This document shows, piece after piece, positions 1 through 64,000 of a stretch of DNA of 64,000 nucleotides. The notes beneath the pieces are model-generated. The model saw only the letters and a program-made list of their open reading frames with translations. It was not told the origin of the DNA and made no database searches. The position numbers were made by a program, and so were the translations under genes. The stretch is from Escherichia coli. Its GTDB lineage: Bacteria; Pseudomonadota; Gammaproteobacteria; Enterobacterales; Enterobacteriaceae. How positions within the stretch are numbered: the first letter of the stretch is position 1; each line of letters opens with the position of its first letter. The stretch is from the NCBI RefSeq assembly GCF_016026235.1, contig NZ_CP065613.1; one strand, given 5' to 3'.

Positions 1-306
1 TAACACCTCACTCGAAAACACCAGAGTGAGTAACATAAGAATCATCGCCCCATATCGTCGTATGGGAGTCAAAATCATCAGGTCTCCTGGTCGGATTTAA
101 TCATTCCAACACCTTATATTTTTCACAAATTTGAGAGTTGAATCTCAAATCATATCAAAAATAGCTGTCAAGAGCACCCCAAGGAATAGTCCAAATCTGA
201 AACTATGTCACGTGTTAACGATTCAGATTGGCGCTAAATCGCAGAAAATGTGGGGTTTATCGCAAAATTCAGCCGTTTTTTGCGCGAGATCGCTCACCCT
301 TGCTTC

Positions 307-336
307 TCATCCTGTGGACTTACCGCTCAGGGATGA
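307..336 (+). promoter_or_regulatory. Candidate MalT boxes upstream of malS (TCATCC at 307-312, GGATGA at 331-336)
   Basis: Hexamers matching the MalT box GGA(T/G)GA lie 60-90 bp upstream of the malS start; malS is a known MalT-dependent gene. Assignment by motif only. Confidence 0.3.
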
Positions 337-397
337 GTTTTGTCTGGCTTATCGCTGGCAAACTGTCTGAAATCGCAGCAATAAGGACTCATCCGCC

Positions 398-2428
398 ATG
401 AAACTCGCCGCCTGTTTTCTGACACTCCTTCCTGGCTTCGCCGTTGCCGCCAGCTGGACTTCTCCGGGGTTCCCTGCCTTTAGTGAACAGGGAACGGGAA
501 CATTTGTCAGCCACGCGCAGTTGCCCAAAGGTACGCGTCCACTAACGCTACATTTTGACCAACAGTGCTGGCAGCCTGCGGATGCGATAAAACTCAATCA
601 GATGCTTTCCCTGCAACCCTGTAGCAACACGCCGCCTCAATGGCGATTGTTCAGGGACGGCGAATATACGCTGCAAATAGACACCCGCTCCGGCACGCCA
701 ACATTGATGATTTCCATCCAGAACGCCGCCGAACCGGTAGCAAGCCAGGTCCGTGTATGCCCGAAATGGGATGGATTACCGCTCACGCTGGATGTCAGCG
801 CCACTTTCCCGGAAGGAGCCGCCGTACGGGATTATTACAGCCAGCAAATTGCGATAGTGAAGAACGGTCAAATAACGTTACAACCCGCTGCCACCAGCAA
901 CGGTTTACTCCTGCTGGAACGGGCAGAAACTGACGCCTCTGCCCCTTTCGACTGGCATAACGCCACGGTTTACTTTGTGCTGACAGATCGTTTCGAAAAC
1001 GGCGATCCCAGTAATGACCAGAGTTACGGACGTCATAAAGACGGTATGGCGGAAATTGGCACTTTTCACGGCGGCGATTTACGCGGCCTGACCAACAAAC
1101 TGGATTACCTCCAGCAGTTGGGCGTTAATGCTTTATGGATAAGCGCCCCATTTGAGCAAATTCACGGCTGGGTCGGCGGCGGTACAAAAGGCGATTTCCC
1201 GCATTATGCCTACCACGGTTATTACACACAGGACTGGACGAATCTTGATGCCAATATGGGCAACGAAGCCGATCTACGGACGCTGGTTGATAGCGCACAT
1301 CAGCGCGGTATTCGTATTCTCTTTGATGTCGTGATGAACCACACCGGCTATGCCACGCTGGCGGATATGCAGGAGTATCAGTTTGGCGCGTTATATCTTT
1401 CTGGTGACGAAGTGAAAAAAACGCTGGGTGAACGCTGGAGCGACTGGAAACCTGCCGCCGGGCAAACCTGGCATAGCTTTAACGATTACATTAATTTCAG
1501 CGACAAAACAGGCTGGGATAAATGGTGGGGAAAAAACTGGATCAGAACGGATATCGGCGATTACGACAATCCTGGATTTGACGATCTCACTATGTCGCTG
1601 GCCTTTTTGCCGGATATCAAAACCGAATCAACTACCGCTTCTGGTCTGCCGGTGTTCTATAAAAACAAAACGGATACTCACGCTAAAGTCATCGAAGGCT
1701 TTACACCTCGCGATTACTTAACCCACTGGTTAAGTCAGTGGGTCCGCGACTATGGGATTGATGGTTTTCGGGTCGATACCGCCAAACATGTTGAGTTGCC
1801 CGCCTGGCAGCAACTGAAAACCGAAGCCAGCGCCGCGCTTCGCGAATGGAAAAAAGCTAACCCCGACAAAGCATTAGATGACAAACCTTTCTGGATGACC
1901 GGTGAAGCCTGGGGCCACGGCGTGATGCAAAGTGACTACTATCGCCACGGCTTCGATGCGATGATCAATTTCGATTATCAGGAGCAGGCGGAGAAAGCTG
2001 TCGATTGTATTGCGCAGATGGATACGACCTGGCAGCAAATGGCGGAGAAATTGCAGGGTTTCAACGTGTTGAGCTACCTCTCGTCGCATGATACCCGTCT
2101 GTTCCGTGAAGGGGGCGACAAAGCAGCAGAGTTATTACTATTAGCGCCAGGCGCGGTACAAATCTTTTATGGCGATGAATCCTCGCGTCCGTTCGGTCCT
2201 ACAGGTTCTGATCCGCTGCAAGGTACACGTTCGGATATGAACTGGCAGGATGTTAGCGGTAAATCTGCCGCCAACGTCGCGCACTGGCAGAAAATCAGCC
2301 AGTTCCGCGCCCGCCATCCCGCAATTGGCGCGGGCAAACAAACGACACTTTCGCTGAAGCAGGGCTACGGCTTTGTTCGTGAGCATGGCGACGATAAAGT
2401 GCTGGTCATCTGGGCTGGGCAACAGTGA
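398..2428 (+). CDS. malS: Periplasmic alpha-amylase MalS
   Basis: 676-aa ORF with a signal peptide (MKLAACFLTLLPGFAVAAS) and GH13 alpha-amylase motifs (DVVMNHTG, GFRVDTAKH); length matches E. coli MalS. Confidence 0.9.
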   Translation: MKLAACFLTLLPGFAVAASWTSPGFPAFSEQGTGTFVSHAQLPKGTRPLTLHFDQQCWQPADAIKLNQMLSLQPCSNTPPQWRLFRDGEYTLQIDTRSGTPTLMISIQNAAEPVASQVRVCPKWDGLPLTLDVSATFPEGAAVRDYYSQQIAIVKNGQITLQPAATSNGLLLLERAETDASAPFDWHNATVYFVLTDRFENGDPSNDQSYGRHKDGMAEIGTFHGGDLRGLTNKLDYLQQLGVNALWISAPFEQIHGWVGGGTKGDFPHYAYHGYYTQDWTNLDANMGNEADLRTLVDSAHQRGIRILFDVVMNHTGYATLADMQEYQFGALYLSGDEVKKTLGERWSDWKPAAGQTWHSFNDYINFSDKTGWDKWWGKNWIRTDIGDYDNPGFDDLTMSLAFLPDIKTESTTASGLPVFYKNKTDTHAKVIEGFTPRDYLTHWLSQWVRDYGIDGFRVDTAKHVELPAWQQLKTEASAALREWKKANPDKALDDKPFWMTGEAWGHGVMQSDYYRHGFDAMINFDYQEQAEKAVDCIAQMDTTWQQMAEKLQGFNVLSYLSSHDTRLFREGGDKAAELLLLAPGAVQIFYGDESSRPFGPTGSDPLQGTRSDMNWQDVSGKSAANVAHWQKISQFRARHPAIGAGKQTTLSLKQGYGFVREHGDDKVLVIWAGQQ

Positions 2429-2605
2429 CTTTTCCGGCTTCCCGTTCGTCAGTACCTCGGGAAGCCGCCAACCAGGATAAAATGTCAGCCCTAATCAGCG
2501 TTGCAGGATAAAGCACCGCTCACTCTTCAACAGACCGATTTGCACCCCAGCAAATGTAGCGTTATTGTTACCTTCCTTGCTACAGAGTTCGACAGATATC
2601 CCGCT

Positions 2606-3859
2606 ATGACATTCTCCCTTTTTGGTGACAAATTTACCCGCCACTCCGGCATTACGCTGCTGATGGAAGATCTGAACGACGGTTTACGCACGCCTGGCGC
2701 GATTATGCTCGGCGGCGGTAATCCGGCGCAGATCCCGGAAATGCAGGACTACTTCCAGACGCTACTGACCGACATGCTGGAAAGTGGCAAAGCGACTGAT
2801 GCACTGTGCAATTACGACGGTCCACAGGGGAAAACGGAGCTACTCACACTGCTTGCCGGAATGCTGCGCGAGAAGTTGGGTTGGGATATCGAAGCACAGA
2901 ATATTGCACTAACAAACGGCAGCCAGAGCGCGTTTTTCTACTTATTTAATCTGTTTGCCGGACGCCGTGCCGATGGTCGGGTCAAAAAAGTGCTGTTCCC
3001 GCTGGCACCGGAATACATTGGCTACGCTGACGCCGGACTGGAAGAAGATCTGTTTGTCTCTGCGCGTCCGAATATTGAACTGCTGCCGGAAGGCCAGTTT
3101 AAATACCACGTCGATTTTGAGCATCTGCATATTGGCGAAGAAACCGGGATGATTTGCGTCTCCCGGCCGACGAATCCAACAGGCAATGTGATTACTGACG
3201 AAGAGTTGCTGAAGCTTGACGCGCTGGCGAATCAACACGGCATTCCGCTGGTGATTGATAACGCTTATGGCGTCCCGTTCCCGGGTATCATCTTCAGTGA
3301 AGCGCGCCCGCTATGGAATCCGAATATCGTGCTGTGCATGAGTCTTTCCAAGCTGGGGCTGCCTGGCTCCCGCTGCGGCATTATCATCGCCAATGAAAAA
3401 ATCATCACTGCCATCACCAATATGAACGGCATTATCAGCCTGGCACCTGGCGGTATTGGTCCGGCGATGATGTGTGAAATGATTAAGCGTAACGATCTGC
3501 TGCGCCTGTCTGAAACAGTCATCAAACCGTTTTACTACCAGCGTGTTCAGGAAACTATCGCCATCATTCGCCGCTATTTACCGGAAGATCGCTGCCTAAT
3601 TCATAAACCAGAAGGAGCCATTTTCCTCTGGCTATGGTTTAAGGATTTGCCCATTACGACCGAGCAACTCTACCAGCGCCTGAAAGCACGCGGCGTGCTG
3701 ATGGTGCCGGGGCACAACTTCTTCCCGGGACTGGATAAACCGTGGCCGCATACGCATCAATGTATGCGCATGAACTACGTACCAGAGCCGGAGAAAATTG
3801 AGGCGGGGGTGAAGATTCTGGCGGAAGAGATAGAAAGAGCCTGGGCTGAAAGTCACTAA
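2606..3859 (+). CDS. avtA: Valine-pyruvate aminotransferase (alanine-valine transaminase)
   Basis: The ORF-track ORF 2501..3859 has an unsupported 5' extension; the internal ATG at 2606 gives a 417-aa product starting MTFSLFGDKF, matching the AvtA N-terminus. Class I/II aminotransferase with the SLSKLG PLP-lysine motif. Confidence 0.9.
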   Translation: MTFSLFGDKFTRHSGITLLMEDLNDGLRTPGAIMLGGGNPAQIPEMQDYFQTLLTDMLESGKATDALCNYDGPQGKTELLTLLAGMLREKLGWDIEAQNIALTNGSQSAFFYLFNLFAGRRADGRVKKVLFPLAPEYIGYADAGLEEDLFVSARPNIELLPEGQFKYHVDFEHLHIGEETGMICVSRPTNPTGNVITDEELLKLDALANQHGIPLVIDNAYGVPFPGIIFSEARPLWNPNIVLCMSLSKLGLPGSRCGIIIANEKIITAITNMNGIISLAPGGIGPAMMCEMIKRNDLLRLSETVIKPFYYQRVQETIAIIRRYLPEDRCLIHKPEGAIFLWLWFKDLPITTEQLYQRLKARGVLMVPGHNFFPGLDKPWPHTHQCMRMNYVPEPEKIEAGVKILAEEIERAWAESH

Positions 3860-3862
3860 AAA

Positions 3863-3965
3863 TTGCCTGATGCGCTACGCTTATCAGGCCTACATAATTT
3901 CTGCAATATATTGAATTTGGAAGAATTTGTAGGCCGGATAAGGCGTTTACGCCGCATCTGGCATA
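3863..3965. repeat. REP/BIME palindromic units
   Basis: Inverted copies of the REP consensus (GCCTGATGCGCTACGCTTATCAGGCCTAC … GTAGGCCGGATAAGGCGTTTACGCCGCATC) downstream of avtA. Confidence 0.8.
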
Positions 3966-4009
3966 AACAAAGCGCACTATTCCGGCGTTGAGAAACGCCG
4001 GAAAACGTT

Positions 4010-4489
4010 TCAAACAGGCTGCTGCCGTAGCCGATGCCGCTGCACTTTCTCGACATCCATGCACTGCAACGCCTTTGTCGGGCAGGCTTCAACACAGGCC
4101 GGCCCCGTCTCCCGATGCCAGCACAGATCGCACTTAATCGCCCTCGCCTTTTTGCGCGAAGAAACGACCTCCATCGCACCAAACGGGCAAGCCAGCATAC
4201 AGCTTTTACAGCCAATGCAACGTGTTTGTTCAACGAAAATATGCCCATGTTCGCGGCTTATCGCGTCAACAGGGCAGACATTCGCGCACGGTGCATCTTC
4301 ACACTGATGACAGGCTACTGCCGTGGTCCAGCTGTGGTCTTTAATGACACGAATACGGGAAATAAACTCGTCTGGTGACAACGCAGCGCAATCCTGATTC
4401 TCCTGATGCGACACTGCGCAAGCCACTTCACAGGTACGGCAACCGATACATTTCGTCGCATCCGCAATAATAAACCGGTTCATGATCAC
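4010..4489 (-). CDS. ysaA: 4Fe-4S ferredoxin-type protein
   Basis: 159-aa ORF with four CxxCxxCxxxCP cluster motifs; position downstream of avtA matches ysaA in E. coli. Confidence 0.8.
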   Translation of the reverse strand: MIMNRFIIADATKCIGCRTCEVACAVSHQENQDCAALSPDEFISRIRVIKDHSWTTAVACHQCEDAPCANVCPVDAISREHGHIFVEQTRCIGCKSCMLACPFGAMEVVSSRKKARAIKCDLCWHRETGPACVEACPTKALQCMDVEKVQRHRLRQQPV

Positions 4490-4726
4490 TCCTTTGCACT
4501 AAAACAGCAGAGTGCCAGAGAGCGCGTCCCTACTGCTTTGATCCAACGAAGGAAATGTTAAAGTTTTGGCACTTGTCCAAAGCGTTATGTGATCGCGCCC
4601 TGGTCGTCCCTGACAGTAAACCCCAGTTCATTAGAAATAGCCTGCGCGGTTTCACGCAGAGGTTTCAGGAGATTTTTCTCTCCCACCTGTTTCAGACGTG
4701 ATGTCGAAAGCGAAATCGACACGGCA

Positions 4727-5542
4727 CTACGAATTGATATGTTCCTTGCTGTAACGCCGCTTCCACGCTGCTGGCGTTAAACCGGTGTGTTTGCGAAAAA
4801 TCTGCCGGAAATAGCCAACGTCATTAAACCCGCACAACGCCGCCACTTCCGTGAGCGATCGCGCTTCGCTAATTAACAGCTTTTCGGCTTCGCGCACCCG
4901 CTGGCGATGGATTGCTTCTGTTAACGTCAGATGAAACACCCACCGGTAGACGCGCCCAAGATAATCGGCATTGCAGTACAGCTCGCGGGCCAGAAGCGCC
5001 GTAGAAAGCGGGCGATGATATTGCGTGCGGATCAGTTTCTGCGCTTTCCAGGCAAGGGTGGTGCCTGCGCCATCGGCCTGTTCATCAAGACGCGCGTCAC
5101 GGGTGAGCTGCTGCAAAATGAGCAGCACAATAAACTCCAGCGCCGGAGTGCGTTGATGCTTTTCCTGTTCGCTTAAGAACTGGCGAAACAGGGCCACCAG
5201 CGCCTGCGGATCGACAACCTTCGTTTGTTGCGGCACGCTAAGATGAGTAAGCCAGCGAGGGTCGTTGTCCGGCGCTTTAACCTCAAAATGCAGCCAGTAA
5301 AATTTGAGATCGGCGGGAAAATCCTCCACCCCAACATGTTGTCGGTTCGGCCAGAGTAATAAACTCTCTCCCGCATCGACCAGAAATATCCGTTCTTCTT
5401 CCTGAATCGTTAATCGACCTTTTTCGACAAAGATAATTTCCCATGACTCCAGCCGCCTTGCAGGATGCCTCCCTACGCCACGGGAAATAAATAATCCACC
5501 ATTTTGCACTTTAATCGGTAACGTCATGGATAATTCGAGCAT
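4727..5542 (-). CDS. AraC/XylS-family transcriptional regulator (cupin sensor domain plus C-terminal HTH)
   Basis: 271-aa ORF with a C-terminal AraC-type HTH signature (…TEVAALCGFNDVGYFRQIFRKHTGLTPAAWKR); divergent from the adjacent transporter gene. Confidence 0.8.
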   Translation of the reverse strand: MLELSMTLPIKVQNGGLFISRGVGRHPARRLESWEIIFVEKGRLTIQEEERIFLVDAGESLLLWPNRQHVGVEDFPADLKFYWLHFEVKAPDNDPRWLTHLSVPQQTKVVDPQALVALFRQFLSEQEKHQRTPALEFIVLLILQQLTRDARLDEQADGAGTTLAWKAQKLIRTQYHRPLSTALLARELYCNADYLGRVYRWVFHLTLTEAIHRQRVREAEKLLISEARSLTEVAALCGFNDVGYFRQIFRKHTGLTPAAWKRRYSKEHINS

Positions 5543-5591
5543 TGATATGTAATTTCCCGCTTATTCATTAATGATTAAACACATTACCTTT

Positions 5592-5604
5592 TGATTATTA
5601 ATCA
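5592..5604. promoter_or_regulatory. Perfect 13-bp palindrome TGATTATTAATCA in the divergent promoter region (candidate operator)
   Basis: Seen directly in the 225-bp AT-rich spacer between the AraC-family gene and the GPH transporter gene; a second TTAATGATTAA half-palindrome lies about 25 bp upstream. Confidence 0.3.
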
Positions 5605-5767
5605 AAAATATTAATTTCACCTGATCCATTTCACACTTTTAAATTCAGGTCGGAATCGTCACCTTTTTTTACTCTTTTCTCGCCTTGTTGATATTCCCGT
5701 TCACGGCAGAATTAATCAGGTCATTTCAATAAAACTAAAAATTGCTCCCTATTCACGAGGAATATCT

Positions 5768-7168
5768 ATGACCTCTACACCGATTACTACCGCTGATATC
5801 GCTAAAGGTAAAATTGACGATGCGTTATCTGTACGGGAAAAAATAGGCTACGGCCTGGGTGACGCAGGCGGCACCGTAATAACTTGCCTGATCATGAATT
5901 TTCTCACCTTTTTCTACACCGACGTTTTTGGATTAACTCCGGCGCTGGTTGGCACGCTGTTTATTGCACTGCGCGTGTTTGATGCCATCTCCGACCCGGT
6001 GATGGGCGTCATTGCCGACCGGACGCAAAGTCGCTGGGGGCGCTTTCGCCCGTGGCAGCTATGGATTGCCATTCCCATCGGCATTATCGGCATCCTGACG
6101 TTCACCGTGCCAGATGCCAGCATGGGAGTAAAAATCGCCTGGGCGTTCGGTACTTACCTGCTCCTTTCAGTCGGTTATACCGCCATCAACGTACCGTACT
6201 GCGCGCTGATCAACACCATGACCACCCGCCACAATGAAGTGATCTCCTGCCAGTCCTGGCGATTCGTTCTCTGTGGCGTAGCGGGATTTCTGGTTTCGGT
6301 AGGCTTACCGTGGATGGTAGATCTCTTCGGTCAGGGTAATGCCGCGCGCGGCTATCAATTGGGCGTCGGCGTGCTGTGCGCCATTGCCGTGGTGATGTTC
6401 CTGTGCTGTTTTTTCTGGGTTCGTGAACGGGTGCCACTCTCCACAATGGGGAAATTTACCCTGCGCGAACATCTTGCCGAGCTGCGGAACAACGACCAAC
6501 TGCTGCTGATGCTGGTCATGTCTTTCCTGCTGATTAACGTCTTTAACATTCGCGGCGGTGGGTATATGTACTTCATTACCTACGTCTTACAAGGCAGTAC
6601 GGGCTACACGTCGCTGTTCTTCACCATGGTCACCTTCGCCTCCATTATCGGCTCGGTGATTGTCAGCCCGTTAACGCGGCGTTTCGATACCGTCAAAATT
6701 TACTACTACACCAACCTGCTCCTCGCTGCGCTGGCGGTGTTGATGTGGTTCCTGCCCTCCGGCCCGGCTTATCAAACGCTGTGGCTGGCGGTGATCCTCG
6801 GTAATGGCGTAATTCTTGGCTTCACATTGCCACTGCACTTCTCATTGATGGCCTTTGCCGATGACTACGGCGAGTGGAAAACCCGCGTACGTTCTTCCGG
6901 CATGAACTTCGCCTTCAATCTGTTTTTCATCAAGCTGGCCTGGGCCTCCAGCGCCGGGATCATCAGCCTGCTGTTTATTTTTGTCGCCTACCAGCCAGGC
7001 GTGGAAAACCAGACCACCAGTTCGCTTGGCGGGATCGCGGCGATGGAAACATTACTGCCTGCGCTATTCCACCTGCTGCTGGCAGGGGCGATCCGCTTTT
7101 GCAAACTCAATAATCCTATGATGTCACGCATAGCTACCGACCTGCGTCAGCGTCATGTACAGCCTTAA
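5768..7168 (+). CDS. Glycoside-pentoside-hexuronide (GPH/MelB-like) cation symporter
   Basis: 466-aa ORF with about 12 predicted hydrophobic helices and the GPH N-terminal signature ([12 protein letters not shown] … [25 protein letters not shown]); resembles the YicJ/MelB family. Confidence 0.8.
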
Positions 7169-7178
7169 GGAGCACAAG

Positions 7179-9158
7179 ATGAACATTTCGGAAGTCGATC
7201 TGCATAAACTGACGGTCAGCGATCCGTTCCTCGGTCAGTACCAACAACTGGTCCGCGACGTGGTGATTCCTTATCAGTGGGATGCCTTGAACGATCGTAT
7301 CCCAGAAGCGGAACCCAGCCATGCGATTGAAAACTTTCGCATTGCCGCCGGACTTCAGGAGGGTGAATTTTACGGGATGGTGTTTCAGGACAGCGACGTC
7401 GCCAAATGGCTGGAAGCGGTAGCCTGGTCGCTGTGCCAGAAGCCGGACGCCGAACTGGAAAAAACCGCCGACGAGGTAATCGAACTGATCGCCTCCGCCC
7501 AATGCGAAGACGGCTATCTCAATACTTACTTTACGGTAAAAGCACCCGAAGAACGCTGGAGCAATCTGGCGGAGTGTCATGAACTTTACTGCGCAGGTCA
7601 TCTGATTGAAGCCGGAGTCGCCTTCTTCCAGGCCACGGGAAAACGGCGCTTGCTGGGGGTCGTTTGCCGCCTGGCCGATCATATCGACAGCGTATTTGGT
7701 CCAGATGAAAGTAAGTTACACGGTTATCCTGGTCACCCGGAAATTGAACTGGCACTAATGCGCCTGTATGAAGTGACTGAAGAGCCGCGCTACCTGGCGC
7801 TGACGAACTATTTTGTCGAACAGCGTGGTGCGCAACCGCACTATTACGACCAGGAATATGAAAAGCGCGGGCAGACATCGCACTGGCACACCTACGGCCC
7901 GGCGTGGATGGTGAAAGACAAAGCCTACAGCCAGGCACATTTGCCCCTTGCGCAACAGCAAACCGCCATCGGTCACGCGGTACGTTTTGTCTATCTGATG
8001 ACCGGCGTCGCGCATCTCGCGCGTTTAAGTCACGATGACAGCAAGCGTCAGGACTGCCTGCGGCTGTGGAACAATATGGCCCAGCGTCAGTTATATATTA
8101 CCGGCGGCATTGGCTCGCAAAGCAGCGGCGAAGCGTTCACTAGCGATTACGATCTGCCGAATGACACGGTATACGCTGAAAGTTGCGCCTCCATCGGCCT
8201 GATGATGTTTGCCCGACGAATGCTGGAAATGGAAGGCGACAGTCAATATGCCGATGTGATGGAGCGCGCACTGTACAACACCGTGCTCGGCGGCATGGCG
8301 CTGGATGGCAAACATTTCTTCTATGTGAATCCGCTGGAAGTACATCCAAAATCGCTGAAATTCAACCATATCTACGATCACGTTAAACCGATCCGCCAGC
8401 GTTGGTTTGGCTGCGCTTGTTGTCCGCCAAATATCGCCCGCGTGCTGACCTCGATTGGTCATTATCTCTACACGCCGCGTGAAGATGCGTTGTATATCAA
8501 CATATACGCAGGAAACAGCATGGAAGTGCCGGTAGAAAATGGCACGCTGCGCCTGCGGGTTAGCGGGAACTATCCGTGGCAGGAGCAGGTGACGATTGCG
8601 GTTGAATCGCCCCAGCCGGTACGTCATACGCTGGCTTTACGTCTGCCGGACTGGTGCACACAGCCGCAGATCATATTGAATGGGGAAGAGGTCGAGCAGG
8701 ATATTCGTAAAGGGTATTTGCACATTACCCGCGAATGGCAGGAGGGCGATACGCTGAATCTGACTTTGCCGATGCCGGTACGCCGCGTTTACGGTAACCC
8801 GCTGGTGCGTCACGTCGCCGGAAAAGTGGCGATTCAGCGCGGCCCGCTGGTGTATTGCCTGGAACAGGCCGACAACGGCGAGTCACTGCATAATCTGTGG
8901 CTGCCCACCGATGCGCCATTTACGACATTTGAAGGCAAGGGATTGTTTAGCCATAAGATCTTAATCCAGGCACCGGGTTACCGGTATGAACAGAGCAATC
9001 CAGAGCAGCAACCGCTGTGGCATTACGACAGCGCGCCAGCCAAACGCCAGCCGCAAACTCTGACCTTTATCCCGTGGTTTAGCTGGGCTAACCGGGGCGA
9101 AGGCGAAATGCGGATCTGGGTGAATGAGGAAAAGCATCGCCATCCGGAGGTTGGATAA
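7179..9158 (+). CDS. Glycoside hydrolase family 127-like protein (DUF1680, beta-L-arabinofuranosidase family)
   Basis: A start at ATG 7179 is preceded by an AAGGAG RBS; the ORF-track start at 7155 overlaps the transporter stop. The 659-aa product contains a Cys-rich CACCPPN motif of the kind found in GH127 enzymes. Confidence 0.7.
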   Translation: MNISEVDLHKLTVSDPFLGQYQQLVRDVVIPYQWDALNDRIPEAEPSHAIENFRIAAGLQEGEFYGMVFQDSDVAKWLEAVAWSLCQKPDAELEKTADEVIELIASAQCEDGYLNTYFTVKAPEERWSNLAECHELYCAGHLIEAGVAFFQATGKRRLLGVVCRLADHIDSVFGPDESKLHGYPGHPEIELALMRLYEVTEEPRYLALTNYFVEQRGAQPHYYDQEYEKRGQTSHWHTYGPAWMVKDKAYSQAHLPLAQQQTAIGHAVRFVYLMTGVAHLARLSHDDSKRQDCLRLWNNMAQRQLYITGGIGSQSSGEAFTSDYDLPNDTVYAESCASIGLMMFARRMLEMEGDSQYADVMERALYNTVLGGMALDGKHFFYVNPLEVHPKSLKFNHIYDHVKPIRQRWFGCACCPPNIARVLTSIGHYLYTPREDALYINIYAGNSMEVPVENGTLRLRVSGNYPWQEQVTIAVESPQPVRHTLALRLPDWCTQPQIILNGEEVEQDIRKGYLHITREWQEGDTLNLTLPMPVRRVYGNPLVRHVAGKVAIQRGPLVYCLEQADNGESLHNLWLPTDAPFTTFEGKGLFSHKILIQAPGYRYEQSNPEQQPLWHYDSAPAKRQPQTLTFIPWFSWANRGEGEMRIWVNEEKHRHPEVG

Positions 9159-9262
9159 GGCGCTCGCGCCGCATCCAACGTAGGGAGCACATTGCCTGAT
9201 GCGACGCTTAATACGTCTTATCAGGCATACGAGTCGGTGCGAGAGCGTAGGCCAGCCGCACC
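9159..9262. repeat. REP-like palindromic units
   Basis: GCCTGATGCGACGCTTAATACGTCTTATCAGGCATAC and flanking GC-rich inverted repeats between the GH127-like gene and yiaT. Confidence 0.6.
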
Positions 9263-9278
9263 GACATCCACCGGTGAA

Positions 9279-10019
9279 TTAAAAACGCCAGCTCACGCCG
9301 GTGACAAAGGTAAAACTCTCATTACGATCAATCATCGGGCTGTCGGTAACCTCTTCCGGCAGCTCGCTGTATCCTGCGCTCGCCATCAATACGACGTGCT
9401 CTCCTATCGGGTATTTTGCCGTCAGGCTGACATAGGGCACCCAGGCATCCTGCGCGGAATAACTTGCCAGACCGCTACGACGGGACTCACTCTCTGAAAT
9501 GCCATAGTAATAGTCACTGAAATTCTCGTCATAATAGAGAACGCCCAGCGCAGGTGTCAGCGACAGACGACCTATCTGCATTTTGTGGAATACCGATAGC
9601 TCCCCCACCCAGCCGTTGCTGTTATCCAGAACGTCCGCAGCTGCAGAGGCTTTCACGGTTCCCCAACGCTCGTGGTGATACCAGGCAACCCCCGCCATAG
9701 CCGTACTATCACGCTTATCAAGCTGTTGCATGACATAATCGTCATTATCGGCAGGGTCAAATTCCAGCGGCATCCAGGATGCGGTCAGGCTAAGTTCATT
9801 TTTTTCACTTTGCGACAGAATAAAACCTAACGTGGTCTGACGAACATAAAAAGTATCACCTTCATAGCTAATCAGCGGAATTGCCTTTGTATTTTCATTA
9901 TAACCGCGATAAGGTGATTCATTATAAGCCGCACCGGCACCAATGGATAATTCAGGAGCAGTTGCGCTTGCCATAAAAGGCAACGCAAATAACGCCACAA
10001 TATTGCGGTTAATTAACAT
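9279..10019 (-). CDS. yiaT: MipA/OmpV-family outer-membrane protein
   Basis: 246-aa ORF with a signal peptide (MLINRNIVALFALPFMASATA) and a C-terminal aromatic residue (…GVSWRF) typical of beta-barrels; length and position match YiaT. Confidence 0.8.
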   Translation of the reverse strand: MLINRNIVALFALPFMASATAPELSIGAGAAYNESPYRGYNENTKAIPLISYEGDTFYVRQTTLGFILSQSEKNELSLTASWMPLEFDPADNDDYVMQQLDKRDSTAMAGVAWYHHERWGTVKASAAADVLDNSNGWVGELSVFHKMQIGRLSLTPALGVLYYDENFSDYYYGISESESRRSGLASYSAQDAWVPYVSLTAKYPIGEHVVLMASAGYSELPEEVTDSPMIDRNESFTFVTGVSWRF

Positions 10020-10142
10020 GTCCGGTATTCCATTTTAAAATAAGATAAAAAAGAGTCGGCATAGTAATGCTTACAATTTCTCCGGTGCAAGATTCATATT
10101 TATATAGTAATATATAAAATTATATATAATTGGGCTGTTGCG

Positions 10143-11117
10143 ATGACAAAATTACAACTTAAGTACCGGGAGTTAAAAATTATCTCGGTAATCGCTGCCA
10201 GTGAAAATATCAGCCATGCCGCGACTGTACTTGGCATCGCACAGGCCAACGTCAGCAAATACCTTGCTGATTTTGAATCAAAAGTGGGTTTAAAAGTCTT
10301 TGACCGAACCACCCGGCAGCTGATGCTCACACCTTTTGGTACCGCGCTGTTACCGTACATCAACGACATGCTGGACAGAAACGAGCAGCTTAATAATTTT
10401 ATTGCAGATTATAAGCATGAGAAACGTGGTCGGGTCACCATCTACGCCCCAACCGGCATAATTACCTATTTATCCAAACATGTAATCGATAAAATTAAAG
10501 ATATCGGTGATATCACCTTATCGCTAAAAACCTGCAATCTTGAGCGTAATGCCTTTTATGAAGGCGTCGAATTTCCTGATGATTGTGATGTTTTAATCAG
10601 CTATGCCCCACCAAAAGATGAATCGCTGGTTGCCAGTTTTATTACCCAATATGCCGTAACCGCTTATGCCAGCCAGCGCTATCTTGAGAAACATCCCATT
10701 AGCCGTCCTGACGAACTCGAACATCACTCCTGTATTTTGATCGACTCGATGATGATCGACGACGCGAATATCTGGCGCTTCAACGTCGCTGGGAGTAAAG
10801 AGGTGCGGGATTATCGCGTGAAGGGAAATTACGTTTGCGACAACACGCAATCGGCGCTGGAGCTGGCACGAAATCACCTGGGGATTGTGTTTGCGCCAGA
10901 CAAAAGTGTGCAGAGCGATCTGCAAGACGGCACGCTGGTGCCCTGCTTTCAGCACCCGTATGAATGGTGGCTGGATCTGGTGGCTATCTTCCGTAAACGG
11001 GAATACCAGCCCTGGCGGGTCCAGTATGTGCTGGATGAAATGCTGCGTGAAATTCGCCACCAGCTTGCTCAGTCGCAGCAACTGCGGCCTGAACAAGCGG
11101 CGGAAAGCGAAGATTAA
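10143..11117 (+). CDS. yiaU: LysR-family transcriptional regulator
   Basis: 324-aa ORF with an N-terminal LysR HTH; divergent from yiaT across an AT-rich spacer. Confidence 0.85.
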
Positions 11118-12250
11118 TGATCGAGATAAAGGTAATGCACCCAGCTGGTCATGCGTAATAACACTTTGCGCATCACCGAGACATGGCTGAAATGATCAGA
11201 GTAGACCGCCACCTGGGCGTAAATACCGTCTGGTAAAGCGCTCAAATCAGTGTGCTCATTCAGTTCAATGGTCGCGATAACGCCATCTGAACCCGGCGCT
11301 GTGTTTAACGTCTGTAAGGTGCCGGTCGACTGATAAGCTCCGCTGGGAACAGCTGGACTAATGGCTGCCAGCTTACCGCTGAACACTTTGCCTGGCAGAG
11401 CGTTAAATACCACTTCCGCATCATCGCCGGGAGCCAGGCGCAGCAAGGAGTTCTGACGGAACTGCGCCACGATTTGTCGTTTCTGATCGGGTATAAACAC
11501 CATCACCGGACGTAGCGGCAGCGACGCGGCATAGGTACCCGGACGAATCAGCACCTGGGTCACATAACCATCGCTCGGCGCACGCACTATCGTCTGCTCA
11601 AGGTTATATTTTGCTTCCGCGAGCTGCGCTTTCAGGCTGGCGATTTGAGAATGTTCACCCAGCACCAGGCTATCCAGCTGGCTCTGGATCTGTTTTTGTT
11701 CCGCCGCTGATGACTTCACGGAGGCTTCCTGCGCCAGATAATTTTGCCGCGCCACATCGATATCGCGTTCTGAAAACGGGTTTACTTTCGCCTGGCTGCC
11801 GCGTGCGTAACGCTGATACTCTTTAGCGAATTTATCCCGCGTGGCCTTTGCCTGCTGAGTATTCGCCGCCATCTCATCTAACTCTGCGCCCAACGCCCGC
11901 TGTTTATGTTCTGCGGTAACGATATCCGCCATCAGCCGATCCACCCGCGCCTGATAACGCGTCGGGTCCAGTCGAAATAGCACTTCACCTTTTTTAATCA
12001 GCGTATTTTTCTTATCCGTCACTTCAATCACCACACCAGTCACCTGTGGGACAACAGGAATAGAAATAACCGCTTTTTGCGCTTTAAAGGTATACGGATG
12101 GTTATAGTTCATTAACAGAATTAGACCGCTGACAATAAATATTCCACCCAGGGCCGCTGTGGGAATGGTCCATTTATTTACGGGAATTTTGAAGATCTTA
12201 AACATTGCCCATGCAAAAGCCACATAGGTCAAAATAATCAGTAAATCCAT
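11114..12250 (-). CDS. yiaV: HlyD-family membrane-fusion-like inner-membrane protein
   Basis: 378-aa ORF with one N-terminal transmembrane helix and a long coiled-coil region; paralog of the ORF at 20176..21312. Confidence 0.8.
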
Positions 12251-12255
12251 AAGTA

Positions 12256-12579
12256 TTACTCGGCAGAAGAGGATTTGATGTCGGCGAGCTGTTTCTCCAG
12301 CCCGGCAATGCGCTGTTGCAGTTGCATAACGGATGAATCATGGCTTTGCATTCCCCATCCCCGCTCCGGGCGGTAAAGCGTGGCCCAAATCCACAAAAAC
12401 GGCCAGATAACATGTAACGTAAAAAGACTCACCCAACCAGCAACATGAATGGCGTCGGCATGAGGATGATTACGTTTTTTAGCAATCAGGTAGGGAATAT
12501 CATGTAAAATAATAATCCCATAAAATATCACCAGAAATACAAAAATAAGCACTCCCAGCGCAAAATAGTCTAGGAACAT
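12256..12579 (-). CDS. yiaW: Small inner-membrane protein (DUF3302 family)
   Basis: Start chosen at the internal Met ([13 protein letters not shown]…) by alignment with the paralog at 21315..21677; two transmembrane helices followed by a C-terminal coiled coil. Confidence 0.7.
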
Positions 12580-12989
12580 ATTTCCCTCAAAGAATATAAA
12601 AAAGAACAATTAACGCATATTATGAAATGCCATGATGCAGTGCAATTTCCTTATTTATATAACGACATATTGTTTTTATATACTTTCTGAAGTGTGCTGC
12701 GTGGCTTTTCAACAGGTCGAGGTTTATCATATTGAAATAATGGAACTATTGACCAAGCTAATGAATAACTCCAGTAAAACATCCACAGTACAGATAAAGC
12801 GTATTAAACCTTCAATTATCTACCGTTTATTGCTGATTGGCCTCGAAACGCCACTGGTGATTTACGGCCTGGTTTGCCCGCTCACCATCGAAACGCGAGA
12901 TTAAACTCCTGGCAAAACACGCCCCAGAAACGCACTTCTGTTGGCGTAGTCTGGGTTATTGCGCACGTAGGTTTAAAACGTAAATTGTA

Positions 12990-13095
12990 ACAACGTGCGC
13001 TTTGTTTATGCCGGATGCGGCGTGTACGCCTTATCCGGCCTACGGTCAGGTCCCCGTAGGCATGATAAGACGAGTAAGCGTCGCATCAGGCAATG
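12990..13095. repeat. REP/BIME palindromic units
   Basis: GCCGGATGCGGCGTGTACGCCTTATCCGGCCTAC and an inverted partner downstream of aldB. Confidence 0.75.
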
Positions 13096-13122
13096 AATAC
13101 CCAATGCGACCAGCTTCTTATA

Positions 13123-14661
13123 TCAGAACAGCCCCAACGGTTTATCCGAGTAGCTCACCAGCAGACACTTGGTTTGCTGATAATGCTCCAGCATCATCTT
13201 ATGGGTTTCGCGTCCGATGCCCGACTGTTTGTAGCCGCCAAACGCCGCATGTGCCGGGTAAGCGTGATAACAGTTGGTCCACACGCGCCCAGCCTGAATG
13301 CCGCGCCCCATCTTATAGGCCAGATTACCGTTGCGGCTCCAGACGCCCGCGCCCAAGCCATATTGCGTATCGTTCGCCAGCTCCAGAGCTTCTTCCATCG
13401 TTTTGAAGGTGGTTACCGCCAGCACCGGGCCAAAAATCTCCTCCTGGAACACGCGCATATTGTTCTGACCAAACAGAATCGTCGGTTCGAGGTAGTAGCC
13501 GTCTTTCAGTTCACCTTCCAGCAGCTTGCGCCGCCCGCCGGTGAGCACGTCTGCGCCCTCTTTTTTACCGATATCAATGTAGTTGAGGATGGTTTCCAGT
13601 TGCCCGTGAGAAACCTGCGCGCCCATTTGCGTCACGCTGTCGAGTGGGTTACCGCTGCGAATGCTTTCGACACGGCGGATGGCGCGTTCCATAAAGCGTT
13701 CGTAGATTGACTCCTGCACTAAGGCACGACTCGGACAGGTGCAAACTTCACCCTGGTTAAAGGCAAACAGTGCAAAGCCTTCCAGCGCTTTATCGAAAAA
13801 GGCATCTTCTTCATCCATCACATCAGCAAAGAAGATATTTGGCGATTTGCCGCCCAGCTCCAGCGTCACCGGAATAATGTTTTGCGTTGCGTATTGCATA
13901 ATTTGTTGGCCCACTTCCGTTGAGCCGGTAAACGCCACTTTGGCGATGCGTTTCGAGGTCGCCAGATATTCGCCAATTTCCCCACCAGCGCCATTGACCA
14001 CGTTCACCACGCCCGGCGGCAGTAAATCACCGACGATTTCCATTAGCAGCAGTACAGAAAGCGGGGTAAGACGTGCGGGTTTCAGCACCACACAGTTGCC
14101 CGCCGCCAGCGCGGGAGCCATTTTCCAGCTCGCCATCAGCAGCGGGAAGTTCCACGGGATAATCTGCCCCACCACGCCTAACGGTTCATGGAAATGATAG
14201 GCCACGGTTTCGCTATCAACTTCACTGATCCCACCTTCCTGCGCCCGAATACACGAGGCGAAATAGCGGAAATGGTCAATCGCCAGCGGTACATCCGCAG
14301 CACTGGTTTCGCGAATGGGTTTGCCGTTATCCCAGGTTTCAGCTGTCGCTAACAGCTCGAGGTTTTGTTCCATTCGATCGGCAATCTTAAACAGAATCGC
14401 CGCGCGATCCTGCACCGAGGTGTGCGCCCATTTATCTTTCACTTTGTGCGCAGCATCCAGCGCCAGATCGATGTCTCGTTTGCCCGAAGACGCCACTTCG
14501 CACAGCAGCTGCCCGGTCACCGGCGTCAGGTTCTGGTAATACTCACCATCGGCAGGGACTACCCATTCGCCACCAATAAAGTTGTCGTAGCGGGCTTTTA
14601 ACTTGAGGGGGAAACCATACTCGCCGGGCTTAATCTGTGCTGAAGGGGGATTATTGGTCAT
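13123..14661 (-). CDS. aldB: Aldehyde dehydrogenase B
   Basis: The 558-aa ORF-track ORF was trimmed to the Met giving [19 protein letters not shown]… (512 aa), matching AldB; ALDH catalytic Cys region present. Confidence 0.9.
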
Positions 14662-14825
14662 GATCATCTCCTTGCGGTGTGAGGTATAACAAGGGTAGAC
14701 GTGACTGGCGAAATCTTCGCCAGCCGGTAACAGCTTTACGACAGCTATCACGAATTTACGGGCAAGGATTACAGAGATAGTTGAAAAAGCGGCTGACAAT
14801 TTGCCAGCCGTTGTTGGAATGATGA

Positions 14826-15977
14826 TTACATTGCGGCGCGATAAATCGCCACAATTTCTTCGTGAGTTGCCTGGGTCGGGTTAGTAAAGCCACAGGCATC
14901 TTTCAGGGCATTAGTCGCCAGAACCGCGAAATCTTCTTCTTTCACGTTCAGGTCACGCAGGCCTGCCGGGATATTCACTTTCTTCGCCAGTTCACGGATG
15001 GCATTGATGCACGCTTCTGCGCCTTCCGCGTCATTTTTGCCTGTCACGTTAACGCCCATGGCAGCAGCGCAGTCACGCAGACGCGCAGCAGCGACTTTGC
15101 TGTTGAACACCTGAACGTGCGGCAGCAGAACAGCATTACATACACCGTGTGGCAGGTTGTAGAAACCTCCCAGCTGGTGTGCCATCGCATGAACATAACC
15201 AAGAGATGCGTTGTTGAACGCCATACCAGCGAGGAACTGGGCATAAGCCATTGCTTCACGCGCTTTAGCATTGCTGCCATCTTCAACGGCTAATGGCAGG
15301 TTTTCGGCAATCATGGTCACCGCTTTCAGTGCGCAAGCGTCAGTGATCGGCGTTGCAGCGATAGAAACATACGCTTCGATAGCGTGTGTTAAGGCGTCCA
15401 TACCAGTGGCGGCGGTCAGTGACTTCGGCATACCGATCATCAGAGATGAGTCATTGACAGAAAGCAGCGGAGTCACGTGCTTATCAACAATCGCCATTTT
15501 GATGTGACGCGCTTCGTCGGTGATGATGCAGAAACGAGTCATTTCTGATGCTGTACCCGCAGTGGTATTGATGGCGATCATCGGCAGCTGCGGTTTTGCA
15601 GAGCGGTCAACGCCTTCATAATCACGGATATCACCACCATTGGCTGCCACCAGCGCAATACCTTTTGCACAGTCATGCGGAGAACCACCGCCTAAGGAAA
15701 TCACGCTATCGCAATTATTTTCTTTAAGTAATTTCAAACCTGCGGCGACGTTTTCCGTGGTTGGGTTAGGTTGGGTGCCATCATAAATAACGCTAAAAAT
15801 ATTGCGTTCTTCCAGTGCTTTTTGCACATCACCCGCCATACCTAATTTCGTTAACATATTGTCAGTGACAATTAATGTACGGGTAAATCCATAATCTGCC
15901 ATCATATTCATTGCATCAATCAATGAACCAGCGCCGATGACATTCACAGAAGGAATAAAGAACGTTGAAGCTGCCAT
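14826..15977 (-). CDS. yiaY: Iron-containing (group III) alcohol dehydrogenase
   Basis: 383-aa ORF of the Fe-ADH family (GGGSPHD motif); position matches yiaY. Confidence 0.88.
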
Positions 15978-16075
15978 AACACACTCCTGAAAGTGTAAAA
16001 AAGGGTGGGCAGCTTACTGAGGATTTTCATTCGAAAATATGATCATTATTATTGATTATCAAAATTAATCTAATA

Positions 16076-16113
16076 AAAAGCACATTGTATTCATTAAACA
16101 ATGTGCTTTTTTT
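16076..16113. terminator. Bidirectional rho-independent terminator downstream of selB
   Basis: Hairpin CACATTGT-(loop)-ACAATGTG flanked by an A-run on one side and a T-run on the other, inside an AT-rich spacer. Confidence 0.6.
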
Positions 16114-16166
16114 AAAATCATAAGAAATTTGTATTAATTTATTTTAAAAATTAATTAATCATTTCC

Positions 16167-18011
16167 TTATTTTTCCGGAAATAATAATGCGTCGCGCAAT
16201 AAATGATCATTTCCGCGACGCCGCGTAAAGCCAATGCGGTCAAAATATTCCAGGATTTGAATCGCCAGTTTTCGCCCAACCCCTAAGCGATCGCGGAAAT
16301 CCGCCGCGCAGGTTGAACCACATTCCTGATCGAGATCGCGGATCATATTGGCAAACTCGACAATCCGATCGTTACGGTAATAACGATCTTTGACGATCGC
16401 GGTAATTATCCCCTGTTGGGCCGCCTGGCGTAGCGTCAGGCGCATTGCCTGCTCGTCGGTTCCCGTCTCTTTTGCCAGGTCACGCACCCACCACGGTTCG
16501 TCACCAAACAGCGGCTCTGCTTTTTGCCAGATGGCCTGCTGCTCTTCGCTGAAGCCCGCTTTGTGATCCGGCAGATGCAGCCAACCGTGATGACTGAGGA
16601 TGTCGCCGCTTTCGCGCATCTTTTCAATCAGCAACAGTACCAGCGCTTCATCTTCCATTGGCAACGCCATACGTCGCAGACGTTCGCGCCCAGGACCAGG
16701 TTCATCACGATGTTGCTCATGATAAGTCGCTAATGTGTCGAGAATTTTCCGCTGCCAGCGGGCGGCAACCGGCGCATTCAACAAGCTATAACCAGCCTGA
16801 ATATAGCCAGGCTGTTGCAGCAGTTCGCGCATCCCTTCGCCGTTGAGCTGGCGCGCCCAGGCGAAATCCGCAAGGTTAACCGCTCCGCGTTCCAGATGAA
16901 CAGATAACGCATCGGCATCGCTCTGCGCCCGTGCAAGAGACGCCAGCCATTGCAGATATTCCGGCTTACGTTTACCGCGACGCGGCGGGTTAAGCATCAC
17001 CACACGCGCCCCCGCCAGCGTATTGCGGGCCGAGATATCGCGCAACACTAAGCGATCGTTATCCGCCAGCCACAGCGGCGTGTCGAACACCAGCTCGGCA
17101 AGGTTATCTTCCAGCAACGAAACGCGTCCCGTAACGTGGCTGGCGGCGTGGTGAATATGCAGCGGCTGCCACTGGGTCAGCGGCGTATGGGTTTGAAGCT
17201 CGACAATAACCCGCGTGAACGGCTCTGGCGGCACATCGGCAAGCAGCCAGTCGCCACGGTTAATCTGCTCTTTTTCCGCATCCCCCGCGATGTTAAGCGC
17301 GATACGCTGGCCGGCATGAGCGGTTTCTGTTGGCTGGTTTTGTGCATGCAGCGCACGTACACGCATCGGTTTATTTACACCAGTCAGCCATAGTGAATCG
17401 CCTACCTTCACTTCCCCGCTTAACGCCGTACCGGTGACCACCAGCCCGGCACCTTTTACGGTAAATGCGCGGTCGATCGCGAGGCGGAAACTATGTTGGC
17501 TGGCGTGTTCACGTTCTGGTAACTGAAGTAGATGCTCGCGCAGGGCATCAATTCCCCGACCTTCGGTTGCTGCGGTGATAAACAGTTTTGCCTCAGCAAA
17601 ACCGTATTCCCGCAGAACCTCCTTTACCTGGCGTTCAACCTCATCAACACGCGCTTCGTCCACGCGATCAGCTTTGGTCAGCGCCACTGTCAGCATCGGG
17701 TTACCGGTCAGCTGCAAAATCGCCAGATGCTCACGGGTCTGTGCCATCACGCCGTCATCGCACGCCACCACCAACAGCGCGTGATCGATACCACCAACGC
17801 CCGCCAGCATGTTGGAAAGAAACTTTTCATGACCGGGTACGTCGATAAAACCAGGCACGCGACCATCCGGCTGCGGCCAGTAGGCATAGCCGAGATCGAT
17901 GGTCATGCCGCGCTTTTTTTCTTCCGGCAGACGGTCAGCATTTACGCCAGTAATCGCCTGCAATAAGGTTGTTTTGCCGTGGTCAACGTGTCCGGCAGTC
18001 GCAATAATCAT
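16167..18011 (-). CDS. selB: Selenocysteine-specific translation elongation factor SelB
   Basis: 614-aa ORF with an N-terminal GTPase G1 motif ([10 protein letters not shown]); overlaps the selA stop, indicating an operon. Confidence 0.92.
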
Positions 18012-19399
18012 TTCAACAACATCTCCAAAAACCGTTGCTCATCTTCAAGGCAGCGTAAATCCAGCCACAATCGTCCGTCATAAATACGACCAATCACCGG
18101 CACTGGCAATTCACGCCAGCGGGCGGCTAATGACTCAAGGTGGCTACCGCGTCCATCATGGGGTGTAAACGTTAATGCCGCGCTCGGCAGGCGATCAACC
18201 GGCAGCGAACCACTGCCAATCTGCGAAAGACATGGCATAACCTGTACCGCAAACTCCGCGCCGTAATGTGCGGCAAGGGGAGCCTGTAAATGTTGTGCCT
18301 GGATTTGAATGACCTCTGCGCTGCGGGTAAGCAGGCGCAGGGTCGGTAATTTTTCACTCAGAGCTTCAGGGTGTAAATAAAGACGCAACGTGGCTTCCAG
18401 CGCCGCGAGGGTCATTTTATCCGCGCGTAATGCACGCTTCAGCGGGTGGCTTTGCAGGCGGGCGATCATCTCTTTTTTACCAACGATAATCCCTGCCTGC
18501 GGCCCGCCTAACAACTTGTCGCCGGAGAAGCTCACCAGACTGACGCCCGCCGCAATCAACTCCTGCGGCATTGGCTCTTTCGGCAAACCGTACTGGCTAA
18601 GATCGACCAGCGAGCCACTGCCTAAATCAGTCACTACGGGAACATCCAGCTCTTTGCCGAGCGCCACCAGTTCAGCTTCGTCTATCGCTTTGGTGAACCC
18701 CTGAATGCTGTAGTTACTGGTATGTACTTTCATCAACAGTGCGGTATTTTCATTCACCGCCTGACGATAATCATTCGCGTGCGTGCGGTTGGTGGTCCCT
18801 ACTTCGTGTAGTGTGCAGCCTGCCTGACGCATAACATCGGGAATACGAAACGCGCCGCCAATCTCCACCAATTCGCCGCGAGAAACCACCACCTCTTTCC
18901 CGCTGGCAGTGGCCGCCAACATCAATAACACCGCCGCCGCATTGTTATTAACGATACAGGCATCTTCCGCCCCCGTAATACGGCACAGCAACTGTGCCAG
19001 CGCACGATCGCGATGTCCGCGTCCGGCGTCGTCCAGATCGTACTCGAGGGTCACTGGCGAACGCATAGCCTGCGCAACGGCTTCCACCGCGGCTTCCGCC
19101 TGTAAAGCTCGCCCAAGGTTGGTATGCAGCACGGTTCCCGTCAGGTTGATCACCGGACGCAGCGCACTCTGCGCCTCTTTCGTCAACCGGGCATCGACTT
19201 CTTGCGCCCAGTTTTCACACCACGCAGGCAGCGTCTGGCTGCCACGAATCACTTCTCGCGCTTCGTCGAGCATCTGACGCAACAATTCCACCACGCGGGT
19301 GTGACCATAAGTATCACGCAAAGAAAGGAAGGAGCTATCGCGCAATAAGCGATCAATAGCCGGAAGTTGACTATAGAGGGAACGCGTTTCGGTTGTCAT
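18008..19399 (-). CDS. selA: L-seryl-tRNA(Sec) selenium transferase (selenocysteine synthase) SelA
   Basis: 463-aa ORF; PLP enzyme; length and context match SelA. Confidence 0.92.
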
Positions 19400-19496
19400 A
19401 GGAAACCTGGCTGATCAAGGCCCTCTCACACGGAGAAGGGCGTTTAACATAACCACGGATTGTAACGTGAGATGGGTCAGGAGGACATATCGCGCA

Positions 19497-20105
19497 TCAA
19501 GCCTTTGGCGGTTCGGTGCGAGCAAAACTTTCGCGGCTAAACAGGTTTTCGACCAGTTTGACTAAGTGTGGGCGGTCGACACACCAACCTGGCGCAACGC
19601 GGCGGAAATTGAGATATCCGACGGCACAGGCAATAGCGATAGTCGCCAGATTGACCGTATCGGTTTTGAGTGTGCCATCGACCAGATATCCTTCCAGCAC
19701 ATCCAGACTGCGGTTGATTTTCTCCCGCTGGCGTAACAATTCATCTTCAGACTGCTGCGCCGCTGGACGCGCCTGTTCACGCACCGATACCAGCCCAGCA
19801 TCCATAATGCCATCCGCCAGTGCCTCAATTTTGCGCACCCGCAACGACTCCAGCGGATCGCGCGGCAACATCGCCGGAGCGACATTCATTAATTCAATAT
19901 ATTCAGCGATGATCGGCGAATCAAACCAGCATTCGCCCTCTTCGGTCACCAGCACCGGCACTTTTCCTAACGGGTTAAATTGCGCCACGCCGTTGTCCGC
20001 GTTATAGGGCAGTTCATTAATAAATTCGAAAGTTATGCCCTTTTCTAACAACAGAATAGAAAGTTTGCGTACAAACGGGCTGGTGTAGCTACCGACGAGT
20101 TTCAT
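19497..20105 (-). CDS. yibF: Glutathione S-transferase family protein
   Basis: 202-aa ORF with a GST N-terminal thioredoxin-like fold; position matches yibF. Confidence 0.85.
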
Positions 20106-20175
20106 GCCGAGTCCTTTGTGCGAGGAAAAATATCAGTATGGCTCAGGCTCACGCAAAACACAGGTGATATAAGTC

Positions 20176-21312
20176 TCAATGATCCAAATAAAGATAATGC
20201 ATCCAGCTGGTCATTCTTAGCAGCACTTTTCGCATCACCGAAACATGGCTGAAATGGTCGGAGTAAACTGCCACCTGGGCGTAAATGCCGTCGGGTAAGG
20301 CATCGATATCATCGTTAGGGTCCAGTTCAATGGTTCCCAGCACACCGTCCGTGCCGGGCACGACCGTTAATGATTGCAATACCCCCTGCGCCTGATAAGA
20401 ACCGCCTGGCACGACAGGTAAAATACTGGTCAGTTTGCCGTGGAACACCTGCCCAGGTAGCGCGTTAAACACCACTTCCGCATCATCGCCAGGTTTCAGA
20501 CGTAACAGCGAGTTTTGCCGAAATTGGGCGACAATTTGCCGTTTTTGCTCGGGGATGAAGACCATCACCGGACGCAGCGGCAAGGCAGCGGCGTATGTGC
20601 CTGGGCGGATCAGTACCTGAGTGACGTAGCCATTGCTCGGTGCGCGAATGACGGTCTGTTCAAGGTTATATTTTGCTTCTGTAAGTTGCGCTCTTAAGCT
20701 CACAATCTGCGATTGCTCGCCGTTAACCATACTGTCGAGCTGGCTCTGGATCTGCGCCTGCTCCGCCACCGAGCCTTTCACCAGCGCATCCTGCGCGAGG
20801 AAATTTTGCCGCGCATCGTCGATGTCACGTTCCGAGAACGGATTCACCGCCGCCTGGCTGCCTTTCAGATAACGTTGATAATTTTTAAACAGACGGTCGC
20901 GCTCCGCTGAAACCTGGGTGGTGTTGGCCTGCGCTTCAGTGAGCTGCGCGCGCAGCGTCTTTATATTATGCGTCGCCGTCATCAGGTCAGCCTGAAGTCT
21001 GTCAACTCGCGCCTGGTAACGAACCGGGTCGAGCTTAAAAAGCACCTCGCCCTTTTGAATAAGCTGATTATTCTTGTCAGTGACTTCAGTAACAATTCCC
21101 GTCACCTGTGGCGTGATGGGGATCGCTATCACAGCCTTTTGCGCGGTAAAAGTGTAAGGGTGGTTGTAGTTCATCAACAAAATCAAACCACTCACCAGAA
21201 ACACGCCTCCCAGCGCCGCCGTCGCCAGCGTCCACTGATTCACCGGAATACGAAAGATTTTAAAGACCGCCCACGCCAGCGCCACATAAGTTAAAACAAT
21301 CAATAGATCCAT
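20176..21312 (-). CDS. yibH: HlyD-family membrane-fusion-like inner-membrane protein (yiaV paralog)
   Basis: 378-aa ORF with high protein and nucleotide similarity to 11114..12250 (same length, same start MDLLI(V/I)LTYVA…). Confidence 0.8.
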
Positions 21313-21314
21313 AA

Positions 21315-21677
21315 TTAGATCTCCGGGAACGTGGAATAGTCAGTCTTTTTCTCGGCGGCGAGTTGGTGCTCCAGCCGGGAAATTCGGTCAGAAAGTGCGG
21401 CGATTTCCGGGTCAGTCGCTTTCTCCTGCGACGCAACATGTGACTGCATACCCCAGCCACGCTCCGGTTGATAGAGCGTCGCCCAGATCCACAGAAACGG
21501 CCAGATAACATGCAGAGTAAACAGGCTCACCCAGCCCGCCGTATGAATAGCGTCGGCATGGGGATGGTTGCGCTTTTTGGCAATCAGATAAGGGATGTCA
21601 TGTATCGCGATGATTCCATAAAAAATCACCAGAAAGACGAAGATCAGCACTCCCAACGCGAAATAGTTTAGAAACAT
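21315..21677 (-). CDS. yibI: Small inner-membrane protein (DUF3302; yiaW paralog)
   Basis: 120-aa ORF; the first roughly 75 residues are near-identical to the yiaW product. Confidence 0.75.
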
Positions 21678-21893
21678 ATTTGCCTCGGATTCACGTTTAT
21701 CAGTGTTGTTTTTTGGCTGGCAGCCAGAAGGGAGTCAGGCTGATATTTTGACAATAATCCGGGTTCGCGATTCTCGCCATAACACCAAAGAATAATTTTT
21801 AGAGGTGATGAGTTGCTTAGTTACATAACGATTGTATGACGAAGGCATAACATGCTGTAGATCACATCAGGTGAACGCCGTAAGAAAATATCT

Positions 21894-22070
21894 TGTGATT
21901 CAGATCACAAAGATTCAACAAACCATCAAAACAAAAATGTGACATTAGTCACATTTAAATGCCATTTTTAGCGAAAATCGCCGCCTTGTGGCTTTTTTAC
22001 ACAAGCGTTTTGTGATGAACATCACGCCAATTACCTCTCTACCCCCTATATTTATGTGATTGATATCACA
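21894..22070 (+). promoter_or_regulatory. mtlA promoter region with four consensus-like CRP sites (21894-21909, 21938-21953, 22011-22026, 22055-22070)
   Basis: TGTGA-N6-TCACA read directly: TGTGATTCAGATCACA, TGTGACATTAGTCACA, TGTGATGAACATCACG, TGTGATTGATATCACA. The mtl promoter is known to carry multiple CRP sites. Confidence 0.7.
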
Positions 22071-22213
22071 CAAAAGGCCGTCGACTGGACAGTTAACCGA
22101 TTCAGTGCCAGATTTCGCAGTATCTACAAGGTCCGGCTACCTCTGCCGCCACATTAACAAAAAACCTCGGGCTTCCAGCCTGCGCGACAGCAAACATAAG
22201 AAGGGGTGTTTTT

Positions 22214-24121
22214 ATGTCATCCGATATTAAGATCAAAGTGCAAAGCTTTGGTCGTTTCCTCAGCAACATGGTGATGCCAAATATCGGCGCGTTTATCGCG
22301 TGGGGTATCATCACCGCGTTATTTATTCCAACAGGGTGGTTACCGAACGAGACGCTGGCGAAGCTGGTCGGGCCGATGATCACTTATCTCCTGCCGCTGC
22401 TGATCGGTTATACCGGTGGTAAGCTGGTAGGCGGCGAACGTGGCGGCGTAGTCGGTGCCATCACCACCATGGGCGTTATCGTCGGCGCAGACATGCCGAT
22501 GTTCCTCGGTTCTATGATTGCAGGTCCGCTGGGCGGCTGGTGCATTAAGCACTTCGACCGCTGGGTAGACGGTAAGATCAAATCCGGTTTTGAGATGCTG
22601 GTGAACAACTTCTCCGCAGGCATCATCGGGATGATCCTCGCCATTCTGGCATTTCTCGGCATTGGCCCGATTGTTGAAGCCCTGTCCAAAATGCTGGCTG
22701 CGGGCGTTAACTTCATGGTTGTCCATGACATGCTGCCGCTGGCGTCTATCTTTGTTGAACCGGCGAAAATCCTGTTCCTCAACAACGCCATTAACCACGG
22801 TATCTTCTCGCCGCTGGGTATTCAGCAGTCCCATGAACTGGGTAAATCCATATTCTTCCTGATTGAAGCTAACCCAGGTCCGGGTATGGGGGTGCTGCTG
22901 GCGTACATGTTCTTTGGTCGTGGTAGCGCTAAACAGTCTGCGGGCGGTGCGGCAATTATCCACTTCCTGGGTGGTATCCACGAAATTTACTTCCCGTATG
23001 TGTTGATGAATCCGCGTCTGATCCTGGCCGTTATCCTCGGCGGTATGACTGGCGTGTTCACGCTGACTATCCTGGGCGGTGGTCTGGTTTCTCCGGCATC
23101 TCCGGGTTCTATCCTTGCTGTACTGGCGATGACACCAAAAGGTGCTTATTTCGCTAACATCGCGGGTGTGTGTGCGGCGATGGCTGTCTCCTTTGTTGTC
23201 TCTGCTATTTTGCTGAAAACCAGCAAAGTGAAAGAAGAAGATGATATTGAAGCAGCAACTCGTCGTATGCAGGACATGAAAGCTGAGTCTAAAGGTGCAT
23301 CTCCGCTGTCTGCGGGCGATGTGACTAACGACCTGAGCCACGTACGTAAAATCATCGTTGCCTGTGACGCCGGTATGGGTTCAAGTGCGATGGGCGCAGG
23401 CGTGCTGCGTAAGAAAATTCAGGATGCAGGTCTGTCGCAGATTTCTGTTACTAACAGCGCGATCAACAACCTGCCGCCAGATGTGGACCTCGTCATCACT
23501 CACCGTGACCTGACCGAACGCGCTATGCGCCAGGTTCCGCAGGCACAGCATATTTCGCTGACCAACTTCCTCGACAGCGGCCTGTACACCAGCCTGACCG
23601 AACGTCTGGTTGCTGCCCAGCGCCATACTGAAAACGAAGTGAAAGTGAAAGTGAAAGACAGCTTTGACGATTCCAGTGCTAACCTGTTCAAACTGGGCGC
23701 GGAGAACATCTTCCTCGGTCGCAAAGCTGCCACCAAAGAAGAAGCGATTCGTTTTGCTGGCGAGCAGTTGGTGAAAGGCGGTTACGTTGAGCCGGAATAC
23801 GTTCAGGCGATGCTGGATCGTGAAAAACTGACCCCGACTTATCTGGGTGAGTCTATCGCGGTGCCACACGGTACGGTTGAAGCGAAAGATCGCGTACTGA
23901 AAACGGGCGTGGTGTTCTGCCAGTACCCGGAAGGCGTGCGCTTCGGTGAAGAAGAAGATGACATTGCCCGTCTGGTGATTGGTATTGCTGCCCGTAACAA
24001 CGAGCACATTCAGGTTATCACCAGCCTGACCAATGCACTGGATGATGAGTCCGTCATCGAGCGTCTGGCACACACCACCAGCGTGGATGAAGTGCTGGAA
24101 CTGCTGGCAGCTCGTAAGTAA
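22214..24121 (+). CDS. mtlA: PTS mannitol-specific EIICBA component
   Basis: 635-aa ORF starting [27 protein letters not shown]…, matching the MtlA N-terminus. Confidence 0.93.
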
Positions 24122-24149
24122 TCCAATCCCACCCTCTCCACATGGAGAA

Positions 24150-24265
<116 letters not shown>

Positions 24266-24350
24266 CCCCTCTCCTCACGGAGAGGGTTTGGGTGAGGGAA
24301 AAGCCTCACCCCAGCCCTCTCGGGTAAAAACATTGATGAAGGTTAATACT

Positions 24351-25499
24351 ATGAAAGCATTACATTTTGGCGCAGGTAATATCGGTCGTGGCTTTATCGG
24401 TAAACTGCTGGCAGACGCGGGTATACAACTGACGTTTGCCGATGTCAATCAGGTGGTACTTGATGCCCTGAATGCCCGTCATAGCTATCAGGTTCATGTG
24501 GTCGGTGAAACCGAGCAGGTAGATACCGTTTCTGGCGTCAATGCTGTCAGCAGCATTGGTGATGATGTCGTTGATCTCATTGCTCAGGTTGATTTAGTCA
24601 CTACCGCCGTTGGCCCGGTAGTGCTGGAACGTATTGCTCCGGCTATCGCCAAAGGGCTGGTGAAACGTAAAGAACAAGGTAATGAATCTCCGCTGAACAT
24701 CATCGCTTGTGAAAACATGGTCCGCGGCACCACGCAACTGAAAGGCCATGTGATGAACGCCCTGCCGGAAGACGCCAAAGCGTGGGTAGAAGAACACGTT
24801 GGCTTTGTCGATTCCGCCGTTGACCGCATCGTACCGCCTTCGGCTTCTGCAACTAACGATCCGCTGGAAGTGACGGTAGAAACCTTCAGCGAATGGATTG
24901 TCGATAAAACTCAGTTCAAAGGCGCACTGCCGAACATCCCAGGCATGGAGTTAACCGACAACCTGATGGCATTTGTCGAACGTAAACTCTTCACCCTGAA
25001 CACGGGTCATGCTATAACCGCGTACCTCGGAAAACTGGCCGGTCATCAGACCATTCGTGACGCGATTCTCGACGAGAAAATCCGCGCGGTGGTAAAAGGT
25101 GCGATGGAAGAAAGTGGTGCAGTATTGATCAAGCGCTACGGCTTTGACGCTGACAAGCATGCGGCGTACATCCAGAAAATCCTCGGCCGTTTTGAGAACC
25201 CGTATCTGAAAGATGATGTAGAGCGCGTAGGCCGTCAGCCGCTGCGTAAACTGAGCGCAGGCGACCGTCTGATCAAGCCACTGCTCGGTACGCTGGAATA
25301 CGGCCTCCCGTACAAAAATCTGATTCAGGGAATTGCCGCTGCAATGCACTTCCGCAGTGAAGATGATCCGCAGGCTCAGGAACTGGCAGCACTGATCGCC
25401 GACAAAGGTCCGCAGGCGGCGCTGGCACAGATTTCCGGGCTTGATGCCAACAGCGAGGTTGTATCTGAGGCGGTAACCGCTTATAAAGCAATGCAATAA
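24351..25499 (+). CDS. mtlD: Mannitol-1-phosphate 5-dehydrogenase
   Basis: The ORF-track ORF 24033..25499 reads through the REP region; the true start at ATG 24351 ([17 protein letters not shown], Rossmann motif) gives 382 aa. Confidence 0.9.
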
Positions 25500-26086
25500 T
25501 GGTGGACCAGGCGCAGGACACCCTGCGCCCGAATAACAGATTGTCAGATATGCAGGCAACAATGGAACAAACCCAGGCCTTTGAAAACCGTGTGCTTGAG
25601 CGTCTGAATGCTGGCAAAACCGTGCGAAGCTTTCTGATCACCGCCGTCGAGCTCCTGACCGAGGCGGTAAATCTTCTGGTGCTTCAGGTATTCCGCAAAG
25701 ACGATTACGCGGTGAAGTATGCTGTAGAACCGTTACTCGACGGCGATGGTCCGCTGGGCGATCTTTCTGTGCGTTTAAAACTCATTTACGGGTTGGGCGT
25801 CATTAACCGCCAGGAATACGAAGATGCGGAGCTGCTGATGGCATTGCGTGAAGAACTAAATCACGACGGCAACGAGTACGCCTTTACCGACGACGAGATC
25901 CTTGGACCCTTTGGTGAACTGCACTGCGTGGCGGCGTTACCACCGCCGCCACAGTTTGAACCAGCAGACTCCAGTTTGTATGCAATGCAAATTCAGCGCT
26001 ATCAACAGGCTGTGCGATCAACAATGGTCCTTTCACTGACAGAGCTGATTTCCAAAATCAGCTTAAAAAAAGCCTTTCAAAAGTAA
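25499..26086 (+). CDS. mtlR: Mannitol operon repressor
   Basis: 195-aa ORF whose start overlaps the mtlD stop; position matches mtlR. Confidence 0.85.
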   Translation: MVDQAQDTLRPNNRLSDMQATMEQTQAFENRVLERLNAGKTVRSFLITAVELLTEAVNLLVLQVFRKDDYAVKYAVEPLLDGDGPLGDLSVRLKLIYGLGVINRQEYEDAELLMALREELNHDGNEYAFTDDEILGPFGELHCVAALPPPPQFEPADSSLYAMQIQRYQQAVRSTMVLSLTELISKISLKKAFQK

Positions 26087-26097
26087 GCAACGTCTGC

Positions 26098-26307
26098 TTA
26101 CTGCCCCTCTACCTGCTTCGGCCGATAAAGCCGACGATAATACTCCAGACGTTGTAGATATAACGGCACGCTTTCATCGGGTATTCCGGACGGAATCGCG
26201 TTACGGGGAGGAAGTTTTTTCAGATACTCCCGGAACGCCTGGCTTGATGCCATGAAATCTACGGCTTTATCGATAAGAAGCGGAACGTTTTCACCTAATT
26301 TGCCCAT
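26098..26307 (-). CDS. yibT: Small uncharacterised protein
   Basis: 69-aa ORF convergent with mtlR; identified by position and size only. Confidence 0.55.
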
Positions 26308-26591
26308 GATGATATCTCCGTATTACCCCGCGCCGGGAATGCGCGGCCGCCAATTTTAGTTTAGGTTCCCGGTAAAGATGACATTAAGGAAAACGTGCTG
26401 AATCCTCAATAATCATCCGCTTCTGTTTATTATCTTTTTTCTATAGATTTCTTAATTAATCAATAAATTGCGTAGTTTTTAAGCATATTAATGATTACGT
26501 TGCGGAACTATTGCAATGTCATCAGTTGTGAACAAAGCACCTGGTCGCGCATACTAGGGGCTATAAATTTATCTTTATCAGAAGCCATCAC

Positions 26592-26954
26592 ATGAAAGAA
26601 GTCGAAAAAAACGAAATCAAACGTCTCAGCGATCGTCTGGACGCCATCCGCCACCAGCAGGCCGATCTGTCGCTGGTTGAAGCCGCAGACAAATATGCCG
26701 AGCTGGAAAAAGAGAAAGCCACGCTGGAAGCAGAAATTGCCCGCCTGCGTGAAGTTCACAGCCAGAAACTGAGTAAAGAAGCACAGAAGCTGATGAAGAT
26801 GCCGTTTCAGCGCGCAATTACCAAAAAAGAGCAGGCTGATATGGGCAAACTGAAGAAAAGTGTTCGCGGACTGGTGGTTGTGCACCCAATGACCGCGCTG
26901 GGCCGCGAAATGGGCCTGGAAGAGATGACTGGATTCTCTAAGACTGCGTTTTAA
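26592..26954 (+). CDS. yibL: Conserved protein of unknown function (DUF2810-like), coiled-coil
   Basis: 120-aa ORF with a charged coiled-coil region; position matches yibL. Confidence 0.7.
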
Positions 26955-27018
26955 GCCCCTCAGACGATTGGTACGATCGTATCAACCCGCATCTGGCTTG
27001 CGTTAGCTGGTCAATGCG

Positions 27019-27028
27019 GGGACTCCCC
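27019..27028. repeat. Target-site duplication, left copy (GGGACTCCCC)
   Basis: Directly repeated at 28323..28332, immediately outside the IS terminal inverted repeats; a 9-bp TSD is expected for IS10-group elements, and the exact boundary is ambiguous by 1 bp. Confidence 0.7.
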
Positions 27029-28322
27029 CTGAGGGATCCCCAGAAAATTTAGTAAACCATTATCATATTGGTATACCGTTGCTGTAGAACTTTCAGCCCT
27101 GCGTCAAGTGACAGTGTGTTTAGTATGAGTGGAGAATGTCGAATCACATTCTCCGCCAGTTTTAATAACGAGATGACTCGCCTGTGCTTCACTGTATTTG
27201 CCTGATATTTATGATGTATCCCTTTGTTTTCCAGGCTGAAACCGCTTAACCACATAATGATACTGGCTAATGTTGCGATCAGACTCAATACCGTGACCCG
27301 CCCGGATGAATGACTGGCACCAAACCGTAGTCCAAATCCCCAGCGAGGATTTTTTTCATCCCTGAAATTTTGCTCAATTTGCATTCTACGGCTGTATAAT
27401 TTCATTACCTGTTTTGGCGAGAACTCAGTACTGTTTGTGAAAATAAACCATGGTGATTTCCCGGCAGTACGAGCTTTAGCCGTCACCGATGGTCTGGTTG
27501 CTCTTTCCTTCGAGCGTTTAAATCTACGACCTTTAGGCTTACTTTTATAAAGATAAAAATGCCCTTCATGTTGTGCATTTTTATCTCGACCCAGCAGGCC
27601 TTCACCTAAATAAATTGCTGTCGTTGATGCTTTTGTGCCTGAGTCCGACACCTTTTCCCAGCCATTACCAACATTGTAATAATGATTGCCCAGTACCCGG
27701 CAAATATAGGTCCAGCCACGGGAGCGGAGCTGTTGGAACCATCGCCCCTGAAAACCGGCATCTGTAATAACAATGACATCAGTCCCGGGGGAAAAGCACT
27801 CAGCAAGCGATTCCAGAAAACGCTCATGTACATCTGCATTCGCTGTCTGTGATGATGGAACGACACAACTCATCAACGGTAAAGAACGCCCGTCACATGC
27901 CAGGCTTGCCCGCAAAAGCTGAAAACGAGAGGCATGATAAGCACTCCAGTCAATGAGTATCACAACACGAGACATTCCCCGCGTAATCTTTTGGGTAATT
28001 CGCTGAAAAATGGTGGAAACCTCATTTTGCAAATGTCGATTCCCCAACAGTCGATCCACCCGCTTTATTTTGTTTTTAACTGATGCCGTACCGGTTAAAT
28101 GACGCCCGATACTGGTAAGTGTGAGGGAAGCGCCATTTATTACAGCATTAGTTGCGTCAATCAGTGATTTTTGACGGTAAAGATGCAAAGGGGCCAGTAT
28201 GTTGTTAAGGAAATTTTGGCATAATGAACGTGCAGGCATAGTGGTGATCTCCTTGAAATTGTTAGCACAATCAATTAGATCACATCTCACTATGCCTGTC
28301 TTGTTTTCTGGGGATTCCTCAG
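27029..28322 (-). mobile_element. IS10-like insertion sequence (IS4 family), apparently intact
   Basis: About 1.29 kb bounded by imperfect terminal inverted repeats (left CTGAGGGATCCCCAGAAAA…, right …TTTTCTGGGGATTCCTCAG) resembling IS10 ends (CTGATGAATCCCC), with a single transposase ORF and flanking direct repeats. Confidence 0.85.
27049..28239 (-). CDS. IS4-family (IS10-group) DDE transposase
   Basis: Protein aligns from MPARSLCQNF… with the IS10 transposase as I recall it (shared LTLT…GR…NKIKR(V/I)DRLLGNRHL, YSRRMQIEQNFRDEK, HKYQANTVKHRRVIS blocks). The start was trimmed to the Met preceded by a GGAG RBS. Confidence 0.85.
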   Translation of the reverse strand: MPARSLCQNFLNNILAPLHLYRQKSLIDATNAVINGASLTLTSIGRHLTGTASVKNKIKRVDRLLGNRHLQNEVSTIFQRITQKITRGMSRVVILIDWSAYHASRFQLLRASLACDGRSLPLMSCVVPSSQTANADVHERFLESLAECFSPGTDVIVITDAGFQGRWFQQLRSRGWTYICRVLGNHYYNVGNGWEKVSDSGTKASTTAIYLGEGLLGRDKNAQHEGHFYLYKSKPKGRRFKRSKERATRPSVTAKARTAGKSPWFIFTNSTEFSPKQVMKLYSRRMQIEQNFRDEKNPRWGFGLRFGASHSSGRVTVLSLIATLASIIMWLSGFSLENKGIHHKYQANTVKHRRVISLLKLAENVIRHSPLILNTLSLDAGLKVLQQRYTNMIMVY

Positions 28323-28332
28323 GGGACTCCCC
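28323..28332. repeat. Target-site duplication, right copy (GGGACTCCCC)
   Basis: See the left copy at 27019..27028. Confidence 0.7.
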
Positions 28333-28801
28333 TGTCTGCTCGCCTAATTACTGAACAATCCACTCCCTCTACATCAATTTACCGCTGGTTGATATTCTGA
28401 AAATGTATTTTCACCGAAATAGCAACCTATAAACAATAAAAATATATAGAAGATATCATTTGTTAATTAACAAGCATTTACGTCTCTTTTTTTCGGATTT
28501 AATTGTGAAATTTTAATCATCATATTCATAAAATCAATTATCCGTAAAAATTTTTCCAGATATGGTTTCTTCCATATTTGACATTTATTAATAATCATCA
28601 TTAGAATCCACGAAAAATAATATATTCATACAAACACAGACATATTTTGAAACGAATGATACATTTTTATGATGAATGCTTAAAACAATATTTAATCGAC
28701 ACCCATCACTGTCATTAATGTAAAGCAACATAGATCACCAATAATACAATGGACAACTCTACCGGCATTGATCGCTGGTCGGAGGCAATAAGGATTTTTA
28801 C

Positions 28802-29485
28802 ATGAACTTGAAGAAGATTTTTTTCAGTGCTGTCACTGTTTCAGTTCTCTGCACATTAACGGGATGTGACTACATTGAAGAAGGCAAGCCAGAAAGTAGT
28901 TTACTGAAACAACAAGAAGAACATAACAATAAAATTGAGCTAATTGAAAAACAACAAGCACAGCTAAAGAGTCAACTGGAAACTATTCAAAAACAACAAA
29001 CTGGCATAATAACCAGTACAAAGACTTTAACTCACGTAATTAAATCCGTTAAAGAACAACAAAACACTTTTATTTTTACCGAGTTTAATCCGGCAAAAAC
29101 GAAGTATTTCATCCTGAACAATGGTTCGGTGGCTTTAGCGGGCCGAGTGTTATCTATTGACGCAACAGAGAATGGCAGTGTTATTCATATTTCACTGGTC
29201 AACTTATTAAGTATACCAATCTCAAACATTGGTTTTAATGCGACATGGGGTGGTGAAAAACCTGTCGATGCCAAAGAGTTTGCCCGGTGGCAACAATTAC
29301 TTTTCAACACATCAATGAAATCCACATTGAAATTATTACCAGGTCAATGGCAAGACATTAATTTGACACTGAAGGGTGTATCGCCGAATAACCTGGGATA
29401 TCTGAAGTTAGCCATCAATATGGAGAATATTCAGTTTGACAACCTTCCCTCTGCTGAAAATCGGCAGAAAAGAAGCAAAAAATAA
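28802..29485 (+). CDS. SadB-like inner-membrane lipoprotein (putative trimeric autotransporter biogenesis helper)
   Basis: 227-aa ORF with a lipoprotein signal peptide and lipobox (…VLCTLTGC), followed by a Q/E/K-rich coiled coil. It sits immediately upstream of the adhesin gene, as sadB does with sadA in Salmonella. The gene is AT-rich. Confidence 0.6.
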   Translation: MNLKKIFFSAVTVSVLCTLTGCDYIEEGKPESSLLKQQEEHNNKIELIEKQQAQLKSQLETIQKQQTGIITSTKTLTHVIKSVKEQQNTFIFTEFNPAKTKYFILNNGSVALAGRVLSIDATENGSVIHISLVNLLSIPISNIGFNATWGGEKPVDAKEFARWQQLLFNTSMKSTLKLLPGQWQDINLTLKGVSPNNLGYLKLAINMENIQFDNLPSAENRQKRSKK

Positions 29486-29528
29486 ATGCAGCTTCTGCGC
29501 TTATATCAAGGAATAGAGAACATCATTA

Positions 29529-32500
29529 ATGAACAAAATATTTAAAGTTATCTGGAACCCTGCGACAGGGAATTATACTGTTACCAGCGAAACGGCAAAA
29601 AGCCGTGGTAAGAAATCTGGTCGCAGTAAGCTGTTAATTTCTGCCCTGGTCGCGGGTGGAATGTTTTCGTCGTTTGGGGCATTGGCGAATGCCGGGAATG
29701 ACAACGGTCAGGGTGTTGATTACGGTAGTGGATCAGCTGGCGACGGCTGGGTTGCTATAGGCAAAGGGGCGAAAGCAAATACTTTTATGAACACCAGTGG
29801 TTCCAGTACTGCTGTGGGTTATGAAGCTATAGCTGAAGGCCAATATAGCTCTGCCATCGGTTCAAAAACCCATGCGATTGGTGGTGCATCAATGGCGTTT
29901 GGGGTTAGTGCAATATCAGAAGGCGATAGAAGTATAGCACTGGGTGCCTCTTCGTATTCATTGGGCCAATACTCAATGGCCCTCGGCCGTTATTCAAAAG
30001 CATTGGGTAAATTGTCTATTGCTATGGGGGACTCTTCCAAAGCGGAAGGAGCAAACGCCATTGCGCTGGGAAATGCCACTAAAGCTACTGAGATTATGAG
30101 TATTGCTCTTGGCAACACCGCCAATGCGTCAAAAGCGTATTCAATGGCGCTGGGAGCAAGTAGCGTCGCATCTGAAGAAAACGCGATTGCCCTGGGGCGT
30201 AGCAGTGCAGCTAATGGTACTGACAGCCTCGCATTAGGCAGACTATCCGTCGCCAGCGCAGCAAACGCCATTACGATAGGTGCTGAGAGCAAAGCCGCTG
30301 AAAATGCGACGGCCGTTGGTACCAAAGCGGAGGCCAATGGACTTAATAGTATCGCGTTGGGCTCTGGGGGTATTGCAGATGCCGATAACACGATTGCTCT
30401 GGGCAATCAAAGCCTGGCAGTAGCTGCTGGTGCAATTGCCATCGGTCAGGGGAATAAAGCTGACGGCGCAAATGCTATCGCGCTGGGTAATGGTAGTGTT
30501 ACAGGTGGCGCAAATGCTATTGCTCTTGGACAAGGTAGTTATGCCGGTTTAGAAAATGGCATTGCAATTGGTGGTCAAGCCAGTGCTCAAGGGACAAATT
30601 CCGTTGCTCTGGGTGCGGGTTCTGTAGCGACTGAAGATAATTCCGTCTCTGTGGGTAACACAACAGATCAGCGAAAAATTGTCAATATGGCAGCAGGTGA
30701 TATCAGCACTAGCAGTACTGATGCCATAAATGGATCACAGCTTTATGCTATCAGTAAGTCAGTAGCGGACCGTCTTGGTGGGGGGGCTACCGTCAATGCG
30801 CAAGGTGTCGTTACTGCCCCGAATTACAGACTGAAAAATGGTATTTATGGCAATGTTGGCGATGCTTTAGCGGATCTAAACAATAACACGATACAATGGG
30901 ACTCCGTTAAAAAGGGATATAGTGCGGCACATGGTACAGATGCCACCAGCACCATCACCAACGTTAAAGCCGGCACTATTTCTGCTACCAGTACGGATGC
31001 GGTTAACGGTTCCCAACTGAAAGCTACCAATGACGATGTCGAAGCCAACACCGCCAATATCGCTACTAATACCAGCAACATTGCCACGAATACGGCAAGT
31101 ATTGCCACCAACACCACCAATATCACCAACCTGACGAATTCCGTTGGTGACCTTAAGGATGATGCCCTGCTGTGGAATGATGCTAAAAATGCATTCAGTG
31201 CAGCTCACGACCAGGATACCACCAGCAAAATCACCAACGTTAAAGATGGCGACCTGACGGCTGGCAGCACCGATGCCGTTAATGGCTCTCAGCTGAAAAC
31301 CACCAACGATGCCGTGGCGACGAATACCACCAATATCGCCACTAACACTTCCAATATTGCCACTAACACTTCCAACATCTCTACCCTGACTGAGACGGTG
31401 ACTAATCTTGGTGAGGATGCGCTGAAATGGGATAAGGACAGTGGTGTCTTCACGGCAGCACACGGCACCGAGGCCACCAGCAAAATCACCAACGTTAAAG
31501 ATGCCGACCTGACGGCTGACAGCACCGATGCCGTTAACGGCTCTCAGCTGAAAACCACCAACGATGCTGTGGCGACGAATACCACCAATATCGCCAATAA
31601 CACCTCCAATATTGCCACTAACACCACCAACATCTCTAACCTGACTGAGACGGTGACTAACCTTGGTGAAGATGCGCTGAAATGGGATAAGGACAATGGT
31701 GTATTCACGGCAGCTCATGGCAACAACGCCACCAGCAAAATCACCAACGTTAAAGATGGCGACCTGACGGCTGGCAGCACCGATGCCGTTAACGGCTCTC
31801 AGCTGAAGACCACCAACGATGCCGTGGCGACGAATACCACCAATATTGCCACTAACACCACCAACATCTCTACCCTGACTGAGACGGTGACTAATCTTGG
31901 TGAGGATGCGCTGAAATGGGATAAGGACAATGGTGTATTCACGGCAGCTCATGGCAACAACACCGCCAGCAAAATCACCAATATCCTGGACGGCACAGTC
32001 ACTGCAACCAGTTCCGATGCCATTAACGGCAGCCAGCTTTATGACTTAAGCAGCAATATCGCCAGCTACTTCGGCGGCAACGCTTCTGTGAATACTGACG
32101 GTGTGTTTACCGGTCCAACCTACAAAATCGGTGAAACAAATTATTATAACGTCGGCGATGCACTGGCTGCGATTAACTCCTCATTTAGCACGTCTCTCGG
32201 CGATGCCCTGCTTTGGGACGCTTCCGTAGATAAATTTAGTGCCAAACACGGTACTAATGGTGACGCAAGCGTGATCACTGATGTCGCAAACGGGGATGTT
32301 TCAAGCACAAGCTCTGATGCTGTGAACGGCTCGCAACTCTATACCACCAATAAGTACGTCGTAGATGCGCTGGGTGGTGGTGCCGAAGTCAATGCTGACG
32401 GCAGCATCAGTGCGCCGACTTACACTATCGCAAACGCAGATTACGATAATGTCGGTGATGCCCTGAATGCTATCGATACCACTCTTGATGACGCTCTGCT

Positions 32501-34625
32501 CTGGGATGCAGACGCCGGTGAAAATGGTGCATTTAGCGCCGCTCACGGAAAAGATAAAACTGCCAGTGTAATCACTAACGTCGCTAACGGTGCAATCTCT
32601 GCTGCCAGCAGCGACGCGATTAACGGCTCACAACTCTATACCACCAATAAGTACATCGCTGATGCGCTGGGTGGTGACGCAGAAGTCAACGCTGACGGCA
32701 CCATCACCGCACCGACTTACACCATTGCGAACGCCGAGTACAACAACGTCGGTGACGCCCTGGATGCGCTTGATGATAACGCCCTGCTGTGGGATGAGAC
32801 TGCCAACGGCGGTGCTGGAGCCTACAATGCCAGCCATGACGGTAAAGCCAGCATCATCACTAATGTCGCTAATGGCAGTATTAGTGAGGACAGCACCGAT
32901 GCAGTGAATGGTTCTCAGTTGAATGCGACGAATTTGATGATTGAGCAGAACAGCCAAATCATCAATCAGCTTGCTGGTAACACCGACACAACCTATATCG
33001 AAGAAAATGGCGCTGGTATCAACTACGTTCGTACTAACGACAACGGTTTAGCCTTTAACGATGCAAGCGCCTCTGGTGTCGGCGCTACAGCTGTAGGTTA
33101 TAACGCTGTCGCGTCTGGTGCCAGCAGCGTAGCCATTGGTCAGAACAGCAGCAGCACCGTTGATACCGGTATTGCGCTGGGTAGCAGCTCCGTTTCCAGC
33201 CGTGTGATTGCCAAAGGTTCTCGTGATACCAGCGTGTCAGAAGAAGGTGTTGTGATTGGTTATGACACCACGGATGGCGAACTGCTCGGTGCATTGTCGA
33301 TTGGTGATGATGGCAAGTACCGTCAAATTATCAACGTAGCCGATGGTTCCGAAGCCCATGACGCCGTTACGGTTCGCCAGTTGCAGAACGCTATTGGAGC
33401 GGTCGCCACTACGCCAACCAAGTACTATCACGCCAACTCAACGGCAGAAGACTCACTGGCCGTTGGTGAAGACTCGCTGGCAATGGGTGCGAAAACTGTC
33501 GTTAATGGTAATGCAGGTATTGGTATCGGTTTGAACACTCTGGTTCTGGCTGATGCGATCAACGGTATTGCTATCGGCAGTAACGCACGCGCAAACCATG
33601 CAAACAGTATTGCAATGGGTAACGGTTCTCAGACCACCCGTGGTGCACAGACTGGCTACACCGCCTACAACATGGACGCACCGCAGAACTCTGTAGGTGA
33701 GTTTTCTGTCGGTAGTGAAGACGGTCAACGCCAGATCACCAACGTCGCAGCTGGTTCAGCGGATACCGATGCGGTTAACGTGGGTCAGTTGAAAGTCACT
33801 GATGAGCGCGTAGCGCAAAATACCCAGAGCATTACTAACCTGAACAATCAGGTCACTAATCTGGATACTCGCGTTACTAATATCGAAAACGGTATTGGCG
33901 ATATCGTGACCACCGGTAGCACCAAGTACTTCAAGACCAACACCGATGGCGTAGATGCCAACGCCCAGGGTAAAGATAGCGTTGCGATTGGTTCTGGTTC
34001 CATTGCTGCCGCTGACAACAGCGTCGCTCTGGGTACAGGCTCCGTGGCCAACGAAGAAAACACGATCTCTGTGGGTTCTTCTACCAACCAGCGCCGTATC
34101 ACCAACGTAGCTGCCGGTGTTAATGCCACCGATGCGGTTAACGTGTCGCAGCTGAAATCTTCTGAAGCAGGCGGCGTTCGCTACGACACCAAAGCGGATG
34201 GCTCTATCGACTACAGCAACATCACTCTCGGTGGTGGCAACGGAGGTACGACTCGCATCAGCAACGTTTCCGCAGGTGTGAACAACAACGACGCGGTGAA
34301 CTACGCGCAGTTGAAGCAAAGCGTGCAGGAAACAAAGCAATACACCGATCAGCGCATGGTTGAGATGGATAACAAACTGTCTAAAACTGAAAGCAAGTTG
34401 AGCGGTGGTATCGCTTCTGCAATGGCAATGACCGGTCTGCCGCAGGCTTACACTCCAGGTGCCAGCATGGCTTCTATTGGTGGCGGTACTTACAACGGTG
34501 AATCGGCAGTTGCTTTAGGTGTATCGATGGTGAGCGCCAATGGTCGTTGGGTCTACAAATTACAAGGTAGTACCAATAGCCAGGGTGAATACTCCGCCGC
34601 ACTCGGTGCCGGTATTCAGTGGTAA
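29529..34625 (+). CDS. ehaG: Trimeric autotransporter adhesin (YadA-like head, repetitive stalk, C-terminal YadA anchor); EhaG/UpaG-like
   Basis: 1698-aa ORF with the extended TAA signal peptide ([18 protein letters not shown]…), a head of repeated GxxAxAxG/SIALG motifs, neck motifs (NSVSVG…[10 protein letters not shown]…DAVNVSQL), DALLWD…FSAAHG stalk repeats and a C-terminal anchor ending …AALGAGIQW. The symbol is assigned by locus position between yibL and lldP; upaG is equally possible. Confidence 0.85.
30890..32040 (+). repeat. Tandem 240-252-bp coding repeats inside the adhesin stalk (about five near-identical copies)
   Basis: Unit …[17 protein letters not shown]…[42 protein letters not shown]… recurs with unit starts at about 30893, 31160, 31417, 31669 and 31909; degenerate copies continue to about 32800. 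Confidence 0.85.
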
Positions 34626-34654
34626 TGATCCATTAAGTTAGTGTGACTAAGGGC

Positions 34655-34760
34655 AAACGCCAAATTGCCTGATGCGCTACGCTTATCAGGCCTACAGGGT
34701 GATTCTGCACATTCCTATAGGCCGGGTAAGGTGTTCACGCCGCATCTGGCAAGATAAGGC
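34655..34760. repeat. REP/BIME palindromic units
   Basis: TTGCCTGATGCGCTACGCTTATCAGGCCTACAGG … TAGGCCGGGTAAGGTGTTCACGCCGCATCTGGC downstream of the adhesin gene. Confidence 0.8.
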
Positions 34761-34779
34761 GCTCCGGGTCAACAATCTA

Positions 34780-34812
34780 AGGGCAATTCTCTGATGAGGA
34801 TTGCCCTTTTCT
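34780..34812 (+). terminator. Rho-independent terminator downstream of the adhesin gene
   Basis: Hairpin AGGGCAAT-(loop)-ATTGCCCT followed by TTTTCTTT. Confidence 0.6.
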
Positions 34813-35051
34813 TTACCAGACATCTCCCCCCACAAGAATTGGCCCTACCAATTCTTCGCTTATCTGACCTCTGGTTCACAATTCCCCAATTAAAACTCAC
34901 ATCAATGTTGCCAATACATAACATTTAGTTAACCATTCATTGTCATTATCCCTACACAACACAATTGGCAGTGCCACTTTTACACAACGTGTGACAAGTA
35001 GATGAGCAACAGACTCATTACACGATGTGCGTGGACTCCAGGAGACCTGCA

Positions 35052-36707
35052 ATGAATCTCTGGCAACAAAACTACGATCCCGCCGGGAATATCTGGCTTT
35101 CCAGTCTGATAGCATCGCTTCCCATCCTGTTTTTCTTCTTTGCGCTGATTAAGCTCAAACTGAAAGGATACGTCGCCGCTTCATGGACAGTGGCAATCGC
35201 CCTTGCCGTGGCTTTGCTGTTCTATAAAATGCCGGTCGCTAACGCGCTGGCCTCGGTGGTTTATGGCTTCTTCTATGGTTTGTGGCCCATCGCGTGGATC
35301 ATTATTGCAGCGGTGTTCGTCTATAAGATCTCGGTGAAAACCGGGCAGTTTGACATCATTCGCTCGTCAATTCTTTCGATAACCCCTGACCAGCGTCTGC
35401 AAATGCTGATCGTCGGTTTCTGTTTCGGCGCTTTCCTTGAAGGAGCCGCAGGCTTTGGCGCACCGGTAGCAATTACCGCCGCATTGCTGGTCGGTCTGGG
35501 CTTTAAACCGTTATACGCCGCCGGGCTGTGCCTGATTGTTAACACCGCGCCAGTGGCATTTGGTGCGATGGGCATTCCAATTCTGGTTGCCGGACAGGTA
35601 ACAGGCATCGACAGCTTTGAGATTGGCCAGATGGTGGGGCGTCAGCTACCGTTTATGACCATTATCGTGCTGTTCTGGATCATGGCGATTATGGACGGCT
35701 GGCGCGGTATCAAAGAGACGTGGCCTGCGGTCGTGGTTGCGGGCGGCTCGTTTGCCATCGCTCAGTACCTTAGCTCTAACTTCATTGGGCCGGAGCTGCC
35801 GGACATTATCTCTTCGCTGGTATCACTGCTCTGCCTGACGCTGTTCCTCAAACGCTGGCAGCCAGTGCGCGTATTCCGTTTTGGTGATTTGGGGGCGTCA
35901 CAGGTTGATATGACGCTGGCCCACACCGGTTACACTGCGGGTCAGGTGTTACGTGCCTGGACACCGTTCCTGTTCCTGACCGCTACCGTAACACTGTGGA
36001 GTATCCCGCCGTTTAAAGCCCTGTTCGCTTCGGGCGGCGCGCTTTATGAATGGGTGATCAACATTCCGGTGCCGTATCTCGACAAACTGGTTGCTCGTAT
36101 GCCGCCGGTCGTCAGCGAAGCTACCGCTTACGCCGCCGTATTTAAGTTTGACTGGTTCTCTGCCACCGGTACCGCCATTCTGTTTGCTGCGCTGCTCTCG
36201 GTTGTCTGGCTGAAGATGAAACCGTCTGACGCTATCAGCACCTTCGGCAGCACGCTGAAAGAACTGGCTCTGCCCATCTACTCCATCGGTATGGTGCTGG
36301 CATTCGCCTTTATTTCGAACTATTCCGGACTGTCATCAACACTGGCGCTGGCACTGGCGCACACCGGTCATGCATTCACCTTCTTCTCGCCGTTCCTCGG
36401 CTGGCTGGGGGTATTCCTGACCGGGTCGGATACCTCATCTAACGCCCTGTTCGCCGCGCTGCAAGCCACCGCAGCACAACAAATTGGCGTCTCTGATCTG
36501 TTGCTGGTTGCCGCCAATACCACCGGTGGCGTCACCGGTAAGATGATCTCCCCGCAATCTATCGCTATCGCCTGTGCGGCGGTAGGCCTGGTGGGCAAAG
36601 AGTCTGATTTGTTCCGCTTTACTGTCAAACACAGCCTGATCTTCACCTGTATGGTGGGCGTGATCACCACGCTTCAGGCCTATGTCTTAACGTGGATGAT
36701 TCCTTAA
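35052..36707 (+). CDS. lldP: L-lactate permease
   Basis: Start trimmed to [18 protein letters not shown]… (551 aa), matching LldP; multi-pass membrane protein. Confidence 0.9.
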
Positions 36708-37483
36708 TGATTGTTTTACCCAGACGCCTGTCAGACGAGGTTGCCGATCGTGTGCGGGCGCTGATTGATGAAAAAAACCTGGAAGCGGGCATGAAGTTGC
36801 CCGCTGAGCGCCAACTGGCGATGCAACTCGGCGTATCACGTAATTCACTGCGCGAGGCGCTGGCAAAACTGGTGAGCGAAGGCGTGCTGCTCAGTCGACG
36901 CGGCGGCGGGACGTTTATTCGCTGGCGTCATGACACATGGTCGGAGCAAAACATCGTCCAGCCGCTAAAAACGCTGATGGCCGATGATCCGGATTACAGT
37001 TTCGATATTCTGGAAGCCCGCTACGCCATTGAAGCCAGCACCGCATGGCATGCGGCAATGCGCGCCACACCTGGCGACAAAGAAAAGATTCAGCTTTGCT
37101 TTGAAGCAACGCTAAGTGAAGACCCGGATATCGCCTCACAAGCGGACGTTCGTTTTCATCTGGCGATTGCCGAAGCCTCACATAACATCGTGCTGCTGCA
37201 AACCATGCGCGGTTTCTTCGATGTCCTGCAATCCTCAGTGAAGCATAGCCGTCAGCGGATGTATCTGGTGCCACCGGTTTTTTCACAACTGACCGAACAA
37301 CATCAGGCTGTCATTGACGCCATTTTTGCTGGTGATGCCGACGGGGCGCGTAAAGCAATGATGGCGCACCTTAGTTTTGTTCACACCACCATGAAACGAT
37401 TCGATGAAGATCAGGCTCGCCACGCACGGATTACCCGCCTGCCCGGTGAGCATAATGAGCATTCGAGGGAGAAAAACGCATGA
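36707..37483 (+). CDS. lldR: GntR-family L-lactate operon regulator
   Basis: Start at the Met giving [20 protein letters not shown]… (258 aa), overlapping the lldP stop; GntR HTH plus FCD domain. Confidence 0.88.
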
Positions 37484-38670
37484 TTATTTCCGCAGCCAGC
37501 GATTATCGCGCCGCAGCGCAACGCATTCTGCCGCCGTTCCTGTTCCACTATATGGATGGTGGTGCATATTCTGAATACACGCTGCGCCGCAACGTGGAAG
37601 ATTTGTCAGAAGTGGCACTGCGCCAGCGTATTCTGAAAAACATGTCTGACTTAAGCTTGGAAACGACGCTGTTTAATGAGAAATTGTCGATGCCGGTAGC
37701 ACTGGCACCGGTGGGTTTGTGTGGCATGTATGCGCGTCGTGGCGAAGTTCAGGCAGCCAAAGCGGCGGACGCGCATGGCATTCCGTTTACTCTCTCGACG
37801 GTTTCCGTTTGCCCGATTGAAGAAGTCGCGCCAGCCATCAAGCGCCCAATGTGGTTCCAGCTTTATGTACTGCGCGATCGCGGCTTTATGCGTAACGCGC
37901 TGGAGCGAGCAAAAGCAGCGGGTTGTTCGACGCTGGTTTTCACCGTGGATATGCCGACACCGGGCGCACGCTACCGTGATGCGCATTCAGGTATGAGCGG
38001 CCCAAATGCGGCAATGCGCCGCTACTTGCAGGCGGTGACGCATCCGCAATGGGCGTGGGATGTGGGCCTGAACGGTCGTCCACATGATTTAGGTAATATC
38101 TCAGCTTATCTCGGCAAACCGACCGGACTGGAAGATTACATCGGCTGGCTGGGGAATAACTTCGATCCGTCCATCTCATGGAAAGACCTTGAGTGGATCC
38201 GCGATTTCTGGGATGGCCCGATGGTGATCAAAGGGATCCTCGATCCGGAAGATGCGCGCGATGCAGTACGTTTTGGTGCTGATGGAATTGTGGTTTCTAA
38301 CCACGGTGGCCGCCAGCTGGACGGTGTACTCTCTTCCGCTCGTGCGTTGCCCGCTATTGCAGATGCGGTGAAAGGTGATATCGCCATTCTGGCGGATAGC
38401 GGAATTCGTAACGGGCTTGATGTCGTGCGTATGATTGCGCTCGGTGCCGACACCGTACTGCTGGGTCGTGCTTTCCTGTATGCGCTGGCAACAGCGGGCC
38501 AGGCGGGTGTAGCTAACCTGCTAAATCTGATCGAGAAAGAGATGAAAGTGGCAATGACGCTGACTGGCGCGAAATCGATCAGTGAAATTACGCAAGATTC
38601 GCTGGTGCAGGGGCTGGGTAAAGAGTTGCCTACGGCACTGGCTCCGATGGCGAAAGGGAATGCGGCATAG
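37480..38670 (+). CDS. lldD: FMN-dependent L-lactate dehydrogenase
   Basis: 396-aa ORF of the alpha-hydroxy-acid oxidase family; overlaps the lldR stop. Confidence 0.92.
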
Positions 38671-38681
38671 TCGTTTGAGCC

Positions 38682-38775
38682 CCCTCACCCTAACCCTCTC
38701 CCTCAGGGAGCTGTCTCTTGATCAGATCTCCTGATCAAGAGACAGGGGGAGGGCCGGGGTGAGGGGAAAAGGCCG
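38682..38775. repeat. Compound GC-rich palindrome containing a 19/19 match to the IS50 (Tn5) inside-end sequence
   Basis: CCCCTCACCC…CTCAGGGAG-CTGTCTCTTGATCAGATCT-C-CTGATCAAGAGACAG-GGGGAGGGCCGGGGTGAGGGG: a 15-bp inverted repeat with a 5-bp spacer, nested in outer inverted repeats. Positions 38711-38729 equal the IS50 inside end as I recall it. Confidence 0.6.
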
Positions 38776-38824
38776 CACGGTTCACCAATTTTCTGCTATC
38801 CTGCCCCCGCACTAAGGGGGCAGT

Positions 38825-39298
38825 ATGCTAAACATCGTACTTTACGAACCAGAAATTCCGCCAAATACTGGCAACATCATCCGTCTTTGCGCTAATACCG
38901 GCTTTCGTCTGCATATCATCGAACCGATGGGATTTGCCTGGGACGATAAGCGCCTGCGCCGCGCGGGGCTGGACTATCACGAGTTTACCGCCGTTACGCG
39001 TCATCATGACTACAGCGCGTTCCTCGAAGCAGAAAATCCCCAGCGCCTGTTTGCCCTCACCACGAAAGGTACGCCTGCTCACAGCGCCGTAAGCTATCAG
39101 GATGGCGATTATCTGATGTTCGGCCCGGAAACACGCGGCCTGCCAGCGAGCATTCTTGATGCCCTGCCCGCTGAACAAAAAATTCGGATTCCGATGGTGC
39201 CAGACAGCCGCAGCATGAACCTGTCCAATGCGGTGTCGGTAGTGGTGTATGAAGCCTGGCGGCAGCTGGGATATCCGGGAGCGTTGTTGAGAGATTAG
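38825..39298 (+). CDS. trmL: tRNA (cytidine/uridine-2'-O)-methyltransferase, SpoU family
   Basis: 157-aa ORF of the SPOUT methyltransferase family; position matches trmL (yibK). Confidence 0.88.
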
Positions 39299-39350
39299 TG
39301 ACGCCATGCCGGATAGATGATTACATCGCATCCGGCACGATCACAGGACA

Positions 39351-40172
39351 TCAGATCCCATCCCCATACTCAAATGTATGGTTAATACCGTTGAAATGCT
39401 GGTCCATATCCATTGATGGCTTATCGCTGTCTGGTTTACCGACAATGCGTGCCGGAACACCGGCGGCGGTGGTATGCGGCGGCACCGGTTGCAGCACCAC
39501 GGAACCTGCGCCAATCTTCGCGCCGCGACCAACTTCAATATTGCCGAGAATCTTCGCGCCCGCGCCAATCATCACGCCTTCACGAATTTTCGGGTGACGG
39601 TCGCCGCTAGTTTTCCCAGTACCGCCAAGGGTGACGGATTGCAGAATCGACACGTCGTTTTCAATCACCGCCGTTTCACCCACAACGATACCCGTGGCGT
39701 GGTCAAGCATGATACCGCGACCAATTTTTGCTGCCGGGTGAATATCAACCTGGAACGTCACAGAAACCTGGTTTTGCAGAAAGATTGCCAGTGCGCGACG
39801 TCCCTGATTCCACAACCAGTGACCGATGCGATACGCCTGCAAGGCATGAAAACCCTTCAGGTATAACAACGGCGTTGAGTATTTATCCACCGCCGGGTCG
39901 CGGGTACGCACCGCCTGAATATCACAGGCCGCAGAGGCGATCATTTCCGGGTCAGCGGCGTAGGCTTCTTCCACCACTTCACGGATAGCAATAGCAGGCA
40001 TAATTGGCGATGACAGCTTGTTCGCCAGCATGTAGCTCAGTGCACTGCCAAGGTTTTCGTGCTTGAGTAGCGTCGCGTGGTAAAAACTGGCCAGCATTGG
40101 CTCACAGTCCGCCAGCGTTCTGGCTTCGGCTTTAATATTGTTCCAGACAATTTCCAGTTCTTCACACGACAT
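39351..40172 (-). CDS. cysE: Serine O-acetyltransferase
   Basis: 273-aa ORF starting MSCEELEIVWNNIKAEAR… with C-terminal hexapeptide repeats and …INHTFEYGDGI tail, matching CysE. Confidence 0.93.
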   Translation of the reverse strand: MSCEELEIVWNNIKAEARTLADCEPMLASFYHATLLKHENLGSALSYMLANKLSSPIMPAIAIREVVEEAYAADPEMIASAACDIQAVRTRDPAVDKYSTPLLYLKGFHALQAYRIGHWLWNQGRRALAIFLQNQVSVTFQVDIHPAAKIGRGIMLDHATGIVVGETAVIENDVSILQSVTLGGTGKTSGDRHPKIREGVMIGAGAKILGNIEVGRGAKIGAGSVVLQPVPPHTTAAGVPARIVGKPDSDKPSMDMDQHFNGINHTFEYGDGI

Positions 40173-40251
40173 TGCTTACTCCACACGATGAGATAATGAC
40201 CGGCCCGTTCTGCGCGGGCCGGGTCATAGCGGTAACAAAGGTTCCCTGGGG

Positions 40252-41271
40252 TTAGTGGCTGCTGCGCTCGTCCTTGCGTGCACGACCTAATAACGTCAAT
40301 GCTGCCTCGCGCGCGTTTTTTCCGCAATATAATACTTGATAAATTTCCTCGGTTATTGGCATTTCAACGCCGAAGCGATGCGCCAGTTCGCGGACTTCTT
40401 TCGTATTGCGGTAGCCTTCCACCACCTGACCAATCTTCTCCTGCGCGCTTTGTACATCCATGCCCTGACCGAGCATCATGCCAAAACGGCGGTTACGCGA
40501 CTGGTTGTCGGTACAGGTAAGCACCAGATCCCCCAGCCCCGCCATGCCCATAAAGGTGGCAGGATCGGCACCCAGCGCCGCGCCAAGACGCGACATTTCA
40601 GCCAGGCCACGGGTGATTAGCGCCGTACGCGCATTCGCGCCAAAACCGATACCGTCGGACATCCCCGCGCCAATGGCAATGACGTTTTTCACCGCGCCGC
40701 CAAGCTGCACGCCAATGAAATCCGGGTTACTGTAAACGCGGAAACTTTTACCGCAGTGCAGCAGCTGCTGGAGATCATCGGCAAAGGTCTGATCGGTCGA
40801 GGCCAGCGAAATAGCCGTCGGTAAACCTGCCGCCAGTTCTTTCGCAAACGTTGGGCCAGAGATAACCGCCAGCGGAATTTGATCGCCTAACGCCTCGCGG
40901 GCCACGTCCTGTAACAGACGCCCGGTTTCCGCTTCCAGCCCTTTGGTCGCCCACACCAGACGCGCATCAGGACGCATCAGCGGTTTAATCTGGCGCAGCA
41001 CTTCACCAAAGACATGGCTGGGTACGACGACGAGAATATTACGGCTGGCTGCCAGCGCAGTGGCGAGATCGCTTTCAAGATGGAGCGTATCGGGAAAAGG
41101 CACATCGGGGAGAAACGCGGCGTTACAGCGGTCGCGTTCAAGCGTTGCAATATGTTCAGGGTCATGGCCCCAGAGGACAACCTCGTGGCCATTTCTTGCC
41201 AGGGTAATGGCAAGAGCGGTGCCGTACGAGCCGGCACCGATCACAGTCATTGAAGCATTACGTTGGTTCAT
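40252..41271 (-). CDS. gpsA: NAD(P)H-dependent glycerol-3-phosphate dehydrogenase
   Basis: 339-aa ORF with an N-terminal [10 protein letters not shown] Rossmann motif. Confidence 0.93.
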
Positions 41272-41738
41272 CAGGCATCCTGATGTTCTTCAGTACCTTC
41301 GCCAGCCTGCTGCTGCAAATAGTTCATGAACAGCGCATCGAAGTTAACCGGCGCAAGGTTCAGTTGCGGGAATGTACCGCGGGATACCATGCTGGTGATG
41401 CACTCACGAGCATACGGGAACAGAATGTTCGGGCAGTATGCGCCCAGGCAATGTGCCATCTGGGTGCCTTCGATACCCGCGATGGAGAAAATACCGCCCT
41501 GCTGAACTTCACACAGGAACGCGGTTTCTTCGCCCAAGGAGGCCGTTACGGTAACACGCAGTACCACTTCGTAAACGTCATCTGCCAGTTGAGTAGATGC
41601 CGTATCCAGATCAAGTTTAACTTCTGGCTGCCAATCTTTCTGGAAAACGTGCGGCGCGTTCGGCGCTTCGAAAGAAATATCCTTGGTATAAATACGTTGG
41701 ATCTGGAAAGTCATTTCGGTGTTGTTTTGTTCTGACAT
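41271..41738 (-). CDS. secB: Protein-export chaperone SecB
   Basis: 155-aa ORF starting [29 protein letters not shown]…, matching SecB. Confidence 0.93.
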
Positions 41739-41800
41739 GTGTAGAAAACCCTTAAGTGTTGTCCTTAAATACTGCGCAATGTAATGCCAACGTTCACACG

Positions 41801-42052
41801 TTATTTCAGCAGGGGATCCAGTCCACCACGTGCATCCAATGCATACAAGTCATCACAGCCGCCAATGTGCTGTGCGTCAATAAAAATCTGGGGAACCGTG
41901 GTGCGACCGCTGCGTTTGATCATCTCTTCACGCTTAGCGGCGTTGCCATCGATCGGCAACTCCTGAAAACTCACGCCCTTGCTGCTCAGCAGTGCTTTTG
42001 CACGATGGCAATACGGGCAGGTTTCTTTGGTATAGATTTCAACATTGGCCAT
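41801..42052 (-). CDS. grxC: Glutaredoxin 3
   Basis: 83-aa ORF with a CPYC active site ([19 protein letters not shown]). Confidence 0.92.
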
Positions 42053-42192
42053 AACTTAGCTCCTGTTTTTTACCCTGAAATTTCATGTTGCAGGGCGGCA
42101 GCAAAATGGAGTGTCCCCAGAAGCTTATAACAATAAGTCGCTGGGGGCCTAATTGCAGCTAACGGCCTGCATCATGAAAGACGACAGGTGAA

Positions 42193-42624
42193 TTATTTGC
42201 CGCGCACCAAAGGCAAGTTTTCGCCAGCCCAGCCAGCGACGCCCTCTTTCAGCACGAATACTTGCGCAAAACCAGCTTTCGTCAGCGCGTTTGCAGGCTC
42301 CTGGCATTGCATGCCAGAACCGTCTACCACGATAACCGGTTTGTCTTTGTGCTTCTCAAGCTCACCAACATTGTTGGCTTTGATTTCGCTCGGCAACAGA
42401 TTGATAGAACCTGCGATATGGCCTTTACGGAAGTCATCACGCTGACGTAAATCCACAACCACAGCGTCTTCTTTGTTGATCAGACGCGTAGCTTCACCAC
42501 GAGTAATCACCTTCACTTTCGAGGTCAGGCTCTTAAACGTAGTCACAAGAACCGCCACCAGTAACGCGATCCAAGCGATACTCAGTATGGGATGACGGCC
42601 AACAAATTGCATAATTTCTTGCAT
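42193..42624 (-). CDS. yibN: Rhodanese-domain membrane protein
   Basis: Start trimmed to [12 protein letters not shown]… (143 aa); N-terminal transmembrane helix plus rhodanese domain. Confidence 0.8.
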
Positions 42625-42868
42625 GGGGGGTAACAACTCCCGACGTAGTGATTAAAAAAACCAGGAAAGGAGTATACCTGCGCGGTGCGGCAAATACAGC
42701 CAGCGCGTTAACTGGAATGCAATTTTGCGGGGCGCGACGAAAAAAAAGCGCAAATCTGGCATCGGCTTGCCGCGAGCGGTCGTATATTTTGATCTTCAGA
42801 GGCTATTTTATCGATTCAGCTGTAGTAAAATTACGCAAATTTTGACTCTTGAGTATGAGGTTGTCGCA

Positions 42869-44413
42869 ATGTCGGTTTCTAAAAAACCTATGGTGCTGGT
42901 GATTCTGGATGGCTATGGCTATCGCGAAGAACAGCAGGATAACGCCATTTTTAGTGCTAAAACCCCAGTAATGGATGCACTGTGGGCCAATCGTCCGCAT
43001 ACCCTGATCGACGCTTCCGGTCTGGAAGTCGGTCTGCCTGACCGTCAGATGGGTAACTCCGAAGTAGGCCACGTTAACCTGGGTGCCGGCCGCATCGTGT
43101 ATCAGGACCTGACTCGTCTGGACGTTGAAATCAAAGACCGCGCTTTCTTTGCTAATCCGGTGCTGACTGGCGCGGTAGATAAAGCGAAAAACGCAGGTAA
43201 AGCAGTACACATTATGGGTCTGCTCTCCGCAGGCGGCGTACACAGCCACGAAGATCACATCATGGCGATGGTAGAACTGGCAGCTGAACGCGGCGCAGAA
43301 AAAATCTACCTGCACGCATTCCTTGACGGTCGCGACACACCGCCGCGCAGTGCTGAATCCTCGCTGAAAAAATTTGAAGAGAAATTTGCTGCGCTGGGTA
43401 AAGGCCGCGTAGCGTCCATCATTGGTCGTTACTACGCGATGGACCGCGATAACCGTTGGGATCGCGTTGAAAAAGCTTATGACCTGCTGACTCTGGCGCA
43501 GGGTGAGTTCCAGGCCGATACCGCCGTTGCTGGTTTGCAGGCTGCTTATGCTCGCGACGAAAACGACGAGTTCGTGAAAGCGACCGTTATTCGTGCAGAA
43601 GGTCAGCCAGATGCGGCAATGGAAGACGGCGATGCGCTGATTTTCATGAACTTCCGTGCTGACCGTGCGCGTGAAATCACTCGTGCTTTCGTGAACGCTG
43701 ATTTCGATGGCTTCGCGCGTAAGAAAGTGGTTAACGTGGATTTCGTGATGCTGACCGAATACGCCGCTGACATCAAAACTGCGGTTGCTTACCCACCCGC
43801 TTCCCTGGTTAACACCTTCGGCGAGTGGATGGCGAAAAACGACAAAACTCAGCTGCGAATTTCCGAAACCGAAAAATATGCCCACGTCACTTTCTTCTTT
43901 AACGGTGGTGTAGAAGAGTCGTTCAAAGGCGAAGACCGCATTCTGATCAACTCACCGAAAGTGGCAACTTACGATCTGCAACCGGAAATGAGCTCCGCAG
44001 AGCTGACCGAAAAACTGGTTGCGGCAATCAAGAGCGGCAAATACGACACCATCATCTGTAACTACCCGAACGGTGACATGGTAGGTCACACCGGGGTGAT
44101 GGAAGCAGCAGTTAAAGCCGTTGAAGCGCTGGATCACTGCGTGGATGAAGTTGCGAAAGCGGTTGAGTCTGTAGGTGGACAACTGCTGATCACCGCTGAC
44201 CACGGTAACGCTGAACAGATGCGCGATCCGGCAACGGGTCAGGCGCACACAGCACACACCAACCTGCCAGTTCCGCTGATTTACGTTGGTGATAAGAACG
44301 TGAAAGCGGTTGAAGGCGGCAAACTTTCTGACATCGCGCCGACCATGTTGTCGCTGATGGGTATGGAAATCCCGCAAGAGATGACTGGTAAGCCGCTGTT
44401 CATCGTGGAATAA
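42869..44413 (+). CDS. gpmI: 2,3-bisphosphoglycerate-independent phosphoglycerate mutase
   Basis: The ORF-track ORF 42725..44413 is extended; the start at ATG 42869 ([19 protein letters not shown]) gives 514 aa, matching GpmI. Confidence 0.92.
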
Positions 44414-44446
44414 TCCCTCCCCATGAGGGGAAAGGCGATTAATACC

Positions 44447-45706
44447 ATGACACGGGCCGTGAAACCGCGCAGGTTTGCAATCAGGCCCATCATCTACGCC
44501 AGCGTTCTTAGCGCTGGCGTATTGTTGTGCGCCTTTTCCGCCCACGCGGATGAGCGTGACCAACTCAAATCTATTCAGGCCGATATCGCCGCGAAAGAGC
44601 GCGCGGTACGCCAAAAGCAACAACAACGCGCAAGCCTGCTCGCACAATTGAAAAAGCAGGAAGAAGCGATCTCGGAAGCCACCCGTAAGCTGCGCGAAAC
44701 GCAAAACACGCTCAATCAACTCAATAAACAGATTGATGAGATGAACGCGTCGATTGCCAAACTGGAGCAGCAAAAAGCCGCCCAGGAGCGCAGCCTCGCC
44801 GCACAACTGGATGCCGCATTCCGTCAGGGCGAGCATACCGGTATTCAGCTGATTCTCAGCGGTGAAGAAAGCCAGCGTGGACAGCGTTTACAGGCTTATT
44901 TCGGCTATCTCAACCAGGCGCGACAAGAAACCATTGCCCAGTTGAAGCAAACGCGTGAAGAAGTCGCCATGCAGCGTGCTGAACTGGAAGAGAAACAGAG
45001 CGAGCAACAAACGCTGTTATATGAGCAGCGCGCCCAACAGGCGAAACTGACTCAGGCGCTGAACGAGCGTAAAAAGACGCTGGCAGGGCTGGAGTCTTCC
45101 ATCCAGCAAGGTCAGCAACAGTTGAGCGAGCTGCGCGCCAACGAATCCCGTCTGCGTAACAGCATTGCCCGTGCGGAAGCCGCGGCGAAAGCGCGTGCAG
45201 AACGAGAAGCACGTGAGGCCCAGGCGGTTCGCGACCGCCAGAAAGAAGCGACGCGTAAAGGCACCACCTACAAACCGACTGAAAGCGAAAAATCGCTGAT
45301 GTCCCGTACCGGTGGTCTGGGCGCGCCGCGTGGTCAGGCATTCTGGCCGGTTCGCGGGCCGACGCTGCATCGCTATGGCGAGCAGCTACAGGGTGAATTA
45401 CGCTGGAAAGGGATGGTGATTGGTGCCTCTGAAGGTACTGAAGTTAAAGCGATTGCCGACGGTCGGGTGATTCTGGCTGACTGGCTGCAAGGCTACGGTC
45501 TGGTGGTGGTGGTTGAGCATGGTAAAGGCGACATGAGTCTTTATGGCTATAATCAGAGCGCACTGGTGAGCGTTGGTTCGCAGGTTCGCGCGGGCCAGCC
45601 AATTGCACTGGTGGGCAGCAGTGGCGGTCAGGGTCGGCCTTCACTCTATTTCGAAATTCGCCGCCAGGGTCAGGCGGTCAATCCACAGCCGTGGTTGGGA
45701 AGATAA
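44447..45706 (+). CDS. envC: Murein hydrolase activator EnvC (LytM/M23-domain, coiled-coil)
   Basis: Start trimmed to MTRAVKPRRFAIRPIIYASVLSAG… (419 aa); long coiled coil plus C-terminal M23 domain. Confidence 0.9.
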   Translation: MTRAVKPRRFAIRPIIYASVLSAGVLLCAFSAHADERDQLKSIQADIAAKERAVRQKQQQRASLLAQLKKQEEAISEATRKLRETQNTLNQLNKQIDEMNASIAKLEQQKAAQERSLAAQLDAAFRQGEHTGIQLILSGEESQRGQRLQAYFGYLNQARQETIAQLKQTREEVAMQRAELEEKQSEQQTLLYEQRAQQAKLTQALNERKKTLAGLESSIQQGQQQLSELRANESRLRNSIARAEAAAKARAEREAREAQAVRDRQKEATRKGTTYKPTESEKSLMSRTGGLGAPRGQAFWPVRGPTLHRYGEQLQGELRWKGMVIGASEGTEVKAIADGRVILADWLQGYGLVVVVEHGKGDMSLYGYNQSALVSVGSQVRAGQPIALVGSSGGQGRPSLYFEIRRQGQAVNPQPWLGR

Positions 45707-45709
45707 GTT

Positions 45710-46669
45710 TTGTTTCCATTTCGTCGTAACGTTCTTGCATTTGCCGCTCTGTTGGCGCTCTCCTCCCCCGTACTTGCTGGCAAACTTGCCATCGTCATTG
45801 ATGATTTTGGGTATCGCCCGCACAACGAAAACCAGGTGCTGGCGATGCCTTCCGCTATCTCCGTCGCTGTATTACCCGATTCACCGCACGCCAGAGAGAT
45901 GGCGACCAAAGCGCATAACAGCGGTCACGAAGTGTTGATTCATCTCCCGATGGCACCGTTGAGTAAACAGCCGCTGGAGAAAAATACGCTACGCCCGGAG
46001 ATGAGCAGCGACGAAATTGAGCGCATTATTCGTAGTGCGGTCAATAACGTGCCCTATGCCGTGGGGATCAACAACCACATGGGCAGCAAGATGACCTCTA
46101 ACCTGTTTGGTATGCAGAAAGTGATGCAGGCGCTGGAGCGTTACAATCTTTACTTCCTCGACAGCGTAACCATTGGTAATACCCAGGCGATGCGCGCCGC
46201 GCAAGGCACTGGCGTGAAGGTTATTAAACGGAAGGTGTTCCTCGACGATTCACAGAACGAAGCGGACATCCGTGTGCAGTTCAATCGCGCAATTGATCTG
46301 GCGCGTCGCAACGGTTCAACCATTGCCATTGGGCATCCTCACCCTTCAACGGTACGCGTGCTACAACAGATGGTTTATAACCTGCCGCCAGACATTACGC
46401 TGGTGAAAGCCAGCAGCCTGCTGAATGAACCGCAGGTTGATACGTCTACACAGCCGAAAAACACTGTGCCCGACACACCGCGTAATCCGTTCCGTGGCGT
46501 GAAGCTGTGCAAACCGAAGAAACCGATAGAACCTGTTTATGCTAATCGCTTCTTTGAAGTATTAAGCGAAAGTATCAGCCAGAGCACGCTGATCGTTTAC
46601 TTCCAGCATCAGTGGCAAGGCTGGGGCAAACAGCCCGAAGCGGCGAAACTTAACGCTAGCGCAAATTAA
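45710..46669 (+). CDS. yibQ: Divergent polysaccharide deacetylase family protein
   Basis: 319-aa ORF with a signal peptide; position after envC matches yibQ. Confidence 0.8.
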   Translation: MFPFRRNVLAFAALLALSSPVLAGKLAIVIDDFGYRPHNENQVLAMPSAISVAVLPDSPHAREMATKAHNSGHEVLIHLPMAPLSKQPLEKNTLRPEMSSDEIERIIRSAVNNVPYAVGINNHMGSKMTSNLFGMQKVMQALERYNLYFLDSVTIGNTQAMRAAQGTGVKVIKRKVFLDDSQNEADIRVQFNRAIDLARRNGSTIAIGHPHPSTVRVLQQMVYNLPPDITLVKASSLLNEPQVDTSTQPKNTVPDTPRNPFRGVKLCKPKKPIEPVYANRFFEVLSESISQSTLIVYFQHQWQGWGKQPEAAKLNASAN

Positions 46670-47690
46670 AGGCGCTACGCGTAATGCGATGGTGCGACCG
46701 CGTTTTGTCGCGCCATTGCCATAAGCGGAAAGACCACAGTAACGCCTGGTAACCCACCTTCACGCTGCGCACATTGGTAATCAGGCGCTTATACATACCG
46801 GAAGTAAATATCTCGGCAATCATCCGTTGGCGGGTAAGAATATCCGGCTCTTTGCGCACCGCATGGCAAACACGCAATGCTTCGTAAGTTATTTGCTGAT
46901 GAAATTCCGGATAAATCGTAATTTTGTCGGCATAATTTCGATTTAATTTCTCCAGCAGGCGGGTAATCTTAATATAGTGACGTTGATAATTAAGGTTTTT
47001 ATTCCCTTGTCTATGCAACCGACTCACTGACGTATTATGCAGATAATATTTATATAATGATTGCTCGGTATATCGCGCACGCAGCGCATTAAACATGAAT
47101 TCTGTTGTCCAGACAATATCCTGATGATGTAATCCGGCAATAAATTTAATGTTATTTTTAACAATAACATCGCGGCGATAAACCCCCATCCAGACAACGT
47201 GAGTCCAACGGCGCGAAGAAAGCCCCATCCGCAGCCAGTCCGGGCCGGTTAATACACCGGTTGAGCGAAGGCGATCGCTGGGGATGGATTGCCAGGTTTC
47301 TCCCGTTTCACGAAAACACCAGTCAGCGTTGCACTGCGCCACGTCGAGGTCGTCCTCTAACGCCATGGTCATCAGCGTTTCGTACATGGTGGGATAGACT
47401 TCATCGTCAGCATCGACAAAAGCGACATATTTGTCCGTTGCCACTTCAATCCCACGATTACGCGCCACCGATGCGCCAGCATTCGCCTGATGCAACAAAC
47501 GAACGTGCGGATAGTTTTCTGCGTAATGCTTTGCTATTTCAACAGAATTATCCGTTGAACCATCGTTAATAATAATGATTTCCAGAGCAGTCCAGGTTTG
47601 CGTAATTAAAGATTCCATACAAGTGCGGAAATCATCGCCCGCATTATATAACGGAATAATAACACTAAGTTTATTGGTGCTGTTCATCAT
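46656..47690 (-). CDS. waaH: GT2-family LPS core glucuronosyltransferase
   Basis: 344-aa ORF with the N-terminal GT2 signature (LSVIIPLYNAGDDF…IIINDGSTDNS); position matches waaH (yibD); 14-bp convergent overlap with yibQ. Confidence 0.8.
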   Translation of the reverse strand: MMNSTNKLSVIIPLYNAGDDFRTCMESLITQTWTALEIIIINDGSTDNSVEIAKHYAENYPHVRLLHQANAGASVARNRGIEVATDKYVAFVDADDEVYPTMYETLMTMALEDDLDVAQCNADWCFRETGETWQSIPSDRLRSTGVLTGPDWLRMGLSSRRWTHVVWMGVYRRDVIVKNNIKFIAGLHHQDIVWTTEFMFNALRARYTEQSLYKYYLHNTSVSRLHRQGNKNLNYQRHYIKITRLLEKLNRNYADKITIYPEFHQQITYEALRVCHAVRKEPDILTRQRMIAEIFTSGMYKRLITNVRSVKVGYQALLWSFRLWQWRDKTRSHHRITRSAFNLR

Positions 47691-47900
47691 AAATTACCGA
47701 CGACCTCTGAAGTTATCCTGACGTTTTACAGGCTTTGTATTAAGAAACTATTAAGCCTGTGAGATATTCTTTTTACAGGTGAGAGAGTCACTTCAGGGTA
47801 GAGAGATAATGAGAGCAGCTATATAAGAGATCAGCACAATTACGAACTCTTTATTACACTGACAGGATTTTACATATTTAACAGATTATCCTCAGATAAA

Positions 47901-47920
47901 AGGGCTGGAATACCAGCCCT
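47901..47920 (-). terminator. Candidate terminator downstream of tdh
   Basis: Hairpin AGGGCTGG-AATA-CCAGCCCT immediately after the tdh stop; a T-rich tract follows on the minus strand. Confidence 0.5.
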
Positions 47921-47928
47921 TGTTCGTG

Positions 47929-48954
47929 TTAATCCCAGCTCAGAATAACTTTCCCAGACTGGCCCGAACGCATAGCGTCAAAGCCCTTCTGGAAATCATC
48001 GATAGAGAAACGATGGGTAATGATCGGCGAGAGATCGAGGCCAGACTGAATCAGCGCCGCCATCTTGTACCAGGTTTCAAACATCTCACGACCGTAAATG
48101 CCTTTAATGAACAAGCCCTTAAAGATCACTTTTGTCCAGTCTATCGACATGTCAGAAGGTGGAATACCCAGCATCGCAATACGACCGCCGTGGTTCATGG
48201 TGTCGAGCATGGTACGAAACGCTGGCGGCGCACCGGACATTTCCAGACCGACATCAAAGCCTTCGGTCATGCCCAGTTCTGCCATCACATCATTAAGGTT
48301 TTCTTTAGCGACGTTGACCGCACGGGTGATACCCATTTTGCGCGCCAGCTCAAGGCGGTATTCGTTAACATCGGTGATCACCACATTGCGTGCACCAACG
48401 TGTTTCGCCACCGCCGCAGCCATAATACCTATCGGACCTGCACCAGAAACCAGCACATCTTCGCCCACCAGATCGAACGACAGCGCGGTATGCACGGCGT
48501 TACCGAAGGGATCAAAAATGGAAGCCAGGTCGTCGGAGATATTGTCGGGGATTTTGAAAGCGTTGAACGCCGGAATCACCAGATATTCGGCGAAGCAGCC
48601 CGGACGGTTAACACCGACACCAATGGTGTTGCGGCACAGATGGGTACGACCGCCACGACAGTTGCGACAGTGACCGCAGGTGATATGGCCTTCGCCAGAA
48701 ACGCGATCGCCGATTTTGAAGCCTTTCACTTCCTGACCAATACCTACCACTTCACCGACATATTCATGGCCTACGACCATCGGCACCGGGATGGTTTTTT
48801 GCGACCACTCATCCCAGTTATAGATGTGAACGTCAGTCCCGCAGATGGCTGTTTTACGGATTTTAATCAGCAGATCGTTATGCCCGAGTTCCGGTACAGG
48901 AACGTCGGTCATCCAGATGCCCTCTTCCGCTTTCAGTTTGGATAACGCTTTCAT
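47929..48954 (-). CDS. tdh: L-threonine 3-dehydrogenase
   Basis: 341-aa ORF starting [32 protein letters not shown]… (zinc-ADH family), matching Tdh. Confidence 0.93.
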
Positions 48955-48963
48955 TTCACATCC

Positions 48964-50160
48964 TCAGGCGATAACGCCCAGTTGTTTACCAATACGCGTG
49001 AATGCTTCTACTGCGCGCGTAATTTGCTCAGGGGTATGCGCCGCAGACATCTGGGTACGAATACGCGCCTGACCTTTCGGAACGACCGGATAGAAGAAAC
49101 CGGTGACGTAAATCCCCTCTTTTTGCAGCTCACGAGCAAATTTCTGCGCCACTACCGCATCACCAAGCATGACCGGAATAATGGCGTGATCGGCTCCCGC
49201 CAGGGTAAAGCCCGCTGCCGACATTTGCTCACGGAACTGACGCGCGTTCGCCCACAGACGGTCACGCAGCTCGCTACCCGCTTCAACCATCTCCAGCACT
49301 TTGATGGAAGCGGCAACAATGGCCGGCGCCAGCGAGTTGGAGAACAGGTACGGACGAGAACGCTGGCGCAGCCACTCAACCACTTCTTTGCGCGCCGCGG
49401 TATAACCACCAGAAGCCCCGCCTAAGGCTTTACCGAGCGTGCCGGTGATGATGTCGACACGCCCCATCACATCGCAGTATTCATGGGAACCACGACCATT
49501 TTCACCGACAAAACCGACCGCGTGGGAGTCGTCTACCATCACCAGGGCATCGTATTTATCTGCCAGATCGCAAACGCCCTTCAGATTGGCAATCACGCCG
49601 TCCATTGAGAACACACCATCGGTGGCAATCAGCACATGACGCGCACCGGCTTCACGCGCTTCTTTCAGACGTGCTTCCAGCTCCTGCATATCGTTGTTGG
49701 CATAGCGATAGCGTTTAGCTTTGCACAGACGCACACCATCAATAATAGACGCGTGGTTCAGTGCGTCGGAGATAATGGCGTCTTCCGCACCCAGCAGCGT
49801 TTCAAACAGTCCACCGTTAGCATCAAAGCAGGAAGAGTAGAGAATCGCATCTTCCATCCCCAGGAATGCCGCCAGTTTTTGTTCAAGCTCTTTATGGCTG
49901 TCCTGAGTGCCGCAAATAAAACGCACCGAAGCCATGCCGAAACCGTGAGAATCCATTCCCGCCTTTGCTGCCGCAATCAGATCCGGATGATTCGCCAGCC
50001 CGAGATAGTTGTTGGCACAAAAGTTAATGACGTGGCTTCCATCAGCCACAGTGATATCTGCTTGCTGCGCAGACGTAATAATGCGCTCTTCTTTAAACAA
50101 CCCTTCCGCCCGTGCGGTTTCCAGATCGTTGGTTAACTGCTGATAAAATTCTCCACGCAT
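48964..50160 (-). CDS. kbl: 2-amino-3-ketobutyrate CoA ligase (glycine C-acetyltransferase)
   Basis: 398-aa ORF, PLP-dependent; upstream of tdh in the same orientation (kbl-tdh operon). Confidence 0.93.
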
Positions 50161-50361
50161 TGCGATTCTCCAGACAGGGCAAATTCCAGCACATATTACC
50201 CAAACTTATACGTCGCGACGAGATGACGCGTTAACACTTCTGCAAAATTCAGGATAAATAACGTGTAACTTGATGTCTCTCAACACCTACAGATAGTAGA
50301 AAAACTGTACAGTTTTGGCTGGGCATAATGATGATTGATTTTACTGCATTGATATAAAAAG

Positions 50362-50388
50362 AAAAAATGATGCCAAAGCATCATTTTT
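50362..50388. terminator. Bidirectional rho-independent terminator downstream of htrL
   Basis: A-run, hairpin ATGATGC-CAAA-GCATCAT, T-run. Confidence 0.55.
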
Positions 50389-50434
50389 CCTATCTCAGTT
50401 GGTATCAAAACGCTACCCACTAATGGAGGGAAAC

Positions 50435-51307
50435 CTATTTTCTTGAAAGGAAAATTCTCAGCGCCTGCATTTTTGCCCCTAAAGTGTTACTCCTGAAGCA
50501 GCGAAACAAATCGAACCATTTTCCTCTCCCCAGATAGTTTAGGTTGAAGAGATCGGGGCGTTTGTAATAGCACATGACAAAAATGCCCTGGTCATCATCC
50601 ACAATGTTATTATTTAGTGTTATTTTTTGACTTTCCAGAACTAATTTATAGAATTCTTTCCATTTATGCTGTGAACCAACAATTGCGCCCCCAATAATAT
50701 ATACATGATTGCCAATCATGAAATCAAAAACCTGTTGTTGAGATGTGACAGTAAGCCCTTTTTTTATAGTGAAAAGATGCATCTTACTTTCATCAAATGG
50801 GAAATCCCAAATTTTCAATCCTCGAGTTACATTTGGCTTACGGCAATAGCCAAAATCTATCCACGCAACAAGAGGCGTTTTCACTAAGCCCATGTTGATA
50901 GCTTTATTTACAAAATAGGCCTTAAGGTTACATACCAATACATACTCTGGTGACCAGTACTCTGGGTTTTTTAATTGTCGAGGCTCAAGTCTATTTGTAA
51001 ACGACTCATCTTTTTGAATTTTTTCGATACGACTTCTGATATATCTAAATTTCTTTTTTATATCGATAACGATAACCGTTGTTGGTTTTCCGTTGCGAAT
51101 CGCTTCAACCCTTGGTTTCAAATCGGGAGAAGTGAAAATAATCATCTCATTTTCAAGTGCGGCCAGACGCTCAAAGTAACTAAAATAAACATCAACTGAA
51201 CGAGCTAGTTTTTCACGGAACCCTTTATTAGCAGTCCAATCCCCTCTACCAATGTCAAAATATGCAGTGATAATTGTGGTGGATGATTTCATTACTAATA
51301 AGACCAT
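50435..51307 (-). CDS. htrL: HtrL/YibB-family protein (LPS-locus associated, function unclear)
   Basis: 290-aa ORF, AT-rich, located between kbl and hldD as htrL is in E. coli. Confidence 0.7.
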   Translation of the reverse strand: MVLLVMKSSTTIITAYFDIGRGDWTANKGFREKLARSVDVYFSYFERLAALENEMIIFTSPDLKPRVEAIRNGKPTTVIVIDIKKKFRYIRSRIEKIQKDESFTNRLEPRQLKNPEYWSPEYVLVCNLKAYFVNKAINMGLVKTPLVAWIDFGYCRKPNVTRGLKIWDFPFDESKMHLFTIKKGLTVTSQQQVFDFMIGNHVYIIGGAIVGSQHKWKEFYKLVLESQKITLNNNIVDDDQGIFVMCYYKRPDLFNLNYLGRGKWFDLFRCFRSNTLGAKMQALRIFLSRK

Positions 51308-51595
51308 TAATATAAAAAAAGAATTATATCATAAATATTAACAGAATGTATACTGTATATTATCCATTCAAATGCTTCCGTTATTTATCATACATCGGAA
51401 TATTGATACTAAAGCACTATTCACATGCAAAACCAACATCCGCCATGAAGGACTAGCTAAAACCCAAACTAGTTTGTTGCAATTAGCATCCTTGCACCTC
51501 TATGTAAAGGGCTGAAGGGATTCGGATGTGATGGTATGATTACAGACATTCGTGTCTGAGATTGTCTCTGACTCCATAATTCGAAGGTTACAGTT

Positions 51596-52528
51596 ATGAT
51601 CATCGTTACCGGCGGCGCGGGCTTTATCGGCAGCAACATCGTTAAAGCCCTGAATGATAAAGGCATCACCGATATTCTGGTGGTGGACAACCTGAAAGAC
51701 GGCACCAAGTTTGTGAACCTGGTGGATCTGAATATCGCAGACTATATGGATAAGGAAGACTTCCTGATCCAGATTATGGCTGGCGAAGAGTTCGGCGATG
51801 TCGAAGCGATTTTCCACGAAGGCGCGTGCTCTTCCACCACCGAGTGGGACGGCAAGTATATGATGGATAACAACTATCAATACTCCAAGGAGCTGCTGCA
51901 CTACTGCCTGGAGCGTGAAATCCCGTTCCTGTACGCTTCTTCCGCAGCCACCTACGGCGGACGCACCTCCGACTTTATTGAATCCCGCGAGTACGAAAAA
52001 CCGTTGAACGTCTACGGTTACTCAAAATTCCTGTTTGATGAATATGTTCGCCAAATCCTGCCGGAAGCGAACTCGCAGATTGTTGGCTTCCGCTATTTCA
52101 ACGTTTATGGACCGCGTGAAGGCCATAAAGGCAGCATGGCGAGCGTCGCTTTCCATCTCAACACCCAGCTTAATAACGGTGAATCACCGAAGCTGTTCGA
52201 AGGTAGCGAGAACTTTAAACGCGACTTCGTCTATGTTGGCGACGTGGCAGATGTAAACCTGTGGTTCCTGGAAAATGGCGTTTCCGGCATCTTCAACCTC
52301 GGCACCGGTCGTGCGGAATCCTTCCAGGCTGTAGCTGATGCTACGCTGGCTTATCACAAGAAAGGCCAGATCGAATACATTCCGTTCCCGGATAAGCTGA
52401 AAGGCCGCTACCAGGCGTTCACTCAGGCAGATCTGACAAATCTGCGCGCGGCGGGTTACGACAAACCGTTCAAAACCGTTGCTGAAGGTGTAACGGAATA
52501 CATGGCCTGGCTGAATCGCGACGCATAA
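51596..52528 (+). CDS. hldD: ADP-L-glycero-D-manno-heptose-6-epimerase
   Basis: 310-aa ORF starting [23 protein letters not shown]… (NAD-binding Rossmann fold), matching HldD/RfaD. Confidence 0.93.
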
Positions 52529-52537
52529 GAGCTCTGC

Positions 52538-53584
52538 ATGAAAATACTGGTGATCGGCCCGTCTTGGGTTGGCGACATGATGATGTCGCAAAGTCTCTAT
52601 CGCACGCTCCAGGCGCGCTATCCCCAGGCGATAATCGATGTGATGGCACCGGCATGGTGCCGTCCATTATTATCGCGGATGCCGGAAGTTAACGAAGCTA
52701 TCCCTATGCCTCTCGGTCACGGAGCGCTGGAAATCGGCGAACGCCGCAAACTGGGTCATAGCCTGCGTGAAAAGCGCTACGACCGCGCCTACGTCTTACC
52801 TAACTCCTTCAAATCCGCATTAGTGCCTTTCTTCGCGGGTATTCCTCATCGCACCGGCTGGCGCGGCGAGATGCGCTACGGTTTACTCAACGATGTACGC
52901 GTGCTCGATAAAGAAGCCTGGCCGCTAATGGTGGAACGCTATGTCGCGCTGGCCTATGACAAAGGCGTGATGCGTACCGCACAAGATCTACCAAAACCGT
53001 TGTTATGGCCGCAATTGCAGGTGAGCGAAGGTGAAAAATCATATACCTGTAATCAATTTTCGCTTTCATCAGAACGTCCGATGATTGGCTTTTGCCCGGG
53101 TGCGGAGTTTGGTCCGGCAAAACGCTGGCCACACTACCACTATGCGGAGCTGGCAAAGCAGCTGATTGATGAAGGTTATCAGGTGGTTCTGTTTGGCTCG
53201 GCGAAAGATCATGAAGCGGGCAATGAGATTCTTGCCGCTTTGAATACCGAGCAGCAGGCATGGTGTCGGAACCTGGCGGGGGAAACACAGCTTGATCAAG
53301 CGGTTATCCTGATTGCAGCCTGTAAAGCCATTGTCACTAACGATTCTGGCCTGATGCACGTTGCGGCGGCGCTCAATCGTCCGCTGGTTGCCCTGTATGG
53401 TCCGAGTAGCCCGGACTTCACACCGCCGCTATCCCATAAAGCGCGCGTGATCCGTCTGATTACCGGCTATCACAAAGTGCGTAAAGGTGACGCTGCGGAG
53501 GGTTATCACCAGAGCTTGATCGACATGACTCCCCAGCGCGTACTGGAAGAACTCAACGCGCTATTGTTACAAGAGGAAGCCTGA
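52538..53584 (+). CDS. waaF: LPS heptosyltransferase II
   Basis: 348-aa ORF of the GT9 family starting MKILVIGPSWVGDMMMSQ…. Confidence 0.9.
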   Translation: MKILVIGPSWVGDMMMSQSLYRTLQARYPQAIIDVMAPAWCRPLLSRMPEVNEAIPMPLGHGALEIGERRKLGHSLREKRYDRAYVLPNSFKSALVPFFAGIPHRTGWRGEMRYGLLNDVRVLDKEAWPLMVERYVALAYDKGVMRTAQDLPKPLLWPQLQVSEGEKSYTCNQFSLSSERPMIGFCPGAEFGPAKRWPHYHYAELAKQLIDEGYQVVLFGSAKDHEAGNEILAALNTEQQAWCRNLAGETQLDQAVILIAACKAIVTNDSGLMHVAAALNRPLVALYGPSSPDFTPPLSHKARVIRLITGYHKVRKGDAAEGYHQSLIDMTPQRVLEELNALLLQEEA

Positions 53585-53587
53585 CGG

Positions 53588-54580
53588 ATGCGGGTTTTGA
53601 TCGTTAAAACATCGTCGATGGGTGATGTTCTCCATACGTTGCCCGCACTCACTGATGCCCAGCAGGCAATCCCAGGGATTAAGTTTGACTGGGTGGTGGA
53701 AGAAGGGTTCGCACAGATTCCTTCCTGGCACGCTGCCGTTGAGCGAGTTATTCCTGTGGCAATACGTCGCTGGCGTAAAGCCTGGTTCTCGGCCTCCATA
53801 AAAGCTGAACGCAAAGCGTTTCGTGAAGCGCTACAAGCAGAGAACTATGACGCAGTTATCGACGCTCAGGGGCTGGTAAAAAGCGCGGCGCTGGTGACGC
53901 GTCTGGCGCATGGCGTAAAGCATGGCATGGACTGGCAAACCGCTCGCGAACCTTTAGCCAGCCTGTTTTACAATCGTAAGCATCATATTGCAAAACAGCA
54001 GCACGCCGTAGAACGCACCCGCGAACTGTTTGCCAAAAGTTTGGGCTATAGCAAACCGCAAACCCAGGGCGATTATGCTATCGCACAGCATTTTCTGACG
54101 AACCTGCCTACAGATGCTGGCGAATATGCCGTATTTCTTCATGCGACGACCCGTGATGATAAACACTGGCCGGAAGAACACTGGCGAGAATTGATTGGTT
54201 TACTGGCTGATTCAGGAATACGGATTAAACTTCCGTGGGGCGCGCCGCATGAGGAAGAACGGGCGAAACGACTGGCGGAAGGATTTGCTTATGTTGAAGT
54301 ATTGCCGAAGATGAGTCTGGAAGGCGTTGCCCGCGTGCTGGCCGGGGCTAAATTTGTAGTGTCGGTGGATACGGGGTTAAGCCATTTAACGGCGGCACTG
54401 GATAGACCCAATATCACGGTTTATGGACCAACCGATCCGGGATTAATTGGTGGGTATGGGAAGAATCAAGTAGAGTGTCGTTCTACAAGTATGTCTCTTG
54501 CAGATTTGCCAGCTCAAACCGTTTTTCAAAATTTAAATCTTGAAATAATAACCAATAAGTTGACATCGGAGATAAGATGA
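53588..54580 (+). CDS. waaC: LPS heptosyltransferase I
   Basis: 330-aa ORF of the GT9 family starting MRVLIVKTSSMGDVLHTLPALTDA…. Confidence 0.9.
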   Translation: MRVLIVKTSSMGDVLHTLPALTDAQQAIPGIKFDWVVEEGFAQIPSWHAAVERVIPVAIRRWRKAWFSASIKAERKAFREALQAENYDAVIDAQGLVKSAALVTRLAHGVKHGMDWQTAREPLASLFYNRKHHIAKQQHAVERTRELFAKSLGYSKPQTQGDYAIAQHFLTNLPTDAGEYAVFLHATTRDDKHWPEEHWRELIGLLADSGIRIKLPWGAPHEEERAKRLAEGFAYVEVLPKMSLEGVARVLAGAKFVVSVDTGLSHLTAALDRPNITVYGPTDPGLIGGYGKNQVECRSTSMSLADLPAQTVFQNLNLEIITNKLTSEIR

Positions 54581-55785
54581 CCTCAACATTATTTTTCTCT
54601 CTCGAGAAAAAAAACTGGATAGCGTACTGGAACAGAGCTCTCGTATTCTTATTCATTACCACCTATTTTTTGGGTGGGATTACAAGGTATAAACATCTTA
54701 TTGTTATTCTTATGACAATAACGACAATCGTCTATCTCTGCAAACGGCCAAAACACTATCTCTCACTATTTAAAACATTTCTTTTTGGTAGTGTTGCCAT
54801 ATTAACTATTGCTGCATTGCTGTCACTTCTTCAATCCCCTGATGCAGGTGCTAGCATGAAGGAAATTTTCAAAGCTATTATTGAGAATACTTTACTATGC
54901 ACAATAGCAATACCGATCATATTGAGAGACGAGAAAAGAGAAGATGTCGAAAAAATCGTTTTCTTCTCATTTATTAGTGCGTTGGGCTTACGCTGTTTTT
55001 CTGAATTGATTACCTATTATAAGGACTATCAACAAGGGATAATGCCATTCGCAGATTATAGACACCGTAGCATTTCTGACTCGATGGTCTTTTTATTCCC
55101 TGCATTGTTAAATCTCTGGCTTATCAAATCAGCAAAATACCGCATTTCTTTTGTGGTTCTAAGCGTTATTTTTATTTTTCTGATATTAGGAACTTTATCC
55201 AGAGGGGCCTGGCTTTCCGTGTTAGTCATTGGATTAATATGGATTCTGATGTTTAAACAATGGAAGTTACTATTAGTAGGAGTAATGGTTGCCATCATTG
55301 CATTGTCGGTTATTTTCACACATAAGGAGATGACCGCAAAGCTAACGTATAAACTTCAACAAACTAATAGTTCTTATCGCTATGCAAATGGTACTCAAGG
55401 CAGCGCACTCGATCTAATATTAGAAAATCCTGTTATTGGTTATGGTTACGGTAACGTTGCATATAAAGATGTCTATAATAAACGTGTCATTGATTATCCA
55501 GAATGGACCTTTAGACAATCAATAGGGCCACATAATTTTGCGCTATTCATCTGGTTTGGCACTGGTTTATTAGGGCTGGTAAGTCTTATGATGCTATACT
55601 GTGCAATATTGAAAGAGTGTATAAAAAATGGCGTCAAGAATAAATATCGCTCACCATATAATGCATATTATATAATCTTACTATCTTTTATAGGTTATTT
55701 TGTTATCCGTGGAAACGTAGAACAAATTGAACCAAATTTATTAGGCGTTTACGCCGGCTTATTATTAGCGATGAAAAACAAGTAA
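54577..55785 (+). CDS. waaL: O-antigen ligase
   Basis: 402-aa polytopic membrane protein, AT-rich, downstream of waaC and overlapping its stop. Confidence 0.8.
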   Translation: MTSTLFFSLEKKNWIAYWNRALVFLFITTYFLGGITRYKHLIVILMTITTIVYLCKRPKHYLSLFKTFLFGSVAILTIAALLSLLQSPDAGASMKEIFKAIIENTLLCTIAIPIILRDEKREDVEKIVFFSFISALGLRCFSELITYYKDYQQGIMPFADYRHRSISDSMVFLFPALLNLWLIKSAKYRISFVVLSVIFIFLILGTLSRGAWLSVLVIGLIWILMFKQWKLLLVGVMVAIIALSVIFTHKEMTAKLTYKLQQTNSSYRYANGTQGSALDLILENPVIGYGYGNVAYKDVYNKRVIDYPEWTFRQSIGPHNFALFIWFGTGLLGLVSLMMLYCAILKECIKNGVKNKYRSPYNAYYIILLSFIGYFVIRGNVEQIEPNLLGVYAGLLLAMKNK

Positions 55786-55820
55786 AAAATAAAAAAGGCT
55801 GCATAATGCGGCCTTTTTAT

Positions 55821-56963
55821 TTATTCAAACCAATTATGAATAACCTCTTCGAATCTTTGAGTTACGCCATCCCAACTGTAGTGATTAAACACAAAGTCCT
55901 GACCTTGCTTTGCAACTGCTGTTAATTCAGGATTCGCTAACGTTTTTAAAATATCGCTGCTTATGGAGTCTGCAGTCATAGGTTCTTTTAAATGGAATCC
56001 CGTAGTATTTTCTTTGACAAATTCCGTCATCCCCCCACGCGTACTCACTAAAACAGGCTTACCAGCACCCATAGCTTCAATTGCCACCATGCAAAATGGT
56101 TCCTGGAACTGGGAAGGAATGACGACTAAATCTGCCAGTGGGTAATAACAATGCATCTTTTCAGGCGGTATGCTTCCTAACATAATGCAACGATCCTTCA
56201 AACGTTTTGCAATTTCCCTGACATTGCGTTGATATGCACCTTTGTCACTTTTACTCATTTCTGTATAATCACCAATCACAACTAATTTTAAATTTTTGTG
56301 AGCAGCGGCCAATTTTTCGAATGATTGCATCAACAGCAATATGCCTTTGTCAGGGACGATACGCCCAGCATAAAAAATAATTTTCTCTTCAGGGGAGATA
56401 TTAAGTTCGCTTCTAGTGATCGGCTGAAAATTAGATTGATAGGTTTCTAAATCAATTCCATTTGGTACAATCTCAATATCTGCATTTGCTAAATAAGATT
56501 GGTAATACTTTTTCAAGTATAAACTAGGCACTATCATTTTAACATTTTGCTCAAGCAATTTTGGTTCAAATGCATTATGCATATGTATAACCACTCTTGC
56601 CTGAGGAGCTCGCTTACGAATTTGAGTGTATAGCTTCATGCTATTATGAACTACAATAACACTTTCTTTCGTTATAGGAAAATCATGTGCAATATTCAAT
56701 ATTCTCTGTGAATATGGAAGAGGATCAAGTCTTGTCCATTTTTGAAATAACCGCTTATATATGCGACTGAATCCAACCCTATGAATACTACAATTATCAT
56801 TAACAAAGGTGTAATTTGAGTATCCTGGATTTTTGATACAAACAATACGATTTGGAAAATTGGTACGCTGAGCAACCTGATACATCCACGTTTCAACAGC
56901 AGCCGCTCCGCGAGGAGGAATTGAAAAAATAGGAGTAACCGTAAATATTATTTTATCAACCAT
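55821..56963 (-). CDS. waaD: GT4-family LPS outer-core glycosyltransferase (WaaD/WaaK-like)
   Basis: 380-aa ORF with a GT4 C-terminal motif (…FQEPFCMVAIEAMGAGKPVLVSTRGGMTEFV); the symbol is inferred from R3-type gene order only. Confidence 0.6.
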   Translation of the reverse strand: MVDKIIFTVTPIFSIPPRGAAAVETWMYQVAQRTNFPNRIVCIKNPGYSNYTFVNDNCSIHRVGFSRIYKRLFQKWTRLDPLPYSQRILNIAHDFPITKESVIVVHNSMKLYTQIRKRAPQARVVIHMHNAFEPKLLEQNVKMIVPSLYLKKYYQSYLANADIEIVPNGIDLETYQSNFQPITRSELNISPEEKIIFYAGRIVPDKGILLLMQSFEKLAAAHKNLKLVVIGDYTEMSKSDKGAYQRNVREIAKRLKDRCIMLGSIPPEKMHCYYPLADLVVIPSQFQEPFCMVAIEAMGAGKPVLVSTRGGMTEFVKENTTGFHLKEPMTADSISSDILKTLANPELTAVAKQGQDFVFNHYSWDGVTQRFEEVIHNWFE

Positions 56964-56971
56964 CTCGTATA

Positions 56972-57985
56972 TTAACCTTTCATAACATTATATTTAATTG
57001 CTGTAAAAACACCATCGAGAAATTTTTTCTGGTAAAGCAAGTGTTTATATTTTTCTTTGTACTCATGTTTTTTAACAGCTTTTTTATAAGGTATATTTCT
57101 CCATGGTGATATATTATAAATATTACGAAAATAATCTGCAGAGGCGTAGTTCGCCCAATCATGCCATGGCTTAGTTATACCAGTATAATGTATGAAGACA
57201 GTGTCATCATTAATAAACCGGGTGTAATATTCACTATTTTTTTCTTCAAATTCTGACTTTATAGTATAAATACAATTATATTTTCTCGGTAATATTTTAG
57301 CATGATGTAGAAACATTAAGTTTAAAATATCTTGATCCGGGTACTTTAATTTTTTTATAATTGACTCATCTGATAATAGATCAAAGAATTTTTCCGTTAG
57401 TCTTTGTTTTAACCATTCCCGTAAATTAATATACATTACACCAGAGTTAAAATAGCTACCGTTAAAATCCTCATTACACAAACGCTCAGCGCTTTTACTT
57501 TGCATAGCATCTACATCAATTACCACTGCCCCATATTCATCTTTAAACTCTAATGCTATTAACTCGTTCAATGAACCCTTACAGACGATATCAGCATCAA
57601 GATATAATAATGAATCCAATCGCGCAGAAAAATAATCAAATGAAAGCAAACGATAATAAATAGATACTGGCCAGATATTTGATTGAGGTAGCGCCTTCAA
57701 TGGCTCAGAATCAATATGATATAATTTAATTACTGTTTGATACTTCGTTGCTAATTGTGATAATAATTCAATATACTCTTTGTCTAAGTAATCAGCGATT
57801 ATGTGAAAGGTAAATTTGTTTTGTTTATTATTTTCAAGAATTGAAGCAATTGAAATCGCAGCCCCAACCTGGTAGTTCTCATCAATACCCCATGAGACAT
57901 TAAACGTTTCCCGTTCATCAAGTTTAACGGGGCGCTTGTCCAGTTCAATTATATCTTTAAATTGAGTAAGATGTTTAAAATCCAA
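56972..57985 (-). CDS. waaJ: GT8-family LPS outer-core glycosyltransferase (WaaJ-like)
   Basis: 337-aa ORF of the GT8 family (DxD-containing), paralogous to 58743..59750; symbol by gene order. Confidence 0.6.
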   Translation of the reverse strand: MDFKHLTQFKDIIELDKRPVKLDERETFNVSWGIDENYQVGAAISIASILENNKQNKFTFHIIADYLDKEYIELLSQLATKYQTVIKLYHIDSEPLKALPQSNIWPVSIYYRLLSFDYFSARLDSLLYLDADIVCKGSLNELIALEFKDEYGAVVIDVDAMQSKSAERLCNEDFNGSYFNSGVMYINLREWLKQRLTEKFFDLLSDESIIKKLKYPDQDILNLMFLHHAKILPRKYNCIYTIKSEFEEKNSEYYTRFINDDTVFIHYTGITKPWHDWANYASADYFRNIYNISPWRNIPYKKAVKKHEYKEKYKHLLYQKKFLDGVFTAIKYNVMKG

Positions 57986-58009
57986 TTTAATTACCCTTCA
58001 TCATAATCA

Positions 58010-58717
58010 TTATTTGCTCTTCAATCCTAGTTTGACTTTTACATCCCTGATTACTTTTTTAATTTTCTTTTTGAATATAAGATATGTATAGCCAAAGTCT
58101 TTCAATTCATTTTTTATATTATAGTGCCGTTCAAGATCAATGCGATCTTTTGCTTTTAAAACAGCGGTTGTTTTTTTACCTGAAAGGTCAATTAGTCTTA
58201 AACCTTTTTCGGATACTATAAAATTTCCTTTATGAGGATCGCCAGACACCATTCCATGCTGATGCAACTCTTTTATCGATTCTGATAATTGATCCTTCAG
58301 ATCTTCAGAAATTTCCAAATACTCATTTAACCCGACACCTTCAATATACTCAATGAGCATAATATAATAATGAGCGAAATTTAATGTTTTACGTTCAGCT
58401 AGCAAAAAATAGTCATTAATTGATTGGATGCCTTCACCACGTACCCGATCGGTTTGATAAATTAAATTTTCATAATAATCTTTTTTTATGCAAGATTTTA
58501 AGAAACGTTCGGTCATTTTATGCTTTGGCGCATAAACTTTAAGTACAAGAGGTCCACGAGCAGTGTCAATAAGAATGACTTTAGTATCATCAATAGAACG
58601 AAAAACTTTTAATGTTTTAACCCTGCAAGTTAAAAAGTCATTTAGAACTTGCTCATAAAAGGGATCATTATCTTTTATGAAAACTTTCAACCCATTTATC
58701 GTTTTATTATATATCAT
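58010..58717 (-). CDS. waaY: LPS core heptose(II) kinase
   Basis: 235-aa kinase-like ORF (…HQHGMVSGDPHKGNFIV…) between two GT8 genes. Confidence 0.75.
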   Translation of the reverse strand: MIYNKTINGLKVFIKDNDPFYEQVLNDFLTCRVKTLKVFRSIDDTKVILIDTARGPLVLKVYAPKHKMTERFLKSCIKKDYYENLIYQTDRVRGEGIQSINDYFLLAERKTLNFAHYYIMLIEYIEGVGLNEYLEISEDLKDQLSESIKELHQHGMVSGDPHKGNFIVSEKGLRLIDLSGKKTTAVLKAKDRIDLERHYNIKNELKDFGYTYLIFKKKIKKVIRDVKVKLGLKSK

Positions 58718-58742
58718 AATGAATTATTTTAACCTTAAATCT

Positions 58743-59750
58743 TTAGAAGCATTTTTCTTTATAATACTTTAAATAATTAAAAATGCCTGCCATATAATGC
58801 TTTTGTTTAAATTTATGTTTTGCACAATACCGATACTGATTGCTATTTACAGGTTTAAGTAAATCTTCTTTACTCCACGGAGAAGCTGCTTTGGCGATCA
58901 AAAAACTACGTGACACCGGATAGTCAGCCCACTCATGCCAGGGTTTTGTAGGTCCCACATAGTGTATAAACACGGTGTCATCATTGACTGGATTATCAAC
59001 TTTGTCTTTTAATTCATAGTTAATACTATATCGGGTATTATATTTCTCCGAAATAAACTTCACTTTACCATTCAATAATACATTCAGTACATCTTGATCA
59101 AGGTGGGTGATTTTACTTACCCAATCTGGGTCACGCAACATTTCAATAGCTTTTGACGAAATATTATTTAGATTCCACTCATCAATATTTATCAGTAAAA
59201 AACCAGCATTGAAATATCCAGAAGCTAACTGTGGTGTAGTTAATACCGAGGCTCGATTTTGCCACCATTCAACATCTCTTTCAGCTACAACTGCGGCAAT
59301 TTCATTAGTAGAAAATTGATAATCTAAGAGTTCTTTAATACTACCCTTGCAAGCAATATCTGCATCAAGATATAGTATTTTTTCATGTTTATGATAGAAA
59401 TAATCTGCAATTATAAATCGAAAATATGTTGCGTAAGTCCAGTTTTTCGTGCTTGGTAATGACTTCAGCTTATCACAATTGATAACATAAATATTAATTC
59501 TTGAATTATATTGTTTTGCCAAATCAGAAAAATATAATTTGTCTTTATCACTGATATAATCTGTGAAAACATGAAATTCACAAGAGATTTCTCTATTGTT
59601 TAATAGAATAGATGCGATGGCTACACCACATCCAAAAAGAAAATTTCTGTCAATACCAAATGCTATATCAAGAGTATTTTTAGATCTTATATTTTGATAA
59701 TGAAAATTATACTCAAAAAGGATGATGTCACTATCATTGAGTTGAGACAT
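58743..59750 (-). CDS. waaI: GT8-family LPS outer-core glycosyltransferase (WaaI/WaaO-like)
   Basis: 335-aa ORF of the GT8 family; symbol by R3-type gene order. Confidence 0.6.
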   Translation of the reverse strand: MSQLNDSDIILFEYNFHYQNIRSKNTLDIAFGIDRNFLFGCGVAIASILLNNREISCEFHVFTDYISDKDKLYFSDLAKQYNSRINIYVINCDKLKSLPSTKNWTYATYFRFIIADYFYHKHEKILYLDADIACKGSIKELLDYQFSTNEIAAVVAERDVEWWQNRASVLTTPQLASGYFNAGFLLINIDEWNLNNISSKAIEMLRDPDWVSKITHLDQDVLNVLLNGKVKFISEKYNTRYSINYELKDKVDNPVNDDTVFIHYVGPTKPWHEWADYPVSRSFLIAKAASPWSKEDLLKPVNSNQYRYCAKHKFKQKHYMAGIFNYLKYYKEKCF

Positions 59751-59792
59751 ATTTATTCTGTATCCAAAATTTTGGCAAAAATAAGTTACGGG

Positions 59793-60599
59793 TTACAACG
59801 ATTTTCGAATCGTTCTTTCCCTGATTTTTGTGGCTTTTGCTTCTGCTTGCGACAGCAGTCCTTGTTCCTGCTTGAGAATGTCTTTAAGCGGGGCGGCAAA
59901 ATACACCTTCATAAAGCGCCAGATATCCCGCTGAGTCAGGCCAATATTCATTGAAGAAAAATAAAGCCCTATAAGATCTTTATCGCGCCAACGACGTGGA
60001 ACGCGCGTGCGAAGCTGCGCCCGGTGTAGGTCAATTACCGAAATTTTTAACTCCTCTTCCTTACCGGAAAAAGGCAAGTGCAGCAGGAAATGACAGATAT
60101 AACAGTCACGATGGTTAATGCCCGCAGCATGCATATCGCGCACCATCGTCGCGACACGCTTAATAAGCATACGCTTTACGCGAACATCTGGTGGGTTGGT
60201 CGCCCAGTCAGCACAGTAATCTTCCAGACTGATGGTTGGTGTCAGATCTTCGGTAATAATAAACGAGGTTCTGGTCAGCGGATTCATGCCTTTTTCGCCG
60301 AATGCCACCCCATACATAGTATCAACGCCGACATCCCGCAGTCGATGAATCGCATTCCATTCGCGGTCTGCGCCTAATACTGGCATCCGCAATGAGAGTA
60401 AATTTTTGATTATCTCTTTCAGGGTCGTGCCGCGATGCCATTTGAGAAAATAGCTTTTGCCCGCCATTTCAAAGCGCAGAGTACGGCGAGTTTCCAGTTC
60501 ACGAAATACCTCACCCTGCAAGGTTTTAACTTCCTCAAAAGGATCTTTGCCGCGCCATAACGTGGCAAACGGCTCTTTAAGTTCAACCATCCAGACCAC
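59793..60599 (-). CDS. waaP: LPS core heptose(I) kinase
   Basis: 268-aa ORF starting [33 protein letters not shown]…, matching WaaP. Confidence 0.9.
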
Positions 60600-61707
60600 C
60601 CGTTATGATATCCGCCGCTTTCTCTGGCAGACTGTATAAATCTTGTGTATCAGCATAATGTCGCGCATTTTCCGCCCAAGCCTGGCGCAATGAAGATTGC
60701 GTTAACGCTTTGCGTAAAATCTCATTCAATGTTTCCTGGCGGAATGGCTCAGCAATAGCCTCGCCGCAATTAGCGTCGACAATATAATGCGCATAGCCAC
60801 AAACGGCAGTTGTTAGTACCGGTAATCCTGCAGTAATCGCTTCCAGCAGCACAATTCCCGCCGCTTCCTGGTAGGCAGGATGCAGTAATAAATCCGCCGC
60901 CGCCATTAATTCCGAGACATCGTTGCGCCCCGAGAAGAAGTGAACATTACTGCGCACGCCGCGTTTTTCTGCCAGTGCCTCAAATTTTCGCGGTTTATCC
61001 TGCCCAACAACATATAGCAATGTGTTGTGGCGCAGCGAATCCGGTAACGAAGCAAGTGCTTCAATGGAACGATCGACACCTTTACGCGTGAAGTCTGAAC
61101 CGACCTGCAACAATAAATATTGTTGTTCGGTTATTCCATTCTTCTTACGGAAGATTTCACGGCTATTGGCTGGCTGCTGGCTATATTTACGATCAGGATA
61201 AATCCCCGGTGGCAGAATATGAAAACGCTCCGCTTCAGTCTGATAATGTTTCTGGAAATCGGCGATTTGCTTATCTGTCAGCATCAGCAGCTGTGTCGGC
61301 TTGCCCTGTTCGAAGGTTGCCCGCTCAAAGGCGGCATAATGGCGATAACGTGACGTCAGGCGATAGAAAAAGCCTTTTTCCTGCGCTACTTTCTCGGCAT
61401 AACAAACATCAGCGGCATAATAAACGTCCAGCCCCGGCATTTTGTTGAATCCAACGACTTTATCGACGGGATGTTCGCGTAAATGTTTTTGCACCCAGGC
61501 AAAATACTCCGCATTGCGCCCGTGATTGGTATGCGATTTAACCGGCACTTTGATCAGTTCAAATACATCAGGGCATTCGCCTTCCCACGACTGGGTATAA
61601 ACCCGAACATGATGACCTCGGGCGGCGACTGTCTGAGCAATACGCATAAAATCGCGCTGCAAACCGCCAAAGGGAAAATATTTATATAAACAAAAAGCAA
61701 CGATCAT
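60583..61707 (-). CDS. waaG: LPS core glucosyltransferase I
   Basis: 374-aa GT4 ORF starting [24 protein letters not shown]…, matching WaaG. Confidence 0.9.
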
Positions 61708-62762
61708 AACGACGTACCTGTCGTGGAGGAGGGCAGTAATTTATCGACAGCAGCAATGACATCTGCCGCCGGAATAACCGAAAGATACATCTCATTTCGG
61801 TCACGCTGATCGCGCGTTGGCATTTCCCGGTAATCTCCCGCCCAGAATTGAATCATGTTATTTGACCAGGGACGCCAGAAAATATGGTCTGTCGCACCAA
61901 ACAGCGATATCAGCGGCGTATTAACTGCAGCGGCAATATGCGCCGGTGCGGAATCAACGCCAATAAACAGCTGCGCATGATCGATTAACGCACCAAGTTC
62001 CGGGAAGGTCACCTTTCCAGCCAGCGCCGTTACTGGTAGCGTCTGGCATCCCTGCGCAATTTCATTGACGCAGGCCAGATCGTCTTTATCTGGGCCGGAC
62101 GTCAGAACAACTTCATAACCACGAGCATGTAAGGCATCAATCACAGCGGAAAACTTGGCGTTGTCCCAGCATTTGAAGATTTGCCGCGCCGTAGGTTGGA
62201 TAACCACATAATTTTGTCCAACACCAGCGTGATCAAGTTCGCAACGCATACGTTTCCAGCTTGCAGGCGGGTAACTCATGGTTGTCTGCTTCACCAACGA
62301 ATCAACTCCCAATGGGGTCAGCACGGATAAGTTACTTTCCACCACATTTCCACCCTGCAACGGCACCAAATGGGTGAAACTTTTACGCCAAAAAGCAGAC
62401 TGCCGATGATGATAATCCTGGGAAATTTTCACACGGGCATTTAATAAGCGAACCAGTATAGCAACCATCCATTGATCGGTGAGATTGACGATAAGGTCAT
62501 ACTTATTGGCACGTAATACCTTGATGAGATGAAAAAAGTTGGCAATTTTTTCTGAGGCTTTTGCTTTTTTATTTTTTATGCCGTAGAGCGCGTTAATCTC
62601 TGGATTTTCAGACAGGATCGGGATGGTGTCCTGATAAAGCAGCACATCGATTTTTGCGTCAGGGTAATTTTTTTTCAGCGAACTAATGACGGGAGTAGTT
62701 AATAACATATCCCCATGAAAACGCATCTTAATGAGCAAAATTCTTCGAAATGGCTTATCCAC
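61704..62762 (-). CDS. waaQ: LPS heptosyltransferase III
   Basis: 352-aa GT9 ORF; first gene of the divergent waaQ operon. Confidence 0.85.
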   Translation of the reverse strand: MDKPFRRILLIKMRFHGDMLLTTPVISSLKKNYPDAKIDVLLYQDTIPILSENPEINALYGIKNKKAKASEKIANFFHLIKVLRANKYDLIVNLTDQWMVAILVRLLNARVKISQDYHHRQSAFWRKSFTHLVPLQGGNVVESNLSVLTPLGVDSLVKQTTMSYPPASWKRMRCELDHAGVGQNYVVIQPTARQIFKCWDNAKFSAVIDALHARGYEVVLTSGPDKDDLACVNEIAQGCQTLPVTALAGKVTFPELGALIDHAQLFIGVDSAPAHIAAAVNTPLISLFGATDHIFWRPWSNNMIQFWAGDYREMPTRDQRDRNEMYLSVIPAADVIAAVDKLLPSSTTGTSL

Positions 62763-62811
62763 AAGTAACTCTTTTTGTTGAGATTATCCGATTAAGGTGA
62801 AGCAGAAAAAG

Positions 62812-62823
62812 CACGCTACCGCC
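62812..62823 (-). promoter_or_regulatory. ops element (RfaH recruitment site, part of JUMPStart) in the waaQ leader
   Basis: The plus strand reads CACGCTACCGCC, the reverse complement of the ops consensus GGCGGTAGCGTG, about 50 bp upstream of the waaQ start codon on the waaQ strand. Confidence 0.8.
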
Positions 62824-63173
62824 CCAGGCTCAACAGCTACCTGAATACTGATACCGCACTGATATTGACGCGCTAGTGTATCACTTCTTTCGCGGCAATC
62901 CGACCCGAATGATTTTTAAGCACATTGTTGATTTTCAATAAAGAAATCAATCAAATAAAATCATTAGCAACCATATTCTTTCACTGTTGCTCTGCGATTC
63001 CTTCCTGCACGTACAGCAGAAATCAATGAATCGCATAAAAATACAAAAAAAGTATAGATGTTCAGCAAGAATTGGCGGGTAAATTGCTATTTAAGTCAAA
63101 AACGGGAAAAGTAATGGTAAAGCCACAGCTAAATACATAGAATCCCCAGCACATCCATAAGTCAGCTATTTAC

Positions 63174-64000
63174 TATGCTCGAATTGCTTTACACCGCCCT
63201 TCTCTACCTTATTCAGCCGCTGATCTGGATACGGCTCTGGGTGCGCGGACGTAAGGCTCCGGCCTATCGAAAACGCTGGGGTGAACGTTACGGTTTTTAC
63301 CGCCATCCGCTAAAACCAGGCGGCATTATGCTGCACTCCGTCTCCGTCGGTGAAACTCTGGCGGCGATCCCGTTGGTGCGCGCGCTGCGTCATCGTTATC
63401 CTGATTTACCGATTACCGTAACAACCATGACGCCAACCGGTTCGGAGCGCGTACAATCGGCTTTCGGGAAGGATGTTCAGCACGTTTATCTGCCGTATGA
63501 TCTGCCCGATGCACTCAACCGTTTCCTGAATAAAGTCGACCCTAAACTGGTGTTGATTATGGAAACCGAACTATGGCCTAACCTGATTGCGGCGCTACAT
63601 AAACGTAAAATTCCGCTGGTGATCGCTAACGCGCGACTCTCTGCCCGCTCGGCCGCAGGTTATGCCAAACTGGGTAAATTCGTCCGTCGCTTGCTGCGTC
63701 GTATTACGCTGATTGCCGCCCAAAATGAAGAAGATGGTGCACGTTTTGTGGCGCTGGGCGCAAAAAATAACCAGGTAACCGTTACCGGTAGCCTGAAATT
63801 CGATATTTCTGTAACACCGCAGTTGGCTGCTAAAGCCGTGACGCTGCGCCGCCAGTGGGCACCACACCGCCCGGTATGGATTGCCACCAGCACTCACGAA
63901 GGTGAAGAGAGCGTGGTCATTGCCGCACATCAGGCTTTATTACAGCAATTCCCTAATTTATTGCTCATCCTGGTACCCCGTCATCCAGAACGCTTCCCGG
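63174..64000 (+). CDS. waaA: Kdo transferase (3-deoxy-D-manno-octulosonic acid transferase), 5' part; runs off the window
   Basis: Open frame from ATG 63174 reads MLELLYTALLYLIQPLIWIRLWVRGRKAPAYRKRWGERYGF…, matching the WaaA/KdtA N-terminus; no stop before the window end, so it is absent from the ORF track. Confidence 0.85.

Follow-up and report, generated by a model that had tools for sequence, protein, structure and literature searches.

In the window, the 64,000-nucleotide stretch of Escherichia coli DNA analysed here, positions 4727-9158 encode a minus-strand AraC-family regulator, a symporter of the GPH family and a GH127 glycosidase of 659 aa. Judging from sequence and its conservation, we propose with moderate confidence that this module serves the import and cytoplasmic hydrolysis of plant beta-L-arabinofuranosides under the control of an activator and CRP, and that the K-12-type, window and Nissle-type states of the site arose by independent deletions. 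None of the three genes is disrupted, all evolve under purifying selection, and the module is a long-standing resident of Enterobacteriaceae genomes at the sgbE/ysaA-yiaT position and not an incoming island.

Layout and integrity of the module

The trio is flanked by ysaA upstream and yiaT downstream, which confirms from annotation what an earlier note on this DNA had claimed (Table 1). According to the RefSeq annotation of near-identical strains, the third gene starts at position 7179 and encodes 659 aa, while its open reading frame already opens at 7155; thus, the 10-bp distance between the last two genes and the 14-bp overlap of their open reading frames given in that note are both correct. 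The annotated start is served by a Shine-Dalgarno sequence (AAGGAG, 7167-7172), which overlaps the TAA stop of the transporter gene (7166-7168), and the N-terminus MNISEVDL is kept in other genera. The proposed layout of a divergent regulator and a two-gene operon is borne out by the coordinates, by the 10-nt gap between symporter and GH127 gene and by cross-species conservation: of 80 species loci, almost all of them from Enterobacteriaceae, 67 show the trio in unchanged order, the regulator gene is divergent from the operon in 67 of the 80, and the GPH-GH127 gaps measure 10-55 nt in the 67 loci. Besides, a paralogous GPH-GH127 pair is found at another locus under a LacI-type regulator, which argues for the transporter-enzyme pair as a functional unit.

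Every sequence examined carries the three genes at full length, and their dN/dS values range from 0.03 to 0.15, within E. coli as well as between genera (0.03-0.09 for the GH127 gene, 0.05-0.15 for the regulator gene). Three intact genes under purifying selection do not represent a chance pattern of open reading frames. These data also bear on the idea that the locus is cryptic or decaying in E. coli, without present function and heading for loss as in K-12. In favour of such a decay, the module is deleted in more than half of the complete E. coli genomes, by at least two routes, and its predicted operon promoter is weak by consensus. Given the full-length genes, the low dN/dS values and the conserved regulatory motifs, in contrast to a GH127 fragment left in K-12 that has drifted to 89.5% identity, we consider decay very unlikely. 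At its downstream end, the GH127 stop codon is overlapped by a REP-type element that sits in the convergent spacer before yiaT.

Table 1. Features of the module and its surroundings (window positions)
Feature	Position	Strand	Basis
yiaJ/plaR (IclR-family regulator) 3' remnant, 141 bp	4585..4725	-	RefSeq pseudogene and alignment
AraC-family transcription regulator, 271 aa	4727..5542	-	Pfam AraC_binding and HTH_18
Predicted -10 hexamer of the regulator promoter, AATAAT	5594..5599	-	within conserved block TGATTATT; footprint
CRP-like site cTGATCcattTCACAc	5617..5638	.	consensus match and footprint
Most conserved non-coding block, AGGTCGGAATCGTCACC-TTTTTTTACT	5647..5680	+	directly upstream of the predicted -35; footprint
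Predicted operon promoter: -35 TTGTTG (5685-5690), 16-nt spacer, -10 CAGAAT (5707-5712)	5685..5712	+	footprint
GPH-family (glycoside-pentoside-hexuronide:cation) symporter, 466 aa	5768..7168	+	TIGR00792, MFS_2
GH127 glycoside hydrolase, 659 aa	7179..9158	+	three GH127 Pfam domains
REP-type element (Rfam naRNA4)	9149..9227	+	RF02564, 63.3 bits (gathering threshold 59.5)

Neighbouring clusters and independent deletions

The earlier note had regarded the module as a strain-variable replacement of the yiaJ-sgbE cluster at a conserved junction. It was right that K-12 carries yiaJ(plaR)-yiaKLMNO-lyxK-sgbHUE after ysaA, but the replacement reading is wrong. Carrying out the alignment it had suggested, that of the ysaA-yiaT interval against K-12 and a pangenome sample (5426 complete E. 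coli genomes), revealed deletions from a tandem state and not a swap. In strain EC6622 the order is ysaA-yiaJ...sgbE-AraC-GPH-GH127-yiaT, and the two clusters lie side by side as neighbours in about 1890 of the 5426 genomes. The K-12 scar is present in 2462 genomes, the junction of the window in 426 (the listed examples are O157:H7) and a larger deletion in 481; Nissle-type strains have lost the module together with yiaTUVW.

Both derived states retain remnants of what they lost. In K-12, the pseudogene annotations ysaC and ysaD mark what is left of the module: the final 116 bp of the AraC-family gene and 190 bp from the interior of the GH127 gene. K-12 therefore once had the module and then deleted it; this loss comprises two deletions, the second of which spans window positions 9042-9251 and includes the REP-type element. 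Conversely, the yiaJ stub in the window, which RefSeq annotates in strain 88-3493 as a pseudogene ("IclR ... C-terminal domain, missing N-terminus"), indicates that yiaJ-sgbE was once present here and was independently deleted. Compared with the full-type strain EC6622, the yiaJ sequence switches to the sgbE-AraC spacer within a short microhomology (ATCG.C.CGGC), and this junction at 4725/4726 removed the 5' part of yiaJ and yiaK...sgbE. The differences between E. coli lineages at this site are hence explained by independent deletions. The earlier note had also named a K-12 locus with an assigned substrate as an outcome that would count against it: the presence in K-12 holds in spirit because of the module remnants, whereas the literature searched assigns no substrate to the module in E. 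coli.

An island confined to certain strains that took the place of yiaJ-sgbE at a conserved junction, perhaps via horizontal transfer, would fit the position of the module directly after ysaA, where K-12 has yiaJ-sgbE, in the window and in the 426 genomes with its junction, and a pairwise comparison of K-12 with O157:H7 does resemble a swap. However, this explanation, to which we give almost no credence, is refuted by the genomes with both clusters in tandem and by the remnants kept in K-12 and in the window. In addition, the GC content of the module (0.53-0.57) is similar to that of its flanks, annotation and a repeat check revealed no integrase, tRNA, IS element, mobility gene or flanking repeat at the module, and the trio occupies the same position in many genera, adjoining sgbE in 25 species loci and ysaA in 18, with yiaT following in 23.

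The proximity to sgbE raises the question of whether the module feeds the adjacent yiaK-sgbE pathway (L-xylulose/2,3-diketo-L-gulonate) with a sugar released from a glycoside, as it lies directly after sgbE in 25 of the 67 trio loci and in the roughly 1890 E. coli genomes. Such a coupling appears highly improbable to us: an intact and constrained module exists without yiaK-sgbE in the window lineage and in 18 other species loci, it has its own regulator and predicted promoter, its regulator gene is convergent with sgbE, and the paralogous GPH-GH127 pair is located elsewhere.

The GH127 enzyme

Profile searches placed the third protein within GH127/DUF1680, as the earlier note had it, and not outside this family. 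The protein comprises the catalytic (alpha/alpha)6 domain (PF07944, 1e-111, residues 12-427), the middle domain (PF20736, 1e-23, residues 438-532) and the C-terminal domain (PF20737, 3e-25, residues 534-649). Its best solved relative is Geobacillus 4QJY (782 bits, E 5e-234, aligned residues 11-650), followed by HypBA1 (3WKW; 511 bits, 4e-152), and since both are taken as beta-L-arabinofuranosidases by their PDB deposition, these scores support the resemblance to such enzymes that had been claimed. Lower-scoring PDB relatives are a GH127 member under another name (385 bits), the aceric-acid-type 5MQO (316 bits) and a GH146 member (64 bits).

The CACCPPN cysteine cluster was found as described and corresponds to residues 412-418. 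E318, E334, C336, C414 and C415 align with HypBA1 E322, E338, C340, C417 and C418, among which E322 is the acid/base, C417 the nucleophile, and E338, C340, C417 and C418 are the zinc ligands. The residues aligned with HypBA1 H142, H194, H270 and Y386 are conserved too, so that every catalytic and zinc-binding residue checked is kept; the list of HypBA1 residues, including the arabinofuranose contacts, reportedly goes back to work by Ito et al. from 2014. Hydropathy analysis detected no signal peptide or hydrophobic segment, which argues for a soluble, intracellular protein. Together, these features suggest that the enzyme is probably a cytoplasmic beta-L-arabinofuranosidase (EC 3.2.1.185). The literature searched holds no biochemical or genetic data on this enzyme or any enterobacterial orthologue.

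GH127 also includes aceric-acid hydrolases and 3,6-anhydro-D-galactosidases with the same Cys/Zn motif, and hence the motif alone does not fix the specificity. The sugar removed could therefore be another furanoside, a rare plant or algal sugar, or the substrate an aryl or alkyl glycoside. This polyspecificity is accompanied by PDB members under other names that are recognisably related, by a transporter and a regulator without an equivalog match, and by the only NCBIfam match of the enzyme, the aceric acid hydrolase model NF049879. However, with 455 bits against a cut-off of 950 and coverage of residues 252-649 only, assignment to this equivalog was rejected; furthermore, the beta-L-arabinofuranosidase structures score 782 and 511 bits over the full length, versus 385 and 316 bits for the others, and the checked arabinofuranose-contact residues of HypBA1 are all conserved. 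We thus regard a different sugar as unlikely, although it retains more weight than decay of the locus or coupling to yiaK-sgbE. The enterobacterial proteins may represent a clade with a new GH127 specificity.

Transporter and regulator

The GPH assignment made earlier stands, as the transporter passes the curated family cut-off of TIGR00792 (TC 2.A.2; 332 versus 231 bits) over the complete model (positions 1-437 of 437) and matches MFS_2 at 2e-73. With 11-13 hydrophobic segments in the hydropathy plot, it is predicted to have about 12 transmembrane segments. The MelB structure 4M64 matches at 4e-37: R69, D72 and D76 align with MelB R52, D55 and D59, so that the helix-II cation-site carboxylates are kept, while MelB N58 is replaced by S75 and the sugar-binding D19 and D124 are not retained. 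Assignment to YagG (355 bits, cut-off 610), YicJ-type PRK11462 (325, 836), MelB (207, 456) or UidB (191, 528) was rejected, as none of these NCBIfam cut-offs is reached, and the protein forms a subfamily separate from the named GPH transporters.

The regulator combines an N-terminal cupin-type ligand-binding domain (AraC_binding, 1e-9, residues 26-132) with a C-terminal double helix-turn-helix (HTH_18, 2e-18, residues 184-263), the architecture of the AraC/XylS family, which agrees with its previous classification. Its best NCBIfam match is AraC (NF007860), but 59 bits against an equivalog cut-off of 208 led us to reject AraC proper; neither regulator nor transporter matched any NCBIfam equivalog model above cut-off. 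The protein is probably a pathway-specific activator.

A conserved putative control region

For the divergent intergenic region, a phylogenetic footprint was built from 68 intergenic regions from many genera. The block directly upstream of the predicted operon -35 shows column conservation of at least 95% over most of its length. The AraC-family activator probably binds here, at a place relative to the promoter that matches the I1-I2 sites of AraC at araBAD. Both hexamers of the putative operon promoter are conserved across genera and the spacer between them is variable. That a consensus promoter scan passed over this promoter is in line with a weak one that needs an activator.

On the regulator side, a palindrome at 5589-5607 is conserved only in its left half, a pattern more typical of a promoter element than of an operator, and we read the AATAAT hexamer within it as the likely -10 of the regulator gene. 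The CRP-like site agrees with the 22-mer CRP consensus at 14 of 22 positions and at 8 of 10 core positions; among the roughly 64,000 positions of the window, just 19 score as well, and the GATC and TCACA of the site reach at least 95% conservation in the 68 sequences. At around -91 relative to the predicted operon start and around -41 relative to the start predicted for the regulator, a site common to both promoters would add catabolite control.

Proposed function

For the physiological role, in which we infer substrate, inducer and direction of coupling as well as the promoter and operator assignments, we propose the following scheme. The GPH-family cation symporter would import a small glycoside, which the cytoplasmic zinc/cysteine GH127 enzyme would cleave, most likely by taking off a beta-L-arabinofuranosyl residue at the non-reducing end. 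Araf-beta1,2-Ara is a candidate substrate, as are similar fragments that stem from hydroxyproline-rich glycoproteins of plants or from arabinan, and the freed L-arabinose would be channelled into the araBAD pathway. Activation of the operon would come from the divergent AraC-family protein, bound to the conserved block that directly precedes the weak promoter, and the CRP-like site common to regulator and operon may add catabolite control. As to history, K-12-type strains lost the module with ysaC and ysaD left behind, the window lineage yiaJ-sgbE, and Nissle-type strains the module and yiaTUVW.

To our knowledge, no extracellular enzyme of E. coli releases beta-L-arabino-oligosaccharides, and we therefore assume that the substrate is supplied by other organisms or plants. 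Sources would be plant extensins or arabinans, freed by plants or by microbes such as bifidobacteria and xanthomonads. At slightly less than an even chance, we suggest that about 43% of sequenced E. coli, among them the genomes that share the junction of the window (listed examples: O157:H7), and most sampled Enterobacteriaceae genera can import and use beta-L-arabinofuranosyl oligosaccharides. If so, this would represent a cross-feeding and plant- or gut-niche trait that is invisible in K-12. It would also contradict the published statement that L-arabinofuranose is inaccessible to E. coli (PMC8489885), and it might underlie the reported finding that GH127 co-segregates with invasive isolates from IBD (PMC11879602).

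Comparison with known systems

In Bifidobacterium longum, imported beta-Ara2 is cleaved inside the cell by HypBA1 (PMC7263609). The E. coli module resembles this system in an intracellular GH127 that shares the catalytic Glu, the nucleophile Cys and the Glu-Cys-Cys zinc site, in the location of the GH127 gene beside a dedicated importer and in its import-then-cleave logic. In contrast, the E. coli importer is a single-gene GPH cation symporter and not an ABC transporter, the regulator is AraC-type, genes for extracellular GH121 or GH43 partners are absent from the vicinity of the module, and the enzyme scores lower against HypBA1 (511 bits) than against 4QJY (782 bits). Among solved relatives, the Geobacillus stearothermophilus GH127 (4QJY/4QK0, Ara127N) comes closest; it aligns over the full length and shares the three-domain architecture. 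Its gene, which stands last in a large cluster for L-arabinan utilisation that relies on ABC transporters, differs in this respect from the E. coli gene in its minimal three-gene module.

Regarding control, the established layout of the araBAD control region has its counterparts here in a divergent AraC-family regulator, a predicted activator-type block abutting the -35 and a predicted CRP-like site that precedes the predicted start of the operon by about 90 bp. Unlike in araC-araBAD, the regulator is only distant from AraC (59 versus 208 bits) and no O2-like distal site was found, the single candidate repeat being a coding coincidence. Finally, although the partner enzyme is GH127 and not GH4, GH2, GH31 or GH43, and although the transporter stays under each equivalog cut-off, the module shares with E. 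coli melAB, uidAB, yicJI and yagGH, whose transporters are the best NCBIfam relatives of its own, the arrangement of a GPH symporter gene beside a cytoplasmic glycosidase for a small glycoside.

Two adjacent ancestral clusters and their independent loss

The apparent island swap between K-12 and O157:H7 in the ysaA-yiaT interval is the outcome of two deletions that struck neighbouring ancestral clusters independently. The earlier note had taken the module, i.e. the genes for an AraC-family regulator, a GPH-family symporter and a GH127 glycosidase, for a replacement of the yiaJ-sgbE cluster of K-12. The alignment that it proposed against K-12 and the pangenome did define the junctions and their distribution, but revealed two separate deletions and no swap. 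Using annotated examples and junction-spanning queries in 5426 complete E. coli genomes, we defined four allelic states, with about 170 genomes outside this classification. A 5.2-kb query that covers the module found at least a partial match in 5425 of these genomes and was covered to at least 80% in 2311. State A (example EC6622) carries both clusters in tandem (ysaA-yiaJ-yiaKLMNO-lyxK-sgbHUE-AraC-GPH-GH127-yiaT). It comprises about 1890 genomes, a number reached either by subtracting the K-12 scar junction (2462 genomes) from the junction between sgbE and the AraC 3' end that states A and B share (4355 genomes), or by subtracting the 426 genomes with the window junction from the 2311 well-covered ones. 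State B (K-12 and J53; 2462 genomes) retained yiaJ-sgbE and lost the module, state C (the window and strain 88-3493; 426 genomes, O157:H7 among the examples listed) retained the module and lost yiaJ-sgbE, and in state D (Nissle; 481 genomes with this junction) sgbE abuts aldB and the module is gone together with yiaTUVW.

The deletions left reciprocal remnants. State B keeps 116 bp of the 3' end of the AraC gene and a 190-bp internal GH127 fragment, and the MG1655 pseudogenes ysaC (b4648) and ysaD (b4649) are these AraC-gene and GH127 remnants; by local BLAST, K-12 lacks window positions 4831-8851 and 9042-9251. In state C, yiaJ persists as a 141-bp 3' stub (4585-4725), the breakpoint (4725/4726) lies within a short microhomology (ATCGaCaCGGC vs ATCGcCcCGGC), and the deletion also takes half of the sgbE terminator hairpin. 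Since both clusters stand in tandem in state A and scars are found in states B and C, the clusters are neighbours that were lost independently and not alternatives. The ysaD fragment (14118-14306 of the K-12-type locus, window 8852-9041) is 89.5% identical to the window while its flanks reach 95-99%, which reflects either drift since an old deletion or origin from a divergent allele. A REP-type element matching Rfam naRNA4 (9149-9227; 63.3 bits, gathering threshold 59.5) overlaps the GH127 stop codon and lies inside the second, 210-bp deletion of K-12.

Island replacement or horizontal acquisition of the module is refuted by the tandem state and both scars, and also by the conservation of the locus in other genera. 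A one-genome-per-species scan returned at least 265 relatives, and in 67 of the best 80, which were kept for locus comparison, the order AraC (-), GPH (+), GH127 (+) is shared. The genera include Escherichia, Citrobacter, Klebsiella, Raoultella, Enterobacter, Kluyvera, Leclercia, Lelliottia, Kosakonia, Phytobacter, Pantoea and Buttiauxella, as well as Salmonella diarizonae. In these loci the module adjoins sgbE in 25 and ysaA in 18, and yiaT-yiaU follows in 23; the gap between the GPH and GH127 genes is 10-55 nt across species. GC content (0.53-0.57) is that of the flanks, neither flanking repeats nor mobility genes were found around the module, and all three genes show dN/dS values of 0.03-0.15 when the window is compared with other E. 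coli, E. whittamii, Citrobacter and Klebsiella. In one enterobacterial gut isolate, a further GPH-GH127 pair of about 70% identity (7219-11956 of locus L084) is inserted between ubiX and purF, under a LacI-family instead of an AraC-type regulator. The transporter-enzyme pair is thus a conserved functional unit with an exchangeable regulator.

Further differences concern the surroundings. In the Nissle locus the yiaK-sgbE cluster contains an additional DUF4862 gene, and a Fic-family gene lies next to aldB (L004 15506-16426, 22987-25975). The Fic gene is also present in 88-3493, the best match for the module locus, and absent from the window, which likewise lacks about 9.5 kb of Rhs-element DNA of that strain. 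Past about 14.7 kb the two are not collinear (14774, 20142-20175, 26960-28930), and about 2 kb of the window (26960-28930) has no counterpart in 88-3493.

Gene layout and encoded proteins

The three-gene layout described in the earlier note is reproduced by the ORF list (see table), and its two statements on the spacing of the second and third genes, 10 bp apart and a 14-bp overlap in the ORF track, are both right, as they refer to different GH127 starts. The start at 7179 is supported by RefSeq, which places it there in a 99.6%-identical strain (659 aa), by an AAGGAG Shine-Dalgarno sequence (7167-7172) overlapping the TAA stop of the transporter gene (7166-7168), and by the N-terminus, which is kept in other genera. 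Antisense ORFs on the minus strand (7134-7682, 7531-7938, 8091-8627) were taken as shadow ORFs of GC-rich coding sequence.

Features of the module and its control region (window coordinates)
Feature	Position	Strand	Basis or remark
AraC-family regulator gene	4727-5542	-	271 aa; ORF list and translation
Predicted regulator -10, TGATTATT (minus strand reads AATAAT)	5592-5599	-	cross-genus footprint
Predicted CRP-like site	5617-5638		22-mer; 14/22 consensus and 8/10 core positions
GATC-N4-TCACA-(N)-TTT	5622-5638		cross-genus footprint
Most conserved non-coding block, AGGTCGGAATCGTCACC-TTTTTTTACT	5647-5672		cross-genus footprint
Predicted operon -35 (TTGTTG) within CCTTGTTG	5683-5690	+	cross-genus footprint
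Predicted operon -10 (CAGAAT) within GCAGAAT	5706-5712	+	16 nt from -35
GAGG ahead of operon ATG			cross-genus footprint
GPH-family symporter gene	5768-7168	+	466 aa; ORF list and translation
GH127 gene	7155 (ORF list) or 7179 (RefSeq start)-9158	+	659 aa from 7179

Pfam and NCBIfam scores bear out the family proposed for each protein. The profile-HMM check suggested for the 659-aa protein places it inside GH127/DUF1680, with three GH127 domains (PF07944 at 1e-111, PF20736, PF20737), and the CACCPPN cysteine motif occupies residues 412-418. The closest solved structure is the Geobacillus GH127 beta-L-arabinofuranosidase 4QJY (782 bits, E 5e-234, residues 11-650 aligned), followed by Bifidobacterium longum HypBA1 (511 bits), 6EX6 (385), 5MQO (316) and GH146 (64). 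In the alignment to HypBA1, E318 corresponds to the acid/base residue E322, E334/C336/C415 to the zinc ligands E338/C340/C418, and C414 to the nucleophile C417; the positions aligned with H142, H194, H270 and Y386 are likewise conserved. The roles are those assigned in structural work on HypBA1. The sole NCBIfam match, the aceric acid hydrolase equivalog, falls far short of the cut-off (455 against 950 bits). The enzyme carries no hydrophobic segment (19-residue hydropathy maximum 1.21) and is therefore expected in the cytoplasm.

The GH127 C-terminal tail (9132-9158) differs among E. coli: the window protein ends RHPEVG, that of strain 2017-02-2CC has 656 aa and ends EKHCHP, forms of 654, 651 and 628 aa occur in the protein collection, and some genome matches end at 9132. 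The 90%-identity protein cluster returned for GH127 also includes 466-aa MFS transporter sequences, which suggests that a fused gene call somewhere bridged both proteins, a database artefact and not biology. In Bradyrhizobium spp. (L076-L082, L085) the GH127 protein shares 70-72% identity with the E. coli enzyme, nearer than that of Geobacillus, and transfer between distant phyla is possible. These genes have no GPH or AraC neighbour; in L081 the adjoining genes encode an S9 peptidase-like protein and a PAS histidine kinase, which is uninformative as a clue to function.

The transporter exceeds the curated GPH cut-off (TIGR00792, 332 vs 231 bits), falls below the equivalog cut-offs of the YagG, YicJ-type, MelB and UidB models, and shows about 12 hydrophobic segments. 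It aligns over its full length to MelB, whose R52, D55 and D59 correspond to R69, D72 and D76; S75 stands in place of MelB N58, and neither of the sugar-contact residues, D19 and D124, is retained. The regulator combines AraC_binding and HTH_18 domains and is distant from AraC itself (59 bits vs a cut-off of 208).

Control region

Footprints in the control region (5543-5767, 40% GC) were derived from an alignment of 68 orthologous intergenic regions. A match to the CRP consensus as good as that of the predicted CRP-like site occurs at only 19 of the roughly 64,000 positions in the window. With the promoters placed as predicted, this site would fall near -91 relative to the operon start and near -41 relative to that of the regulator gene. 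By comparison with araBAD, the position of AraC I1-I2 would correspond to the conserved block at 5647-5672. The operon promoter was not called by a generic promoter scan, as expected for an activator-dependent promoter. Two candidate operators were rejected. The 14-nt repeat TCACCTTTTT(T/C)TAC (5659, 5904), considered as a distal AraC-type operator, is a coding coincidence, because the copy at 5904 varies across genera at synonymous positions of conserved LTFFY codons. The palindrome TTTTGATTA-T-TAATCAAAA (5589-5607) was considered as an operator for a dimer, but conservation across genera is confined to its left half, and it is better read as the -10 element of the regulator promoter. An Rfam scan of leader and spacers returned no riboswitch or other known RNA apart from the naRNA4 match after the GH127 gene. 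Elsewhere in the window, four strong CRP-consensus matches (up to 17/22) fall within about 200 bp (21848-22073), which is the mtlA promoter region by collinearity with 88-3493.

Physiological significance and proposed substrate

Most of what has been mapped of carbohydrate metabolism in E. coli comes from K-12, which retains nothing of this operon but the scars ysaC and ysaD; the metabolic trait proposed below is invisible in that strain. Database names for the module proteins are generic throughout, and the literature searched holds no characterisation of a GH127 enzyme from E. coli or any enterobacterium, only CAZyme counts and a pangenome association (PMC11879602). In the latter, a GH127 gene co-segregates with invasiveness among IBD isolates and HypBA1-like activity is assumed by citation (Kim et al., 2024; PMC11879602). 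According to a study of arabinose use on plants by O157:H7 Sakai, which leaves GH127 unmentioned, E. coli ‘cannot access L-Araf directly’ (PMC8489885).

In the mechanism we propose, a small glycoside would be imported by the GPH symporter and hydrolysed by the cytoplasmic GH127 enzyme, the operon would be controlled by the AraC-type activator together with CRP, and the released L-arabinose would be used via araBAD, the established L-arabinose pathway. Judged by homology, beta-L-arabinofuranosides are the best-supported substrate class and at the same time the weakest link; taken as a whole, we regard the mechanism as more likely than not. If true, a large fraction of natural E. coli, including strains with the window's junction such as O157:H7, and most other enterobacterial genera sampled could reach L-arabinose from beta-linked arabinofuranosides. 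This bears on survival on edible plants, on cross-feeding with fibre-degrading gut bacteria and on association signals in pangenomes, for example that reported between GH127 and invasive IBD isolates. The module offers a directly testable metabolic trait of plausible ecological relevance.

The module is a conventional but uncharacterised transporter-glycosidase-regulator unit. Neither its enzyme and transporter classes nor its regulatory logic is new; what it would add is a new capability in physiology and a substrate assignment, not a new mechanism. As no extracellular HypBA2-like enzyme is encoded near the module in E. coli, the substrate would be supplied by plants or other microbes. A precedent for import followed by intracellular GH127 cleavage is the HypBA1 system of B. 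longum, in which the disaccharide Araf-beta1,2-Araf, freed by extracellular HypBA2 from arabinans linked to hydroxyproline, enters through a dedicated transporter and yields two L-arabinose molecules when cleaved inside the cell by HypBA1 (PMC7263609).

Follow-up and report, generated by a model that had tools for sequence, protein, structure and literature searches.

The control regions of several sugar operons that diverge from the gene of an AraC-type regulator have been described. At araBAD and rhaBAD, a CRP site lies at about -92.5 or -93.5, and the tandem sites of AraC, RhaS and MelR occupy roughly -30 to -75, overlapping the -35 element. The melR promoter requires CRP at a site that overlaps its -35 and is subject to autoregulation at the start site (PMC2377442). 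In bidirectional promoters, -11A and -7T are reciprocally paired and the start sites are 18 bp apart (PMC10268837). Here, the spacer between an AraC-type regulator gene and a sugar transporter gene of Escherichia coli was compared with these systems. On balance, we favour the reading that it is a classical AraC-type sugar-operon control region, in which the left arm and centre of a palindrome would carry the -10 element of the regulator gene while the dyad itself is not conserved.

The accessory sugar module and its spacer

The window, the whole 64-kb stretch of E. coli chromosome that was analysed, contains in order malS, avtA, ysaA, a truncated remnant of an IclR-type gene, the module and yiaT. 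In K-12, this place is occupied by the yiaK-sgbE operon and the 5' portion of yiaJ. The module is an accessory part of the E. coli genome, with an AraC-type regulator gene divergent from genes for a GPH transporter and a GH127 enzyme (Table 1). A search of 5426 complete E. coli genomes located its spacer in 2321 (43%), chromosomal and in a single copy in every carrier, and the carriers of the module include O157:H7 and ATCC 8739. A literature search found no study of this locus. In EDL933, Z5000 (‘putative regulatory protein’) shows 48-fold RpoS-dependent expression (PMC2907692), and ECs4456 is yiaI (PMC2241611). By gene order via ECs4456, it is plausible that Z5000 is the regulator of the module; a cluster look-up and the supplements gave no confirmation.

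The regulator has a cupin-type sugar-binding domain and two HTH motifs, and its homologues bear the Pfam domains PF02311, PF12833 and PF00165. The NCBIfam models for AraC, RhaR and MelR matched it weakly, all far below their cutoffs (E = 6.6e-9 for the MelR model). Judged from the sequence, none of the named members of the family, MelR included, is orthologous to the regulator. The GH127 gene showed a partial, sub-threshold match to the aceric acid hydrolase model. The earlier note on this DNA had described the 225-bp spacer as AT-rich, and this was borne out by a GC content of 31.6% versus 49.4% for the whole window. The genes of the module have 53-57% GC, so the AT-richness is confined to the spacer, and silencing of an AT-rich island by H-NS was rejected as an explanation.

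Table 1. Features of the module and of its control region, with positions in the window
Feature	Position	Strand	Details
AraC-family regulator gene	4727-5542	minus	ORF, 271 aa; RefSeq: AraC family transcriptional regulator
Divergent control region	5543-5767		225 bp between the regulator and transporter ORFs
Second small palindrome TTAATGATTAA	5568-5578		5-1-5; starts 24 bp upstream of the first
19-bp palindrome TTTTGATTA-T-TAATCAAAA	5589-5607		9-bp arms, central T; 13-bp core at 5592-5604
Invariant asymmetric 11-mer TTGATTATTAA	5591-5601		1.3-2.0 bits per position in 66 species; minus strand reads TTAATAATCAA
Proposed -10 of the regulator gene, AATAAT	5599 to 5594	minus	predicted start near 5585-5587
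CRP-like site CCTGA-TCCATT-TCACA	5620-5635		centre 5627.5; followed by TTT
Nearly invariant 45-bp block	5646-5690	plus	CAGGTCGGAATCGTCAyCTTTTTaTACTTTTcccTtcCCTTGTTG, from the alignment
Proposed -10 of the transporter/GH127 promoter, CAGAAT	5707-5712	plus	predicted start near 5719-5720
Shine-Dalgarno sequence of the transporter gene, GAGGA	5757-5761	plus	GAGGAG/GAGGAA kept 6 nt before the ATG
GPH-family (MFS) sugar:cation symporter gene	5768-7168	plus	TIGR00792, 332 bits, above cutoff; RefSeq: MFS transporter
Glycoside hydrolase family 127 gene (beta-L-arabinofuranosidase-like)	7179-9158	plus	RefSeq annotation, from which the start is taken

Conserved blocks and candidate promoters

A scan of one genome per species gave 80 loci across Enterobacterales, which included Citrobacter, Salmonella diarizonae, Enterobacter, Klebsiella, Raoultella, Kluyvera, Leclercia, Lelliottia, Kosakonia, Pantoea, Buttiauxella, Cedecea, Hafnia and Mangrovibacter. 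Identity of the regulator to the copy in the window ranged from 57% to 93%, and the layout of an AraC regulator gene divergent from the GPH transporter and GH127 genes was kept at nearly all loci, in about 78 species. The sequences and this synteny are observed directly, as are the pattern of conservation and the fixed spacings that emerged when 78 spacers (215-261 bp) were taken in the orientation of the window and aligned. The alignment consists of discrete conserved blocks with essentially random sequence between them. From left to right, the blocks are TTGATTATTAA, a GATC-N4-TCACA-N-TT element (5623-5639), the 45-bp block and, after a variable stretch, GCAGAAT (5706-5712) and the Shine-Dalgarno sequence of the transporter gene. 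The distance from TGATTAT to TCACA is 39 bp in 55 species, that from TCACA to GTCGGAAT is 18 bp in 74 of 78, and the offset from GTCGGAAT to TTGTTG is 36 bp in all 78.

The promoter of the transporter and GH127 genes would be weak and activator-dependent, with TTGTTG (5685-5690) as the -35 element, a 16-bp spacer and CAGAAT as the -10 element. TTGTTG, 16 bp of variable sequence and fixed length, and CAGAAT or CAAAAT follow one another in at least 70 of the 78 species, and the distance from this -10 to the transporter ATG varies from 51 to 91 bp. Read from the alignment, a fixed -35/-10 spacing together with a variable spacer and a variable leader is a classic promoter footprint. The pair was also the most consistent plus-strand promoter in PWM scoring (among the top three in 58 of 78 species), and it agrees with the consensus at 7 of 12 positions. 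A strict scan for the sigma-70 consensus at 5400-5900 in E. coli found no strong promoter, as is expected for activator-dependent promoters, and a strong constitutive promoter was rejected on the same result.

The 45-bp block ends in CCTTGTTG, which contains the TTGTTG hexamer. By its position, it is proposed to hold the tandem sites of the AraC-type activator, which would bind at about -73 to -29, abutting and overlapping the -35 element of the operon. Clear 17-bp direct or inverted repeats could not be defined in the block. The best direct repeat inside it has a spacing of 21 bp (5656/5677) and is weak, with about 7 of 14 positions in agreement; a second repeat pair (5631/5659) has a spacing of 28 bp. 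As in other AraC-type control regions, an AraC-type sensor with a double HTH is encoded divergently from the operon, and about 40 bp of putative activator sites lie, by position, at the -35 of a weak promoter.

The 11-mer is among the most constant parts of the alignment: positions 5592-5599 are 95-100% identical among the 66 species that have the element, and in 63 species the regulator ATG is 49 +/- 1 bp away from it. Its minus strand contains AATAAT, which we propose as the -10 of the regulator gene. The two key bases of a sigma-70 -10 element, A at -11 and T at -7, correspond to T5598 and A5594, and neither varies in any of the 66 species. The spacers were anchored on TCACA and every offset was scored for matches to a -10; a single peak appeared at AATAAT, 28.5 bp from the centre of the CRP-like site, with a median of +2.9 and negative values at the other offsets. 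From the CRP-like site to the regulator ATG, no other -10-like hexamer is conserved. No -35 hexamer was found at the proper distance from it, and the CRP-like site fills that place. The regulator promoter would therefore have the CRP-like site over its -35 region in place of a -35 element, about 40.5-41.5 bp upstream of a start at 5586-5587. The start base so predicted is not conserved. The strand assignment of this -10 rests on context, because GATTAT can be read from the same bases on the plus strand (5593-5598).

TGATTATT is missing from ten species. In nine (Buttiauxella, Cedecea, Atlantibacter and one C. freundii), an invariant GTGTAG is present instead; in Hafnia, the tenth, GTGTAG is also absent. 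On the strand of the regulator gene, GTGTAG reads CTACAC, giving TACACT in eight of the nine species, and this element lies 19 bp further from the CRP-like site than AATAAT, about two helical turns. This serves as an independent check of the proposed -10: whether AATAAT or its replacement is present, what stays invariant between the regulator gene and the CRP-like site is a single -10-like element.

Within the CRP-like site, TCACA (5631-5635) is invariant and so is GATC (5623-5626) except for its T9. In the numbering of the 22-mer, G7, A8, C10 and T15 to A19 occur in 78 of 78 species, T9 in 77, T21 in 74 and T22 in 76. The left TGT (T4 G5 T6) is not conserved, and G5 is found in 5 of 78. T9 and C10 are not among the key contacts of CRP. 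In E. coli, the site departs from TGTGA-N6-TCACA by two mismatches, which is no better than chance; 19 matches with two mismatches or fewer were found in the window versus 27 expected by chance, and the known sites of the mtlA promoter (21894-22070) have 0-1 mismatches. The centre of the CRP-like site falls at about -40.5/-41.5 of the regulator promoter, at about -59.5/-60.5 in the nine species with the alternative -10, and at about -91.5/-92.5 of the operon promoter. A perfect TCACA half, a consensus-like GATC and positions that fit three predicted promoters make CRP a reasonable but tentative assignment, and one such site would be common to both promoters of the spacer. As an alternative, TCACAyTTTTATCA could be a third copy of TCAyCTTTTTATAC, which lies 28 bp downstream in the invariant block, and thus a site of the AraC-type protein. 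An arabinose AraC half-site (TAGC-N7-TCCATA) at TCCATT (5625-5630) was rejected; TAGC is absent at the required distance and the match is not conserved. We infer both transcription starts, the identity of the bound proteins and the dependence on CRP from these sequence patterns.

The 11-mer TTGATTATTAA might instead be mainly a protein-binding site, either an autoregulatory operator like MelR site R and araO1 or the site of another factor, and as such it may overlap the regulator promoter. We regard this as a tentative possibility. Eight contiguous positions of the 11-mer agree to 97-100% across genera, a higher value than for the proposed -10 and -35 of the operon, the distances of the 11-mer to the other conserved blocks are rigid, and autoregulation at a regulator's own promoter has a precedent (PMC2377442). 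The conservation of TGATTATT, with the base kept in 64-66 of 66 species at each of 8 positions, is also tighter and wider than a -10 hexamer needs. The minus-strand hexamer does not include T5592 and G5593, although both are invariant, so a protein-recognition element, perhaps autoregulatory, probably overlaps the -10. As the main function of the 11-mer, binding fits less well with several observations. The 11-mer and the 45-bp block share the tetramer AATC only, and self-comparison of the PFM gave no strong pair. The ten species without the 11-mer keep the 45-bp block, and nine of them have another -10-like sequence in its stead. Direct reading of the 11-mer gave no match to the CRP, FNR, Fur or IHF consensus. 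Separately, a wider regulon marked by further copies of TGATTATT or GTCGGAAT found no support: in the 80 loci, TGATTATT clusters solely at the one conserved place, and in the window its frequency is that of the background, with a single copy of GTCGGAAT.

It is unlikely that the regulator promoter lies further upstream, with rTGACG (5662-5657) as the -35 element, AAAAnT (5640-5635) as the -10 element and a start near 5628. The palindrome would then be in the 5' UTR, as a roadblock or an RNA element, and TCACA would be a promoter-proximal sequence or a repressor site. This pair was the commonest minus-strand PWM match (16-bp spacer, among the top three in 53 of 78 species), and its -35 is in invariant sequence. 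However, its -10 matches the consensus at 3-4 of 6 positions, and the 16-bp ‘spacer’ is itself highly conserved, unlike that of a typical promoter, so that the match may be a by-product of other constraints. It also leaves the invariant 11-mer unexplained. An RNA element was rejected: Rfam at E up to 1 gave no match in the region, the fold of the minus strand, and with it the would-be 5' UTR, was no better than that of shuffled sequences (z = -0.07), and the hairpin is not conserved.

The palindrome and its conservation

The 13-bp palindrome to which the earlier note had drawn attention, TGATTATTAATCA, is present at 5592-5604. It is described here as a 6-1-6 inverted repeat with a central T (TGATTA-T-TAATCA), because a strict palindrome is impossible at an odd length, and it extends to 19 bp. 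No other tight palindrome in the window is as long as the extended form. When the 225-bp spacer was subjected to dinucleotide shuffling 20,000 times, arms of at least 6 occurred in 20% of the shuffles and arms of at least 9 in 0.5% (P ~0.005), whereas 48% of shuffles of the whole 64-kb window contained at least one palindrome with arms of at least 9. Across the window, 45 palindromes with arms of at least 6 were observed versus 38 +/- 6 expected from shuffles. Because these frequencies depend on the scale of shuffling, the 13-bp palindrome is unremarkable, and the 19-bp palindrome is unusual locally but not window-wide. The spacer contains four copies of the hexamer TAATCA/TGATTA, a count matched in 6 of 20,000 shuffles. 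A related element about 25 bp upstream had also been reported. This is TTAATGATTAA, which is indeed at that distance, but it lies in a stretch (5563-5583) where the alignment shows near-zero conservation, and a function for it finds no support.

The 19-bp palindrome is unchanged in six sampled E. coli alleles, E. whittamii and C. amalonaticus, and it is already broken in other Citrobacter and in Salmonella diarizonae. E. whittamii and C. amalonaticus share with E. coli an identical 27-bp stretch, right arm included, next to a diverged left flank. Phylogenetic footprinting had been suggested as a check, with loss of the palindrome from orthologous spacers as evidence against it, and such loss was the outcome. 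The right arm TAATCA is present in just 12 of the 66 species with the 11-mer; elsewhere it is replaced by TAATGA, TAACGA, TCACGA, TAATAA, TAACAG and others. The invariant G5593 is mirrored by position 5603, where the alignment holds just 0.15 bits, and the 5593/5603 pair is complementary in 16 of 66 species. The two half-sites are thus not both conserved and complementary in orthologues, as those of a dyad operator should be. With the right arm in so few species and 5603 unconstrained, the conserved object is therefore the asymmetric 11-mer and not a dyad. The dyad is found more often than the approximately 5 species expected from independent base frequencies, but this excess is confounded by relatedness and is not convincing, because 5 of the 12 species are closely related Enterobacter. 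The proposal that these sequences are operator and promoter determinants thus holds in part: the spacer is a conserved divergent control region and the left half of the palindrome is among its most conserved parts, but the two-fold symmetry is not conserved.

The symmetry of the palindrome had been thought unusual for an AraC-type protein, and rightly so, since a compact dyad is unlike an AraC-type site. CRP or a nucleoid protein had been suggested in its place; CRP and, as a nucleoid protein, IHF were rejected for the palindrome. CRP requires TGTGA-N6-TCACA, a geometry that TGATTA-N1-TAATCA does not have, and the palindrome is absent among the matches to the CRP pattern with up to two mismatches in the window; the CRP-like half-site is instead found about 30 bp to the right. 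For IHF (WATCAA-N4-TTR), the minus strand has AATCAA, but TTR needs a plus-strand A at 5585, where T is found in 66 of 66 species. FNR was rejected because TTGAT-TATTA-ATCAA has a spacing of N5, one base off N4, with an invariant central TATT and a variable right half. A Fur box (TGATAAT-N-ATTATCA) was rejected as well; TGATTAT agrees with its left half at 6 of 7 positions and AATCAAA with its right half at 3 of 7, and this right half is not conserved.

In the preferred reading, with the -10 of the regulator gene in the left arm and centre, the right arm TAATCA would be lineage-specific AT-rich promoter DNA that completes the symmetry by chance in Escherichia and a few other lineages. It is also conceivable, though improbable, that the 11-mer is recognised by another factor or by the AraC-type protein itself at its own -10, and that a lineage-specific completion of the dyad recruits a second subunit. 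In this equally improbable scenario, the Escherichia/C. amalonaticus lineage would have completed the dyad, and a few others would have done so on their own. If it were true, it would mean a lineage-specific, tighter control of a plant-glycan utilisation module in 43% of E. coli, including O157:H7.

Least probable is that, in Escherichia at any rate, a dimeric regulator (CRP or another repressor, or a nucleoid protein) binds the palindrome as a true two-fold operator: the rarity of the palindrome in spacer shuffles, its identity in E. coli, E. whittamii and C. amalonaticus despite the diverging left flank, and perfect dyads with other outer arms in some Enterobacter, Yokenella, Kosakonia and Pantoea (for example ATATTGATTA-T-TAATCAATAT) speak for it, but the dyad is absent in 54 of 66 species, a palindrome of this size arises somewhere in about half of the shuffled windows, the CRP and FNR geometries do not fit, and the outer arms are A/T runs in which complementarity arises easily.

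The palindrome is a reminder for caution, as a perfect palindrome in AT-rich promoter DNA can be a conserved asymmetric element with a fortuitous complement. Here, phylogenetic footprinting told the two apart. The analysis also offers a testable promoter map for an uncharacterised accessory sugar module that is widespread in Enterobacterales. Its value is modest, and it opens no long-standing question.

Comparison with known control regions

Like the bidirectional promoters, the invariant GATTATT reads nAnnnT on both strands, as GATTAT on the plus strand and AATAAT on the minus strand. It differs from them in that the symmetry centre of the heptamer is at 5596 and that of the palindrome at 5598, and in that the predicted initiating bases are not conserved. 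There is also a likeness to sites of the CRP/FNR family. The arms of the palindrome contain the FNR half-sites TTGAT and ATCAA, and the neighbouring element has the perfect TCACA half, the TTT flank and the GATC of the CRP consensus. Unlike these sites, the palindrome has N5 and not N4, and the left half of the CRP-like element lacks TGT.

The arrangement resembles araC-araBAD and rhaSR-rhaBAD in its divergent regulator gene, a putative activator block over the -35 and a CRP-like site one step upstream. In contrast to those systems, there are no clear 17-bp repeats here, and looping sites find no support. Closest in logic is melR-melAB (MelR, the GPH transporter MelB and the glycosidase MelA), where an AraC-type regulator gene is likewise divergent from an operon for a glycosidase and a GPH symporter. 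As at melR, the regulator promoter would have no -35 element and a CRP-type site in that place, the site here being CRP-like by its sequence (PMC2377442). Both regions also have a conserved sequence at the start region of the regulator gene, and activator sites, putative here, that adjoin the -35 of the operon (PMC2377442). They differ in dimensions, with a 225-bp spacer and predicted starts about 133 bp apart here and 237 bp in mel. In addition, a single CRP-like site, with only one good half, would serve both promoters here. Taken together, the sequence comparisons suggest that this region is an uncharacterised addition to the well-known control regions of the mel, ara and rha kind, and that its palindrome is largely incidental.

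Conserved elements in the spacer

The spacer between the AraC-type regulator gene and the divergent GPH transporter and GH127 genes contains a 45-bp block that is nearly invariant across orthologous spacers, and the flanking protein-coding genes are less conserved than this block at the DNA level. We read the block as putative activator sites together with the -35 element of the operon promoter; it contains no clearly definable half-site repeats. In E. coli ETEC4071 (H40, a genome match to the spacer query), the match ends at query position 127, corresponding to about window position 5669 and lying inside the invariant block, which suggests that the operon promoter is disrupted there by an inserted or rearranged sequence.

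The CRP-like element of the spacer includes a GATC, the Dam methylation site, at 5623-5626. It is kept in 77 of the 78 species compared; the G, A and C are present in all 78 and the T in 77. The GATC agrees with the CRP consensus TGTGATC, and through it the CRP-like element could be sensitive to methylation. Elsewhere in the window, at 21894-22070, presumably the mtlA promoter region, a cluster within 180 bp comprises four near-perfect CRP sites, each with at most one mismatch to TGTGA-N6-TCACA; this cluster served as a positive control for the CRP pattern.

Just outside the palindrome of the spacer, the window has T at position 5609, where most E. coli carriers have C. Exact matches to the 60-mer 5569-5628 were found in only 29 of 2207 genomes. 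After the spacer palindrome, the longest tight palindromes of the window are AAAACTGTACAGTTTT and CATGATTGCCAATCATG, both in the kbl/yibB region.

Features of the module, its spacer and other palindromes
Feature	Window position	Strand	Remarks
Three-gene module (AraC-type regulator, GPH transporter, GH127) with yiaJ remnant	4585-9158
IclR-type remnant, 3' end of yiaJ	about 4585-4725	minus	truncated
Regulator gene	4727-5542	minus	O157:H7 orthologue: L082 (module locus) 3185-4000
45-bp block, CAGGTCGGAATCGTCAyCTTTTTATACTTTT...CCTTGTTG	5646-5690		near-invariant from E. coli to Pantoea, Hafnia and Mangrovibacter
Palindrome AAAACTGTACAGTTTT	50301-50316		8-0-8
Palindrome CATGATTGCCAATCATG	50704-50720		8-1-8

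Location of the module and identity of its regulator

The module is flanked by the truncated IclR-type remnant on one side and by yiaT on the other. Of 5426 complete E. coli genomes, 2321 carry the module, O157:H7 and ATCC 8739 among them. In the K-12 gene order, the position of the module is occupied by the yiaK-sgbE operon. yiaT is intact in the window (9279-10019). In E. coli FDAARGOS_943 (L001), to which the window is most closely related, yiaT and a neighbouring gene immediately downstream of the module have been truncated by an IS1A element (10044-10741 of that locus).

In EDL933, Z5000, annotated as a 'putative regulatory protein', is reported to show 48-fold RpoS-dependent expression in stationary phase (PMC2907692), and ECs4456 is yiaI (PMC2241611). 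By gene order, Z5000 is a plausible candidate for the regulator of the module.

An alternative -10-like element

The conserved element TGATTATT in the left half of the palindrome, proposed to carry the -10 of the regulator-gene promoter, is absent from the spacers upstream of the regulator gene in Buttiauxella, Cedecea, Atlantibacter and one C. freundii genome. These nine loci (L045, L061, L064, L067-L069, L071, L072 and L078) have an invariant GTGTAG, or CTACAC on the regulator strand, which in most of them reads as TCTACACT. This element resembles the sigma-S-type extended -10, and its distance from the CRP-like site is greater by 19 bp.

Follow-up and report, generated by a model that had tools for sequence, protein, structure and literature searches.

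The closest described relative of the HlyD-family adaptors YiaV and YibH of Escherichia coli is EmrA of EmrAB-TolC (PDB 8zal and 8zar; A. aeolicus EmrA, 4tko), which is their top PDB match in both sequence and structure. EmrA and YiaV/YibH share an inner-membrane anchor, a lipoyl domain, a long alpha-hairpin and a beta-barrel, and both lack a membrane-proximal domain. However, the identity is 18-19 %, the score of 113 bits is far below the 391-bit EmrA cut-off, and YiaV/YibH differ by their two N-terminal helices and by an additional C-terminal helix that is highly conserved. Unlike emrA, their genes are always paired with a DUF3302 gene and never with an EmrB-like MFS gene. MdtNOP (YjcRQP) offers a second comparison, since MdtN, a member of a TolC-family-dependent adaptor class, gives YiaV its top NCBIfam score (112.7 bits), although this lies below the MdtN cut-off of 376 bits and no mdtO or mdtP gene is linked.

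Parallels also exist for the small protein. AaeX-AaeA-AaeB (DUF1656, adaptor and FUSC/PET pump) and its OEP-containing relatives follow a shared logic, in which a small 2-TM protein is encoded directly upstream of an EmrA-class adaptor. In contrast to AaeX, DUF3302 is not detectably homologous to DUF1656 and has no FUSC partner, and the adaptors score 63-75 against an AaeA cut-off of 400. FUSC-OEP-DUF1656-adaptor clusters of the AaeX type lie side by side with DUF3302 operons in two distant loci (L166 and L170). AcrZ–AcrB (PDB 9tg4, 9v53) is comparable as another case of a short membrane protein encoded or assembled together with an efflux machine. AcrZ, however, binds the pump protein, whereas DUF3302 has its link to the adaptor, whose periplasmic domains are far less conserved than DUF3302 itself.

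Two paralogous modules in one window

The window, a 64-kb stretch of E. coli DNA, contains two modules of two genes each:

yiaW, 12256..12579, minus strand: 107-aa DUF3302 protein (ORF and Pfam)
yiaV, 11114..12250, minus strand: 378-aa EmrA-like periplasmic adaptor (ORF, Pfam, AlphaFold2 and Foldseek)
yibI, 21315..21677, minus strand: 120-aa DUF3302 protein, paralogue of yiaW (ORF and Pfam)
yibH, 20176..21312, minus strand: 378-aa adaptor, paralogue of yiaV (ORF and Pfam)

All four are already annotated E. coli genes whose function is unassigned there. The yiaW–yiaV operon spans 12579..11114 and the yibI–yibH operon 21677..20176, both on the minus strand, with 5 nt and 2 nt, respectively, between the stop codon of the first gene and the start codon of the second. 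Each forms a self-contained operon of two translationally coupled genes, one for a 2-TM DUF3302 protein and one for an EmrA-class adaptor. In protein alignments, YiaV and YibH are identical at 290 of 378 residues without gaps (77 %, E=0), and YiaW and YibI at 85 of 113 (75 %, E=3e-62); beyond this core, YibI has a different C-terminal tail and is 13 aa longer. These identities, the ORFs at the listed coordinates and the Pfam matches confirm the first-pass annotation, which had described same-strand paralogous pairs of an HlyD-family and a DUF3302 protein. No further copy of either gene was found in the 64-kb window. The surroundings of the modules are as follows:

yiaU, 10143..11117, plus strand: LysR-type regulator, convergent with yiaV with a 4-nt overlap (ORF and Pfam)
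Intervening context, 12580..20175: outside the modules, starting with a REP-containing spacer before aldB
aldB, 13123-14661, minus strand: between the modules
yiaY, 14826-15977, minus strand: between the modules
selB, 16167-18011, minus strand: between the modules
selA, 18008-19399, minus strand: between the modules
yibF, 19497-20105, minus strand: between the modules, adjoining yibH
mtlA, 22214-24121, divergent and upstream of yibI: mannitol PTS uptake gene

The genes directly flanking the modules, yiaU and aldB around yiaWV and yibF beside yibIH, are not transporter genes, and no rhsA element is present between yibF and yibH. The published YiaU targets comprise yiaT and the waa operon but not yiaVW. 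The yibHI lineage spans the Enterobacterales and is core in E. coli. The divergent copy yiaVW occurs only in Escherichia, Citrobacter and their relatives, and about 30 % of E. coli genomes lack it. In one such genome that was checked, the whole yiaT-yiaU-yiaV-yiaW block is gone and yibHI is untouched.

Divergence of the modules and the recombination hypothesis

Pairwise nucleotide alignment gave 69.5 % identity for yiaV and yibH, with 77, 88 and 44 % at codon positions 1, 2 and 3. The corresponding values for the DUF3302 core are 79 % overall and 90, 95 and 52 %. Since synonymous sites are saturated between the modules (pS 0.77), the adaptor genes have only this identity, no exact in-register match exceeds 20 nt and the flanks and promoter regions are unrelated (25-50 % in 60-nt windows, which is background), the duplication is, judged from sequence, ancient and the two pairs are ancient paralogues.

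The first-pass annotation had pointed to 80-85 % identity of the 3' ends, with gene-conversion tracts in mind. The identity itself was recovered: a 60-nt sliding window shows its highest values, 80-87 %, towards the 3' end of the adaptor genes (about 11188-11250 versus 20250-20310), and the two strings quoted in that annotation were located at 11131/20193 and 11171/20233, against a chance expectation of 0. In the small genes, the same windows rise to 77-85 % over the 5' two-thirds. Gene conversion, however, does not account for the signal, which coincides with the invariant C-terminal helix of the adaptor; the high DNA identity is, on this alignment, protein constraint on that helix and not a conversion tract.

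It had also been suggested that the intervening block could be deleted or duplicated through the direct-repeat arrangement. The modules have the same orientation, are 9.06 kb apart and locally reach about 87 % identity in 60-nt windows, but they contain no long near-identical DNA beyond coding constraint. RecA-dependent recombination in E. coli needs a perfectly identical stretch of about 25 nt or more and collapses as the sequences diverge. The longest match of 20 nt, the low overall and third-codon identity, the saturated synonymous sites and the unrelated flanks all argue against this suggestion, as does the finding that 5351 of 5426 complete E. coli genomes retain aldB–yibF as a single piece. 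Furthermore, the sole common polymorphism, as seen in the genome checked, removes yiaTUVW and leaves yibHI alone. It is therefore very improbable that the modules matter mainly as direct repeats deleting or amplifying the aldB-selAB-yibF block.

Architecture of the adaptor and the DUF3302 protein

YiaV and YibH match the Pfam families CusB_dom_1, HlyD_D23 and HlyD_3, and pass the HlyD superfamily profiles PF00529 (54.7 and 56.7 bits, cut-off 26.5) and PF16576 (44.8 and 42.1 bits, cut-off 30). For the RND_mfp model TIGR01730 (cut-off 94.9), YibH is above the threshold with 99.9 and YiaV below it with 88.9. Neither protein reaches the NCBIfam equivalog cut-offs for EmrA/EmrK (TIGR00998, 112 and 113.5 versus 390.8), MdtN (112.7 and 110.9 versus 376), AaeA (63 and 75 versus 400) or EmrA (52 and 57 versus 563). 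The best match in a PDB sequence search was EmrA (E=8e-12). With the AlphaFold2 model of YiaV (pLDDT 83.7), the best Foldseek match was EmrA in EmrAB-TolC (8zal/8zar, TM 0.64-0.69), and further structural matches were MacA, AcrA and MexA. Of the four proteins, only YibH matched the PADLOC defence models, with two marginal coiled-coil matches (E about 0.005).

The adaptor consists of a membrane hairpin, a lipoyl domain, an alpha-hairpin of ~84 Angstrom, a beta-barrel and a C-terminal amphipathic helix, and has no membrane-proximal domain. In the model, the coiled-coil alpha-hairpin is formed by helices 97-152 and 161-218 (56 and 58 residues). Two parts are of particular relevance here:

Two-helix membrane hairpin, minus strand: yiaV codons 1-56, 12083..12250; yibH 21145-21312 (alignment, hydropathy and model)
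C-terminal amphipathic helix, minus strand: yiaV codons 350-378, 11117..11203; yibH 20179-20265 (alignment and model)

Hydropathy and the AlphaFold model place two hydrophobic N-terminal helices at residues 2-19 and 28-50, so the earlier description of the adaptor as single-pass is probably wrong. The membrane hairpin carries the family-invariant residues Y9, F17, K18, W27 and P52 and the motif MNYNHP, and the C-terminal helix, the region of the 80-85 % DNA stretch, carries the invariant R361, R366 and W370. Conservation of the membrane hairpin is at least that of the periplasmic domains: mean top-residue frequencies were 0.69 in the hairpin and 0.65 in the C-terminal tail, the two most conserved parts, versus 0.53 in the barrel and 0.40 in the alpha-hairpin. 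In comparison with a distant clade with short alpha-hairpins, 22-26 of 56 residues are identical in the membrane hairpin and 23-35 of 99 in the barrel. Adaptors such as MacA and AcrA dock TolC with an R-x3-L-x6-S motif at the hairpin tip. A regular-expression scan of the family alignment found this motif in none of the 378-aa members, YiaV and YibH included; the only matches at the hairpin tip were in four other loci (L129, L131, L136 and L163).

YiaW and YibI match PF11742 (DUF3302) with 146.7 and 140 bits (cut-off 32) over positions 1-76 of 77. YiaW has two membrane helices connected by an invariant loop, HDIPYxIAKxRxHPHxDAIHxAGW, and after them a variable C-terminal coiled coil; the DUF3302 core is strongly conserved over 881 clusters at 50 % identity. 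A YiaW–YiaV fusion was modelled as a monomer with AlphaFold. Its YiaW helices span residues 2-35, 39-68 and 81-103, but the YiaW part is of low confidence (pLDDT 40-70), and a defined 1:1 packing is unsupported. The comparison of DUF3302 with DUF1656 gave an hhalign probability of 1.2 %, with limited sensitivity since the DUF1656 alignment comprises two sequences.

Pairing across genomes and the search for a pump

The pairing of DUF3302 with the adaptor is almost obligate. An adaptor gene starts within about -30 to +20 nt after DUF3302 in 144 of the 164 fetched loci. As 18 of the other 20 end at a contig edge or hold a short adaptor fragment, 146 loci are informative, and only two DUF3302 genes with downstream DNA (L110 and L127) have no adaptor gene. 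The pairing persists down to 31-38 % adaptor identity and covers Enterobacterales, Aeromonas, Ferrimonas, Sulfurovum and metagenomes.

The first-pass annotation had called the pairs orphans without an adjacent ABC, RND or MFS pump. The absence of a pump holds, as no ABC, RND, MFS or other efflux pump gene lies next to either pair in the window, none was adjacent in ~100 examined loci of Enterobacterales, Aeromonas and Ferrimonas, and none of the 177 loci inspected showed an MFS, FUSC, ABC or RND gene beside the pair. Most of these loci encode no cognate transporter adjacent to it. Likewise, no OEP or CPA homologue was detected in the 64-kb window, and in no Enterobacterales locus is one linked to the pair. 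The term orphan is suitable for the Enterobacterales but not for distant relatives, where a NodT-type channel is encoded in the operon and half of those also have a CPA1 antiporter.

Channel and antiporter genes in distant relatives

In the short-hairpin clade, which includes Sulfurovum (Campylobacterota) and has adaptors of about 317 aa, the operon reads DUF3302–adaptor–NodT-type outer-membrane channel. The channel (OEP) gene was found in 12 distinct distant loci (L078, L095, L103, L108, L121, L138, L165, L166, L168, L170, L174 and L176), one of which passes the NCBIfam NodT cut-off of 210 with a score of 234. Ten loci are readable beyond the OEP gene. In five of them, DUF3302-adaptor-OEP stands alone with no recognisable pump. 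In the other five, a CPA1 antiporter gene follows 0-105 nt past the OEP gene, giving a four-gene DUF3302-adaptor-OEP-Na_H_Exchanger operon in Sulfurovum sp. NBC37-1 (L165), L103, L138, L166 and L170, with gaps of 0-12 nt except for 105 nt in L170. The best model for these antiporters is the K+/H+ antiporter PRK05326. As the OEP link comes from the short-hairpin clade and was seen in no Enterobacterales locus, applying it to the 378-aa E. coli proteins is an extrapolation. Relatives that add a channel gene, and some also an antiporter gene, make the function of the module testable. Other neighbours include a DUF3313 lipoprotein gene upstream of the pair in Serratia and a DUF2092 gene nearby in L165, L166 and L176.

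One possible explanation is that the NhaP2/CvrA-like antiporter is the true transporter of a CPA-type tripartite exporter, so that the E. coli modules, together with TolC and an unlinked CPA1 protein, e.g. CvrA, would drive a cation out through both membranes. The four-gene operons with their PRK05326-like antiporters, an additional CPA1 gene about 850 bp upstream in L092 and the invariant His/Asp-rich loop of DUF3302 are consistent with this. However, CPA1 occurs in just half of the ten readable OEP-linked loci, all from one clade, and is absent from every Enterobacterales locus and the window, while the neighbouring antiporter in L077 is of another subfamily, CPA2, and its gene lies in convergent orientation. 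In the literature search, no paper naming DUF3302 dealt with its function, and, judged by title and abstract, none was about a tripartite pump of a membrane fusion protein and CPA1. Overall, this explanation appears improbable.

Alternatively, YiaV and YibH may be orphan adaptors for an unlinked MFS (EmrB-like) or PET/FUSC (AaeB, YccS or YhfK-like) pump, with DUF3302 as a small accessory subunit like AaeX or AcrZ. The closest NCBIfam models (MdtN, EmrA/EmrK and AaeA) and the EmrA fold match point in this direction, and the position of DUF3302 just upstream of the adaptor mirrors that of DUF1656/AaeX in the L166 and L170 clusters. We nevertheless consider it rather unlikely, given equivalog scores far below the cut-offs (about 113 versus 376-391 bits), the lack of homology between DUF3302 and DUF1656 within the sensitivity of that two-sequence comparison, the 177 loci without a neighbouring MFS, FUSC, ABC or RND gene and the pump-less DUF3302-adaptor-OEP operons.

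Proposed function

We propose that DUF3302 and the adaptor form a dedicated inner-membrane/periplasmic complex which docks TolC and serves as an envelope-spanning export or ion conduit, a proposal that could equally well prove right or wrong. In such a complex, the adaptor would oligomerise into a periplasmic tube, likely a hexamer as in EmrA. Its tip would dock an outer-membrane factor, namely TolC in E. coli and, in distant relatives, the NodT-type channel of the operon. The base would be composed of the conserved membrane hairpins and C-terminal helices of the adaptor together with DUF3302, and because the base would include it, we propose that adaptors of this class have DUF3302 as their dedicated partner in the inner membrane. 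A substrate might cross the inner membrane through the ring of DUF3302 and adaptor helices itself or via an unlinked secondary transporter, for which the CPA1 (NhaP2-like) antiporter is the sole candidate from gene context. The proposal draws on the almost obligate pairing, which persists at low adaptor identity, the strong conservation of the membrane-embedded parts and of the DUF3302 core, the EmrA-like fold, the OEP and CPA1 genes in distant operons and the published phenotypes. The missing tip motif, the unsupported packing in the fused model and the lack of linked OEP and CPA genes in Enterobacterales argue against it.

More doubtful is the wider claim that DUF3302 and the YiaV/YibH-type adaptor constitute an unrecognised minimal envelope-spanning class, in which a ring of DUF3302, membrane hairpins and C-terminal helices couples to TolC/NodT without a conventional pump and is energised or fed by the operon CPA1 antiporter in some lineages. 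If this were true, E. coli would hold two ancient copies of a minimal envelope-spanning system.

Published phenotypes

Published phenotypes in E. coli and Klebsiella are compatible with an envelope role, but none is mechanistic. The yibI gene is urine-induced, and a yibI mutant had a competitive index of 0.33. Deletion of yiaW led to higher Ca2+-mediated transformation and deletion of yibH to fewer plaques by evolved phages. These mild, envelope-related effects could also suggest that DUF3302 and the adaptor form an envelope-structural or stress-sensing assembly, e.g. one spanning or measuring the periplasm, through which no substrate passes. The lack of a pump at the locus and the varying neighbours (DUF3313 in Serratia, DUF2092 in three distant loci) would fit such a role. 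The operon link to NodT/TolC-family channels and the full EmrA-like domain set, however, are hallmarks of export machines, and we give a role without transport little probability compared with the proposed conduit. Since yibH also provides a neutral site for integration and about 30 % of strains naturally lack yiaVW, any function of the modules is dispensable in the laboratory, a point against the proposed conduit.

Two gene pairs encoding an adaptor and a DUF3302 protein

The first-pass annotation had placed two paralogous gene pairs in the window, and open reading frames, protein identities and Pfam domains confirm all four genes at the positions it gave.

Open reading frames of the two gene pairs
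11114-12250, minus strand: yiaV, adaptor protein
12256-12579, minus strand: yiaW, DUF3302 protein
20176-21312, minus strand: yibH, adaptor protein
21315-21677, minus strand: yibI, DUF3302 protein

YiaV and YibH align without a gap along their full 378 residues at 77% identity, and YiaW and YibI are 75% identical. The long proteins carry HlyD/CusB-type adaptor domains, and the short proteins match DUF3302 with 147 and 140 bits at a cut-off of 32. The window is Escherichia DNA: E. coli chromosomes match it at about 98% identity and have these genes annotated as yiaV, yiaW, yibH and yibI. They are known, annotated pairs that belong to the uncharacterised 'y-ome' of E. coli. The two DNA strings that had been quoted as shared by the pairs were found at 11131/20193 and 11171/20233, where none would be expected by chance.

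No study assigning a mechanism to yiaVW or yibHI was found in the literature, and YiaV is listed in TCDB as 8.A.1.1.4, uncharacterised. Several phenotypes have been published. In uropathogenic E. coli, yibI is a urine-induced fitness gene whose mutant adheres less and has a competitive index of 0.33. Deletion of yiaW increases Ca2+-mediated transformation. An IS1 insertion in yiaW in macrophage-evolved E. coli has no attributable phenotype. In Klebsiella, deletion of yibH leads to fewer plaques from evolved phages; yibH is also in use as a neutral integration site. An anti-phage defence system was considered and rejected, as a PADLOC search of the proteins gave nothing meaningful.

Pairing of DUF3302 with the adaptor

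Gene neighbourhoods were compared in loci fetched from other genomes and metagenomes (numbered with the prefix L), comprising 76 from reference genomes, 80 metagenome loci seeded with distant family members, and further loci obtained via exact-protein look-ups, about 177 in all. In the first 164 loci, the DUF3302 gene has a YiaV-type adaptor gene directly 3' of it in 144 cases. Among the remaining 20, 18 are cut off by a contig edge or contain only a short adaptor fragment, and the sole exceptions with downstream DNA and no adaptor gene are L110 and L127. A distinct subfamily of adaptors thus has DUF3302 as its near-obligate partner. The DUF3302 ORFs of the two exceptions (L110 5740-6468, L127 173-850) are long, with 225-242 AA as called, and the domain begins at residue 91 in L110. 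Fusions of DUF3302 with the adaptor, which would have served as a 'Rosetta stone', were also considered. The long ORFs in L119 and L130 proved to be out-of-frame upstream extensions, and no fusion was present among the top 120 YiaV homologues.

The DUF3302 family is compact: clustering at 50% identity yields 881 clusters, and at 90% the scored candidates fall into about 8000. Its members have two membrane helices, of which the second is Trp-rich, a variable C-terminal coiled coil, and an invariant His/Asp/Arg-rich loop joining the helices (HDIPYxIAKxRxHPHxDAIHxAGW). The invariant positions include H26, D27, R36, H38, H40, D42 and H45. A PDB sequence search for a solved structure returned only chance matches with E-values of 0.1 or worse. 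The possibility that DUF3302 is a divergent AaeX/DUF1656 protein was rejected at an hhalign probability of 1.2%.

Within the EmrA class, the adaptor forms a subfamily of its own. EmrA is its top PDB sequence match, and EmrA in the EmrAB-TolC complex is the best structural match of YiaV (TM 0.64-0.69). The first-ranked NCBIfam models are MdtN, EmrA/EmrK and AaeA, all far below their cut-offs. In the AlphaFold2 model of YiaV (pLDDT 83.7), lipoyl strands, a hairpin whose helices have 56 and 58 residues and a beta-barrel are accompanied by N-terminal hydrophobic helices at residues 2-19 and 28-50 and a C-terminal helix at residues 355-375. Given the two N-terminal helices in this model, the earlier description of the adaptor as single-pass is probably wrong. 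An alignment of 43 sequences shows that the length of the alpha-hairpin ranges from about 2x56 residues in E. coli down to about 2x25. In the same alignment, conservation of the membrane hairpin and of the C-terminal helix equals or exceeds that of the periplasmic domains, a pattern that is not usual where the membrane helix of an adaptor merely serves as an anchor. This conservation suggests that the membrane parts of the adaptor form a functional base together with DUF3302. Invariant adaptor residues include K18, W27, H51, R361, R366 and W370. A linked YiaW-(GGS)10-YiaV construct was modelled with AlphaFold2 from a paired 21-sequence alignment and reached a pLDDT of 71.8 and a pTM of 0.46, with values of 40-70 in the YiaW part; it gave no support for a defined 1:1 packing.

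Gene neighbourhoods and operons with an outer-membrane channel

The earlier statement that neither pair has an adjacent pump holds for Enterobacterales, Aeromonas and Ferrimonas, because each genus in these groups has its own, unrelated flanking genes (fumarate reductase, helicase, LysR regulator, alcohol dehydrogenase, GST/selAB) and no homologue of an outer-membrane channel (OEP) or cation/proton antiporter (CPA) is encoded in the 64-kb window.

The short-hairpin clade of distant relatives, whose named members are the Campylobacterota Sulfurovum sp. NBC37-1 and Nitratifractor, has a different arrangement. An operon in the order DUF3302, adaptor and OEP was found in L095, L103, L108, L121, L138, L165, L166, L168, L170, L174 and L176, and L078 has the order OEP, DUF3302 and adaptor. 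The OEP of L165 scores above the NCBIfam NodT cut-off. In five of the ten loci that can be read past the OEP gene (L103, L138, L165, L166, L170), the next gene encodes an Na_H_Exchanger protein of about 405 AA. The gap between the two genes is 0-12 nt, but 105 nt in L170. Their best-scoring models are those of K+/H+ antiporters of the NhaP2/CvrA type. In Sulfurovum sp. NBC37-1, the four-gene operon of DUF3302, adaptor, NodT-type OEP and CPA1 antiporter occupies L165 6001-9995. No transporter was recognisable after the OEP gene in the operons of the other five of the ten loci extending past it. No published description of an adaptor/outer-membrane factor system with a CPA-family partner was found.

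A classical efflux cluster of FUSC, OEP, DUF1656 and AaeA-like genes lies within a few kb of the DUF3302 operon in two loci (L166 1-3851, L170 10835-12420). The two architectures are parallel, but their small proteins are not homologous. Further neighbours are confined to single lineages. A DUF2092 gene adjoins the operon in L165 (4743-5504), L166 (5086-5850) and L176 (4278-4979); in two loci it is divergent, and in L176 and L177 it shares the strand of the operon and lies immediately upstream. In marine and sediment metagenomes (L090 2602-5679, L093 1127-4212, L094, L131 391-5634), a recurrent same-strand upstream cluster encodes a 4Fe-4S protein of about 510 AA, a 92-AA protein and an FMN_bind/Fer4_5 protein of about 410 AA, and in L131 the adaptor gene is additionally followed, after 73 nt, by a gene for a SulP/STAS transporter. 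Fumarate reductase, helicase, Amt, SDF, SulP, the Fer4/FMN_bind cluster, DUF3300, DUF3313 and DUF2092 were each rejected as family-wide partners since all of them are lineage-restricted.

Across the family, a near-obligate DUF3302/adaptor module is joined by an outer-membrane channel in distant lineages and sometimes by a CPA1 antiporter. As such, the module is a distinct and uncharacterised variant among tripartite envelope systems. In the proposed mechanism, the adaptor would oligomerise into an EmrA-like tube that docks to TolC in E. coli, and the base of this tube would consist of the adaptor membrane helices and DUF3302. The substrate could be moved across the inner membrane by the DUF3302/adaptor ring, by a classical pump encoded elsewhere or by a CPA1 antiporter. 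YiaV and YibH have no RLS tip motif for TolC docking; therefore, this motif cannot be used as support for docking, and its absence counts against the mechanism. If the base is indeed formed by DUF3302 and the adaptor helices, or by a CPA antiporter, this would be a new architecture beside the four known tripartite efflux classes RND, ABC, MFS and PET. With the pairing, the conserved membrane parts and the OEP/CPA1 operons, there is now a concrete hypothesis that can be tested in place of an 'orphan membrane fusion protein'.

Age of the duplication and stability of the interval

The duplication of the two pairs is ancient. Nucleotide identity is 69.5% between yiaV and yibH (44% at third codon positions) and 79% in the DUF3302 core (52%). 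The proportions of synonymous differences, 0.77 and 0.75, indicate saturation, and they range from 0.59 to 0.92 across all 40-codon windows. Gene conversion and a recent duplication were rejected on account of this saturation in every window and a longest in-register exact match of only 20 nt. Beyond the gene ends, identity falls to background (25-50%) both in the promoter regions and in the downstream flanks. The reported identity of 80-85% at the 3' ends is locally correct (80-87% per 60 nt for the adaptor genes). However, its peak coincides with a C-terminal peptide that is near-invariant family-wide, so that it reflects protein constraint and not a conversion tract.

In a neighbour-joining tree, YibH groups with an Enterobacterales-wide lineage including Yersinia, Serratia, Klebsiella and Enterobacter, whereas YiaV forms a separate branch restricted to Escherichia, Citrobacter, Pseudocitrobacter and Atlantibacter. 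Serratia and Citrobacter/Pluralibacter have additional paralogues. The third, divergent paralogue of Serratia is 60% identical to YiaV (L072 7289-7960, L075 7217-7960, a fragment in L104) and is preceded at a distance of about 40 nt by a same-strand gene of the DUF3313 lipoprotein family.

The pairs had also been suggested to act as direct repeats mediating rearrangement of the interior block. This was rejected: of 5426 complete E. coli genomes, 5351 have the 7.5-kb block in a single piece, with coverage of at least 80%, and the loss inspected in strain AH19E004 is a different event that spares yibHI. Exact matches of 20 nt are shorter than RecA-dependent recombination in E. coli requires. Apart from the topology and the recombination proposal, the first-pass description of the pairs was correct. 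In the same genomes, yibHI was found in 5406, yiaVW in only 3800, and the 12.3-kb region was covered to at least 80% in one place in 3729. Strain AH19E004 lacks yiaT, yiaU, yiaV and yiaW, retains yibH and yibI, and has a GH127 gene abutting aldB; in another strain, an IS1 insertion removed yiaO through yiaW. These observations concern yiaT to yiaW at 9279-12579 in the window and L173 12949-13130; hicAB occupies the yiaTUVW gap in some genomes.

Several features of the local context were also observed. The yibF-yibH spacer (20106-20175) lacks the rhsA element, and E. coli K-12 carries rhsA, yibJ, yibG and yibV at this position. REP/BIME-like palindromic repeats at 13010-13090, just downstream of aldB, may be the reason why BLAST searches gave a median of three 'places' per genome, and an AT-rich stretch of about 400 bp lies between them and yiaW, upstream of the latter. 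Some E. coli strains have a gene for a Fic-family protein inserted between aldB and yiaY (L173 14776-16071), which is absent from the window. The convergent genes yiaU (10143-11117, plus strand) and yiaV (11114-12250, minus strand) overlap by 4 nt and are an excludon candidate (PMC12288877). Published work on YiaU/LpsR names yiaT and the waa operon as its targets; yiaVW is not among them. An Rfam match to naRNA4/CssrE at 9149-9227 (plus strand; 63.3 bits, gathering threshold 59.5) precedes yiaT.

Follow-up and report, generated by a model that had tools for sequence, protein, structure and literature searches.

Relics of lost genes are familiar in the intergenic DNA of Escherichia coli, where they reflect ordinary genome decay, and two of them (ysaC and ysaD) are annotated in K-12 in the neighbourhood of yiaW and aldB. 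REPs, which are likewise extragenic, serve in mRNA 3'-end protection or in termination. Genomic SELEX with K-12 placed an RpoD-holoenzyme site in the yiaW-aldB spacer and assigned it to yiaWV (PMC3946193 Table 2); the authors predicted the hexamers CAGACA-17-TATAAA inside the peak, and the same spacer was flagged as containing an H-NS site in vitro (PMC3946193). A ChIP-exo and RNA-seq study of YiaU, the LysR regulator encoded nearby, found yiaT derepressed in a yiaU mutant and reported yiaT, waa and adeP, not yiaWV, as targets (PMC9068703); yiaW is not mentioned in that paper or its supplements.

We analysed the yiaW-aldB spacer in a 64,000-nt window of an E. coli genome (contig NZ_CP065613.1), the whole stretch of DNA referred to below as the window. 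Its features are listed in Table 1. The spacer is a mosaic of regulatory DNA, the remnant of a gene that we call orf104, a scrap of hicB and a REP pair, and taken as a whole it is very probably explained best as layered gene decay next to live regulatory DNA. The nearest match of the region is E. coli strain 042 (99.3% over 581 nt, megablast), and the spacer occurs in the form seen here in about 3780 of 5426 complete E. coli genomes. Strain alignments comprised nine E. coli spacers, that of the window and those of eight other strains.

The original prediction had described a spacer of about 540 bp with a very AT-rich left half that carries a 90-codon plus-strand open reading frame (ORF). These dimensions hold: the spacer measures 543 bp, its right end falling at 13122 because the aldB stop is at 13123, GC content is 0.29-0.37 across 12500-12850 compared with 0.5-0.6 in the flanking genes, and the ORF is present with an ATG start. 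Scanned against Rfam with a permissive E-value, 12000-13600 gave nothing beyond three sub-threshold matches to naRNA4 (REP325), located in the BIME-type unit, so no sRNA or riboswitch is called. A consensus promoter and terminator scan performed at chance level, giving one weak promoter-like site on the minus strand (12755 to 12726) and two terminator-like sites inside yiaW. In strain XDL the spacer carries an inserted IS903B.

Table 1. Features of the yiaW-aldB spacer and related loci (window coordinates unless another sequence is named; nt positions).
Feature	Coordinates	Strand	Remarks
yiaW	12256-12579	-	From comparison with RefSeq annotations
yiaW-aldB spacer	12580-13122		543 bp
Predicted yiaW 5' leader	12580-12616	-	Shine-Dalgarno GAGGG at 12588 to 12584; extent inferred from candidate promoter
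Candidate sigma-70 yiaWV promoter	12617-12645	-	-35 TTGCAC at 12645 to 12640, 17-nt spacer, -10 TAATAT at 12622 to 12617
90-codon ORF, ATG start	12632-12904	+	Promoter DNA (codons 1-43) plus orf104 remnant (codons 44-90)
Conserved AT-rich cis element, putative YiaU operator	12641-12682	-	TATATA-N-ATATG-N-TTATATAAATAAG-N3-ATTGCA
Literature-assigned yiaWV promoter	12675-12703	-	CAGACA-17-TATAAA in K-12; CACGCA-17-TATAAA here
orf104 remnant, 47 codons plus stop	12761-12904	+	From protein and DNA alignments, tblastn
Deletion junction in orf104	12863-12877	+	One copy left of an imperfect 15-nt direct repeat
hicB relic, last 23 codons plus stop	12901-12972	-	TYVRNNPDYANRSAFLGRVLPGV, then stop
BIME-type unit	12973-13095		Stands where hicA and most of hicB were
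BIME left flank	12973-13009		
REP	13010-13043	+	0 mismatches to consensus pattern
REP, inverted	13056-13091	-	1 mismatch to consensus pattern
Predicted aldB 3' trailer	13080-13122	-	Stable hairpin at 13110 to 13080; reaches the proximal REP
orf104 remnant in MG1655	3,754,611-3,754,754	+	
Intact orf104, Citrobacter amalonaticus (locus L009)	3498-3812		104 aa; between yiaW and aldB
Intact orf104, Pseudocitrobacter vendiensis (locus L010)	7458-7769		103 aa

The part of the spacer next to yiaW, 12580-12703, probably comprises the promoter, an operator and the leader of yiaWV. It had been proposed that the AT-rich DNA was the yiaWV promoter or an H-NS-bound region, and this can be kept for the leftmost 125 bp or so, which agree with the SELEX data (PMC3946193) and contain a conserved block of about 42 nt. 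Across Escherichia, Citrobacter and Pseudocitrobacter (22 loci) hardly a base of the block has changed, in contrast to the AT-rich DNA around it, and TGAGG and ATATG are kept in 22/22 aligned yiaW upstream regions. Its core, TTATATAAATAAG (12650-12662 here, minus strand), precedes yiaW by 83-112 nt in each of the 21 loci that carry yiaU. Upstream of yiaW/yibI homologues in loci where yiaU was not detected there is no comparable core, only weak matches with two mismatches at other distances. A near-identical element is found in the divergent yiaU-yiaT region of 20/20 loci, at 10095-10107 in the window. Because of this distribution of the motif, and because yiaT is derepressed in a yiaU mutant, we suggest that the element is a YiaU operator common to the yiaT and yiaWV promoters. 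Both features expected of such an operator, co-occurrence with yiaU and a second copy in the yiaU-yiaT region, were found.

The position of the promoter itself is ambiguous. The candidate TTGCAC-17-TAATAT promoter, with a predicted start near 12610, lies directly downstream of the conserved element; the ATTGCA is conserved across genera, and a layout of TTGCA, about 17 nt and TATTAT recurs on the yiaT promoter side. The literature-assigned hexamers lie further upstream, and the start-site supplement that we consulted has no entry for the yiaW-aldB spacer. The conserved element might also be read as core promoter, acting as an UP-element-like AT tract or an H-NS nucleation site and not as a YiaU operator. 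Its extreme AT-richness, the H-NS binding reported in the spacer and the absence of yiaWV from the listed YiaU targets fit that reading. It does not readily explain why the element is preserved across three genera when the equally AT-rich flanks are not, why it is present only where yiaU is adjacent, why every yiaU-yiaT control region examined has a second copy, or why loss of YiaU derepresses yiaT. We regard it as possible but rather doubtful, and prefer the YiaU operator.

The 90-codon ORF is a chimera, specific to the lineage of this strain, and not a gene as such. Its length is unremarkable: when the spacer was shuffled 2000 times with its dinucleotides preserved, 8.9% of the results contained an ORF of at least 90 codons. 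When codon usage was scored by log-odds, with the window's 33 long ORFs as training set, codons 1-43 had -0.07 bits/codon and were surpassed by another frame, whereas codons 44-90 had +0.15 bits/codon, the highest of the three frames (yiaW scores 0.21), so that the poor coding character first ascribed to the ORF applies to its front half only. At about 12673 the window has a T-run that is shorter by one T than in 8/8 of the other aligned strains; in 042 and K-12 the 90-codon frame is broken after codon 15, and the PGAP annotations of these two strains have a 67-aa or 47-aa product in place of the 90-aa one. Conservation across strains had been suggested as a check on the ORF, and by this check the frame is not conserved. 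Loss of the T in this lineage would have joined an upstream ATG within the yiaWV promoter to a 47-codon frame, creating the longer ORF. When the 90-aa product was compared by tblastn with loci fetched through YiaW, residues 42-82 gave matches of about 50% in other genera.

These matches lead to intact genes. Whole orf104 genes were found in six of the compared loci; among the carriers, Escherichia sp. E1V33, E. whittamii, E. coli EC42405 and E. coli 6409 have the gene at the same site as the window. In the last two PGAP annotates a 104-aa hypothetical protein; the EC42405 product is WP_001064341.1, also recorded as 'MULTISPECIES: hypothetical protein [Escherichia]' (104 aa). The Citrobacter protein, used as a database query, retrieved 30 clusters, nearly all of 102-106 aa and 57-94% identical, from sources that include Salmonella bongori, Pseudocitrobacter, Klebsiella sp. 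and Superficieibacter. Homologues of 103-105 aa align to the intact E. coli protein without internal gaps at 33-93% identity. A profile search of 1.84 billion representatives gave 400 clusters (at 50% identity) with E <= 1e-3, 159 of them with E <= 1e-10, typically 98-125 aa long, with Franconibacter, Rahnella and Pasteurella testudinis among the members named. Pairwise dN/dS between intact genes of different species is 0.09-0.30. The AlphaFold2 model of the intact protein (pLDDT 81.5) has long helices at residues 17-44 and 59-95 connected by a short hairpin loop; the best Foldseek match of this model in the PDB had a meaningless E-value of 3.5, and Pfam and NCBIfam scans of the remnant, the intact proteins and ten distant members produced no hit above threshold. 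The constant neighbour of orf104 is aldB, which is convergent with it at 30-60 nt in S. bongori, Klebsiella sp. RIT-PI-d, Superficieibacter and C. amalonaticus, and in Pseudocitrobacter the gene is located between yiaT and sgbE. Given the gap-free homologues, the low dN/dS, the 400 clusters, the confident model and the constant aldB neighbour, orf104 is to all appearances a real, conserved 104-aa gene of several Enterobacteriaceae genera, predicted to encode a two-helix membrane protein. The Pseudocitrobacter location raised the idea that K-12 ysaC is a second orf104 relic, which was rejected as its strand does not fit and a tblastn search of the window with orf104 matches the copy at 12761 only.

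The 47-codon remnant retains residues 1-39 and 97-104 of orf104 and has no residues 40-96. Its residues 1-39 are 92% identical to the intact E. coli allele, the corresponding codons 44-82 of the ORF are 43-60% identical to the N-termini of intact 103-105-aa proteins of other genera, and its last eight codons and stop align to intact C-termini. Compared with intact Escherichia alleles at the same site, the window lacks a single block of 171 nt (57 codons), in frame. In 6409 and EC42405 TACGGTCTGGTTTGC and TACAGCCTGGTCCGC, identical at 11/15 positions, mark the borders of the block, whose loss may have occurred by slippage or illegitimate recombination between these imperfect repeats. The junction occurs in two variants, …GTTTGCCCG and …GTTCGCCCG; recurrent deletion was considered on this account and set aside in favour of the simpler explanation of one deletion and a T/C polymorphism at 12875. 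The converse possibility, an ancestral 47-aa gene that grew to 104 aa by an insertion, is contradicted by the presence of the long form in at least five other genera. The remnant is convergent with the 3' end of aldB, on the same side and in the same orientation as in five of the compared loci, among them C. amalonaticus.

With the block went the last part of helix 1, the whole of helix 2 with the conserved loop before it, and nearly every invariant residue: G46, W52, N53, G59, T78, G88-L89-W90 and S93 all fall within the deletion. The N-terminal motif KR[IV]K-x3-IYRL-x-LIGLG-x-P survives as KRIKPSIIYRLLLIGLETP, with the near-invariant G29 changed to E. At 47 codons the remnant lies outside the 98-125 aa and two long hydrophobic helices that characterise the family.

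The remaining frame appears, from its pattern of variation, to be a pseudogene drifting almost neutrally and not a functional gene. In the same nine E. coli strains, all with the deleted allele, pN/pS is 0.72 for the remnant and 0.047 for yiaW, although the former value comes from nine strains and 47 codons and some of the nonsynonymous differences fall in the N-terminal tail, a segment that is variable in intact genes too. Segregating sites number 12 nonsynonymous and 6 synonymous in the remnant against 3 and 20 in yiaW (Fisher p = 8e-4). There is thus no sign in the remnant of the purifying selection seen in the intact genes (dN/dS 0.09-0.30). Near-invariant glycines of helix 1 are replaced by Glu in the window allele and by Val in that of O157. 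Remnant variants in protein databases show frameshifts, small in-frame deletions and loss of the stop, and in at least eight different fusions the remnant is joined to foreign sequence that looks like an IS end.

The alternative is that the 47-aa product (90 aa here) is a live single-pass membrane protein that acquired its own function once the deletion had occurred. The 171-nt loss is in frame and the 47-codon frame is open in 9/9 aligned strains, so a short single-helix peptide could still be made; with 18 variable sites about one disruptive change is expected under neutrality, and the open frame is therefore not significant in either direction. The KRIK-x3-IYRLLLIGL segment of helix 1 is kept, codon usage is weakly gene-like, and PGAP calls the remnant in most genomes as a hypothetical protein. 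Against this stand the relaxed constraint relative to yiaW, the radical changes at near-invariant glycines, the deletion of the most conserved family residues (W52, N53, G59 and G88-L89-W90) and the numerous disrupted variants and IS insertions. In addition, sequence inspection revealed no obvious Shine-Dalgarno ahead of 12761, the spacer is reported as H-NS-bound, the site has no entry in one Ribo-seq small-ORF supplement, and a live 90-aa form would need the 1-nt deletion that none of the 8 other strains shares. We consider a live protein unlikely, and it is correspondingly improbable that the remnant, which roughly 70% of complete E. coli genomes carry, still yields a single-pass mini-protein with its own role. 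Such a protein might modulate the neighbouring YiaWV, a system of the DUF3302/HlyD type, or some other partner in the membrane, and would be a new small protein born through internal deletion of a larger one. The caution that a small membrane peptide might be encoded here pointed in the right direction, but the evidence is for a dead gene and not a live one.

A reading in which the AT-rich half consists of nothing but promoter or H-NS-bound non-coding sequence, with an ORF there by pure chance, is scarcely credible: the frequency of such ORFs in shuffles, the lack of coding signal in codons 1-43 and the SELEX sites for RNA polymerase and H-NS (PMC3946193) would fit, but codons 44-82 and the last eight codons align to the N- and C-termini of intact proteins, and intact Escherichia alleles differ by exactly one 171-nt block. 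By these alignments the non-coding reading is refuted for 12761-12904 and stands for 12580-12760. The view that the ORF is not a gene is accordingly right for the 90-codon frame, which is broken in 042 and K-12 and is created by a T-run deletion that the eight other aligned strains lack, and misses that codons 44-90 descend from a 104-aa gene.

Immediately beyond the remnant, the spacer contains the end of hicB. The stretch 12874-12972 resembles strains in which hicA-hicB adjoins aldB (H25 and H26, megablast), and the translated relic matches EC42405 HicB at 22/27 residues with a 4-residue gap (BLASTP, E = 2e-12), which corresponds to a further 12-nt deletion at about 12923/12924. The intact proteins of the pair match PF15919 (HicB) and PF07927 (HicA). 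The annotated CDSs of orf104 and hicB in EC42405 share 4 nt at their 3' ends; the window has this TTAA too (12901-12904), and there the two stops overlap by 2 nt. The full HicB_lk_antitox domain is gone; only residues 110-136 of HicB are left, interrupted by the 4-residue gap and with an in-frame stop immediately upstream, and a tblastn search with HicA found no match to hicA in the window. Judged by what is left of its reading frame, the relic cannot act as a toxin-antitoxin system. Intact hicAB is present at this locus in 506/5426 genomes. The sampled matching genomes that have no intact hicAB contain an unannotated hicB scrap of 38-49 nt; 3902 genomes match in all. Two phylogroup-B2-like strains keep hicAB, have lost yiaUVW and retain only the last ~30 nt of orf104. 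Our literature search found no paper tying hicAB to the aldB locus.

The second half of the spacer had been taken to be a REP/BIME cluster. Two REPs are indeed present within ~12973-13095, but 12901-12972 belongs to the hicB relic, and the breakpoint between relic and BIME-type unit falls between 12972 and 12973. The REPs are imperfect palindromes of ~35 nt that form an inverted, extragenic pair repeated in the genome, and in shuffled sequence no match to the REP consensus is expected by chance. The BIME flank and REP recur at ~3870-4020 in the window, other REP copies are found at 3929-3962 and 24228-24261, and query positions 422-484 match other places in the genome at a median of 3 per genome. 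Folded as minus-strand RNA, 12975-13125 gives -60.1 kcal/mol (z = -5.1). The pair probably forms a structured 3' end of the aldB transcript and may act in its protection or in termination.

A sequence of events can be proposed from the alleles that still exist. The ancestral Escherichia order would have been yiaV and yiaW on one strand, orf104 on the other, and then hicB, hicA and aldB on the same strand as yiaWV; the full yiaV-yiaW-orf104-hicB-hicA-aldB order is still intact in E. coli EC42405. In a first step the whole of hicA and hicB up to its last 23 codons would have been lost, the BIME-type REP unit now being in their place. E. coli 6409 and E. whittamii, in which hicAB is lost and orf104 whole, represent this intermediate state. 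In a second step the in-frame deletion of 171 nt would have taken orf104 residues 40-96. The deleted segment is still present in 28/5426 complete E. coli genomes. Escherichia sp. MOD1-EC7003 has a different orf104 deletion and keeps only the C-terminal 42 codons.

For annotation, the PGAP 'hypothetical protein' between yiaW and aldB of most sampled E. coli needs a pseudogene flag; the scrap of hicB is unannotated in every sampled genome, and the curated MG1655 record has no gene at the site of either relic. For evolution, the locus offers a stepwise series of loss within one species, from intact through hicAB lost to orf104 deleted, or by the alternative loss of yiaUVW. It also points to an unnamed and fairly widespread two-helix family, with about 400 clusters at 50% identity and aldB as constant partner, and the element shared by yiaT and yiaWV makes yiaWV a predicted member of the YiaU (LpsR) regulon.

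Set beside known systems, nothing in the spacer is surprising in kind. Like LysR-type operators, the putative YiaU element is AT-rich, partly symmetric and duplicated at the divergent promoter of the regulator and at an adjacent operon, and it co-occurs phylogenetically with yiaU; it differs in that yiaWV is not among the published YiaU targets. The remnant has the start, last eight residues, stop and aldB-convergent position of the unnamed ~100-aa two-helix family, from which it differs by the absence of 57 internal codons and by near-neutral evolution. With the hicAB type II toxin-antitoxin module the hicB relic shares its stop, its site and the overlap with the orf104 stop, whereas only 17% of hicB is left, with a 4-codon deletion, no start codon and no hicA. 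Both relics are the same kind of object as ysaC and ysaD, the latter a short remnant of a GH127 gene that is intact in the window at 7179-9131, but unlike these they have no pseudogene entry in the curated MG1655 record. The REP pair agrees with E. coli REP/BIME elements as known, two inverted consensus REPs that are extragenic and directly 3' of a gene, and is notable only for occupying the place of the lost hicAB segment.

An AT-rich element conserved upstream of yiaW, the putative operator of the LysR-type regulator YiaU, has a near-copy in the yiaT-yiaU divergent region. Because this near-copy is present there in all 20 of the 20 related loci, the sequences suggest that a single regulator, probably YiaU, acts on both the yiaT-yiaU and the yiaW promoters. 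The window also encodes a paralogous DUF3302/HlyD pair of the yibI-yibH type, and the region upstream of this pair does not contain the conserved yiaW element, the sole exception being a weak match with two mismatches at 21816-21828. A yiaW homologue was also found in a Myxococcus assembly (L076), on a contig of 433 bp with a coverage of 0.7, and is almost certainly enterobacterial contamination.

Features of the window
Feature	Position	Strand	Location	Remarks
GH127 glycoside hydrolase gene, intact	7179-9131	+		98% identity to B2-strain protein
Near-copy of the conserved yiaW-upstream element	10095-10107 (and 10080-10125)		yiaT-yiaU divergent region	CTATATAAATATG + TATATA repeats + TTGCA
DUF3302/HlyD pair, yibI-yibH type	20179-21677	-		paralogous to YiaW/YiaV, ~76% identical

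The remnant of orf104, an unnamed gene for a 104-residue membrane protein with two helices, varies among strains at its deletion junction. The codon at 12875 is either TGC or CGC, so that residue 39 is Cys in some strains and Arg in others, and synonymous changes at 12865 and 12868 in the junction repeat are also polymorphic. Recurrent deletion may have produced these variants; we read them as polymorphism that arose after the deletion. Independent decay of orf104 by a distinct deletion is seen in Escherichia sp. MOD1-EC7003 (L007 3741-3869), where the 5' part is gone and the C-terminal 42 codons are left.

E. coli XDL (L094 476-1444) has IS903B inserted in the spacer, within the AT-rich stretch that separates yiaW from the remnant, and database proteins reveal at least eight further fusion junctions to foreign sequence within the remnant; the site therefore seems to tolerate insertions or to attract them. 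In the 124-residue database protein P0036 (Escherichia sp. R-CC3, from a 374-nt contig), the remnant is joined to the C-terminus of AldB, despite the opposite orientation of their genes; this fusion probably reflects either a local inversion or an error of assembly.

In Escherichia sp. E1V33 (L006 169-350), hicA of the toxin-antitoxin pair hicAB is apparently frameshifted, being recovered as two tblastn segments in different frames, and its neighbours hicB and orf104 are both intact. In Pseudocitrobacter faecalis (L011 7518-8124), hicAB adjoins the expected site of orf104, which itself extends past the end of the locus; the sister species P. vendiensis (L010) has orf104 at the corresponding site without hicAB. 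The Pseudocitrobacter site, between yiaT and sgbE, differs in chromosomal location from that in Escherichia. The hicAB pair may insert preferentially beside the 3' end of orf104, or may travel together with that end.

The K-12 counterpart of the GH127 gene is reduced to the annotated pseudogene ysaD (L004 919-1107).

Follow-up and report, generated by a model that had tools for sequence, protein, structure and literature searches.

Rhs elements with C-terminal tip displacement have a toxin/immunity function. For the RhsA locus of Escherichia coli, Feulner and colleagues (J Bacteriol 172:446) reportedly described in 1990 that rhsA spans 8,249 bp in K-12, whereas a Rhs-free strain has 32 bp of unrelated sequence in its place. 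The unoccupied allele of this locus is reportedly the ‘Rhs0’ of Hill’s laboratory. The polymorphism itself is already known. Jackson et al. 2009 (PMC2935791) list the yibF/yibH position as Rhs locus 10 of 11 and as variably present among strains. In their inference, locus 10 was born by duplication of the locus at position 5 and arose after the split from the pathogenic (B2-like) group without the clade I expansion.

The window analyzed here is a whole stretch of 64 kb of E. coli DNA, in which the region of interest reads selAB-yibF-yibHI-mtlADR, with the start of mtlA at 22214. The genes yibI, yibH, yibF, selA, and selB all lie on the minus strand. The names yibF, yibH, and yibI are given to the three ORFs in all matching RefSeq records, and the YibF ORF is a full-length match to the NCBIfam equivalog for YibF-type glutathione S-transferases (NF007682, E=7e-123). 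The original prediction placed a gap of about 70 bp between the stop codons of yibF and yibH. Its coordinates are exact, but with yibH and yibF both on the minus strand, it is the stop of yibH (20176) and the start of yibF (20105) that border the gap. The features of the gap and of the genes on either side are as follows.

18008..19399, minus strand: selA, on the yibF side of the gap, with selB beyond
19497..20105, minus strand: yibF, 202 aa, glutathione S-transferase homologue, start codon toward the gap (from the ORF list)
20106..20142, minus strand: 37 bp directly upstream of the yibF ATG, common to empty and RhsA-bearing genomes
20143..20174: filler of 32 bp, TCAGGCTCACGCAAAACACAGGTGATATAAGT, present in the unoccupied allele only (from breakpoint mapping)
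20175: right breakpoint, where homology with RhsA-bearing genomes restarts 1 bp outside the yibH stop codon
20176..21312, minus strand: yibH, 378 aa, HlyD/EmrA-type membrane-fusion/adaptor protein, stop codon at 20176..20178
21315..21677, minus strand: yibI, 120 aa, DUF3302 small membrane protein, first gene of the yibI-yibH pair

The original prediction placed the RhsA element and its associated ORFs between yibF and yibH in K-12, and the annotation of the K-12 derivative C600 shows this to be right. In C600, the interval holds rhsA (4134 bp), yibA, a Rhs core fragment, yibG, a second Rhs fragment, and a frameshifted Imm57 pseudogene. K-12 therefore does not share the uninterrupted yibF-yibH junction of the window, where just 70 bp separate the two genes and no Rhs element occupies the RhsA position. 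In a pairwise alignment, homology to C600 ends at window position 20142 (position 5751 of the C600 sequence, L001) and restarts at 20175 (L001 14001), leaving 32 bp between the breakpoints in the window versus 8249 bp in K-12. The ‘precise junction’ of the original prediction thus holds in that the breakpoints can be placed to ~1 bp, but there are two such points and not one, separated by 32 bp (20143..20174) that have no K-12 counterpart. The left boundary is fixed only to within 1 bp, because the base after 20142 is a C in two Escherichia outgroup genomes, the same as in K-12. Between the same two breakpoints, O157:H7 carries 6495 bp, and its element differs from that of K-12 by one internal module of ~1.3 kb (the tip and yibA). 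The core of the K-12 element has a GC content of 56-65% and most of its tip region 26-44%, against 52% in the flanks.

Residual Rhs core or tip sequence, which had been proposed as a check, was searched for across the whole 64 kb. Searches with the 8249-bp K-12 element (blastn) and with RhsA (tblastn) returned chance matches of 16-31 bp only, and the filler has no significant match to the interior of the K-12 element. As far as these sequences go, the strain would appear simply to lack the RhsA toxin/immunity locus.

The window has the features of the unoccupied allele: yibF and yibH-yibI flanks in the selAB...mtlADR context, no Rhs, a 32-bp replacement, and recurrence in natural isolates. Its likeness to the Rhs0 allele of the RhsA locus extends to the flanking genes (yibF and yibH), the breakpoints, and the sizes, the 8249 and 32 bp measured here being equal to the figures reportedly given in 1990. 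Nothing of substance sets it apart, and the window represents one more strain with the empty allele. The comparison with Rhs polymorphic toxin elements, the subject of Jackson et al. 2009 and Poole et al. 2011 (PMC3150448), is different in kind. The occupied allele has their GC-rich core, AT-rich tips, and orphan tip/immunity fragments, whereas the window has none of their features and marks the site only.

We next consider how common each state is. A contiguous match to 19400..21800 in one place is found in 1523 of the 5426 complete E. coli genomes, and 1522 of the 5426 carry the filler between both flanks, as scored with a 130-bp probe for which 80% coverage is unreachable without the 32-bp filler. 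The K-12-type left junction is present in 3751/5426 genomes and the right junction in 3723/5426. Among spread samples of the records listed, the matches of genomes without K-12-type junctions mostly break at query position 100/101. This shared break in the listed samples resolves the locus into two main alleles with a single breakpoint pair, of which roughly 28% of genomes have the empty and 69% the occupied form. The remaining ~3% are rearranged and have neither standard junction, one example being an IS3 insertion. Over the 2.4 kb around the junction (19400..21800), the window is 100% identical to strain FDAARGOS_943, and its filler differs from those of the other sampled E. coli empty alleles by 0-2 substitutions. 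The empty RhsA site seen here is an ordinary, common variant of a polymorphism that is already known.

A third state of the yibF-yibH locus, another of the ~3% with neither standard junction, was observed in E. coli QL57EC (L059 9098..10604), in which an IS1-bounded deletion extends from the yibF 5′ end through yibH, yibI, and mtlADR to yibT and runs to yibL.

The ancestral state was approached through a YibF scan with one genome per species, which returned 55 loci. A contiguous yibI-yibH-yibF-selA order with a yibH-yibF gap of 60-95 bp is found in E. whittamii, Escherichia sp. E1V33, and two divergent Escherichia genomes labelled E. coli, and also in Citrobacter amalonaticus, Kluyvera cryocrescens, Lelliottia, Huaxiibacter, Pluralibacter, and further Enterobacteriaceae. 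In Kosakonia, Buttiauxella, and others, mtlA adjoins yibF with no yibIH between them. B2-type E. coli and two Escherichia outgroup genomes retain the filler with 0-5 substitutions; it is recognizable in Escherichia sp. E1V33 and SCPM-O-B-8794 (4-5 substitutions) and in E. whittamii too. Because the filler is kept in Escherichia outgroups and the gene order is found in other genera as well, the empty state is, on this comparative evidence, the ancestral arrangement in Enterobacteriaceae and not an excision scar. The description of the locus as an ‘empty Rhs insertion site’ is thus apt in that the RhsA position has no Rhs, but no loss is implied, since both the filler and the gene order are present in outgroups. 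An ancestral empty state agrees with Jackson et al. 2009 (PMC2935791).

One genome from outside E. coli proper, Escherichia sp. MOD1-EC7003 (L007 1..2973), has a K-12-type left junction, with 195 bp at 93% identity to the left end of the element. The occupied allele thus extends, strictly speaking, beyond E. coli. No rhsA start follows this junction; in its place are orphan ORFs of AT-rich composition and a fragment of ISAs1/H-rpt, on a contig that stops 2.9 kb upstream of yibF. Within this short contig, a search for a variant of the element found ISAs1/H-rpt matches only. The locus resembles a degraded element, or a different one, at the shared breakpoint. A single origin after the B2 split may therefore underestimate the age of the insertion or its mobility between species. 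In E. albertii NBRC 107761 (L008 89..838), the place of yibH before yibF is taken by a 230-aa ORF of the same strand. There, the 26 bp upstream of the CATACT block are nearer to the left end of the K-12 element than to the filler, in a weak match (63 bp, 87%) that consists mostly of the shared block.

Our preferred reading, to which we assign a probability of roughly 85%, is that the window carries the ancestral unoccupied RhsA-locus allele, and that the occupied allele found elsewhere derives from one illegitimate replacement followed by spread and tip remodelling. In the ancestor of most non-B2 E. coli, a single illegitimate (non-homologous, non-transpositional) event would have swapped the central 31-32 bp of the yibH-yibF spacer for a multi-kilobase Rhs element comprising rhsA (the polymorphic toxin gene), an immunity gene, and orphan tips, with transcription directed away from yibF. 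The occupied allele would then have been passed on by descent and carried further by homologous recombination of its flanks, and the interior of the element would have been remodelled by C-terminal tip displacement to give the 8249 bp of K-12 and the 6495 bp of O157:H7. We infer a single origin of the occupied allele from the shared breakpoints and not from a phylogeny.

The ends of the element were compared in an effort to characterize the insertion mechanism, which was probably non-homologous. In the K-12 junction regions, the longest word shared as a direct or inverted repeat is 10 bp and lies away from the boundaries, compared with a mean of 7.7 and a maximum of 13 in shuffled sequences. 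Direct repeats at the junction, another feature that the original prediction had proposed to look for, are accordingly absent beyond chance, as are a target duplication and terminal repeats, and the empty site likewise has no internal repeats beyond chance. The annotation of the K-12 element has no integrase, transposase, or tRNA at either end and lists Rhs, HEAT, Sel1, and Imm57 genes only. The RhsA site resembles the empty att sites of integrase- or transposase-borne islands in its presence/absence pattern with fixed boundaries across thousands of genomes. It differs from them in having no target duplication, terminal repeats, tRNA, or integrase, and in that 32 bp of host sequence are replaced and not duplicated. 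That the site is the scar or vacant target of a transposable or integrative element was rejected on the same grounds, there being no target-site duplication, att repeat, terminal inverted repeats, or integrase/transposase.

Two candidate sources for the left end of the element were also rejected. A shared TCCAAATAAA at a similar offset hinted that the K-12 element might begin with ~60 bp of a diverged copy of the yibH 3′ end plus spacer, but this alignment has z=1.4 and was equalled in 37 of 300 shuffles. Derivation of the K-12 left end from the yiaV 3′ region scored z=0.4.

Ancestral gene order is no proof that this particular lineage never carried the element. It could once have had RhsA until homologous recombination with the DNA of a Rhs-free strain restored the empty allele together with its filler, a secondary loss by allelic replacement that we consider unlikely but worth weighing. 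The selA-yibF flank is 98.7-99.7% identical to K-12 and O157:H7 versus 97.5-98.9% to three other sampled empty-allele E. coli (the identical FDAARGOS_943 excluded), while the yibH flank is ~98% identical to all compared genomes, about equally; together, the two flanks hint at mosaicism around the junction. Over 24 kb (12000..36000), moreover, no complete RefSeq E. coli genome exceeds 97.4% identity (94% coverage). The flank identities nonetheless say little, because only a handful of substitutions make up the differences and the conservation of yibF is unusually strong (100% amino-acid identity even in E. whittamii). The empty allele is also common (28%), making vertical retention the simpler reading. 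As a separate observation, identity of at most 97.4% over 12000..36000, yet 100% to FDAARGOS_943 over 19400..21800, makes the region look mosaic or its source lineage poorly represented.

Precise excision or deletion of a Rhs element is a different proposal. In the original prediction, the junction coincided with the 3′ end of one of two paralogous modules, which could have served as a recombination substrate. The second module lies at the following position.

11114..12609, minus strand: yiaW-yiaV, a DUF3302 plus HlyD-adaptor pair paralogous to yibI-yibH (20176..21677, minus strand); names from matching records

Both pairs lie on one strand, separated by 9 kb. Their nucleotide sequences are 69% identical over 1.5 kb, the longest exact match being 20 bp, and their proteins have amino-acid identities of 77% (YiaV/YibH) and 75% (YiaW/YibI); the duplication is old. 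In favor of excision, the right breakpoint does fall 1 bp from the yibH stop codon, where the yiaV/yibH paralogy ends. This part of the claim stands, but the apparent coincidence reflects only the position of the element, which begins 1 bp beyond the codon at which the paralogy stops. The modules themselves make a poor recombination substrate at 69% identity and with exact matches of at most 20 bp. They flank yibF-selAB-yiaY-aldB, one on each side, and neither is part of the element, so that a crossover between them would delete aldB-yiaY-selBA-yibF, all of which are present. Excision through other flanking repeats fares no better, as the ends of the element have no direct repeats beyond chance. 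More fundamentally, deletion of the element cannot regenerate the filler, because the occupied allele is without those 32 bp, which outgroups have kept; a deletion therefore cannot yield the empty allele. The same gene arrangement is found in other genera without Rhs. We regard excision as already refuted and give it only a very slight chance. An assembly or chance artefact, in which the adjacency of yibF and yibH would be unreal, is less probable still, given that the same junction occurs in 1522 independent complete genomes, one of them identical over 2.4 kb.

Retention of the ancestral allele thus remains our preferred reading, and it has a possible consequence for yibF. The 37 bp at 20106..20142 are identical in K-12, O157:H7, and the empty alleles and contain an AAGGA ribosome-binding site and a CATACT box. 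The box stands 31 nt before the yibF ATG, and the left boundary of the element is 2 bp upstream of it. Most yibH-yibF loci of Citrobacter, Kluyvera, Lelliottia, and Huaxiibacter retain a CCATACT-type block. The CATACT box is a candidate -10 element of a yibF promoter. If it is one, the alleles differ throughout the sequence upstream of it. A consensus scan of 20106..20175 called no promoter or terminator; since neither consensus was found in the gap, a transcript of the empty allele may run from yibIH into yibF. RNA of the gap is predicted to fold no better than shuffled sequences (z=+0.6) and has no Rfam match at E≤1.

We tentatively raise a further proposition, which we think doubtful. Either (a) yibF would be expressed differently between the alleles, the RhsA insertion having taken out the sequence next to the upstream side of the CATACT box and cut yibF off from yibI-yibH, or (b) a non-B2-looking lineage would have regained the empty allele by recombination. 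If (a) were true, empty strains would have read-through from yibIH, whereas K-12-like strains would have a hybrid promoter whose upstream part comes from the element. If (b) were true, the window would offer a natural case of clean Rhs loss.

Other variable positions were seen in the window. Between yibL and lldP lie a DUF3251-type gene (28802..29485) and a gene for a 1698-aa YadA-like trimeric autotransporter (29529..34625, plus strand), which is of EhaG/UpaG type according to the annotation of matching records and a syntenic ehaG in O157:H7. The yibL-lldP position is empty in K-12, which adds a second presence/absence polymorphism to the window. In O157:H7 FRIK944 (L058 2765..4060), a Fic-family gene lies between aldB and yiaY; it is missing in K-12 and in the window, where aldB (13123..14799) adjoins yiaY (14826..15977).

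The polymorphism at this locus is decades old, and to it the outgroup comparison adds clear support for an ancestral empty state. The breakpoints 20142|20143 and 20174|20175, together with the filler, provide a handy marker for PCR or in silico typing. The absence of RhsA takes away one repeat of those that underlie the classic RhsA-RhsB duplications. It also leaves the strain without a toxin/immunity locus that is found in K-12, O157:H7, and ~69% of complete E. coli genomes, which could affect contact-dependent competition.
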